Source: Andalucia godoyi And28 (Eukaryota > Protista > Jakobida). Taken from it: 34,623 nucleotides of DNA. Each line of letters opens with the position of its first letter. Position 1 is the stretch's first letter. Where the stretch lies: positions 203,084-237,706 of the forward strand of contig VRVR01000035.1 in assembly GCA_009859145.1 (NCBI GenBank), given 5' to 3'. Below, piece by piece: positions 1 through 34,623 of the stretch. The notes beneath the pieces were generated by a model. That model was not told the origin of the DNA. It saw only the letters and a program-made list of their open reading frames with translations, and made no database searches. The position numbers were made by a program, and so were the translations under genes.

Positions 1-342
1 AGGGAGGGAGGGTGGCCGCGGTGGAAGAATCATCGATTACAAGGAATCGGTTGTCAGTATTCGACAGTGTCTCTCATTGGGCCTTGACCTGTACACCTCC
101 AGCCATACTATCCGATGATCTTCACAGCCGTCCATCAGACGCTTGGGTTGGAGGGTAGTACGTATCCCAACTGTACGTTGCGGAAGCTGAAGCCTCAAAA
201 GCTTGGTGTTTTTTTTTTGTCCTTGTTTTCCCGTCTTCTTCTGCCGTGACATTTTCTGCAAACCGCCCCATTTTCCCACCAGTCTTCAGGTTGAAATAGA
301 GGTGCGAAGAAAAACACCGAGTACATTGAGAATTTTGGAGAG

Positions 343-1812
343 ATGAGTTCATCTTCCGCTCGGAGCAGAAGCATGTCGGTTGCGCCGTCGAAACACGCAT
401 CAAACATTCTTGCTGCGGGTTCTGCTGCTTCAGCATCCTCAGATAGCAATAGCGGGAGGGTGGCTGCGTCAGAAAATGACAAGAAAGCCGCGATGCATGA
501 TGAATTGATGAATCGACAATCACAAGCATTCGCAGAAATTCATTCCTTACGAAACCAGGTATTCCGATTAGAATCTCTTGTGACGTCTCTCATGAAGGAA
601 GTCTCGGATTTGCGATCCGAAGTCGCAAACAGTATGCGTTCTTTTTTCTTCTTCCTTTATTTTACTGTGTGTACATTTCACTTCGTTTGCAATCCGATTT
701 TCTTACGGTATTCTCTGCTTTCTTATTTTGTGCAAGTGAAACAACCCGCAGAAGCAAAGGACACTGAAGTATTACAAGTCGAGAACGAAGAGGCGGCGGC
801 GGTGACAGTGGACGCTACCGAGGAGGTTGTGGCGAATGAGAAAGGCTATTCTGTCTCCACGCTGTCGTCTCCAAAGTCGACATCATCGCAGTCAAATGGG
901 CCGTCCGCTTCATTCTCAGCACAACCCAAACCGCCAGTGCCAGCACCGCTGCTTCCATCGTCATCGTCGTTGTCCGCGGACATGGACGACATGGAGAGCG
1001 TTGCAGCCATCTTCGACGAGTATCGAACCGCATTATCGTCGATATTCATGTTTTATGCATACTGCTCGAACCAAAACAAGGCCGAATGCGCACTGGATCG
1101 CCGAGGCGCCTTTCGGTTCGCAAAGGACTGCGGGATCGTGTCCCTTATCTCCAGTGATCTGACTATAGATTTGCTGTTTACTCGGGTTTTGAAATCGCGG
1201 CTTGCTTCTGCGTCCGTGGCTTTGGCCGAGGAGATATCGCAGCAGGAATTTCAAATGCTGTTACTGGGAATTGCGCAAAGTGCATTTCGTGATTTCGGCG
1301 ATGATCTGCTGTCCACAAAGCTTCATTCGTTGCTCCGGTCTTATGTGGTTCCAAATGCGCTGCGAGAAGACGCGAGTCCAGTGATCATCTCACCGTCGTC
1401 CGACAAAGCTCTTTCCATCATTCTGCGCAACAACCAAAAGATACTGCTGAAAGTCTTCCAGAAGTACGCAGCCGAATATGTGACGAATGGACATGATCCT
1501 CGAAAAGAAAAGGGAACGACTCCGCTCTCGTTTCCTGGATTGGTGGAGTTCATCAAACGCCATGATTTCCAGTCGCTGATTACGAAACCAATGCTTCGAT
1601 CCATCTTTTTCACGGCGACCAACACGGATCAGGTCGCGTTTGCAAACCCCAAATTTATTCCAGAATGCTCGTTCGATGAATTCTTGGCCATCATCACTAC
1701 CTCTGCCTGCGTCATGTACTCCAACCCTGCGTTTGCCGCTACATACAACACAAATGCAAAACGTCTGCAAAAGGTTGTCCAGCGTATTGTCGACGAATCC
1801 AATTTGCAATAG
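343..1812 (+). CDS. Coiled-coil plus EF-hand-like/p25-alpha(TPPP)-like repeat protein, probably with one in-frame intron (632..736, alternative acceptor 751)
   Basis: 489-codon ORF from ATG 343. N-terminal heptad segment (FAEIHSLRNQVFRLESLVTSLMKEVSDLRSEV). Two C-terminal helical repeats (SIFMFY...FRFAKDCGIV...IDLLFTRV; KVFQKY...LVEFIKRH...LRSIF...SFDEFL) resemble p25-alpha/EF-hand-like domains. The F/Y-rich stretch is T-rich DNA starting GTATGC at 632 and ending AAG 736 (105 nt) or CAG 751 (120 nt); both preserve the frame. Confidence 0.7.
   Translation: MSSSSARSRSMSVAPSKHASNILAAGSAASASSDSNSGRVAASENDKKAAMHDELMNRQSQAFAEIHSLRNQVFRLESLVTSLMKEVSDLRSEVANSMRSFFFFLYFTVCTFHFVCNPIFLRYSLLSYFVQVKQPAEAKDTEVLQVENEEAAAVTVDATEEVVANEKGYSVSTLSSPKSTSSQSNGPSASFSAQPKPPVPAPLLPSSSSLSADMDDMESVAAIFDEYRTALSSIFMFYAYCSNQNKAECALDRRGAFRFAKDCGIVSLISSDLTIDLLFTRVLKSRLASASVALAEEISQQEFQMLLLGIAQSAFRDFGDDLLSTKLHSLLRSYVVPNALREDASPVIISPSSDKALSIILRNNQKILLKVFQKYAAEYVTNGHDPRKEKGTTPLSFPGLVEFIKRHDFQSLITKPMLRSIFFTATNTDQVAFANPKFIPECSFDEFLAIITTSACVMYSNPAFAATYNTNAKRLQKVVQRIVDESNLQ
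632..736 (+). other. Probable spliceosomal intron (phase 1, 3n, stop-free)
   Basis: GTATGC donor, strongly T-rich body, AG acceptor. Only a degenerate branch motif (CTTAC about 702) and an AAG acceptor; CAG at 749-751 is an equally in-frame alternative. Confidence 0.6.
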
Positions 1813-1913
1813 TAGTGGCCGAGCGGAGTATTCACAGTGTGCTGCACAGAAAGATTAAAAGATGAGGGGGAAACGGGGCCCGCAGACACAAAACCCCGTT
1901 TTTCATAAGTTCG

Positions 1914-2450
1914 CTACACATCATGATGCGATCGAAAGCGTTTCGCAAAGGGCTCGTCTTCCGCGTCTGTTTCCACGTGTCGCCGTCTCTGAAAAGCGGC
2001 CTTCATGAACCAGGCATCTGGCGGAACAAGACTTCCGTGTTCGTCTATTTGCAGAGACTGACAAAAAAGAGTCATTCCAAGAGGATCTCGTAGCAGATGT
2101 GGCGGCGGCGAACAACCAGCGAGAGAAAATGACGACACCGCTGATGAAGATGACGATGGTGATCCACTGGACTCGGACATCAATTGCGACACATTTTCTT
2201 GGATGGAAGGATCCACTGGAAACCCGGCCAAGCTGCCTTGTGAGTACGCCTTCCAAGTGATTCTGGAACTCGTAGTCACCGAAGACGCATTGCCGTTGTG
2301 ATGGCTGTGAGTAGGTGTGTCTGCAGAAAGAGAGGATGGAAACGACGACATTTCCTGCTGTGCTCGCCGATCTCCTGGCGGATCGCTGTGCTCTGCGTCT
2401 TCGTTGTATGTGTAATCAACAAGAGAAAATGAAACTATATTGGTGGACAT
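1914..2450 (-). CDS. Hypothetical Ser-rich protein with a basic C-terminal NLS-like motif (start could also be the internal MSSF)
   Basis: Stop-free ORF filling the space between two genes. ATG at 2450 (MSTNIV), TAG at 1914-1916. Low-complexity Ser/Pro middle, C-terminal RRRH...AKRFR. No family recognised. Confidence 0.5.
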   Translation of the reverse strand: MSTNIVSFSLVDYTYNEDAEHSDPPGDRRAQQEMSSFPSSLSADTPTHSHHNGNASSVTTSSRITWKAYSQGSLAGFPVDPSIQENVSQLMSESSGSPSSSSSAVSSFSLAGCSPPPHLLRDPLGMTLFCQSLQIDEHGSLVPPDAWFMKAAFQRRRHVETDAEDEPFAKRFRSHHDV

Positions 2451-2503
2451 TCTGTTTCGTCGGGTCAATAGCCGCTGTCGTGCTCAACCATTCACTCGCT
2501 CGC

Positions 2504-2579
2504 CCCACTTGCCTTTACTCGTCCCACTTGCCTTTACTCGTCCCACTTGCCTTTACTCGTCCCACTTGCCTTTACTCGT
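2504..2579. repeat. Minisatellite: 4 exact tandem copies of the 19-mer CCCACTTGCCTTTACTCGT
   Basis: Read directly: copies start at 2504, 2523, 2542 and 2561, followed by a degenerate tail (TGACTTTACTT). No spacers. Confidence 0.95.
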
Positions 2580-2953
2580 TGACTTTACTTTTGCTCACCC
2601 ACACGCACGCACGATGCTTTCGATGCTTTGAAACGATCGAAGTTCCACGACCTGTCAGCAGCCATCAATGCAGACCATTTAGGAGGGAATTCACAACTGT
2701 CATGCCATGTCATCGGGGTTCACAGACTGACAACTGACGTCTTCATCCAGATAGCGGAGCAACCATTTGGTTTCCCTTTCGAACCTCGTTGTCTGCACGC
2801 ATCGTCGTTTTTCTATTAAATAAGAAAGTTATAGAATCGGAATACGTTTTCTTCCTGTTTTTTATAGATATATACTATCTTTCTACTTTTTTATTTAAAA
2901 AAAGTAATTAAAATTGAAAACCCCCGCTTTTAAGATTTCTTGCTTGCTTGGAT

Positions 2954-3442
2954 ATGCGTGTTCTTCTCGCTGTGACCCTGCTTGCCGTTCTTGCAACGTC
3001 GGCATTTGCCCAGAACAGCTGTGGCTCTGGAAACCCGTGCGGTGGCGGCTCGAACCCGTACGACATTCCGACTGCATGCTCGATGTACAATGGCTGGTCT
3101 CAGGACTGCTGCGAATGCATTGCCCAGAATGAGTCCGGCGGAAATCTTTCGGCTTGCAACTTGTATGTTTCCCAGTTCTTTTTTTCTACTTTTTTCTTCT
3201 GTTTCTCTGTTCGTCATCAGTTGATTTTGTGCTCGACACGTGTGCGCGATCTGGATCTAACTTTGTTGCTGCGCAGGAACAACAACAATACATATGATGT
3301 CGGCTTCTGGCAGATCAACTCGTCGAATTGGAATGCCTGCTCGGGAGGAAATGCGCCTTGCGATATCAACTCCAACCTCCAGTGTGCCATTGATATCTGG
3401 AACTGGGGTAGCCAAACGTATGTTTTTATCATCATCACTTTT

Positions 3443-3507
<65 letters not shown>

Positions 3508-3662
3508 GCAGTTGACTCGTGGAGTTTTTTCTGTTTTGAAGTTTTGGGAGGCGGTGATACTAATGCAGCGCATCTTTTTTTGTTCTGTTTTTTATTGGGA
3601 AAATGAACAGTTGGCAGTACTGGTCCACGTGTTCTGGCTGCGGATGCTGCAACTCTTCGTAA
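2954..3662 (+). CDS. Secreted Cys-rich lysozyme-like protein (GH22/SLT-like fold), join(2954..3162,3277..3417,3611..3662), 133 aa
   Basis: Signal peptide MRVLLAVTLLAVLATSAFA. After splicing: CECIAQNESGGNLSACNL-NNNNTYDVGFWQINSSNW...CAIDIWNWGSQT-WQYWSTCSGCGCCNSS*. This has the c-type lysozyme pattern CxAxxES..N...N....DxGxxQIN with candidate catalytic Glu (3131) and Asp, plus the terminal GxxxWxxW motif. The exons total 402 nt and close the frame at TAA 3660-3662. Confidence 0.85.
3163..3276 (+). other. Spliceosomal intron 1 of the lysozyme-like gene (114 nt)
   Basis: GTATGT donor, CTAAC branch point at 3257-3261, CAG acceptor at 3274-3276. Removal restores the lysozyme motif spacing. Confidence 0.9.
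3418..3610 (+). other. Spliceosomal intron 2 of the lysozyme-like gene (193 nt, contains a (TC)30 microsatellite)
   Basis: GTATGT donor, TACTAAT branch-like motif at 3558-3564, CAG acceptor at 3608-3610. Splicing gives TWQYWSTC and a Cys-rich tail. Confidence 0.8.
3445..3504. repeat. (TC)n microsatellite, about 30 units, intronic
   Basis: Direct reading. Confidence 0.97.
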
Positions 3663-3772
3663 AGAAGCCCGTAAAAAGATTGAGTTTTTTTCGTTCCGTT
3701 TTGTTTCAATTTCTATGTTTTTTAAAAAACGCTCATTACGTTCTGCTGCATCACGTTTCTTGGGGAGGAAGA

Positions 3773-4267
3773 TCAAGCATACAGGCGCACGGTTCCAAGG
3801 ATCTTCTCCACGATATCACGATCTTTGTGGCTGAGATGCTCGAGAAGAGGAGCAAAGTCGCCGCGAAGCAGCTTCATGATGATCTTTTCAGAGAAGATCT
3901 GTGCTGATGGACGCACCCCGAATGCCCGAAGAACCGAGAATGGCGGACACCATCCTTGGATGGCATGTTGCATAAGGAATGCAGAAGCGCTCACAGGCAG
4001 AATGAGCTTTTTCAGCAGACTACCACGCGATGTAAAGAGCAGCGATGCAAGTGCTACCGTGATGAGCGCAGATGCGCTCAGTTCCAACAGTCGCTCCATG
4101 CCCCATTCCTTATTAAGGACCTCGATTCGCTGCGTGATCTCTTCGAACGAGTGGTCGATGTACGCGCGGATCGACTCGGCGAGATTCTCATCGAGCTTCT
4201 GGTTCAGCTTCGTACTTGCATAAATGCGAGTTCTGTCCACTACTGGAGCAGCCGGTGCGGGTGCCAT
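3773..4267 (-). CDS. Bacterial-type small membrane protein, DUF2892/YgaP-like
   Basis: From ATG 4267 (MAPAPAAP): RIEVLNKEWGMERLLELSAS...[TM]...FLMQHAIQGWCPPFSVLRAFGVR...KLLRGDF. This matches my recollection of a bacterial family with consensus L.ELD.EWD.ER.LE..AS...FLLQHALQGWCPP..LR.LG.R....ALRGDF. Intronless. Confidence 0.75.
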   Translation of the reverse strand: MAPAPAAPVVDRTRIYASTKLNQKLDENLAESIRAYIDHSFEEITQRIEVLNKEWGMERLLELSASALITVALASLLFTSRGSLLKKLILPVSASAFLMQHAIQGWCPPFSVLRAFGVRPSAQIFSEKIIMKLLRGDFAPLLEHLSHKDRDIVEKILGTVRLYA

Positions 4268-4829
4268 CCTTCTAATTTCTCTCTTTCTCAATTGCTTCTT
4301 CTAGTTTCAGTGGTGTGCTTGCAAAACGCAGTGTATGAAGGCCCTGGAGAAAAAGCAGAAAACCAAGTCGGAGGACGAGCGAGGAAAGGAGGTTACAAAA
4401 AGCTTTTCAACTGGGGAAATGTTACTGCCTTTATTTTTATTTCGTGGTTGAAGTGCTACTAGGGGAGGGGAGGAAGAACACAGAAATGTCTTTGGAAGGG
4501 GAATACGCAGTGCTACACTCTTGTACCATGCTTGAGATGGCTTGGCGGGACGTCACAAGGCACGAGCTGTGCACGCACAGGAAATCCCAAAAATGGATAT
4601 GCTTTCCATATCCAGAAGCCGATTTGATCAAGTCGAACTGCTCTTTCACGCTTTTCTTTTTTGGCAGATGATTCGTAAGGGGAAATAAAATATTATTTTT
4701 AACATCAATTTTTTCTTCTGGTGGAAAAAAAGAAAAAGGACAAGTCAACGACGACTTTTGGAATTCTGCTGTGGTCTTGATTGAAAAACCGACTTTGATT
4801 TCTCGGACAACCACGATAGGTGATTAATA

Positions 4830-7154
4830 ATGATGAACGAAGCGGTTGTCATTCCTGAGATTTCAGACACACAGGAAGATCTCATCAGGTACGTCCATCG
4901 CGATTCCCTCTCCTCATGCCGCCGGGACATCGTGCAGCGCATCATTGGTGCCGCAGGGCCCTTCAAGGAAGGGGATCTGACAATTGGCGCAAGTGCTGCT
5001 GCTGACGACGACCAAACCCGCCGAAACGCTCAGATTCTCCTGTCCAGAACTCGAATTGACGATATGTTAGCGCTGCTGCGGGAATGCGTTCACCAAGATA
5101 ACGTCACGTTGGCAATTGAAAGCAGTCTTGAGAGAACCGCTGCGGACTCTGTAGCACGTTGGACAGTCGGAGAACTCGTGGCTTACCTTTTGGATGAGTC
5201 GACCGAAGGGTGCGCTATTGCAAGCCTGGCAAAGGGACTGCACAGCGATGTTATCGCTGCGTGTGTGAAGCTCATGTCCGATGATGATTTGCGAGCAGTA
5301 GGTGCAAAAGTATACAATCCGCTGCCCAGAAGCAAGATTGGAAGCAAGGGGTATTTTGCGGCGCGCGTGCAGCCAAACTCCGCGACGGATAATCCAGTGG
5401 ACATCATGTGGCAGGTGTTCAATGCATGGGCATTTGCGGTGGGCGATTTGATGTTGGGGACGAATCCGGTGTCGAGCAATCCAGCGCAGATTTGGAGTGT
5501 CGAGACCATGCTGCGGGACATTATCGATGCCTTTGATCTTCGCGATGTGCTCCCATGGACGGTGCTTGCGCATATTGATGATCAGAATACAGTGGAGAGT
5601 ATGGACAAGGGATCGACAAGACTGTTCTTCCAGAGCCTCGCCGGCACGGACGGTGCAAACTCCGTGTTTGGACTGTCCATGGAGAAAATGGCGTCATTTG
5701 CTCGGAAACGAAAGTCGGAAGAATATGCATTCTACTTTGAGACGGGCCAAGGGTCCGAATTCACGAATGGCCAAGCGTACGGCTGCGATATGGCCACGCT
5801 CGAATCCAGAAAGTTTGGGTTCATTCGCGCACTTCGAGGCTCGATGGCTGCGCAAAACCAAGGAATGGAGCCGTGGGTTGTTGTGAATGATGTTGCTGGG
5901 TTTATAGGACCTGAAGTGTTTTGCACGCCAGATCAGCTTGCCAGAGTGTTGCTTGAGGATATTGTCATGGGCAAGTTGCATGGACTGTGCATGGGCGTGG
6001 ATGTGTGCGCGACAATGCATATGAGCGTCTCACTGGCCGACATTCGCTGGGCAATCCGACAGATCGTTCCTGCGGGACCGTCTCATATGATGGCGCTTCC
6101 GACAAACATCGATCCGATGCTGAGCTACATGACAACCTCGTTCATTGACCATGTCATGGTCCGACACGAGTTTGGCACGCGGGTCAATGATCCTATGTGG
6201 AAGTTCTTTTGCGATGACCTGCAAGTGATCGACCAGCAAGGAAATCCGGTGCCCGGCAAATTTGGAAATCCAGCGTGGGTGTATGCGCTGTATCAGAAGA
6301 AGAAGCTCCGCTCGGATCGCAGTCTCGAAGACCTCGAAGCACAAGGTCGGAGGCAAATGATCGAGACCATGAACCGTGGAGTATACATGGCGGACGGCTA
6401 CGACGATTCTCCATTTGAAGGGCCTCGGCTGCACACTGATCTGCAGAAGCAGATCGAGTCGCAAGTTCAACGTTCGAAGCGTGTGCTGTACGCAGAATTC
6501 AGCGACGATTTCATCCAGTCCATACCGAACGCACGCGTGTTTTGCACGTCTTCGAAAGACCGAGCGGACTACGTTCTCCATGCAAAAACAGGCGAAGCGT
6601 TCGACGCGACTGAAACGCAGCGTCTCGAGGCTTTAAGCCAGGATCGGGTTGATGCACAGTTGCTTGGATTTGATGTGCAGATTGTCGTCTCGGACGGCCT
6701 GAATGCTTGTGCGCTAATGGACGACGAGAGGAAACATCTTTTCCCATTTCTTTCCAGGCTTCAGAAGCTGTTTGCTCACCACGACCTGCGAGTTGCTTCG
6801 GAAACCATTGTTGTTCGCAACGGACGTGTTCGAGCGGGGTATGAAATCGGCAGAATCCTCCTCGGAGAAAGAGCGGATGCTGGCGCTCAAGGTGGTGTTG
6901 AACGGAGTGGGTTCAGAAAAACTCTTGTGCATGCCATTGGAGAGCGCCCCGGAACGGAACATGACAGCTTCTCTGTGTACTTGACGACAGCATCTCCATC
7001 GTCGTGGGCGAGGACCGACAGCGAAGGGAAGGTGGATCATCACTGCACCCGGGTCGTGTCTGGCATTTCAGACACGTCTTTTGATCCTGTGTCTGCCGCA
7101 GAGGAAGTCTGCAGTATCATTTTGTCAAGTTTGACCACCAAGCACGTTGTATAA
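4830..7154 (+). CDS. eutBC: Ethanolamine ammonia-lyase, fused large (EutB) and small (EutC) subunits, adenosylcobalamin-dependent
   Basis: 774-aa intronless ORF. EutB motifs in order: PFKEGD, RVQPN (5364-5378), GDLMLGTNPV, LAHI, FQSLAGT, YFETGQGSE (about 5733), TLESRKFG, NDVAGFIGPEV, LEDIVMGKLHGL.MGVDVC, DPMLSYMTT. After a linker, EutC motifs: SKDRADYV, DVQIVVSDGL, VRNGRVRAGYEIG, IGERPG, SFSVYLT, VVSGIS. Confidence 0.93.
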   Translation: MMNEAVVIPEISDTQEDLIRYVHRDSLSSCRRDIVQRIIGAAGPFKEGDLTIGASAAADDDQTRRNAQILLSRTRIDDMLALLRECVHQDNVTLAIESSLERTAADSVARWTVGELVAYLLDESTEGCAIASLAKGLHSDVIAACVKLMSDDDLRAVGAKVYNPLPRSKIGSKGYFAARVQPNSATDNPVDIMWQVFNAWAFAVGDLMLGTNPVSSNPAQIWSVETMLRDIIDAFDLRDVLPWTVLAHIDDQNTVESMDKGSTRLFFQSLAGTDGANSVFGLSMEKMASFARKRKSEEYAFYFETGQGSEFTNGQAYGCDMATLESRKFGFIRALRGSMAAQNQGMEPWVVVNDVAGFIGPEVFCTPDQLARVLLEDIVMGKLHGLCMGVDVCATMHMSVSLADIRWAIRQIVPAGPSHMMALPTNIDPMLSYMTTSFIDHVMVRHEFGTRVNDPMWKFFCDDLQVIDQQGNPVPGKFGNPAWVYALYQKKKLRSDRSLEDLEAQGRRQMIETMNRGVYMADGYDDSPFEGPRLHTDLQKQIESQVQRSKRVLYAEFSDDFIQSIPNARVFCTSSKDRADYVLHAKTGEAFDATETQRLEALSQDRVDAQLLGFDVQIVVSDGLNACALMDDERKHLFPFLSRLQKLFAHHDLRVASETIVVRNGRVRAGYEIGRILLGERADAGAQGGVERSGFRKTLVHAIGERPGTEHDSFSVYLTTASPSSWARTDSEGKVDHHCTRVVSGISDTSFDPVSAAEEVCSIILSSLTTKHVV

Positions 7155-7286
7155 TCAACTGATTACCGTACCTGCTCGCTACGTTCTTGTGAATTAGAAT
7201 ATTGTACATACGTATATAATGCTGCAGCCTTTATACATTTACGTGGTCCATCTACCTTCATATCGGGGCACTGTCACTGCTGCTTC

Positions 7287-7402
<116 letters not shown>

Positions 7403-7960
7403 CCTTTTGTAGCGTTGCCTCTTATTGCGATATGATGAAGCAATCTAAAGCGCACGCAAACAAAAACACTGCCATGCGCCATGCGCCATGCGTTTGCCAT
7501 CTTAACAACTCCTTCACACGATGCCCGATTCGTTTCGCACCATTTTGGTCATGAAATCCCTATACACACGCCGACGCGTTGCATTCTCGCACAGCGACGC
7601 TCATTTCATTTCATTATTTTTATTGTCCACGCAACGCATCTATCTATCTTAGGAACGTCTCTCATGCCGAGGGGCGTGTTGGGGGCCTACCCCCTTCCCA
7701 ATCATGCCTTGCATGTTGTTGGATTGCAGCATTGATTATGGGTGATCAGCGATGTTTATCCGTGGCTAGTGTACAATGTAGGCATCATCGTGCAACACCA
7801 CTGTACACCAAACAGGTGCCCGAGTGCATAAACGAAAGCCCTCATGCAGGTTCCCGCACATTTCTCGCTGTGCACGCCACATTCTTTTATCATTACTGCT
7901 TTTTCTTGTAATTTTAGGCCGACGCTCGAAATAAAGACTCGGACGATCTGCAGCAACGGC

Positions 7961-9364
7961 ATGTCTGAAGAATTGCCAGTTTTACTAGAAACCCACCATC
8001 TGCTTCGTGGACACGATGGCTGTCCTCTGGATGTTCTTGAGCTCAACCATCCAAGCGTCGGCACCCCCAGCGGTTGGAACCTATCTGTAACCGTTCTTCT
8101 TGGACATTGTCTGTTTGCCGATCGGCGCACATTGTACAAACCTGGCAAGACATGCATGGCCTATACTCTTGCATCTTTTGGATTCCGCGTCATTCTTCCA
8201 AACTTGCGGGGACGTGGAAAATCTGGCTTGCATCCGTCCCAGGGCGGCTTTTGGACCTATGACGACCTGGTTCTCGACATAGGTTCTCTTTTGGATTTCT
8301 GCACATCATCGTTTGCCAACAGTCGAACTGTGATTGTTGGCCACTCATTGTTCGGTCACGCATCGCTAGCCTTTCTGTCTTCGCATCCACAGTACTATGA
8401 GCATGCGTCCTTCCTTGAACGTTCGGTGTCGTCAGCAACCAGGGGCATACAAATCGACTCCCACCTAACCATTCATTCTTCTGCATACGCGGGGAAGTTT
8501 GCACACGAAAAGTTCAATGGAAAAGTCGTGGGCTGCGTAACAATCGCGTCGAACTCGATGCCGTATCGAATCGAACGAGACTGGTACATGTGGTTTCGCA
8601 AGTCACTCACCATCCTGTTTGGATTTCTCGTGTCGTTGGTACTTGGATATGTACCGGCTCGCAAGCTTGGCATGGGAACTTGCGACGAATCCTATGGCTT
8701 TTTCCGAGCACTCGTCGGTTTCATTCTGTGGAATGGCTGGCGCCCACTCCCCCATCTTCGTCCCGCAGCATTCGCCAAGGAGCCGTCCCGGCACGGGTCG
8801 GATCAAAATTTGAAGAAGCACGAGGACCGCGATGTTCAACAGTGTCGTGGTACCGATGCAACGGCTGCTCTGGATGCTAGACCAGCGAAGCCGCGCACGA
8901 ACTTCTGTCCGGGCAAAACTGGGTTTGACGCCGGCCTTTCCAAAATGGCGCTTCCAAGCCTTTGTTGCTCTTCACTGGGCGATGTCATGGAGGGCATTGC
9001 GGACTGCAACATGTTGTTCTCCTCACCGTTACCGCATGTCGACTACCTTGTCCTTACAGGCAACATTCGCGAGAAGGAGGCAGCATCGAATCAGTTGCGG
9101 TACTCGGTTTCTTCCTTGTTTGCTGAGTGGGAAGCACATGCGCGAAAGCGAATCCCCAAGATTTTCTACATACCCAACGGTAGCTCGCTCACGGACCGAA
9201 GCGCTGCCGAGTCTACTGACCAGCTGAATAGTACGAACAGGAAGAAGCCGTCCAAACTTGTGAAAAGCGCTCCATCGCATGTTGGACTTGTAACCGATTG
9301 GCGCAAGTCGGCTGCATCGTGGGGTGTGATTGCATCGTGGATTCGCCAGCTTGCCGATCAGTAG
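7961..9364 (+). CDS. Alpha/beta-fold hydrolase (esterase/lipase-like)
   Basis: First plausible ATG at 7961 (MSEELPV) inside the 506-codon ORF. VLLGHCLFAD (oxyanion region), LASFGFRVILPNLRGRGKS, WTYDDLVLDI, nucleophile elbow VIVGHSLFGH (8339-8356), and C-terminal HVGLV..WxxIASW as candidate catalytic His. Confidence 0.8.
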   Translation: MSEELPVLLETHHLLRGHDGCPLDVLELNHPSVGTPSGWNLSVTVLLGHCLFADRRTLYKPGKTCMAYTLASFGFRVILPNLRGRGKSGLHPSQGGFWTYDDLVLDIGSLLDFCTSSFANSRTVIVGHSLFGHASLAFLSSHPQYYEHASFLERSVSSATRGIQIDSHLTIHSSAYAGKFAHEKFNGKVVGCVTIASNSMPYRIERDWYMWFRKSLTILFGFLVSLVLGYVPARKLGMGTCDESYGFFRALVGFILWNGWRPLPHLRPAAFAKEPSRHGSDQNLKKHEDRDVQQCRGTDATAALDARPAKPRTNFCPGKTGFDAGLSKMALPSLCCSSLGDVMEGIADCNMLFSSPLPHVDYLVLTGNIREKEAASNQLRYSVSSLFAEWEAHARKRIPKIFYIPNGSSLTDRSAAESTDQLNSTNRKKPSKLVKSAPSHVGLVTDWRKSAASWGVIASWIRQLADQ

Positions 9365-9512
9365 TAGCATTCCTGCACATGTACACTTTAATATTTTTAC
9401 AACCACACACAACACAAGACCCGCAAAAAAAAAAAAAAAAGGAAAGCAAAGCACAGAAGAAAACGACCACAAAACATCAGTCTTCTTTTTTTCTCCGTCA
9501 TCCTCTTCATCT

Positions 9513-10358
9513 TTACAACTCTCGTTTGCCCATGAATGGCACTTCATGAGTGCTCACCATAGCGTACATGACGGCAACGGCAGCAGCAAATACGACAAGA
9601 GAGACAAGGTACACTCCCGTCCAGATAGAATCTCTCTTTCTCGCAGCGTCTGACTCGGCGAAGCAGTACATGGAAATCAAACACTCTTCCTCATCCTCCA
9701 GTTCAGAAACACGAGCAGCTGCAATATCCAAGTTCTTCCCGCGGTACCGAAACACCAAATCTTCCATTTTGCACTTTGGAAGCTGGATGCTGCGGTCCAG
9801 CAGCGCCGCCAGAACCAGATCCTTGACGAATGTGGACTGGACAACCGCTGCAAAGTCTCTTATATGATTCTTATCGAGATACAACCGGACATTCCGCTGT
9901 GCACTGTCGTCCTTTTTCATCCGCACAATGAGCACATCTCCTGACTGTACAATTGTCTTCAGTCTCTGTGACTCTCCAATCACGGTGTTGGATGGCTTGT
10001 GTACGACTTCGACCTTGCTCGGGTCGTCGAGCGACAAGCCACCCGCCACCATCCCAGCCGACGGCGATGACGATGAAGAGGGAGAAAGAGTAGGAACAGC
10101 CTTGGTGACTTTCAGAAGCGAGATCAAGTCCGGAGGCGTCAGTTCCGGGAGCAGATTCTTGATTGGAACCGAAGTCTTGTACGGGGGAAACACTATCTCA
10201 ATGTCTAATCCCCCCGACCGCTTAATCGGACATGACCCCATCGAGAACTCGCTGTTCTCCGCTGTTGTGGCCGTTGTGGCTGTTGACGACGATGCCGATC
10301 CAGCTTTTAAATGCGGATTGGAACCATCTGCAGACTTGTAACCGAACGGACACGACAT
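9513..10358 (-). CDS. Tail-anchored membrane protein with two possible ubiquitin-like (beta-grasp) domains and N-terminal Cys-Pro motifs
   Basis: 281-aa ORF from a true ATG (MSCPFGY). Second CP motif in GSCPIK. The beta-alpha-beta pattern ending LVFRYRGKNL resembles UBL/SUMO-like domains. One hydrophobic helix (IWTGVYLVSLVVFAAAVAVMYAMV) lies about 12 aa from the C-terminus. Confidence 0.65.
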   Translation of the reverse strand: MSCPFGYKSADGSNPHLKAGSASSSTATTATTAENSEFSMGSCPIKRSGGLDIEIVFPPYKTSVPIKNLLPELTPPDLISLLKVTKAVPTLSPSSSSSPSAGMVAGGLSLDDPSKVEVVHKPSNTVIGESQRLKTIVQSGDVLIVRMKKDDSAQRNVRLYLDKNHIRDFAAVVQSTFVKDLVLAALLDRSIQLPKCKMEDLVFRYRGKNLDIAAARVSELEDEEECLISMYCFAESDAARKRDSIWTGVYLVSLVVFAAAVAVMYAMVSTHEVPFMGKREL

Positions 10359-10654
10359 TCGTTCTTCTTCGGCAATACCCTTTTAATAAAATATTTAAAA
10401 CAAAAAATATAATAAAAAAGATTTCTCAAAAACAGTAAATCTTACAAGAAGAGAAAAATAAAATGCAATGCAATCAAACAGTCTTATTATGTACACCACC
10501 AGCCTGTCGAATGCGCAAGCCTGCGGCAATACGTGCGTTGCGGGCCGATTTTATTTTTAGGCAAAGCATGATTGATGTCGTCTTACATCAACCTCTCCCA
10601 TAAACGTTGATGCAAAAGCGTTTTATTATATAAGAAAACACAGTATCACCGCAG

Positions 10655-12407
10655 ATGACAGCTGCTGCGAGTTCCGGACTTCCGAGTGCTTGTGCAAGCT
10701 GCGTTTTTGCCGCTCGTGATGCATTGGAATGGATCTGCGATCGAGGAAAAGAAGAAGAAGAAGAAGGTGGAGATGATGAGGATGCACAGGTACGGCCAGT
10801 CTGTAGTGGTGCAGAGAAATGAGACGGCGATTGCGGTTCCAAACGAGTTTGTGATTCAAACTGCGGACGTTGCGATTTCTCATAGCAATGCATCTTCTTC
10901 GTATCTTGTCCTCTGTCTTGCGAATGGCCAAGTGTTTCGATTGCTGATTCCGCTCACACTCGATCCCTCCGATAATATGCATCCCTGCCGTTGTTGTCCG
11001 TGTCTTGAGAAAGTCTCGTTCCAAAACGAGTTTTTCGCGTCACAGTCGTCCGTTTTGCACTCGTTTCGACTTGTGAATCCTCCGTTTTTCCAGCTTTCGT
11101 CCGATTACGGATTCATTGTTACCTCGGAATTTCTGGACTCGAAAACAATGGTTGTGTACAGCTCCAGAAATTCAATCGGCGTTGTGGATCTAGAACCAGG
11201 CAATCCTCTTCCTGTTTCTTGGATATCCGCAGAAGAATCGAAAAAGATTGCGTTTCCCATCGTCTCATTTTCCGTCGTGTCGAGACAAAGTCTGTCGTCA
11301 ATGTGGCTGCGGCTCTTTGCAAATCTTACCGTCCCCAATCCCGTCCGCACTTCCACTTCTTCGGACGCGATTGTGATGATGTTGGATGCAATGGGTCAAC
11401 TGTACATGATGCATATGAATTCAAGGCGCATCGTCCGTTTAGAAACTGCGGATTCTGGCAGAGCGTCGACGCCCGTTGCGCTGGTTCCATTGTCGTTTGT
11501 GCCAGAATTTCTGATCGAGAAGCACATGCTCCCGCAAGACCAGATTCATGTGAACATCATCTCCACAACGGATGCTTCCGTGGTTCGGTCCTTTATTGGC
11601 GTATTTGAAAACGGCAGAATGCTGGTTTTTGTGCCATCGTCCGCCAACATCGTCCATGTCTGTAGCATGCATGCAGACCACTGTCTCCTTCAGGCAGGCG
11701 TGATTGGTTCGCTGCTAGTTTTTCGAACAGCAGATCGTTTGCTGAAGATGCTAGACACAAGCAGCACAGATGGCGTAAGTGGTTCGGATACGCTCGACGT
11801 TTCATTAACGACGTTTCCGCTGAATGAGGACGTGGTGTCCTTTCTCGTGAGGACAGATTCATCACTGCGGGTACTCACAGCGTCTGGGAGAGTCATTGCA
11901 GTGTCCCAGCTGGAAATGCAAAGTCGGATGAACTCGTCTTCGATTCCGTCATTTCGCATTGCACAGATTTTGAACGACATTGAGCAAAGCGAGTCACGCA
12001 GAACTTCTCTTGGAGATGAAACAGCGTCGTGGATCCCTCCTGCGCGTCAGTCGGTGCCTACCAATGTGACAGGAAATGCCTACTTGATGGCAATCCGCGG
12101 AGGCACCGAGGTGCAGAAGCTCGTTTCGTTCTCGGCGACCCACTTGGATTCAAAGCACCAGCAATCACTGCGATTCACACAACGAGTCGACACATCTCGG
12201 GCATCCTTCATCTCGTCAGAACAGATTGCCGTACATGGCACAGACGCGGTGCACGGATTCATTTCTCCGCTCTTGCACCACTCGGAATATCTTCCTGTCC
12301 CCTCCGTCCAAGTCTCGGTCTCCACAGTGTCGAGGATCCACGCTGGGCCGCTTGGCGACATCCCAGTCGTGACTGAAGTCCATTCATCCTCTATTCCTAC
12401 TCTTTGA
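10655..12407 (+). CDS. Beta-propeller-like protein, tentatively FAAP100-like; 5' structure uncertain (proposed join(10655..10789,10815..12407))
   Basis: Long stop-free frame 10686..12407 with repeated hairpin motifs (LCLANGQV, LDAMGQLY, VFENGRML, LTASGRVI), followed by a helical segment. That frame begins with implausible poly-K/MMRMH sequence. An ATG at 10655 in another frame reads MTAAASSGLP...GKEEEEEGGDDEDAQ and joins the long frame if GTACGG...TGCAG (10790..10814) is removed. Confidence 0.55.
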
Positions 12408-12597
12408 ACAGTCATCCGTGCATAAAAAGTAAAATAGTAATCAAAAAATCAAGTACCACCTCCTCCAAAAACGACCCGTTTTCCATTTCTGCATGTTCCT
12501 CCTCTTTCCTTTTGTGGGTCATCTATGTATATTGATGATGCTCCCTTGCTATACAACCGTGTATTTCCTTCTACTTCTGGATTCCTTAGTCAGCTTC

Positions 12598-13308
12598 TCA
12601 ACGGTGAACAACTTCATACACCAGCGGATCGGTGCACTTCACCACGACGCGCGGATTCGCCAACATTTCACGAAATCGCTCGTGCTGGGGCTGCTCGTAA
12701 AAGAATCCCACAACCCTTCGTACATCCTCGACACAGACGCTCTGATCAAACAAAATGCGGTCGACCGGGAACCGTCGCGCAGAAGGTGCACTGTCTTTCC
12801 CGCCGTCGCTCAACTCGTGCATCATCTCAAAATCTCGCAGCTTGGAAGCCCATTTTCCAGTCGGCCGGCTCCAGTCTTTTAGTTGTGCCTTGGTCTTGAG
12901 CTGGCTATGCACTGGATTCGAAGACCCAGCAGCCGATTTCCATTCGTCCAGAAGCCTCTGCGCCTCGGGATCGTTTGCCAATGTCGCGCGAAACACCTGG
13001 TCAAAAAACCGAGGCAGGTTTCGTGAGTCGTACGTGACACTCACAAGACGAACATCATGGCGACTGTCTGCGTCTTCTGGGAGATAAAACGCGACCTTTT
13101 CAGTGTTCTTGGCCTGTTCAGCAACGCAAACATACGTCGACGGATTGTCGAGCTGTGACTTTAGAGAGTTGATCAGGGCAAGGATACGCTGATTGGATGT
13201 CTGTGGATTTGGCTGAAGAGAAGAGGACCCGCAAGAAATGTGGTGAAACCGATCTGGATGGATCCGAGCAATTGTTCGACGAATTAGCGTTTGAAGCGCA
13301 CTTGACAT
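12598..13308 (-). CDS. TCAIM/DUF4460-like protein with a J-domain-like HPD motif
   Basis: ATG 13308: MSSALQTLIRRTIARIHPDRFHH...TSNQRILALINSL, resembling the DUF4460 pattern (V/I)HPDxF...N..SL..LN. The upstream in-frame TTG extension is pyrimidine-rich UTR-like sequence. Confidence 0.55.
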   Translation of the reverse strand: MSSALQTLIRRTIARIHPDRFHHISCGSSSLQPNPQTSNQRILALINSLKSQLDNPSTYVCVAEQAKNTEKVAFYLPEDADSRHDVRLVSVTYDSRNLPRFFDQVFRATLANDPEAQRLLDEWKSAAGSSNPVHSQLKTKAQLKDWSRPTGKWASKLRDFEMMHELSDGGKDSAPSARRFPVDRILFDQSVCVEDVRRVVGFFYEQPQHERFREMLANPRVVVKCTDPLVYEVVHR

Positions 13309-13685
13309 TACAAAGAATTTAAAAAACAAAACAAAAAACAACAACAACAACAACCAAAAGAAACAGGGAAAAACACAGAAAGCAAGCGTAATAAAGGCAC
13401 AAAGAAGACAGAGAGACTTGGAGCGTGGGACGACGATGTGGCGCGAAAAGCTGTGTTGGAGTGTACGGACTGTAAAAAAAGAACCAAACAAAAACGAGCC
13501 TATTTTTGGAAACTAACGTCTGTAGATTCTATTTTAAACATCAGTCAAACAACCGGGCAAATGCCACACTCCAAAAAGCCTCTCTCTCTCAAGGGAAAAG
13601 ACACCCCCCAAACAAGTGTGATCCAAATGAAGAAAACAAAAAGGACGATGAGGCAAAGCATCCCAGCTTTTTTTCTATTCTATCC

Positions 13686-13688
<3 letters not shown>

Positions 13689-13746
<58 letters not shown>
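13689..13746. repeat. (TC)n microsatellite, about 29 units
   Basis: Direct reading. Confidence 0.97.
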
Positions 13747-13752
<6 letters not shown>

Positions 13753-13947
13753 TCTGTTTCTCTCTCTTCCTCTTTCTGTTTCTCCCTCTTCCTCTACCAG
13801 CTCCTTCCTGTCCCTCTCTCAAAACAAAAAAAGAAAAAGAAAGAATCAGGTTCTCCCGTCGCTGTTTCCATCTCCATCGCCTACTCTGCTCTTTTGGATT
13901 ATCGCTGAATGATTTTACCCTACTGCTGTTAGCGGCCGATTGCAATC

Positions 13948-13950
<3 letters not shown>

Positions 13951-13982
<32 letters not shown>
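13951..13982. repeat. (AC)16 microsatellite followed by a short CT run
   Basis: Direct reading. Confidence 0.97.
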
Positions 13983-13985
<3 letters not shown>

Positions 13986-14116
13986 CTCTCTGTGTCCGTC
14001 TCTCTGTCATTGTTCGTCGTCGAAGTCGTCGTTGTTGTTCGTTGTGATTTCCGCTTGCGATTCTCTCACTTACACAGTCACTCTCACTCAGTTTGTCTCT
14101 GTCATTGGATTAGGCA

Positions 14117-15148
14117 ATGCTGAGCTTGTCGATTGATTTGCCCTCGAGAGACAGACCAAGGCCGCGACTTGCACCGTTGCTTCTGAATAGTGGTTCTACT
14201 GCTACAGCCCTGCCGGTCATCCCTGTGAATCCAAGTAGTACCCATGATGCGTCTATTCCTTTTGCATCCGGCGCAACTTCGCTGAGCATATCAAATGATA
14301 ATTGCCTGATAGGCAGCAGTGTGAATAATAATAACAACAACAGCAGCAGCAGTCATACTAGTGGGTTGAGTAGCAGTAGCAGTTTTTACAGCCAAAGCCA
14401 AAGCCAAAGCCAAAGCCAAAGTCATAGCCATAGTCATAGCCATAGTCATAGCCATAGCCATAGCCATAGTCATAGTTGTAGCGGCACAAATGTAGTTCCG
14501 GTTGCTGGTCCGCGTGTCATCCCATTCGCTTTGAACAATACTCCGACGGTGGGGTCGTCGAACCGTGTGATTACGCCTTCCAGGAGCCCGGATTCGATGT
14601 ATCCCAAGTTTTCGCCGAAACTCATCTCGCCAAATAGGCAAGTCTCGACAATGTTAATGTATGCAGATGCGAAGGACCACTCTTGTTCTAGACCATACTG
14701 GGTTCTAGACGGAATTCTCGCTGGGATGCCGATCCCGTGCTGCACAGACGTGCTTGTTGGTCTTAGAAAAGCGGGTGTCCAACTTGTGGTTTCGCTTATT
14801 GAACCCAAGGAGGGAGTCTTCCCGGATGAATGGGTGACTGCAGCTGGCATCTCACAGCTGAAACTGCCGGTCCGTGACTTCACAGTGCCTTCTATGGACC
14901 AAGTACGCGTGTTTCTGGAAGCTTCCAAAAAGGTGGTTGCGCAAGGTTCGGCGGTGTTGGTGCATTGTTTCAGAGGCCTGGGAAGAACAGCCGTGTTCTT
15001 GGCTTGTTTCCTTGTTGTCGAGAGAAAGTACCACCCGGAGCGTGCAATCGAAAAAATCAAAACCGTGCAGCCAGATGCGTTTGCGACTTTGCAACAAGAG
15101 CTTTTCGTATGGGATGTTTGGAAGGAGTTTGTACCCGAAGATGAATAG
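14117..15148 (+). CDS. Dual-specificity protein phosphatase (DUSP23/CDC14/CDKN3-like) with a low-complexity N-terminal extension
   Basis: PTP signature VLVHCFRGLGRT (HCxxGxGR), general-acid loop LPVRDFTVPS, and YWVLDGILAGMPIP similar to the DUSP23 N-terminus. The N-terminal half has poly-N, poly-S and (SQ)5(SH)9. Confidence 0.9.
   Translation: MLSLSIDLPSRDRPRPRLAPLLLNSGSTATALPVIPVNPSSTHDASIPFASGATSLSISNDNCLIGSSVNNNNNNSSSSHTSGLSSSSSFYSQSQSQSQSQSHSHSHSHSHSHSHSHSHSCSGTNVVPVAGPRVIPFALNNTPTVGSSNRVITPSRSPDSMYPKFSPKLISPNRQVSTMLMYADAKDHSCSRPYWVLDGILAGMPIPCCTDVLVGLRKAGVQLVVSLIEPKEGVFPDEWVTAAGISQLKLPVRDFTVPSMDQVRVFLEASKKVVAQGSAVLVHCFRGLGRTAVFLACFLVVERKYHPERAIEKIKTVQPDAFATLQQELFVWDVWKEFVPEDE
14390..14476 (+). 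repeat. Coding hexanucleotide repeat (AGCCAA)5 then (AG[C/T]CAT)9, encoding (SQ)5(SH)9S
   Basis: Direct reading; synonymous AGC/AGT variation among the SH units. Confidence 0.95.
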
Positions 15149-15718
15149 ATGTTTTCTTCGTCGGATGGTTATTCTCGCTATTTTCTCCTTCCTATTTTGG
15201 TGGATATCGCGTTTCGCAATGAACTGCGCTTCCGTGCTCTTCTCGGAACATCCCGCTGATGTCCTCTCCGTTCCCGTCCCCGTTCCCGTCCCCATGTCTA
15301 TATCTGCGGGGTTCTTTTTCCTCCAAATTTTCGAGTGGTCTCGTTGCGTTGAATCCACATCGTGCAGTTTGCCCTCGTAGTCTCTGCTTCTCCCGGTCGG
15401 AGCTGCACACGCTTGCCATTTTCCTTCAAGCGGCTCACGATCGACTTGGTTGTGTTGACAATGGCTTTCAGTAGAGTGTTTCGTTGCCAAGTATTCTATA
15501 GGACGAGCACTTCTTTCAGTCTTCCTGTTCTTCCTCTTTTCCTTTTAGGTGATTGCAAATCACTTCAATTCTAACCTGATCGTGTTGTTCTTGATTATGG
15601 CTTGTCAATCGCGAGAACAATAAACATCTCTTCATACATCGTTTTTTAGTTTTAAAATCAAAAATACTGTGTGTCCGGTTGGTGCCAAGAGCCAAGCGCA
15701 TGAATTTGTCTAGTGGCA

Positions 15719-17692
15719 TCAAACTTCAGAATACATTTGTCCGATCTGGACGGCGTAGTGCTTTCGCAACTTCGGCCGCACCAACTTGAGAGTGGGAGTA
15801 ATGAGGCCTTCGTCCACAGACCATGCTCGCGGTTCAAGATACATCTTCTTTGGGATCTCAAAGCCCAGCAGCTTTGCCCCCTTCGCAGCAGCCATAAGAT
15901 CATCGAAAACCGCACTCTGAACAGACGGATCGCGGCAAGCAGCGTCCACATCCATTCCAGGAAACTTGTCCTTGAACGTTTCCGGATTCGCCACAACGAT
16001 GCAAACAATGAACGCTTGCTCGGCTTCCGCATACACCCAAACGGACTGAACAAGACGAGATGTTGCGAGAGCGGCCTCCACTTTTTCAAGTGCAATGTAT
16101 TCCCCGAGCGCATTCTTCACAATATTTTTCTTGCGATCAATGATTGCAAACGTGCCCGAGTCCGGATAGTAACGACCGACGTCACCGGTATGGAACCATC
16201 CTTCGTTGTCCCAAGCCTCTGCAGTCAACTGAGGAGCCTTGTAGTACCCTTTGGTGACAGTCGGTCCGCGGATGCAAACTTCTCCAGAGGGCTCTGCATC
16301 CGTTGTCAAATACCCCATCTCAGGGATGTCAAGCAATTTGATTTCTGCAGATCGAATGGGCGGCCCAATGCGTCCAACGTGCAAATCCGTTGGATATGAG
16401 ATGGTGCCTCCGGCGGATGTTTCGGTCAGTCCATATCCGATCGACACCGGTGCAATAGCCACACTGATGAATTCCTGGACCTTGGCCCGCAGAGGAGCGC
16501 CGCCTGACAAGAACTGACGGATCCGGCCTCCGAACTTGGCTTTAATCTTGTTGAACAGCAGAGCATCGTACGGGGCGGTTGAGAAGCCTCGATGCATGGC
16601 ATTCTTCTTTGCACCATACAGCAAGTCAAAAACAGTCTTCTTCAAAGGGGACTTGTGCACCTCCTCGTTGATCTTGTCATAAATTCGGTCCAAAATTCGT
16701 GGGACTGCGGCGAACAATGTCGGGCGCAGCGCAGAGACGTCGTGCAAAACCAGCTTCGCATCTCCAGACCAAAATCCAATCGACGCGCCAAGCCCAAACA
16801 GTGCCATCTCTACGGCACGCTCCAGAATATGTGCAAGGGGCAAGTATGACAGATACACATCGTGCTCTCCCAGCGGAAACACGTGTCGAATCGCGCCGCC
16901 AATGATGGCCATGAAGTTTCTGGACGTGAACTGGCAGCCTTTCGGCTCCGATCCCGTGGTTCCCGAGGTGTACATCAGCACAACAAGGTCGTCTTCCGAA
17001 GGCACTGGATGCGGTGCAACAGGCTGTAAGGCACCCTGCGATTCGATTTCTGAGAGTGAGAACAAGCGGCAGTGCGACGGCACGTATCCATACTGTTCGG
17101 GATCGATCGGTTCATACTGGATCATCACTTTCAACACCGACGAGTGCTTTGCGACATTCACGACCTTTTGGAACATGTCCTTTGAAAAGCACAGTGCAGA
17201 AAGCTCCGCATGCTTGGCAATATAGACCGATGATTCTGGTCCCAGAGTATCGTACAGCGCACAAACAACCATTCCTTGCTGGTTTGCAGCTTCGGCAAAC
17301 AGAAGCCATTCCAGTCTGTTCTTCGAATAGATGCCAATGTGCGATCTCGGAGAAATCTGCGCATGGATCATTCCCGAGGCCACGTTCTTCACGCGAGCAT
17401 AAAACTGCTTGTACGAAATCCATTGGTACTCCTCTCCAACTCGAGTTCCGTAAAGCGGCTTGTCGCCATACTTGGCGCACGCATACTCGAAAAGATCGTA
17501 CACAGTCTTCACACCGGGAACGAACTCTTCCACCAGTCCATGCTCGGAAAGCGCATTCCGAAACACATTCCCCGGCATCCGAACAGCCTGCTTTGCCAGA
17601 TTCACTCCTTCCATCGACGGCTTTGCGGCTGCAAACGGCGCCAAAGGAAGTGTCGCAACTCCCAGCACCGTCGAGAGAATCGTCGATGCCAT
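15719..17692 (-). CDS. ACSL: Long-chain fatty acyl-CoA synthetase (ACSL/LACS family)
   Basis: AMP-binding motifs MYTSGTTGSEPKG, YLSYLPLAHILER, SGGAPL, GYGLTET, GWFHTGDVG, IIDRKKNIVK, TPTLKLVR. Intronless, 657 aa. Confidence 0.95.
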   Translation of the reverse strand: MASTILSTVLGVATLPLAPFAAAKPSMEGVNLAKQAVRMPGNVFRNALSEHGLVEEFVPGVKTVYDLFEYACAKYGDKPLYGTRVGEEYQWISYKQFYARVKNVASGMIHAQISPRSHIGIYSKNRLEWLLFAEAANQQGMVVCALYDTLGPESSVYIAKHAELSALCFSKDMFQKVVNVAKHSSVLKVMIQYEPIDPEQYGYVPSHCRLFSLSEIESQGALQPVAPHPVPSEDDLVVLMYTSGTTGSEPKGCQFTSRNFMAIIGGAIRHVFPLGEHDVYLSYLPLAHILERAVEMALFGLGASIGFWSGDAKLVLHDVSALRPTLFAAVPRILDRIYDKINEEVHKSPLKKTVFDLLYGAKKNAMHRGFSTAPYDALLFNKIKAKFGGRIRQFLSGGAPLRAKVQEFISVAIAPVSIGYGLTETSAGGTISYPTDLHVGRIGPPIRSAEIKLLDIPEMGYLTTDAEPSGEVCIRGPTVTKGYYKAPQLTAEAWDNEGWFHTGDVGRYYPDSGTFAIIDRKKNIVKNALGEYIALEKVEAALATSRLVQSVWVYAEAEQAFIVCIVVANPETFKDKFPGMDVDAACRDPSVQSAVFDDLMAAAKGAKLLGFEIPKKMYLEPRAWSVDEGLITPTLKLVRPKLRKHYAVQIGQMYSEV

Positions 17693-17706
17693 TTCAAAAA
17701 ATCAAA

Positions 17707-17728
17707 ACACACACACACACACACACAC
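17707..17728. repeat. (AC)11 microsatellite immediately 5' of the ACSL start codon
   Basis: Direct reading; about 15 nt from the ATG at 17692. Confidence 0.95.
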
Positions 17729-18270
17729 AAAAAGGAAAGAAAAAAACAACAACAACTGACAATACCAAAGAATATCACAAAACGTCAGAATCGATAGTGT
17801 AAACAAGAAAACAAATACAAAACACAAAATATAAAATACAACACAATTAAAACAATGATAATATAAAAAACTTTAAATAAACTTCAAATACTACCTTCAA
17901 ACGCATACCTCTTCAAACACTTGGGCTCGCATGCTTCGACTCGGACCAATTTTTTGAATGCCTTTGAGTAGGACATCTGTGGGGGGTGTCTTAGCATCAA
18001 TACAGAAACCTTTGAGAGAAGGCTTTTCCAGCTGCTGCTAGCCTGCGAGAAAATACCCTATCGTACCCAAATTCCTGTAGACGTTGCAAACCCTGTCCGT
18101 TTTGGACCATTCGTCCCACCTATGTCCCGAGTCCGCCTCTTTCTTCGAGGCTGTTTTCGGTGTTCACGTCCCTTTTCAAATTGTAAATCGCAAACTATTA
18201 AGAAAGAGAACTGCAGAAGGAGGGGGAAAACAGCCCAGAAATAGTCTCGCACAACAAAGCAAAAAGAGAA

Positions 18271-21200
18271 ATGGAATTGAATTTCCCATCTGAACCGCCT
18301 CGAGATGAGTTTGATGAGAATGATGATGCAGTGGATCCGACGATGTCGAATACTGCTGTCAATTCTACCAGTTCTGCCAATGCTGCCGCGAATGCACAAT
18401 CATCCAATCCTTTTCTTGTCTTGTCGAGCACAAACCAAGAGTATGGAGCAGGCTCGCCTTCCTCAAGATCAGACCCAAATGCCGCGTATCCAGCTGACGT
18501 CGAATCGGAGCCAAATACGAATGCGACTACTAATAATCACAGTAATAGTAGCAGTAACAGTAGCAGTAATAGTGCTGCTGCAGCAGCAGGTGGTGGTGGT
18601 GGTGGTGGTAGTAGTAGTTCCCCGTCCTCGAATCGCGTATCTTCCCGATGGAAGCGAATTCAGGAGCATGTTTCGATCCGCAATGAAAGCTTTGGGGGTT
18701 CTGAAGCTGGACTGCACAGTTTCATGGCAGTCGTGGATTCAACCAAAGAAAGCGCTGCGTTGCAAAAGTCAATGTCCAAGTTCATGGGGAAGCTGACTTC
18801 TTCTGCAGATCAAGACTTCTTCAACACCTTCCAGGAAATCGTGGCGCGCATCGTGAAGTATCCCAACGTGAAACGCATTCCATATTTTGCAGAGATCTGC
18901 CGAGTGTCCACGGAGAGGATGCTAAAAAGAGAGCCTCGCCCGTTGGAATGCAACGCAATTTGCGGATTTCTGGAGATGCTATTTGACACGAGATCCTTGC
19001 TGCTTGGAGAGTTGTTTAACCACGAGTATGCTCCGTGGTTGCTCAACATCGTCCTTTGTGGAATTCTTTCGTTTTCTGCAACAGCACCGGCTTCGCAATC
19101 GCCGGCAGTCTCGTCTCCGGCGGTAGTTTCGTCTCCGCTCTCGTCGTCCAGCCGGACATCGTCTGGAGTGTTTCCCAGGACTCCAACTGGGGGAAATGCA
19201 GCATCGTCCTCGGATACGCTGCTGCGGAGGCTCATGAATATGTTGCGATACTACACGGACAATGCAGATTCTGCTTGGCATGCACGATACATGGTTCCCG
19301 CACTTGTATTAGCAATCTGCAATTCAATGCACACGTCTGTTCGGTCTGAATTGCAGGCAATGCTAAACAAGATGGACTTGAGCTTGCAGATTCCTGCGAT
19401 GGCCGCATCGCTGGAAGTTGCGAGTGCAGAGGAGAAACGATTGGTGCTGAGGTACTTTCGAGTGTTGTTTGAAAAGCATGTGGACAACCCAAACTCCAAC
19501 GCCGTCTCGGTGATTCTCAACTTTACATCCCTGTTTGCGTTTCTTGCCAAGAGCGTCAACGTTGTATGGGCAGAGGTTGTCACATTTTTGGTGTCGTACA
19601 TTCGACCCGAGATGATCACTGAAAAGAATGCCGTGATGCAGTTGTCACATTTTCTCATGGATCTTGTGAAGAAGTTGCGATCAGATGCAGCTGTACTGGC
19701 TAACTCTACGCTGGTGATGAACGGCTCGGATGAAAATGCAGCAGCAGCATTGTCTCGTGTTCTGTCCTATCTCGCGATGGTGTGTCAAGTTCACCAGACT
19801 GCGTTTTGCGAAGAACTCAATCTGTTGATCGAAACTGAAGACATCCTTTCTACCGTGGTCCTCTACGAGATCCTGTGCTCTGAGACTGCGATTGCGCAGC
19901 GTGTAATTGAGAAGACATTTCCGTCTCTTTTGAAGAGACTTATGGCATGTTCCGTTTCCCTTGTTCCGTTGCAGTCCGAACTGCAGCAGATTATGCGGAC
20001 TTGTCAAATGCTGTTTGCCCCATTGTTCTACTCGACGCACATCAAACTCTTGCAATGCTCTTCGCGGACACTTCCACAGTTTGATGAATCTGTGAGGTGT
20101 GTTGAGTTTTATGGCAAGTGGTCCCAGGTGTATCGCGTTTTCCCATGCGACTTGATAGAGGCTGCTTTACGAATGAGCGATTCGGATGGAACGGACAGGT
20201 TTTTTGAGCTCTTTGTCCAGCATTTGTTTGTCGACGACGTAGCCTCGCAGTTGGACAATTCAAAGGATTTCGACGAGTACGTGGTGGAGGCAATTGCAGT
20301 CATGTCGGCATATTTGAAGGATAAGATGCTGAAGAAGGAAGAAATCCCAGTCAAGAAGAGAAAGCCGCTCTGCACGACTCTCAGGAGACTGTACGAGCTG
20401 GGGCGTCCAAAGCACAGGCCACAGTGGATACCGATTGTCGCATCACTCTCTGTGAAGGATGATGCGCTGCAGGGATACACAGAAGATCTCCGAGACAGCT
20501 CGTATTTGCTCGTTGCAGCTGCAGCGCCGATCATGGCTCGAGATTACGTGGAGCCTTTCATGTCGTATGCATTTGAGCGGCTGGATAAGCCCCATTTGGC
20601 TGCGGCGTCGGCCTCCATTCTCTGCTTATGTGGCTTCTATTTTCCTGCGAAAGTCAGAGAGTATATTTTATCGCAGATGTATTCTGCAGACCAGAAAACT
20701 CGACTTGTGGCTCTGGAGCGCCTCCAGATCCTTTGGACGTATCGCTTCAAAATGATGGAAACCTATCTTCGCGCTTGCCGGGAAGGTCCATCGAAGGCCG
20801 ATGCTGACGAAGATTCCATCGTCCTCGCGCCGCTTCCTGAGGACACGTTGCTCCAGTTCGCATATCCAGTGACGCAGCTTGGTGTCATGCGCGAGTCGGA
20901 TTCGAAGGTGCTCTCCTCTGTGCTTCTCCAAAAGTTCGATTATGTCCCTGCCTCTGCGTTTGTCAAGGGAAACGTTTCGCTTGAAAGGATAGTGCAGTTG
21001 GGGTCCACACCAGCGTCGCCGGGAGGCGCAGCGTCACCGGGAAGTCCTGCAGGCTCGACATCTGCGACATCGAGTGGAGACCAGAACCTGCTTGCAGCCG
21101 CAGTAGAACCTGAAGAGGAGGTGAAGCTTGCGCCGTCCGCGAATTCTGCGCGTGGGACTGGCTCGGCTTCGTCCGGCCTTCCGGGTCTTCCTGCGCTACG

Positions 21201-23766
21201 ATCGGCGTCTTTTCTCCGTGTGGTGACAAAGATGAAAAGTTCAGGCCAGAAGTTGCATGCAAGAGCAGTCGACCGCCGAGCGATTGCTTCCTTGGAGCCT
21301 CGCACACAGATTCCTCAAATATTCTGTGTGCTCACGTACGCCGTCTTTGACCTGCTGGAGGATGAAAGTGTAGCAGTCTCGATTGCGGCGCATGCGTACC
21401 TGTCGGCGGGTTTGGCAGAGGACCCCAGTTTGCTGCTGTCTCATGTGTTCAACAAGCTGGCAGACATCGACAATGTACCCGGCGACCAAGTTCTTGGGTT
21501 GTTACACCGTCTCCATTCTGGATTGCTAAGACTCACGACCGTTCCTCCAAACTGTGCGTACGCAGTTTGCAACATTCTTGTGTCATTAATGAACCACATA
21601 TCTTCCAATCGTTCCATGCTGGAGTTGCTTGCACCGTCGGTATTTTCTCTGTTGGGCGATATTACAGCCTCAGTTGACGGCCTTCCGGTGTCCCAGATGA
21701 TTGAGCAATCCCAGAAGTTTGTTCTGACGGGCGCTCTTTCGGTTGCAGACAACTCCGTCGGAGCGAATGCGACCACTGCCACCCCAGCCGGCGATAGTTT
21801 TACGCAGATCGCCACAGCGGAGAGAATTTTCTTTGCGCACCGAGCATTACGATCAACCATGTCTGGCATTGCAGACGCCGATGTTGCATCTGCTTTTGAT
21901 CGATCGGTTTCCACAACATTTTCGACGGTTGGAGCGTGTTTGGAGGACATTTGTGTGATGTGGATGATGTACTGCAGGAGGTTGATTGTCAGTTTGCCTG
22001 CAGAGTTTGTCAATATTGGCCCGTACGTCGAGTCCATGGCGTCCTTTTTGCAGCCGGATACTGCATCAGTGGTTAGTTTACGGCTTGCGATTGCGTTTAC
22101 TTCCGATGTTATTGCAAAGTACCCGAATGCCGTCACCGAACTGGAGCTGTTCAAGGTGATGGTACCGGCATTTGTGCGTCTCTACGAACACTTTGTCGTG
22201 GACGCGATCATCTCCTCCTCGATTCGTTGGTTGTTTTCTGCATGCGTGAGTGCATTTGGGGAAGATGTGTTCTTTGGTCAAGCCATCAGCGCGCTCTCAG
22301 ATACCTTTTTTACTCCTCGAGAGACCGATGGGTTGCTGAACCTTGAGCTGTCTCCGAAGACTTTGTATGACTTGTTCGTTGCTCTCCCCGTTGGGCCAGC
22401 AGATGCGGCACTTCCGCTACCCCTTGCAGGTGTCGACATGTTGGATGTCAAATCCGTGCTTGTGTACCAAACGTCCTTGCTGAGTGCGCAGTATTCGTTA
22501 GATCTGTTCATCAACTTTCTTTGTCGATACATTTCTGCATCGCTGGACGAATCCTCTCTGACCGGGAACAAGAGATCGCGACTGCAGATTTCCTCGGTGT
22601 TGCGTACTCTGGTTCCATACGCTCTTCGTACATATGGCCACATTCAGAGTGACGTCATTGGAGCGGTCATACAACAGTGCATCAGCGGAACGGCAGTTGA
22701 ACTCGCCACATGCGAGAACTTGTGCAAACTGTGCTTCGCTCTCGCCACCGAGTTTGTGGATGTTTTTAGCCAAATCGCGCCGTCCGTCCAGCTTCTGCTT
22801 GACCAGTACATCACCATTGCAGCCACGCGGGATGCCCAGGACGTTGCATGTTTGACGGATTTCCTTCTGAAAGGATTGCCGAACGTTTCTGATCCGGCGG
22901 TGCTGCAAGGAATTGCTTCCGCGATTTCCGGGTCGCTCGTTCGACTGTTGGCCAACAGCAATTCGTCAACTGCTGCCTTTGCCTGGAATTGCTTCCCACA
23001 GCTGTTGTCTTCTATTGGGCAAGCGATGAAGCAAAAAACGGTCCTGTGCGATCCGTTTGCTTCTGCCGCTGGAGATGCGCTGATTTTCACCTTGCTGCTT
23101 TCCCAAATTCCAGTCAAGGTTCGCCGGGAATTGTGGATGCTGACTGCTTTCTCGCTTCGAGGAGCAAAATCAAGCATTTTTTCGCGTTCTGAAACGCTGG
23201 CTCGCGTATTTCCGCTGCAGTCACCTGCTGAGGTTCGGCAGTCATTTTTGCAAGTCCTGATTCCGGTGGCGCTTCGACTCGGCGAAATGGGTTGTGTTTC
23301 CGAAGCAGTTTCGTTTCAGCAGTGGTCCATGTTCTGCATGTTGGCAGCGTATCCTCTGGCACAACGGGACCCTATTTGGTCAAGCATATTGCCCGAAAGC
23401 CTTTGTCTGTTGAAATGCGTTCTCATTTTCTGTCCGCAGTGCGTTCGAGAATATGCGACCCAGATCTTTTCTTCAGTGCGAAACATCCTCTACGACCTCC
23501 AGACCAATCCCTCTCTGAAGGTCCTGTTTCCCGCCTTCCTGGAGTTTCTCGAAGCGTGCATTTACTCGAGGTCTCATTTGTTCTTGGTGCTACAGCCGTT
23601 CATCTCGCAGATTCTGGCGAACGACGCGACTGGGATACCCGTTCGGACGGACAAAGTCAAAGACACCCTTGATCGCATCCGATTCCTTCTCCGTTCGTGG
23701 TCGTCCAAAACCGACTGGAACGTCCGTCTATCGGATGAGTATCGAATTCTCGTTTCGTCATCCTGA
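18271..23766 (+). CDS. UNC80: Large HEAT/ARM-repeat protein, UNC80-like C-terminal half
   Basis: 1831-aa intronless, all-helical Leu-rich ORF. Three collinear blocks resemble human UNC80 as I recall it: ASASILCLC..FPAKVREYILSQMY....RLVALERLQILWTYRFKM...QFAYPVTQLG; PQIFCVLTYAVFDLLEDESVAVSIAAHAYL...EDPSLLLSHVFNKL; FLEFLEACIYSRSHLFLVLQPFI. The symbol is tentative. Confidence 0.65.
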   Translation: MELNFPSEPPRDEFDENDDAVDPTMSNTAVNSTSSANAAANAQSSNPFLVLSSTNQEYGAGSPSSRSDPNAAYPADVESEPNTNATTNNHSNSSSNSSSNSAAAAAGGGGGGGSSSSPSSNRVSSRWKRIQEHVSIRNESFGGSEAGLHSFMAVVDSTKESAALQKSMSKFMGKLTSSADQDFFNTFQEIVARIVKYPNVKRIPYFAEICRVSTERMLKREPRPLECNAICGFLEMLFDTRSLLLGELFNHEYAPWLLNIVLCGILSFSATAPASQSPAVSSPAVVSSPLSSSSRTSSGVFPRTPTGGNAASSSDTLLRRLMNMLRYYTDNADSAWHARYMVPALVLAICNSMHTSVRSELQAMLNKMDLSLQIPAMAASLEVASAEEKRLVLRYFRVLFEKHVDNPNSNAVSVILNFTSLFAFLAKSVNVVWAEVVTFLVSYIRPEMITEKNAVMQLSHFLMDLVKKLRSDAAVLANSTLVMNGSDENAAAALSRVLSYLAMVCQVHQTAFCEELNLLIETEDILSTVVLYEILCSETAIAQRVIEKTFPSLLKRLMACSVSLVPLQSELQQIMRTCQMLFAPLFYSTHIKLLQCSSRTLPQFDESVRCVEFYGKWSQVYRVFPCDLIEAALRMSDSDGTDRFFELFVQHLFVDDVASQLDNSKDFDEYVVEAIAVMSAYLKDKMLKKEEIPVKKRKPLCTTLRRLYELGRPKHRPQWIPIVASLSVKDDALQGYTEDLRDSSYLLVAAAAPIMARDYVEPFMSYAFERLDKPHLAAASASILCLCGFYFPAKVREYILSQMYSADQKTRLVALERLQILWTYRFKMMETYLRACREGPSKADADEDSIVLAPLPEDTLLQFAYPVTQLGVMRESDSKVLSSVLLQKFDYVPASAFVKGNVSLERIVQLGSTPASPGGAASPGSPAGSTSATSSGDQNLLAAAVEPEEEVKLAPSANSARGTGSASSGLPGLPALRSASFLRVVTKMKSSGQKLHARAVDRRAIASLEPRTQIPQIFCVLTYAVFDLLEDESVAVSIAAHAYLSAGLAEDPSLLLSHVFNKLADIDNVPGDQVLGLLHRLHSGLLRLTTVPPNCAYAVCNILVSLMNHISSNRSMLELLAPSVFSLLGDITASVDGLPVSQMIEQSQKFVLTGALSVADNSVGANATTATPAGDSFTQIATAERIFFAHRALRSTMSGIADADVASAFDRSVSTTFSTVGACLEDICVMWMMYCRRLIVSLPAEFVNIGPYVESMASFLQPDTASVVSLRLAIAFTSDVIAKYPNAVTELELFKVMVPAFVRLYEHFVVDAIISSSIRWLFSACVSAFGEDVFFGQAISALSDTFFTPRETDGLLNLELSPKTLYDLFVALPVGPADAALPLPLAGVDMLDVKSVLVYQTSLLSAQYSLDLFINFLCRYISASLDESSLTGNKRSRLQISSVLRTLVPYALRTYGHIQSDVIGAVIQQCISGTAVELATCENLCKLCFALATEFVDVFSQIAPSVQLLLDQYITIAATRDAQDVACLTDFLLKGLPNVSDPAVLQGIASAISGSLVRLLANSNSSTAAFAWNCFPQLLSSIGQAMKQKTVLCDPFASAAGDALIFTLLLSQIPVKVRRELWMLTAFSLRGAKSSIFSRSETLARVFPLQSPAEVRQSFLQVLIPVALRLGEMGCVSEAVSFQQWSMFCMLAAYPLAQRDPIWSSILPESLCLLKCVLIFCPQCVREYATQIFSSVRNILYDLQTNPSLKVLFPAFLEFLEACIYSRSHLFLVLQPFISQILANDATGIPVRTDKVKDTLDRIRFLLRSWSSKTDWNVRLSDEYRILVSSS

Positions 23767-23975
23767 GAGACTGGCATTCATTCCTGGCCGAAAAGGAGCT
23801 GTCTTTCTTGTCTTTGTAGTAATAAAGAAAGCGAAACCATAAACAACAACATTCGCACGCATTCGAGCAGAAAGGATCACATTCCTTCTCCCCCCCCCCA
23901 CCATTTGCTCCTGCTTCCTTGCAGTTCTTTATTTTTGACGTCATCAGCAAAATACAAGGGAGGAGGGTTCGGTCA

Positions 23976-26900
23976 TCAATGCAAGTGTTCCATCTCTTCT
24001 ACTCGCTTCAGCACCTCATCAACAGTCATTTTTGATCCAAAGCACTTGTGCACAATTTCGGAAACCTTTTCTTTCGGCAAGTCAAGAAGCGTCTCCACAA
24101 GGTCTCCGTCAACGAAACCGGTTTGGGGAAGCTGCTTATGCATATGATGGTGGATGGACCGGAAGGTTTCATGGTCGAAGTGACCGATATGCGTGGCGGC
24201 CGAACGAATGGCATTCTGCAACTTTTCAAAAAAGCTGAACCATTCTGGACTCAATAAGAAAATGTTGAAAATTCCGCCCTGTTGCGATCCAGCAAGGATG
24301 GAGGCCTTCACGTTCCTTGTCACAGAATCATCCGCTTTCGCACTCGATTTTGACTCAACAGGCAGCGTGGATGACAGCTGCATGACCAACGAACCTTTCG
24401 TCATGCAGTTCACAAGCTCCCCAACGTGATAGTTGCCAGCAGGATTCAAACGCTTTCTATCCTCCTCAAGCGCCACGTCCACATTTCTCTTTGACAACAC
24501 CAGGTTAGCAAAGTGATCGCCGACAATGAATGTTTCATCATCCACAATGTCTCCGGACACCGTGTACACAGCTGCATAATGCCGGGACACTTCATCAAAC
24601 TTGTTCTCAACAGATCGATAGGCATACAGCGAGAAGCTCTTAATCATATCTCCCACGAGCACAAAATCACCGCGAGTACTGATGAGCGTGATGAAAACTT
24701 GGGTCTGCGACTGACATTCGATCTCCAGTTCGCGATTGACAGCAGACAATGCAGACGCAGATGCACTGCCGACAATTTCCTTCTTTGGAGCCCACTTCCA
24801 CAAAACAATTTTCGAGTTGACAGACGTCAGAAGTTTTCCATTGAAGGAACTTGCACAGTAGCAACAGCCCTTCACTTCTTTTTCAGCAGCCAAGATCAAT
24901 GCATTCTGAGAATCCACATAGAAGACCAAAATGCGGCCACGAGTCGGAACTTCTTCTGAGGGCAGCATGAATCCCGTTCCAACAACGTAGTACGTCTTCT
25001 GATCGTCGTCCTCTCCAGCAGCATTGGCTCCCGCAGAGGCATCCGATGACGCTGAATTAGAACCAGCAGCAGATCCTCCGCTCGCGGAGAACGTGCATGA
25101 AATGATCGAGCACGCCACTTCCCTCGGTTCCAGTTTGAAAACTGACAACAGCTCCATGGACGATTCTTCAAACATCCGCAAGTGCACTTCGACGCCTTCC
25201 GCGCCTCGATCATCAACATACGATCTTTCCGTGGCCACTAGCAGACTCCGCGACGCTTCTTGGTACGCAATCGCACGAGCCTGCTCCTTCAACGGAACGG
25301 TTTTCACGTGCAACTTCTGGATTTCATCCATGTTTCCAAGAATAAGAGATCCAGCTGCTTCAGCGATGGCCAAGACATCCAGTGATGGCAGTGCGCAAAC
25401 AGAAACAACAGGGCGCGAATTAACGTGTGAAAACGACAGTTTGTGATTGCGCATGTGAATGACTGCAGGCCTGTCAGAACACGCGAACACATGCCAAGCG
25501 CCATGTGAGTAGAACGGAACAAACTTCACGTCGTGCGATCCCAGAGAAACCTTTCTTCTGTCTGACAACTCGCATGTGCTAGGATCAAACTTGTACGAGA
25601 AGACAGAGCCATCACCCAGCGATGCTAAAAGATAATCTGCTCGAGCATCGAAGGTATCGGGCTGGAGAGAAGCAAGAATAACGGAATGGGACACCAGCCC
25701 TTCTTCCAGTCGTTCTGTCAGTACCACCGAGAGAGAAGGAAGGCGCAGAATACACACAGCCGCGCCCGTTGTCTGTCCAGATCCCGACTGGTCCCACAAA
25801 CTCAGTACGGCAAATTTGCTCGTGCTGTTCGTCAACGGATGAAGGGACACCGCTGCAATATCCTTTGTCATCTTTGTTTTTCCGATCTCCCTTAGAGATC
25901 CGCCGGCATCCACTTGGAACAGGAAAAGTTCGCCACCTGTCAAAGCGACCAGAACAAGATCACCGTAAGAGTCGGCATGCATGATGGTCGAAGGCGCATT
26001 CCACGAAGAGGCCAGTGCAAAGCCTTTGGTGTCCACCAAGCGTACTTGTTTGCTGGTAACCTGAACGCAGTGTGATCTCCCAAACGGTGCTTCCCGATCG
26101 GTTCCGTACAACGGAGGCTGCTGCGCCGGCGATGCGGCTGCAAGCGGCGTTCCAACATTTCCGCAATGACGAGTGTCCACATCCAAGTCAAAGCCAGCCA
26201 CGGTGCACTCCGCAAGAGTGTCATTCTCATTGATCTGCAAAACACGCGTCTGGCGGACAAACTGCAATACTAGGTAACGACCGCCGGCAAGTGCCCACAC
26301 GCCTTTCAGACCCGGAACATCGAGCATTGCCTGTTCCGCGATACCAATACCCGCGCGCACAATCCGCAGTGAGGAGTCCTTGCCGATTCCAGAGCACGTT
26401 ACCAAATGCCCGTGACCCTGATGCTCGGGATCCACGAGACACATGCTCGTAATCGGACCGATGTTCGCAAACGAATCAATGACGGTCAGGAACGGACCAG
26501 TCTCCGTAGCACTTGACGCAGCGGCACCAGAAATTGAGGGATGGGAAAGCTTGACGATTTGAGAGTCGCCCGCCGCAGACCCGACAAATACGACGCCGGA
26601 GTCAAGATACGCGAGGCACTGGGCCGCAGAGGTCTCGCCATACTTCTCTACAACCAAATCCGTAACATTCGACGCACCAGAAGCACGAAGAGTGAGAACG
26701 TACAACACGCCTCTGTCATCTGCCATGAGAAACCGTGCATTGCCAGCTTCCTGCTTGTTCGAGAATGACCCAGCTGTAGTGCTGTTGGAAACTGGAGCAA
26801 AGCAACGCATGAGAGACCCGGGTCGACCGATGGTTGTTGGCCGGATTCCCGTGTGAAACATCACAGATTGTTCTCCAACCACCACCACCCCACCAAACGG

Positions 26901-27718
26901 AGCCGGAACTGGAAACATCAAATGTGCACGAGGATCGACATTTTGCTGAACAAAGGATGCATCATGCAGCACTCTGTCCTTGACAATGACTTCGTACGTC
27001 TTGATATGTCTTCCGTTTCGTCCGTCATCATACAGCACCGCGAGCGTCGGGACAGCGCACATTCCCTTTGACGGTTCGTAAGTATACAAGAAGCACATGT
27101 CGACCACCATGTATTCTTCAACCCGAACGTTAAACGTTTCGCCGACGGTCCCAGTTCGCTTGTCAATAGCCAAAATCCGCACAAACCCTTGGTAAATCTG
27201 CAACGCAACCATTCTGCAATACGGGTCAACTGCGCAGAGATACCGATCATCATTTTCGTGTCCCTCGGAGTCTCCCGAATTTCCATACGCAAGGGTTTTG
27301 AACGCAATTCCGTTTGCCAATTTTGCCGAAGAAGAGCCAGCGCCATTATCCACCGTGATGATTGACCACCGAAGCTTATCTGTGAGTATGAAGAGACACT
27401 CCGCTTCCACAGCTTGCGCATTTAATGATTGCACTGGGAGTTTCAAGGACTGCAAAGCTTCCACACGGCCGTTCAGCGTAAGCTCCGTCACTGCAACAAG
27501 CCCATTCTCGCCCACGTCATAAAACTCCAACCGATTTGATTTCCTAACACAGCATTAGAATCTCTCCAATTTCAAAGCCCCGGAGGGACACACACCATGC
27601 AAAGAACAAAATGGAAAACATACGCGATAACAAGATTTCTCTTTTTAGGCCCAAGAAACGAGCCGGCCAAGCAGTGGGTTGCCGCAGTCGACTTTTGAGC
27701 CGACACAACATATGCCAT
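23976..27718 (-). CDS. DDB1: DNA damage-binding protein 1 (CUL4 adaptor), complement(join(23976..27543,27624..27718)), 1220 aa
   Basis: Reconstructed N-terminus MAYVVSAQKSTAATHCLAGSFLG...NLVIAKSNRLEFY matches the DDB1 start. Internal motifs: LYLDSGVVFVGSxxGDSQ, NIGPI, HLVTCSG.GKD.SLRIVR.GIGI, CSDRPAVI, DEIQKLHVKTVPL, VGDMIKSF, GFVDGDLVE. Exon lengths total 3663 nt, in frame. Confidence 0.95.
27544..27623 (-). other. Spliceosomal intron of DDB1 (80 nt, phase 2)
   Basis: On the minus strand: GTATGT donor, TTCTAAT branch motif about 10 nt before the TAG acceptor. Removal joins VIA to KSNRLEFY. Confidence 0.92.
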
Positions 27719-28153
27719 TTGCAGTACTCCACACAAGCGAATAAAAGGGGAGAGGGAGAGAGAGGGAAAGGACTAAACAAAAAGGAAACAGTCGGACAGA
27801 TATTAGAAATGAAGAGATCAACAAAAACCAAGAGAAATAAAAGAGGTGAGAAGATTTTAAGTTTAAAAACGTATGATAAAACATAGAAATAAAATAAAAA
27901 AAATATGGAGAGAAAACATGTTGAAAAGCAAGAACGACAGAGTTGAAGTCTCTGACCCAATGAATGACCAAAATGACAACTGTGTGGTGCCTTTTTGTCT
28001 TTCCCGCTCGATTTGAAGCTGTGCCTCAACCATTGCTCAAGTGGGGTGTTTTCCCCCCTTTTCGAATCTTTCAACGATTGTGCTGCTGCTGTTGTTGTTG
28101 TTTTTGCATTGCCAGAGCAGTTGGGGTGGTTCATATATGCATGCATAGAAGCG

Positions 28154-29572
28154 ATGGTGTATCAACTAGCACAATCTGTAGCGTCTGGATTCCGTGCAAT
28201 TCGTCTGCCGAACGCAGCTTCTCAAGTGCGTGTGCTGTCGAGTCCGACTGAATTTTACAACACATTGCTGGAGCGACTCGGATCGAGTCGTCGCCGCGTA
28301 ATCCTGGGGTCTCTGTACCTGGGAGACGCCTCTCCTCTTGAACAGCGACTATTACAGGGCATTCATGCGTCGCTAAGCAGCATACGGCAGCTGGAGGTCC
28401 GGTTGCTGCTCGACTGTTCGCGTTCGATGCGCGGGAACGCACATGTCCGCCAGTTTTGTCCGATCAAGTCCGAGCATGGGTCGCGGTTTCAGGTCCATCT
28501 TTTTACGGCTCCCCAAGCGTCTCGCTCGTTCGTTGGACTTGTTCCAGAGCGACTACGCGAAGTGTTTGGAGTGCAGCATGTCAAGTGCTATGTGTTTGAT
28601 GATGCCGTCATCATGTCGGGTGCCAATCTGTCGGACCAGTACTTTGAAAATCGCCAGGACCGCTACATCATGTTTGAAAACGTCCCGGAACTTGCTGATT
28701 GGTACCAAGATTTAGTATGTGTGCTGGCCGGGCACTCAAAGTCCCTGGATTCGCAAGGCCTTCTACATCGCGCCCCGGCTTCGCCCTCATCCTCGTCATC
28801 TGCGGCGCTCCGAGAAGATCTTTTGCATTTGCTGAAGCCGTCCGCACGCACCGAGCCGTCCAACATGCACTGTGATTCGTTTGTGGTCCCTACTCTGCAG
28901 CTCGGATCGCTCGGATTACGTACGGAAGAATTCATGCTTGACTCCATTCTTGCACGCATCAGCGCCAGTAGCAGCAGCGTGTCTGGATCCAAATCTGCGC
29001 AGAAGCCCCGTCAGTACCCGCGAATCGCAATGTCGACTGCGTACATGAACCTCACCCGGAGGATGCAAGACGGTCTGATCATGCAGTCCAGTCCATGCCC
29101 GTTGGAGGTGATCACGTCGTCGCCGGCAGCCAACGGGTTCTACACTGCGAAAGGCATGTCTGGGCATATTCCGTCTGCATACGCGTATCTGGAGCAGACC
29201 TTCATTGATCGAGCCAGACGATACGGGCAGGCATCGAGGATCAAAGTGATGGAGTACGCTCGTGACAACTGGACATTTCACGCAAAGGGGCTCTGGGCAT
29301 TTTCGAATCGGGACGACGGGAGCGCATGCGGGACAGCAGCACCCCCCGAGGCATTCACGTTTGTCGGCTCCAGCAATTATGGGATCCGATCCATGGACCG
29401 TGATCTCGAGTCTCAGTGTTTGCTAGCCACGCGCAATCCAACGGTGGTCAGTGCTCTTGAATCAGAGGTCCGGAATCTGGAGCGGTACTGTAATCCGCGC
29501 AGCAGCGATGCGAAAATCAAGGTTCCTTTTTGGGTGCCCTTTGCCACGGAGCGCATCAAACAGTTTTTTTAG
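28154..29572 (+). CDS. PGS1: CDP-diacylglycerol--glycerol-3-phosphate 3-phosphatidyltransferase (PLD superfamily)
   Basis: ATG 28154 (MVYQLAQ). VLSSPTEFY, SLYLG, LLDCSRSMRG, first HKD-like motif QHVKCYVFDDAVIMSGANLSDQYFENRQDRY, AANGFYTAKG.SGHIP.AY, second motif WTFHAKGLW...VGSSNYG.RS..RDLE. Confidence 0.92.
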   Translation: MVYQLAQSVASGFRAIRLPNAASQVRVLSSPTEFYNTLLERLGSSRRRVILGSLYLGDASPLEQRLLQGIHASLSSIRQLEVRLLLDCSRSMRGNAHVRQFCPIKSEHGSRFQVHLFTAPQASRSFVGLVPERLREVFGVQHVKCYVFDDAVIMSGANLSDQYFENRQDRYIMFENVPELADWYQDLVCVLAGHSKSLDSQGLLHRAPASPSSSSSAALREDLLHLLKPSARTEPSNMHCDSFVVPTLQLGSLGLRTEEFMLDSILARISASSSSVSGSKSAQKPRQYPRIAMSTAYMNLTRRMQDGLIMQSSPCPLEVITSSPAANGFYTAKGMSGHIPSAYAYLEQTFIDRARRYGQASRIKVMEYARDNWTFHAKGLWAFSNRDDGSACGTAAPPEAFTFVGSSNYGIRSMDRDLESQCLLATRNPTVVSALESEVRNLERYCNPRSSDAKIKVPFWVPFATERIKQFF

Positions 29573-29780
29573 ATTGAAAAAGAATTTTTCTTTTTGTTGA
29601 AAAAATGATAACAATAATAATTATTAAGAAATGCTGCTTCGCCGTGTCTTCTTCCTTCCTGCCTCCCCCAGCGATGCATGTAGCATGTCACACATATGGA
29701 GCCTCTGGTGTTTACACGACATTTCGAATCAGTGTTCAGATTTAATAAAATTCAAAAAAAAGAAGAGAATGATATTTTTT

Positions 29781-30026
29781 TTAGTATTTACGATTAATTT
29801 CAGCAACGTCGAACTGCAAACTGTTGCTGGTGAAAAAGTCCACGCAAAAAGACCGGGTGTCAGAAGGCTTTTCAAGAACGATTTTCTTGGTTAATGCATC
29901 GATCATTTCAGACAGCGCTGGGTGTGTTCGAATGTACTTTTCCGCATCGATTCGAAACTGCACTTTTTGAGAGTTGAGAGCGGACTGCTCATCCATCGAT
30001 AGCACTTTAGAAGAAGAAGAAGACAT
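29781..30026 (-). CDS. Small RIIa/Dpy-30-type docking-domain protein, RIIAD1-like (81 aa)
   Basis: MSSSSSKVLSMDEQSALNSQKVQFRIDAEKYIRTHPALSEMIDALTKKIVLEKPSDTRSFCVDFFT follows the RIIAD1 pattern LS.EQ...L...K+..RI..EKY+R.H......+.......+.++P.+...F..D+FT. Confidence 0.75.
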   Translation of the reverse strand: MSSSSSKVLSMDEQSALNSQKVQFRIDAEKYIRTHPALSEMIDALTKKIVLEKPSDTRSFCVDFFTSNSLQFDVAEINRKY

Positions 30027-30460
30027 GGGTGTCTGTTCCTGTTTCGTCGTCCACAGCAGCAAGCAACTTTTCTCCTCTCCCCCCTTTTTTTAAATTACAA
30101 AATACCTTGATCTTTTCCTTGTTTTTTTACGCTTCTCTGTTTTCTTTTCTTTTCTTTTCTTTTTTATTATAAAAATAATGAAATTAATCGTGTGTGTGTG
30201 TGGGCGAGCGTTGATGAGCAGCAAAATTCAAACATCTTCTTGGGTCTCTTTCTCCATTCTCAAAAAAAAACAGACGTTTCATTTGGAGGTGAGGAAAAAA
30301 AGATCCGGCGACAGGTCGGACATTAGACAACGGAAGAAGAAACACGACAGGAGCTTATTTTCCCGATAATGGGGGGCAATTTGCGGCTGGAAGGTCGGGG
30401 GAAAGGACTTGATTCAAAAACGTCAAGTGCCGATTCACTCTCACAGTCCAACAAAACCAA

Positions 30461-30492
30461 TGCATGCATGCACGCACGCACGCACGCACGCA
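30461..30492. repeat. (TGCA)3(CGCA)5 alternating purine-pyrimidine tract, near (CAA)n, (CTT)n and (TTA)n microsatellites
   Basis: Direct reading, in the divergent intergenic region 30027-30831. Confidence 0.9.
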
Positions 30493-30831
30493 CAGCCACG
30501 AACAACAACAACAGCAAGAACGGGTGACGGCACTTCCCAGTGCACTGTCTGCTTCCAATTTCCGATACAATCAAAATACTTTCCGTTTTCGGTTCTTCTT
30601 CTTCTTCTTCTTCTTACCCTGCTGTGCGAACAGTGAGTTTTAAGCGAGACTAATTTTTCGACTGGCTCTTTTGTTTTTGTTTCTTTCGGTTTTTGATTCT
30701 TCTTCACTATTATTGTTATTATTATTATTGCTTATACTTCAGAGTGACCTACTGAAACAAAACAAAAAGAGAAGAGAAGAGAGAACAAAAAGAAGACGCT
30801 GGGAAGGGGGGAAAAAAGGAAAATAAGAGTA

Positions 30832-32811
30832 ATGAGGGTCGGATATCCGGTCAGGTTGGCTGTGTGTAGGTGCATCATCGTCTTGTTGTTGCTCGTGGTG
30901 ATGGCGGCGCGTTTTGGGGCGGGTGATCTCATCGTGGAGACGACAACTGGGGTGTTTCAAGGGGGACTGGAACCGGATGTGGATACGGTGGCCACGTTCA
31001 GAGGGATTCCGTTTGCGAAGCCTCCTGTGGGTTCTTTGCGGTGGAAGTCTCCGCAGCCGTTCGTGTCGGACGATCCCACTGTGCAGCAAGCAACGCAGTT
31101 CAAAGGCCCGTGTTCCCAGTATTCAACGGAGACGAGCTCGTTGATCGGACAAGAGGACTGTCTGTATCTGAACATCTGGGCTCCCATTTCGGTCGTGCCG
31201 AACACCAGTGCTGCTAGTGCTGCTACTGCCGCCGCAAACGACAATCGCGGAAATGAAAAGTTGGTTCCGGTGATGTTTTGGATCACGGGTGGTGGATTCG
31301 TCCGAGCAGATCCAACCTCTCCTGACTACTCGGGAAAAAATTTTGTGGCGGAGCGCGGGTCGGTGATCTTCGTTTCGTTTAACTACAGGGTAGCAGCATA
31401 CGGATTCTTGACTTTGCCGGAGCTCTCGGCAGAGTCTCGCAGTGGATCGTCAGGGATGTACGGGTTTGAGGACCAAAGGGCGGCGTTGCAGTGGGTTAGG
31501 GCGAACATCCGCCAGTTTGGCGGTGATCCAAACAGAATAACAATGATCGGACAGTCCGCAGGAGCCATTTCAACGTGTGCTCATATTGCAAGTCCTCTTT
31601 CTACCGGGCTGTTCCACTCTGCGATACTGATGTCTGGTGGATGTGATGTCATCCAGGAAACACAAGCACAGAGATTCGAAACGGGATTTTTGTTTGCACA
31701 GTATGCGAATTGCGCGGCGACGGATCTGAGCTGCTTGCGATCGCTATCAGTGTCCGACATATTCACGGTTTCGGCCAAAATGAATGCGTCCATCATTTTT
31801 TCTCCAACGCAGTTTGGGCCTGGAATTGACGGCGTCAATCTGATGGATTACAATTCGCTGTCACTTGGGCAGCGCATCGCACAGGGCAGTTTCAAACCCG
31901 TCCCCGTACTTATCGGAAGCACAAAGGACGAGATGAGCCTGTTTGTTGCGACGAATCCCGTTCTGCTTGGCATCAACGAGCAGACGTATCCGTTCTACGT
32001 GGCCAAGTTCACCAATAACATTCCAGAGTTGGTGGATATGTACGTCCCGTACACGAAAGTCGCATCCAATCCTCGAGACGCGCTGGTTATCATGTCTTCC
32101 GAATCTGTGTTCATATGTTCTTCTCGTCGCTTTGCGAGGAGCGTCGCTGCATTGAACATTCCCGTTTATTCATACCAGTGGTCCCATGCACCACAGAATG
32201 GAAGTCTGACTGCAGAAACGTGGACAGGTGCGTATCATTTCTCGGACGTGCCTTTCGTCTTCGGAACCGTGCCGGATTCGGGGGGCGTTGTCTATTCTCT
32301 TTCTCCTGCAGAATTACTGCTCAGTCGACGAATGCGTCTGTACTGGTTGAATTTTGTAGAGTCGCAAGGGGCTTCTCCTAATGCAGCTTTCGATCCGTTG
32401 AAGGAAGAAACGCTAGCAGATAGTCTCAATCAACAGCCGTGGCCCTTGTACAGGCTGTCCACGGACGAGTACATGGTGTTCGATACGCCTGCTTACATTT
32501 TCAATGTCACTGCTGGACTGCACCTGCCCCGCTGTGACACATGGGACAGAGTTCTCCTCGGCTCCTCCTCGTACTCTTTCCTGAATCCACTGACTCCTGG
32601 CGTGCAAACCACAACGGGCTCCAATTCGAACGACGCTTCGGATTCCAACCAAGTTCGAGCATCGCTCGCACTTGCCATCATCTCAATCATTTTGAGTTTC
32701 GGCTTACTCGTGGCATGGATTGTGTTCACTTTGCGGAATTCATTGAAATCCAGGCGCCACGGATCCATTTCTGAAGCCTACTTGAGTGCTCCTCTTAGGC
32801 AACGAGTTTAA
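30832..32811 (+). CDS. Type-B carboxylesterase with signal peptide and C-terminal transmembrane helix
   Basis: FRGIPFAKPPVGSLRWKSPQ, EDCLYLNIW, WITGGGF (oxyanion hole), NYRV..YGFL, FGGDPNRITMIGQSAG (catalytic Ser), GSTKDE (Glu), GAYHFSDVPFVFG (His), and TM LALAIISIILSFGLLVAWIVFTL. Confidence 0.93.
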   Translation: MRVGYPVRLAVCRCIIVLLLLVVMAARFGAGDLIVETTTGVFQGGLEPDVDTVATFRGIPFAKPPVGSLRWKSPQPFVSDDPTVQQATQFKGPCSQYSTETSSLIGQEDCLYLNIWAPISVVPNTSAASAATAAANDNRGNEKLVPVMFWITGGGFVRADPTSPDYSGKNFVAERGSVIFVSFNYRVAAYGFLTLPELSAESRSGSSGMYGFEDQRAALQWVRANIRQFGGDPNRITMIGQSAGAISTCAHIASPLSTGLFHSAILMSGGCDVIQETQAQRFETGFLFAQYANCAATDLSCLRSLSVSDIFTVSAKMNASIIFSPTQFGPGIDGVNLMDYNSLSLGQRIAQGSFKPVPVLIGSTKDEMSLFVATNPVLLGINEQTYPFYVAKFTNNIPELVDMYVPYTKVASNPRDALVIMSSESVFICSSRRFARSVAALNIPVYSYQWSHAPQNGSLTAETWTGAYHFSDVPFVFGTVPDSGGVVYSLSPAELLLSRRMRLYWLNFVESQGASPNAAFDPLKEETLADSLNQQPWPLYRLSTDEYMVFDTPAYIFNVTAGLHLPRCDTWDRVLLGSSSYSFLNPLTPGVQTTTGSNSNDASDSNQVRASLALAIISIILSFGLLVAWIVFTLRNSLKSRRHGSISEAYLSAPLRQRV

Positions 32812-33012
32812 CACCATCCCCTAAAAAACATCATGTACAAACTATAGAAAACAATACAAGAAGAAACTATCGTCACATACACAGCATTCTTGTCGGATTT
32901 TGCACACATTCTCCGCAACCAACAAATATATATATAAATTATAAATAAAAATGAACCAACCTTCGTGCACACCTGCAAAACCTGGTTTTCCCCTTCCGTT
33001 TTGCGTCTGCTC

Positions 33013-34425
33013 TCATTCGACAGCAGCGGGAGAAAAGCTTGCGGCGCCCGACTTGGCTAGTGCCAAGGAAGAGGACAATCTGTGCGCAAAATACATAAAT
33101 GGTAGAGCCAAGACTTGAAACGAGCACATAATGATTCCGAAGCACAAGAACAAAGAGCCCGAATCGAGAGAATACGCTGCAACGATCGCCTGAATCACGG
33201 TTTGCAAGGTGAGCGACAAAATGGAAACTGTACAGAATGTTTCTCCGTAATGCTTGGACTCGGTATACGTGGCAATCAATGCCGAGTCAAGTGCATTGCA
33301 ATGCTCCAAAAACCCCACATACAGTACGTACAAGCATATCGACAGGGTTAGAGAATCCACAAAGCTTTCTCCAACAAGAATGCTTCCGCCAAGCAACGGA
33401 AAAATCAATAGATCAAAACCGGATTTGACACCGTAGGTCGCATCAAACAACTTTGCCCCTCCGGATGCCAGCGCACCGAGGGATCGTGCACCCGCTGAAG
33501 CCCAGCCATTGAGCCGTTCATCCGGGCTAATCTCATAGAATAAATTGGTAATATAGTTGTATACAAGATTGTGGACAGCCATAATCACCACGAAAAACAA
33601 AGCACAATACCGCAGTGTTGCATGATTGCAAATGAACAGAAGTGTTTCCCACGATATCCGAAACCACAAACCAATCGATTCCGACACCATTGCACCAAAG
33701 GATTTCTTCGCCTTTCCGCTTTCGCTCCCCCTTTCCATCGTTGATTCTTCAGATACTGATGCAGTCTCTCCAGCTGGATCGTTGTGTGGACCGATTGTTG
33801 ACGGTTCGTCGCTGCCGAGCAAAGTAGTTTCCAAAGCCGAATCTGCAGGTGCGGGAACCACCGGGTCGACAGCAGGCAGGACAAACAGCGCAAACAGCGC
33901 AGAAAGGAAAATGGACACTGCTGAAATGTAGAAGAGGACAGAAAGACTCGCATTTCCGTAGGACAAGAGCATCTGGCCTAGAAGAGCGGCAAGAACGTGC
34001 GCAATGAGCATTGCAGAGTGTGTCAGCGACGACATTTTGCTGAATTCTTCTTGAGGAACATGGGTGTAAATGTATCCAAAGAAGACGGATTCGCAGGCTT
34101 CTCCAATTCCGTAGAATACTTGCATGATTTGCATCGGAGCTACTTGTCCGTGAGGTGCATACAAGAGCAATAAGCGAACGACGACCCTGGCAAGAGACCC
34201 CAGTACAAGGGCCCCCTTGTATCGCAAGACCCGCTCTGACAGCGGAGCCAAGATGATCAAGCTGCACAGTGCACTGTACGTGTACACTGGATAGACCTTA
34301 TTGTTCAGATCGTCTTCGGACAACCCAACATCATCGATCAGGTAGTTTGTGAGAAACGGCTCAGACGGCTTGAAATGAACCAAGAATTCATATGCTGTAG
34401 CTGCATAATCGAACCGGATTTTCAT
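33013..34425 (-). CDS. SLC19: Reduced folate carrier / thiamine transporter family (SLC19, MFS)
   Basis: YEFLVHFKPSEPFLTNYL...VYPVYTYSAL, MQIMQVFYGIGEACESVFFGYIY, about 12 hydrophobic segments and a large central loop. The KPSEPFL motif is typical of SLC19. Confidence 0.88.
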   Translation of the reverse strand: MKIRFDYAATAYEFLVHFKPSEPFLTNYLIDDVGLSEDDLNNKVYPVYTYSALCSLIILAPLSERVLRYKGALVLGSLARVVVRLLLLYAPHGQVAPMQIMQVFYGIGEACESVFFGYIYTHVPQEEFSKMSSLTHSAMLIAHVLAALLGQMLLSYGNASLSVLFYISAVSIFLSALFALFVLPAVDPVVPAPADSALETTLLGSDEPSTIGPHNDPAGETASVSEESTMERGSESGKAKKSFGAMVSESIGLWFRISWETLLFICNHATLRYCALFFVVIMAVHNLVYNYITNLFYEISPDERLNGWASAGARSLGALASGGAKLFDATYGVKSGFDLLIFPLLGGSILVGESFVDSLTLSICLYVLYVGFLEHCNALDSALIATYTESKHYGETFCTVSILSLTLQTVIQAIVAAYSLDSGSLFLCFGIIMCSFQVLALPFMYFAHRLSSSLALAKSGAASFSPAAVE

Positions 34426-34623
34426 CGTTGCTGCAGCTCTTTCCTCCTATTCCTTCTTCTTCTACTGATTCTGAGCACGACGCTACAGCTACAAACTACA
34501 ACTAATACGATTACCGCTTCACAAAAAAACACATCTAGAGTCACCAGTGGCTTCTATTTCGAAGCACACAGACGAAACACGAATGAAAAACAAGCACGAT
34601 CACAAGTTCAGAAAGAAAGAGAA

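What the first reader, a model, noticed from the sequence alone, without database searches (positions are those of the whole stretch)
4830..7154. Single-chain bacterial ethanolamine ammonia-lyase (EutB-EutC fusion) in a eukaryotic genome
Seen: an intact 774-aa ORF with every EutB and EutC motif in order, including positions matching the substrate-binding Arg/Gln (RVQPN), Asn (GTNPV), Glu (ETGQGS) and Tyr (MLSY). It sits between a spliced gene and a eukaryotic (CT)n microsatellite. Known: EAL is an adenosylcobalamin radical enzyme converting ethanolamine to acetaldehyde plus ammonia. It is characterised from bacteria, and fused forms exist in some. The textbook eukaryotic B12 enzymes are methionine synthase, methylmalonyl-CoA mutase and class II ribonucleotide reductase. 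Inference: a horizontally acquired, probably functional additional eukaryotic B12 enzyme that lets the host use ethanolamine (for example from prey phosphatidylethanolamine) as an N/C source without a microcompartment.
Basis: partly seen in the sequence, partly recalled or inferred. Interest (0 to 1): 0.9.

Follow-up and report, generated by a model that had tools for sequence, protein, structure and literature searches.

The report
Bacterial-type B12 ethanolamine lyase in jakobid
The nuclear genome of the bacteria-eating protist Andalucia godoyi carries an intact, host-adapted gene of bacterial origin for a vitamin-B12-dependent enzyme that splits ethanolamine into acetaldehyde and ammonia, a B12 enzyme type that surveys of eukaryotes do not list, although three other eukaryotes also carry unremarked copies.

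Summary
Window 4830-7154 (+) is an intact 774-aa ORF encoding EutB (aa 35-472), a linker, and EutC (aa 531-771) in one chain. All substrate-contact residues of E. coli EAL are conserved. A confident AlphaFold model matches both chains of the E. coli holoenzyme. The window is nuclear DNA of the jakobid Andalucia godoyi: a neighbouring ORF is 100% identical to ANDGO_00026. Eukaryote-only genes, spliceosomal introns and long microsatellites lie on both sides. The ORF's GC3 and codon usage match its neighbours, not bacterial homologues, so contamination or chimerism is very unlikely. Its nearest relatives are thousands of bacterial single-chain EutBC proteins at only 45-50% identity. It sits on a long branch and the donor is unresolved. 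Fused EAL genes also exist in Paratrimastix, Anaeramoeba and Blastocladiella. The eukaryotic copies never group together, which favours several independent transfers. The host has a cobalamin adenosyltransferase, methylmalonyl-CoA mutase and an aldehyde dehydrogenase. No paper found mentions EAL in any eukaryote. Verdict: a real, probably functional, laterally acquired cytosolic EAL. It is a new member of a known kind. Activity and expression are untested.

The parts
4830..7154 (+). Intact intronless ORF (774 aa plus stop) for single-chain EutB-linker-EutC ethanolamine ammonia-lyase
   Evidence: Aligns over 97-99% of its length to bacterial fused EutBC.
4932..6245 (+). EutB (large subunit, TIM-barrel catalytic) domain, aa 35-472. 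Substrate-contact codons: R179 (5364-5366), Q181 (5370-5372), N212 (5463-5465), E304 (5739-5741), F358 (5901-5903), D391 (6000-6002), M421 (6090-6092), L431 (6120-6122), Y433 (6126-6128).
   Evidence: Pfam PF06751 396.6 bits. PDB 3abo_A E 4e-56. Foldseek TM 0.88, rmsd 2.4. Residue mapping.
6246..6419 (+). Inter-domain linker, aa 473-530 (two helices then coil in the model). It replaces the free EutB C-terminus and the EutC N-terminal microcompartment-targeting segment.
   Evidence: The Pfam EutC match starts at profile position 21 of 235. Secondary structure.
6420..7142 (+). EutC (small subunit, cobalamin-side) domain, aa 531-771
   Evidence: Pfam PF05985 84.9 bits. Foldseek 3abo_B E 1.3e-10, TM 0.72. 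41 of 45 family-conserved columns kept.
4292..4829 (.). Upstream intergenic region shared with a divergently oriented small gene. Contains an in-frame stop at 4821-4823. No N-terminal extension, signal peptide or presequence is possible.
7155..7843 (.). Downstream intergenic region with the (CT)56 microsatellite at 7288-7400, a eukaryotic-type flank

Best explanation
The ORF encodes a functional adenosylcobalamin-dependent ethanolamine ammonia-lyase (EC 4.3.1.7) of the single-chain EutB-EutC type. An ancestor of Andalucia godoyi acquired it by lateral transfer from a bacterium carrying the fused form. That form is common in Myxococcota, Planctomycetota and Desulfobacterota. The gene is now a resident nuclear gene.

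Shown: the ORF is intact, both domains and the fold are present, all substrate-contact residues are kept, composition is host-like, both flanks are eukaryotic, and there are no microcompartment genes.

Inferred: the protein stays in the cytosol, because its N-terminus is acidic, has no extension, and lacks the export signal that most bacterial homologues carry. It binds AdoCbl made by the host adenosyltransferase (ANDGO_07500) from B12 scavenged from bacterial prey. Co-C homolysis gives a 5'-deoxyadenosyl radical, which abstracts H from C1 of ethanolamine held by R179, Q181, N212, E304 and D391. The amino group migrates and is eliminated, giving acetaldehyde plus NH3. Ammonia feeds nitrogen assimilation. 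Acetaldehyde is oxidised by an NAD+ aldehyde dehydrogenase (ANDGO_02334) towards acetate and acetyl-CoA. The likely ethanolamine source is phosphatidylethanolamine of digested bacteria.
For: Intact ORF and domains. Alignment to E. coli and Listeria EutB with R160/Q162/N193/E287/F329/D362/M392/L402/Y404 equivalents conserved. 194 of 221 columns that are at least 95% conserved in 119 bacterial fused homologues are kept, and most changes are conservative. All columns invariant across 40 sequences are by construction kept in the window protein, including EutC motifs SDGL, GRVRAGY and GERPG. The same catalytic residues are invariant in 7 eukaryotic or eukaryote-like copies. AF2 model pLDDT 85.4, pTM 0.88. 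Foldseek matches 3abo_A (TM 0.88) and 3abo_B (TM 0.72). Host identity and eukaryotic flanks. GC 0.531 and GC3 0.577 lie within the neighbour range. RSCU r=0.78 against neighbours, versus 0.26, 0.48 and -0.07 for bacterial eutBC genes. Nearest relatives are bacterial at 45-50% identity. Fused genes stand alone in bacteria, without EutA or shell genes. Microcompartment-free short eut loci support growth on ethanolamine in P. aeruginosa (PMC5821096). The host has a cob(I)alamin adenosyltransferase, MCM and ALDH (PMC7050145 supplements).
Against: No expression, protein or activity data could be examined. The branch is long: 0.47 against a median of 0.11. 27 strongly conserved columns are changed, some non-conservatively (P260K, G297E, D495S, Y546V, D548R). 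Both NCBIfam models score below their curated cut-offs: 484 against 554, and 58 against 230. The host adenosyltransferase was catalogued as mitochondrial, whereas the lyase has no presequence, so cofactor delivery to the cytosol is unexplained. No EutA-type reactivase is known for this organism. The fused form has not been characterised biochemically in any paper I could find.
Confidence: 0.72

Rival explanations
1. Ancient vertical inheritance: a fused EAL was present in the last eukaryotic common ancestor or came with the mitochondrial endosymbiont, and was lost in nearly all lineages.
For: It occurs in four very distant eukaryotic lineages: Jakobida, Preaxostyla, Anaeramoebae and Blastocladiomycota. 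All eukaryotic branches are long and sit near the base of the fused clade in NJ trees, where resolution is poor.
Against: Eukaryotic copies never form a clade: 0 of 200 bootstraps in two data sets. Andalucia is closer to bacteria (0.81-0.86) than to any eukaryotic copy (1.03-1.28). Paratrimastix groups with a Syntrophotaleaceae sequence in 67.5% of replicates. The fused clade is not alphaproteobacterial. No orthologue above 50% identity exists among 5.8 billion clusters.
Confidence: 0.08
2. Neofunctionalised enzyme: still an AdoCbl radical lyase, but acting mainly on another short vicinal amino alcohol or with a non-catabolic role.
For: Long branch and several non-conservative changes at otherwise conserved positions. 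EAL is known to accept 2-amino-1-propanol (PDB 5ysr title).
Against: All residues that contact ethanolamine in E. coli EAL are unchanged.
Confidence: 0.08
3. Decaying relic: an integrated but no longer functional or expressed gene.
For: Long branch. No expression data examined. The gene is not mentioned in the genome paper.
Against: A 2.3-kb ORF with no stop or frameshift. 88% of family-conserved columns are kept against 47% overall identity. Every catalytic residue is kept. The model is confident. Codon usage is adapted to the host.
Confidence: 0.07
4. Assembly artefact: a bacterial contaminant gene, for example from food bacteria in the culture, joined by mistake to eukaryotic sequence.
For: A. 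godoyi is bacterivorous and grown with bacteria (established knowledge). A long microsatellite lies 134 nt downstream and could in principle nucleate a misjoin.
Against: Host-like GC, GC3 and codon usage. No other bacterial gene lies on either side. The upstream junction has no repeat. No bacterial sequence is more than 50% identical. The bacterial export signal is absent. A stop lies just before the ATG.
Confidence: 0.03

Closest known systems
E. coli / Salmonella / Listeria two-subunit ethanolamine ammonia-lyase EutB+EutC (PDB 3ABO, 2QEZ)
   Same: Same two domains in the same order as the eutB-eutC genes. Same fold (TM 0.88 and 0.72). All substrate-contact residues are identical.
   Different: One polypeptide instead of two. 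About 30% identity to EutB and 21% to EutC. No EutC N-terminal encapsulation peptide. No microcompartment, EutA reactivase or EutT genes nearby. Eukaryotic nuclear gene.
Bacterial single-chain EutBC (e.g. Archangium violaceum, Gimesia fumaroli, Syntrophotalea carbinolica, many MAGs)
   Same: Collinear over 97-99% of the length at 45-50% identity. Same linker architecture. Stand-alone gene without eut accessory genes.
   Different: 69 of 120 bacterial proteins carry a Tat-like RRx-hydrophobic N-terminal motif and others a Sec-like signal. The Andalucia protein starts at the conserved core without any signal. It has a long branch and eukaryotic codon usage.
Fused EAL genes annotated in other eukaryotes: Paratrimastix pyriformis KAJ4458855.1, Anaeramoeba flamelloides KAJ3445225.1, Blastocladiella emersonii KAI9183326.1
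   Same: Same EutB-EutC fusion on large eukaryotic scaffolds. Catalytic residues are invariant.
   Different: Only 37-42% identical to the Andalucia protein over the full-length alignment. They never group with it in trees, so they are probably separate acquisitions. Those hosts are anaerobes or a zoosporic fungus, whereas Andalucia is an aerobic jakobid.
Short, microcompartment-free eut loci (Pseudomonas aeruginosa PAO1: aldehyde dehydrogenase, Eat, EutB, EutC)
   Same: EAL works without shell proteins, and the acetaldehyde is handled by a cytosolic aldehyde dehydrogenase (PMC5821096).
   Different: Separate subunits, operon organisation and a dedicated regulator. Here the partner genes are unlinked.
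AdoCbl-dependent diol / glycerol dehydratase large subunit
   Same: Related TIM-barrel radical-enzyme fold (Foldseek E about 1e-10).
   Different: TM only about 0.5, rmsd about 10 A, 14-16% identity. Different substrate-binding residues and subunit set.

Membership tests
Adenosylcobalamin-dependent ethanolamine ammonia-lyase (EutB/EutC, EC 4.3.1.7) | EutB large-subunit domain above the curated Pfam threshold | tested here: met
   PF06751 396.6 bits against cut-off 25, profile positions 6-431 of 435
Adenosylcobalamin-dependent ethanolamine ammonia-lyase (EutB/EutC, EC 4.3.1.7) | EutC small-subunit domain above the curated Pfam threshold | tested here: met
   PF05985 84.9 bits against cut-off 25.8. 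A sequence search of the PDB missed EutC, but the structural match to 3abo_B has E 1.3e-10 and TM 0.72.
Adenosylcobalamin-dependent ethanolamine ammonia-lyase (EutB/EutC, EC 4.3.1.7) | NCBIfam EutB subfamily and EutC equivalog cut-offs (models of the two-subunit proteins) | tested here: not met
   484 bits against 554 for EutB, and 58.2 bits against 230 for EutC. Whether bacterial fused forms also fall short of these cut-offs was not tested. The shortfall reflects divergence from the two-subunit proteins, not loss of the domains.
Adenosylcobalamin-dependent ethanolamine ammonia-lyase (EutB/EutC, EC 4.3.1.7) | Substrate-contact and catalytic residues (E. coli alpha R160, Q162, N193, E287, D362; pocket F329, M392, L402). 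The list comes from established knowledge (Shibata 2010, Mori 2014). The role of E287 is also stated in PMC4413051 and PMC8473560. | tested here: met
   R179, Q181, N212, E304, D391, F358, M421 and L431 are all identical
Adenosylcobalamin-dependent ethanolamine ammonia-lyase (EutB/EutC, EC 4.3.1.7) | Fold of both subunits | tested here: met
   AF2 pLDDT 85.4, pTM 0.88. Foldseek 3abo_A TM 0.88 with rmsd 2.4, and 3abo_B TM 0.72.
Adenosylcobalamin-dependent ethanolamine ammonia-lyase (EutB/EutC, EC 4.3.1.7) | AdoCbl-dependent conversion of ethanolamine to acetaldehyde and ammonia | not testable with these tools
   Needs an enzyme assay
Single-chain (fused) EutBC clade | EutB and EutC collinear in one ORF, with full-length alignment to fused homologues | tested here: met
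   97-99% query coverage for 119 fused homologues. 194 of 221 clade-conserved columns kept.
Single-chain (fused) EutBC clade | N-terminal export (Tat/Sec-like) signal, frequent but not universal in bacterial members | tested here: not met
   Absent. The protein starts at the conserved core and a stop codon lies 9 nt upstream. This fits a cytosolic eukaryotic protein and does not define the family.
Eut bacterial microcompartment (metabolosome) system | Shell proteins (EutS/M/N/L/K), EutA reactivase or EutT adenosyltransferase encoded nearby | tested here: not met
   No such domain in any ORF of the 34.6-kb window
Eut bacterial microcompartment (metabolosome) system | N-terminal encapsulation peptide on EutC | tested here: not met
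   The EutC match begins at profile position 21 of 235 and is preceded by the linker to EutB

The most novel reading that the evidence does not exclude
Ethanolamine ammonia-lyase is a functional fourth family of cobalamin-dependent enzymes in eukaryotes. It was acquired independently from bacteria at least four times (a jakobid, a preaxostylan, an anaeramoebid, a blastocladiomycete fungus, plus uncultured eukaryotes). It gives phagotrophs a B12-dependent route to recycle the ethanolamine headgroup of prey phospholipid as nitrogen and carbon. It works as a free cytosolic single-chain enzyme without microcompartment or reactivase, which implies cytosolic AdoCbl supply in these cells. One environmental eukaryote-like copy has recruited two C2 lipid-binding domains, which suggests membrane-proximal action.
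Probability: 0.55. Interest if true: 0.7.

Novelty: new member of a known kind. Interest (0 to 1): 0.55.

Why it matters
[quoted passage not shown] The fungal survey does not list EAL either (PMC8085122). A working EAL in Andalucia and three other eukaryotes would add a fourth. It would widen the reasons why protists need B12 from bacteria. It would imply that AdoCbl is available outside mitochondria in these cells. It would also give a clean, datable example of bacterium-to-eukaryote transfer of a radical enzyme that functions without its usual bacterial organelle. A practical benefit is a naturally single-chain EAL, which is an attractive form for biochemistry and engineering.

Tried and rejected
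- Exact look-up of the ORF product in the assembly index found nothing.
- tRNA and Rfam scans of the window were empty.
- I first read the 1184-aa ORF at 23976-27530 as SF3B3/RSE1 from its Pfam domains. The homology search showed it is DDB1, ANDGO_00026.
- A sequence search of the PDB did not find EutC chains. The structural search did.
- Ten literature searches and supplement searches of the Andalucia and Preaxostyla genome papers found no mention of EAL in any eukaryote.
- The primary EAL structure paper is not held, so residue roles rest on established knowledge.
- Donor identification failed. NJ bootstraps give only about 50% for a pair of uncultured bacterial sequences, P0002 and P0107.
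- I tested whether neighbours form a pathway. The AMP-binding ORF is a long-chain acyl-CoA ligase, not acetyl-CoA synthetase. The PLD-like ORF resembles PssA/PGS1-type phosphatidyltransferases, not a headgroup-releasing PLD.
- The profile search with eukaryotic copies found no further named eukaryotes in the top 120.
- Short contigs carrying P0186 and P0181 could not be assigned to a domain of life.
Full report
**1. Observation**

Window 4830-7154 (+) is an uninterrupted ATG-initiated ORF of 774 codons. An in-frame stop lies 9 nt upstream, so no N-terminal extension is possible. Pfam finds EutB (PF06751, 396.6 bits, aa 35-472) followed by EutC (PF05985, 84.9 bits, aa 531-771). Both are far above their gathering scores. 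The NCBIfam models of the separate subunits also match but stay under their strict cut-offs: 484 against 554, and 58 against 230.

In the HMMER alignment to E. coli EutB (3abo_A, E 4e-56), I counted positions through the printed alignment. The correspondences are:

| E. coli EutB | Window protein |
|---|---|
| R160 | R179 |
| Q162 | Q181 |
| N193 | N212 |
| E287 | E304 |
| F329 | F358 |
| D362 | D391 |
| M392 | M421 |
| L402 | L431 |
| Y404 | Y433 |

The list of substrate-contact residues comes from established knowledge (Shibata et al. 2010; Mori et al. 2014), because the primary paper is not held. The key role of Glu287 is stated in PMC4413051 and PMC8473560.

**2. Where the window comes from**

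The 1184-aa ORF at 23976-27530 (-) is 100% identical to EukProt entry ANDGO_00026, DNA damage-binding protein 1. The window is therefore nuclear DNA of the jakobid flagellate Andalucia godoyi. Its draft genome is about 20 Mb and compact, and 88% of the 864 curated mitochondrial-protein genes lack introns (PMC7050145).

Other ORFs in the window are typical eukaryotic genes: an UNC80-like protein, a reduced-folate carrier, a carboxylesterase, a dual-specificity phosphatase, a long-chain acyl-CoA ligase and a PssA/PGS1-type phosphatidyltransferase. The window holds several long dinucleotide microsatellites: (TC)30 at 3445-3505, (CT)56 at 7288-7400, (TC)50 at 13689-13789 and (AC)16.

Exons 2954-3162, 3277-3417 and 3611-3662, joined across two GTATGT..AG introns, give a clean 133-aa secreted, Cys-rich lysozyme-like protein (SLT_3). 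The immediate upstream neighbour of the lyase gene is, however, a small minus-strand gene at about 3773-4267.

**3. Is the gene really part of this genome?**

- The ORF has GC 0.531 and GC3 0.577. Ten neighbouring ORFs span 0.484-0.543 and 0.524-0.595.
- Its relative synonymous codon usage correlates with the pooled neighbours at r = 0.78. Leave-one-out values for the neighbours themselves are 0.52-0.88. The eutBC genes of Archangium, Gimesia and an uncultured bacterium give 0.26, 0.48 and -0.07.
- No bacterial gene flanks it, and the upstream junction contains no repeat.
- No protein in a collection of 5.8 billion clusters is more than 50% identical.

A contaminant or chimeric join is therefore very unlikely.

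**4. Relatives**

The best 119 hits are all fused EutB-EutC proteins of about 740-830 aa. They are 45-49% identical over 94-99% of the query. Where named, they come from bacteria: Archangium, Hyalangium, Myxococcus, Nannocystis, Gimesia, Rubripirellula, Pirellulales, Syntrophotaleaceae, Aminicenantes and Riflebacteria. The bit scores are flat, 689-721.

In bacteria the fused gene stands alone, without shell proteins, EutA or EutT next to it.

An exhaustive HMMER scan of 1.84 billion cluster representatives found 945 related representatives. Looking up the odd ones revealed fused EAL genes on large scaffolds of three other eukaryotes:

- Paratrimastix pyriformis, KAJ4458855.1, 836 aa.
- Anaeramoeba flamelloides, KAJ3445225.1, 816 aa.
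- Blastocladiella emersonii, KAI9183326.1, 838 aa, annotated only as hypothetical.

There are also eukaryote-like metagenomic copies. P0180 has two C2 domains ahead of EutB-EutC and sits on a contig with fragmented Ras/Roc gene calls. P0196, 1246 aa, lies beside a 2266-aa orphan ORF. A profile of the eukaryotic copies found no further named eukaryote among its top 120 hits.

**5. Phylogeny**

The trees are neighbour-joining on Kimura distances, so treat them with caution.

- Among its 119 best hits, the Andalucia protein has a terminal branch of 0.47 against a median of 0.11. It is about equally far (0.79-0.90) from all of them.
- With unfused EutB as outgroup, all eukaryotic copies fall inside or at the base of the fused clade but not together.
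- Eukaryote monophyly, in any combination that includes Andalucia, was recovered in 0 of 200 bootstraps in a 55-taxon, 423-column data set. The same result came from a 120-taxon, 729-column data set.
- Andalucia is closer to bacterial sequences (minimum 0.81, median 0.86) than to any eukaryotic copy (1.03-1.28).
- Its most frequent sister, in about 50% of replicates, is a pair of uncultured sequences (P0002, P0107) from plainly bacterial contigs.
- Blastocladiella + P0186 + P0196 is the only well-supported eukaryote-containing group (96-100%). Paratrimastix pairs with a Syntrophotaleaceae sequence in 67.5% of replicates.

The simplest reading is several independent bacterium-to-eukaryote transfers. 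The Andalucia transfer is old enough for complete amelioration and much divergence, and its donor is unresolved. A site-heterogeneous maximum-likelihood analysis is still needed.

**6. Evidence for function**

- Of 221 alignment columns at least 95% conserved among the 119 homologues, the Andalucia protein keeps 194: 149 of 171 in EutB and 41 of 45 in EutC. Most differences are conservative (F/Y, D/E, L/V/M/I). Overall identity is only about 47%, so constraint has been selective.
- The columns invariant in the 40-sequence alignment, which includes the window protein, cover the EutC motifs SDGL (621-624), GRVRAGY (665-671) and GERPG (704-708).
- The catalytic residues are invariant across the seven eukaryotic or eukaryote-like copies.
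- An AlphaFold2 model built on 40 sequences has mean pLDDT 85.4 and pTM 0.88.
- Foldseek matches E. coli EAL chain A (E 1.9e-31, target TM 0.88, rmsd 2.4 A) and chain B (E 1.3e-10, TM 0.72). Diol and glycerol dehydratases are only distant relatives, with TM about 0.5.

**7. Likely mechanism and physiology (inference)**

The protein has no presequence. Its first 19 residues carry five acidic and no basic residues, and the conserved core begins at about residue 15. In contrast, 69 of 120 bacterial homologues have a Tat-like RRx-hydrophobic motif and others a Sec-like signal. A cytosolic location is therefore inferred.

The EutC segment that targets the enzyme to microcompartments in enterobacteria is replaced by the linker. 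No shell, EutA or EutT genes are in the window. Microcompartment-free EAL is sufficient for growth on ethanolamine in Pseudomonas aeruginosa (PMC5821096).

The host already uses AdoCbl. The mitoproteome tables list methylmalonyl-CoA mutase (ANDGO_07800), cob(I)alamin adenosyltransferase (ANDGO_07500) and an NAD+ aldehyde dehydrogenase (ANDGO_02334).

The proposed pathway is as follows. B12 and phosphatidylethanolamine are obtained from ingested bacteria. Ethanolamine is released and deaminated by the AdoCbl radical mechanism to acetaldehyde plus ammonia. Acetaldehyde is then oxidised to acetate.

Three points remain open: how AdoCbl reaches a cytosolic enzyme, whether a reactivase exists, and whether the gene is expressed.

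**8. Comparison with what is known, and novelty**

The enzyme family and its fused form are known and abundantly annotated in bacteria. The eukaryotic copies are present in public annotations. Even so, Zhang et al. [quoted passage not shown] The survey of cobalamin use in early fungi does not mention EAL (PMC8085122). The Andalucia genome paper and its held supplements do not mention it. The Preaxostyla genome paper's supplements do not either. None of ten full-text searches found EAL discussed for a eukaryote.

I therefore class it as a new member of a known kind in an unexpected host. It is part of a small, apparently unremarked set of eukaryotic EALs. It is interesting to specialists in B12 biology and protist metabolism, but it is neither a new mechanism nor unique to this genome.

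**9. Verdict**

The gene is real, intact, integrated and of bacterial origin, and is probably a functional single-chain EAL (confidence about 0.7). Interest is 0.55.

Noticed in passing
window 2954-3662 (+): Three-exon gene (exons 2954-3162, 3277-3417, 3611-3662) with two GTATGT..AG introns. The (TC)30 microsatellite lies inside intron 2. It encodes a 133-aa secreted, Cys-rich lysozyme-like protein (Pfam SLT_3, 29.1 bits), plausibly a digestive enzyme of a bacterivore.
   Followed up: partly
bacterial homologues P0002-P0120 (N-termini): 69 of 120 bacterial single-chain EutBC proteins carry a Tat-like RRx-hydrophobic motif in the first 40 residues, and others a Sec-like hydrophobic signal. Many fused bacterial EALs may therefore be exported, unlike the cytoplasmic or microcompartment enzyme of enterobacteria. 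The Andalucia and Paratrimastix proteins lack any such signal.
   Followed up: partly
L003 8001-11333 (protein P0180, JGI metagenome 3300045996): A 1110-aa protein with two C2 lipid-binding domains fused ahead of EutB-EutC. Its contig carries fragmented Ras/Roc gene calls and looks eukaryotic. This suggests membrane recruitment of an ethanolamine-degrading enzyme.
   Followed up: partly
proteins P0182, P0184, P0187: Fused EAL genes on large scaffolds of Paratrimastix pyriformis, Anaeramoeba flamelloides and Blastocladiella emersonii. The Blastocladiella copy is annotated only as a hypothetical protein. It forms a well-supported group with two unassigned environmental sequences (P0186, P0196).
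   Followed up: partly
window 27995-29572 (+): 525-aa protein with two PLD-type HKD domains. It is most similar, below cut-off, to PssA-type CDP-diacylglycerol-serine O-phosphatidyltransferase, so it is probably a PGS1 or cardiolipin-synthase-type phospholipid enzyme. It overlaps the start of a 200-aa minus-strand ORF (27544-28146).
   Followed up: partly
window 3773-4291 (-): Small gene, probably starting at the ATG near 4267, encoding a protein with weak ApoO/MIC26-like and YgaP-like transmembrane matches, both below threshold. It is divergently oriented from the lyase gene.
   Followed up: no
window 343-1812 (+), 9513-10358 (-), 10686-12407 (+), 7844-9364 (+): Long ORFs with no Pfam or NCBIfam family. 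The exception is 7844-9364, which has only a weak alpha/beta-hydrolase match. These are lineage-specific genes of unknown function.
   Followed up: no
window 2499-2579: Tandem array of 4.3 copies of a 19-nt unit (CTCGTCCCACTTGCCTTTA) in the intergenic region upstream of the lysozyme-like gene.
   Followed up: no
L009 11564-13240: In the uncultured bacterium carrying P0107, one of the two weakly supported closest relatives, the fused eutBC gene is followed directly by an AMP-binding (acyl/acetyl-CoA synthetase-type) gene. This may be a minimal ethanolamine-to-acyl-CoA pair.
   Followed up: no
L010 7685-10046: In an NCBI MAG (GCA_043757515.1) the fused EAL (P0183) is preceded by a separate 96-aa EutB fragment call. 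The gene is therefore split by a frameshift, a sequencing error or an intron. The taxon was not determined.
   Followed up: no

Follow-up and report, generated by a model that had tools for sequence, protein, structure and literature searches.

The 34,623-nucleotide stretch of Andalucia godoyi DNA analysed here, which we call the window, carries on its plus strand, at 18271..23766, the gene ANDGO_00023, which very probably is an intronless gene for a soluble, all-alpha HEAT/ARM solenoid of ~1,831 amino acids (aa) and encodes an UNC80 homologue that has diverged strongly. For a long time UNC80 and UNC79 were regarded as components, confined to animals, of the neuronal sodium-leak channel. The jakobids, to which the small heterotrophic free-living flagellate A. 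godoyi belongs, are among the deepest-branching groups of free-living eukaryotes, and its presence in a jakobid moves the origin of the UNC80 scaffold closer to the last eukaryotic common ancestor.

A first-pass annotation of this DNA had proposed that a unicellular eukaryote encodes an UNC80-like giant helical-repeat protein and that the UNC80 scaffold predates animals. The first proposal is confirmed by the Pfam, PDB and exhaustive searches described below and the second is borne out by the same sequence tests, both in agreement with Senatore et al. 2025 (J Gen Physiol 157:e202413636, PMC12412391; preprint April 2025). The point about a deep origin was already made in that study with ANDGO_00023 itself, and the window adds no new conclusion to it. 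What is new here is the conserved block at aa 1230-1378, the S-x-W motif and, as a practical by-product, a probable correction of the ANDGO_00023 start codon; otherwise the novelty is nil.

UNC80 Homology of the ANDGO_00023 Protein

When the whole protein was scanned against Pfam, the UNC80 central region (PF19424) was matched at aa 740-827 with 31.1 bits against a gathering cut-off of 22.7 (E=1.3e-7), the match spanning profile positions 496-585 of 706, that is, the last part of the model only. The C-terminal family UNC80_C (PF20262) was absent from the report of the full-length scan; with aa 985-1400 scanned alone, it was matched at aa 1010-1142 with 28.3 bits against a gathering cut-off of 22.1 (E=5.3e-7), over profile positions 18-151 of 1079. 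The later parts of the UNC80_C model are supported only indirectly, via the homologues P0057 and P0064.

A phmmer search with the single sequence against 177,635 PDB sequences found human UNC80 (7wji_A, 7sx3_E and 7w7g_B) at E=1e-7, with aa 746-1139 of ANDGO_00023 aligned to residues 1574-1969 of the human protein, and a profile made from the Andalucia and Stygiella sequences reached human UNC80 at E=4e-20. In neither search was any PDB protein other than UNC80 significant. Two of the blocks in which the first-pass annotation had recognised UNC80 lie inside the significant phmmer alignment, and each coincides with a Pfam family above its cut-off: nt 20596-20880 (~aa 776-870) with PF19424 and nt 21310-21600 (~aa 1014-1110) with PF20262. 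The human UNC80 strings that had been cited in its support are also present in this alignment, but with a small slip, the PDB sequence reading FPACICAAVLPIVHLMED.

When aa 640-1831 were searched exhaustively with phmmer, 1.84 billion representatives yielded 8 matches at E<=0.001, including the protein itself. For six of the seven non-self matches the best Pfam match was the UNC80 central region or UNC80_C, in four cases with a score exceeding the curated cut-off, and the remaining one was an 87-aa fragment without a Pfam match. One of the matches, from the crinoid Anneissia japonica, is annotated 'protein unc-80 homolog'. With hhalign, the two-jakobid profile was aligned to this crinoid UNC80 at a probability of 97.4%, through the central region alone. 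Four collinear stretches were found between the jakobid profile and the crinoid protein, at Andalucia aa ~738-828, 1015-1143, 1230-1308 and 1700-1782, and three between the profile and the UNC80_C protein of Linnemannia hyalina (P0064). In a word-indexed homologue search with the whole protein, self was alone among the matches listed; when a nine-sequence alignment was used, self and one fungal UNC80_C protein were among the matches listed. Identity is low, about 21-25%, and ~500 of the 1,831 residues are detectably alignable to animal UNC80.

These comparisons provide solid sequence evidence that ANDGO_00023 is homologous to UNC80. An identity as UNC79 was rejected, as none of the UNC79 chains of 7sx3, 7wji and 7w7g was matched at E<=10 and no UNC79 Pfam match was obtained.

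Conserved Regions along the Protein

Block 1 (aa 738-843; 20482..20799, plus strand) corresponds to the end of the Pfam UNC80 central region and to about residues 1564-1669 of human UNC80, and is matched to residues 794-888 of the crinoid UNC80 with an iE of 1e-15. It is followed by a low-complexity and probably disordered linker (aa 844-995; 20800..21255, plus strand), which has low-entropy windows at aa 907-983 and in which residues 200-335 of the structural model are without secondary structure, at a pLDDT of about 25-33. Block 2 (aa 996-1162; 21256..21756, plus strand) corresponds to the start of Pfam UNC80_C and to about residues 1840-1969 of human UNC80; it is matched to the Stygiella homologue at E=7.6e-17, and also in the crinoid and fungal homologues.

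The next block, 3a (aa 1230-1378; 21958..22404, plus strand), falls at UNC80_C profile positions about 330-490 and is absent from the first-pass annotation. P0057 matches aa 1230-1369 and itself matches UNC80_C positions 340-457. The jakobid profile matches residues 1381-1523 of the fungal P0064 (iE 4e-4), a stretch that overlaps this protein's own UNC80_C match at 1372-1530, and residues 1412-1503 of the crinoid UNC80 are matched with an iE of 0.013.

The C-terminal block (aa 1700-1782; 23368..23616, plus strand) contains the FLEFLEACIYSRSHLFLVLQPFI motif (aa 1754-1780), which had previously been put forward as a third stretch of UNC80 likeness (nt 23530-23610). This proposal holds in so far as the stretch is collinear and has UNC80 as its top PDB match, but it is not significant alone (E about 1). 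A three-sequence C-terminal profile, made from Andalucia, Stygiella and an environmental fragment, with Rigifila left out after visible misalignment, had as its top PDB match residues 2795-2863 of human UNC80 (…FLDFIVRTRIPIFVLLRPFI…), at only E=1. For the last 232 aa, the best BLASTP match within the crinoid UNC80 is the same motif (E=0.11), and the C-terminal block as a whole is matched, collinearly, to crinoid residues 2080-2155 (iE 0.33). Aa 1751-1828 share 36-38% identity with the environmental fragment P0056. Used alone as a PDB query, the C-terminal 688 aa gave no UNC80 match, and the greater part of the final 450 aa gave nothing significant against animal UNC80.

At the other end of the protein, a helical region (aa 147-641; 18709..20193, plus strand) is homologous to the N-terminal half of the jakobid UNC80, with phmmer stretches against Stygiella at aa 147-267 (2e-12) and aa 478-641 (8e-7). 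No similarity of the N-terminal 740 aa to animal UNC80 was detected in the PDB or Pfam: aa 125-739 had no Pfam match at E<=10, aa 101-739 had no UNC80 match in the PDB, and a four-sequence N-terminal profile found nothing there. The observation made earlier, that the N-terminal ~750 aa have no recognisable match, is therefore right for animal UNC80, but the Stygiella protein does provide a match, in its N-terminal half. Because the N-terminus of the Stygiella homologue is likewise without a Pfam match, the absent N-terminal match looks like lineage divergence, and not like a counter-argument to UNC80 membership.

Comparison with Jakobid, Animal and Fungal UNC80

Senatore et al., whose subject is the pre-animal origin of the channel complex, applied UNC80 HMMs to 185 eukaryotic proteomes (PMC12412391). 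Their Data S12 prints the exact ANDGO_00023.mRNA.1 protein under the label DiscobaEP00762Andaluciagodoyi_P006007_ANDGO_00023, and in their UNC80 tree A. godoyi is sister to Stygiella incarcerata with support 96.8/96.6/1; A. godoyi is not named in the main text (PMC12412391). Since both Data S12 and the tree contain ANDGO_00023, an UNC80 homologue in A. godoyi was already known. With this study in print, the statement of the first-pass annotation that work on UNC80 and UNC79 is almost confined to metazoan neurons is out of date.

The Stygiella UNC80 homologue (EukProt EP01028_P009240, Data S12, PMC12412391) has 1,847 aa, compared with 1,831 aa in Andalucia, and the two align in five collinear stretches, Andalucia aa 147-1809 with Stygiella 119-1824 (phmmer E=1.8e-49). 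Both proteins match PF19424 and PF20262, and both have an S-x-W-x2-I-x3-V motif near the N-terminus and a FLEFLE motif near the C-terminus; however, they are only about 21-25% identical, the UNC80_C score is 57.7 bits for Stygiella and 28.3 bits for Andalucia, and of the two species Stygiella alone has a reported UNC79 partner (PMC12412391).

Human and mouse UNC80 (7sx3_E, 7wji_A, 7w7g_B) is the cytoplasmic subunit of the NALCN-FAM155A-UNC79-UNC80 channelosome and an all-helical HEAT/ARM solenoid, as the Andalucia protein is predicted to be from a low-confidence AlphaFold2 (AF2) model. The human protein has 3,258 aa, whereas the Andalucia protein, with 1,831 aa, is little over half as long; the N-terminal half is unalignable between them and the Andalucia protein has no match to the Pfam N-terminal family. 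Fungal Unc80, represented by CNAG_01613 of Cryptococcus neoformans and KI688_012237 of Linnemannia hyalina (P0064), is like the Andalucia protein non-metazoan and detected mainly via UNC80_C and central-region motifs, and the N-terminal W motif is found in both CNAG_01613 and the Andalucia protein. At about 3,000 aa, however, the fungal proteins are far longer and their UNC80_C scores are much higher; moreover, Cryptococcus Unc80 is backed by experiment (PMC11526942).

Predicted Structure

An AF2 model of aa 640-1831, made with a 10-sequence alignment, consists of helices throughout, about 50 in number, apart from an unstructured loop at aa ~840-975; its confidence is low (pLDDT 49, pTM 0.35). 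When this low-confidence model was compared with the PDB by Foldseek, UNC80 (7w7g_B) came first at E=7.7e-9, with TM-scores of only 0.25/0.19; importin-beta was the runner-up (E=4.6e-6), followed by many generic solenoids. The check with AlphaFold and Foldseek, which had been suggested in the first-pass annotation, thus favours UNC80 by rank, but at a low pLDDT, with low TM-scores and with generic solenoids close behind. The Foldseek score includes amino-acid similarity, so the test is not independent of the sequence; the ranking from the predicted model agrees with the UNC80 sequence result and lends it weak support.

Proposed Function

Mammalian UNC80 and UNC79 are HEAT/ARM solenoids of wave-like shape, paired head-to-tail via head, joint and tail contacts, the joint contact of UNC80 being made by its middle heterodimerisation domain (Kang & Chen 2022, PMC9098444). 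Two peptides of the NALCN DII-III linker, UNIM-B and UNIM-C, are bound by the middle and UCD2 domains of UNC80, which promotes delivery of the channel to the surface and frees it from auto-inhibition (PMC9098444). The Cryptococcus complex is a physical one, in which Unc79, Unc80, Cch1 and Mid1 are recovered together by co-purification (Boucher et al. 2024, PMC11526942). The predicted Stygiella UNC79/UNC80 dimer is reported to be without the supercoiling of the human dimer (PMC12412391), a point against the analogy drawn below.

By homology, ANDGO_00023 most likely encodes a cytoplasmic scaffold equivalent to animal UNC80. As in the human and Cryptococcus complexes, it would lie as an elongated scaffold on the cytoplasmic face of the membrane, pair antiparallel with an UNC79-like partner and clamp peptides from the cytoplasmic linkers of a NALCN/Cch1-type cation channel with four domains, and this clamping may in turn lead to surface delivery and opening of the channel. 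Judged by their position, the best-conserved segments (aa 738-1162; human UNC80 1564-1969) are plausibly part of the middle heterodimerisation domain. No reliable alignment with the Andalucia protein extends over residues 2295-2481 of UNC80, which form its UNIM-B binding groove (PMC9098444).

Alternative Interpretations

A solenoid of this kind might instead belong to another giant HEAT/ARM family (importin/karyopherin, CAND1, huntingtin, Furry, MON2 or DOP1), its likeness to UNC80 being due to chance or composition. Such an origin would accommodate the generic solenoids (importin-beta, Kap95, CAND1, FANCD2/I and huntingtin) that Foldseek matched at E 1e-6 to 1e-4, and also the fact that only about a quarter of the protein is alignable to animal UNC80. 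However, no other Pfam family was significant, the best being Xpo1 at E=0.038, which is under its cut-off; no other PDB sequence was significant; among the seven non-self matches of the exhaustive search, six with UNC80 as their best Pfam family, none significantly matched another family; and collinearity over four blocks is not expected from chance similarity between repeats. A better match to Furry/Tao3, DOP1, MON2 or huntingtin, the outcome that the first-pass annotation had named as speaking against UNC80, was not seen in any sequence search. We regard membership of another family as highly improbable, and on these sequence comparisons it appears to be effectively refuted.

A different question is whether a true UNC80 homologue could work here without UNC79 and/or a NALCN/Cch1-type channel, as an orphan scaffold serving another client, perhaps in an ancestral role that predates the channelosome. 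The published HMM search found UNC79 in Stygiella and not in A. godoyi, the UNC79 set (Data S14 and the UNC79 tree) including Stygiella and no A. godoyi protein (PMC12412391), and within the window there is no candidate for an A. godoyi UNC79. Outside animals the co-occurrence of the subunits is patchy, with Cch1/Mid1 present without UNC79/UNC80 in many fungi (PMC12412391). In addition, in the part of the published channel tree examined here, the A. godoyi four-domain channels ANDGO_07082 and ANDGO_00428 are grouped with other Discoba channels, and not next to the Stygiella/Gefionella branch that adjoins NALCN (PMC12412391). All of this would suit an orphan scaffold; on the other hand, UNC79 has diverged to a point where even the fungal protein escapes BLAST, and the authors themselves caution that divergent homologues were possibly missed by their HMMs (PMC12412391). 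Both subunits are present in the sister jakobid Stygiella, and the best-conserved region of the Andalucia protein would lie, by position, in the part of UNC80 that makes the joint contact with UNC79, which would fit a partner that has been kept. Taking both sides into consideration, we find an orphan scaffold unlikely. We give equally little weight to a history in which A. godoyi kept UNC80 and lost UNC79, perhaps together with the NALCN/Cch1-proximal channel found in Stygiella. If UNC79 was indeed lost, UNC80 would act alone or with another client, and the original job of the scaffold would not be tied to a NALCN-type channelosome.

Gene Model and Start Codon

The open reading frame (ORF) list and its translation give ANDGO_00023 as a single exon encoding 1,831 aa plus the stop, with no internal stop across the 1,831 codons. 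The nearest 5' in-frame stop is at 18199, and 18271 is the first ATG thereafter. The publicly annotated CDS (18724..23766, plus strand) encodes 1,680 aa and begins at Met152 of the ORF; P0001, a protein of 1,680 aa with the N-terminus MAVVDSTKE, is 100% identical to its product.

A motif, SRWKRIQEHV (aa 125-134; 18643..18672, plus strand), lies 5' of the annotated start codon. As seen in the N-terminal alignment, the pattern S-x-[RH]-W-x2-[IV]-[RQ]-x2-V is common to the UNC80 homologues of Andalucia, Stygiella, Rigifila and Cryptococcus, and its S, W and V are unchanged in all four. Codons 1-151 are free of stops, which from composition has a P of about 4e-4, although their GC3 is lower, at 0.38, compared with 0.57 for the remainder of the gene. 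The conserved S-x-W motif 5' of Met152, together with the stop-free codons 1-151, indicates that the 1,680-aa model is probably truncated; the published model would then lack the N-terminus of the protein, and its start codon probably needs correction.

In the ANDGO_00023 product Leu, Ser and Ala are abundant, and low-complexity stretches are found at aa 17-130, 264-314 and 907-983. The maximum Kyte-Doolittle mean over windows of 19 residues is 1.69. As none of these is strongly hydrophobic, the protein looks soluble, with no obvious transmembrane segment.

Genomic Neighbourhood

The convergent neighbour of ANDGO_00023 is the DDB1 gene (23979-27530, minus strand), which is 100% identical to EukProt ANDGO_00026 and carries an intron of spliceosomal size. 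This identity marks the window as nuclear DNA of A. godoyi (Jakobida, Discoba). A bacterial or contaminant origin of the DNA was rejected in view of the eukaryotic neighbour genes and of this intron. The compact and nearly intron-free layout of the window agrees with the published A. godoyi genome of ~20 Mb (PMC7050145).

Start of the UNC80 homologue gene

The public model of ANDGO_00023, the gene for the A. godoyi UNC80 homologue, begins at Met152 (numbering of the 1,831-aa open reading frame), and the region 5' of this start (window 18271-18723, + strand) consists of 151 open codons. Within this stretch we found the motif SRWKRIQEHV (aa 125-134), which is conserved in the UNC80 homologues of Stygiella, Rigifila and Cryptococcus. 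GC3 across 18271-18723 is atypically low, at 0.38. Because the 151 upstream codons are open and carry this conserved motif, the start codon as annotated probably lies too far downstream. Further 5', an A-rich intergenic region (17693-17900) containing a (CA)n microsatellite at approximately 17708-17729 separates the UNC80 gene from a divergent acyl-CoA-synthetase-like gene (15719-17692, - strand).

Environmental or transcriptome relatives of the jakobid UNC80 homologues

Three short environmental or transcriptome fragments matched UNC80 homologues of jakobids in their C-terminal portions, with 32-38% identity. P0056, from a 915-nt contig of a JGI metagenome, is nearer to Andalucia, and P0062 (L001, Logan ERR11260150) and P0057 (ENA) are nearer to Stygiella. 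These sequence matches hint that further uncultured or unsampled jakobid-like lineages carry a UNC80 homologue gene.

Other genes in the window

DDB1 (ANDGO_00026, 1,220 aa; 23979-27718, - strand) is among the few spliced genes of this intron-poor window, with one short 5' intron of approximately 74 nt between exon 1 (27718-27623) and exon 2 (27548-23979). A cholinesterase-type carboxylesterase gene (30832-32811, + strand; COesterase, E=1.4e-98) adjoins one for a reduced-folate-carrier family transporter (33013-34425, - strand; E=3.6e-62), both of which are ordinary for eukaryotes.

The 343-aa open reading frame at 14117-15148 (+ strand) carries a dual-specificity/PTP-like phosphatase domain; in Pfam, the DSP-PTPase families that match it best are 'Swiss Army Knife' and the one associated with polymorphic toxins, and not the classical eukaryotic DSPc. 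Ethanolamine ammonia-lyase is a B12-dependent, typically bacterial enzyme; in this eukaryotic nuclear genome its large subunit, EutB (E=1.8e-118), is fused to its small subunit, EutC (E=7e-24), in one polypeptide of 774 aa, encoded by a single open reading frame at 4830-7154 (+ strand).
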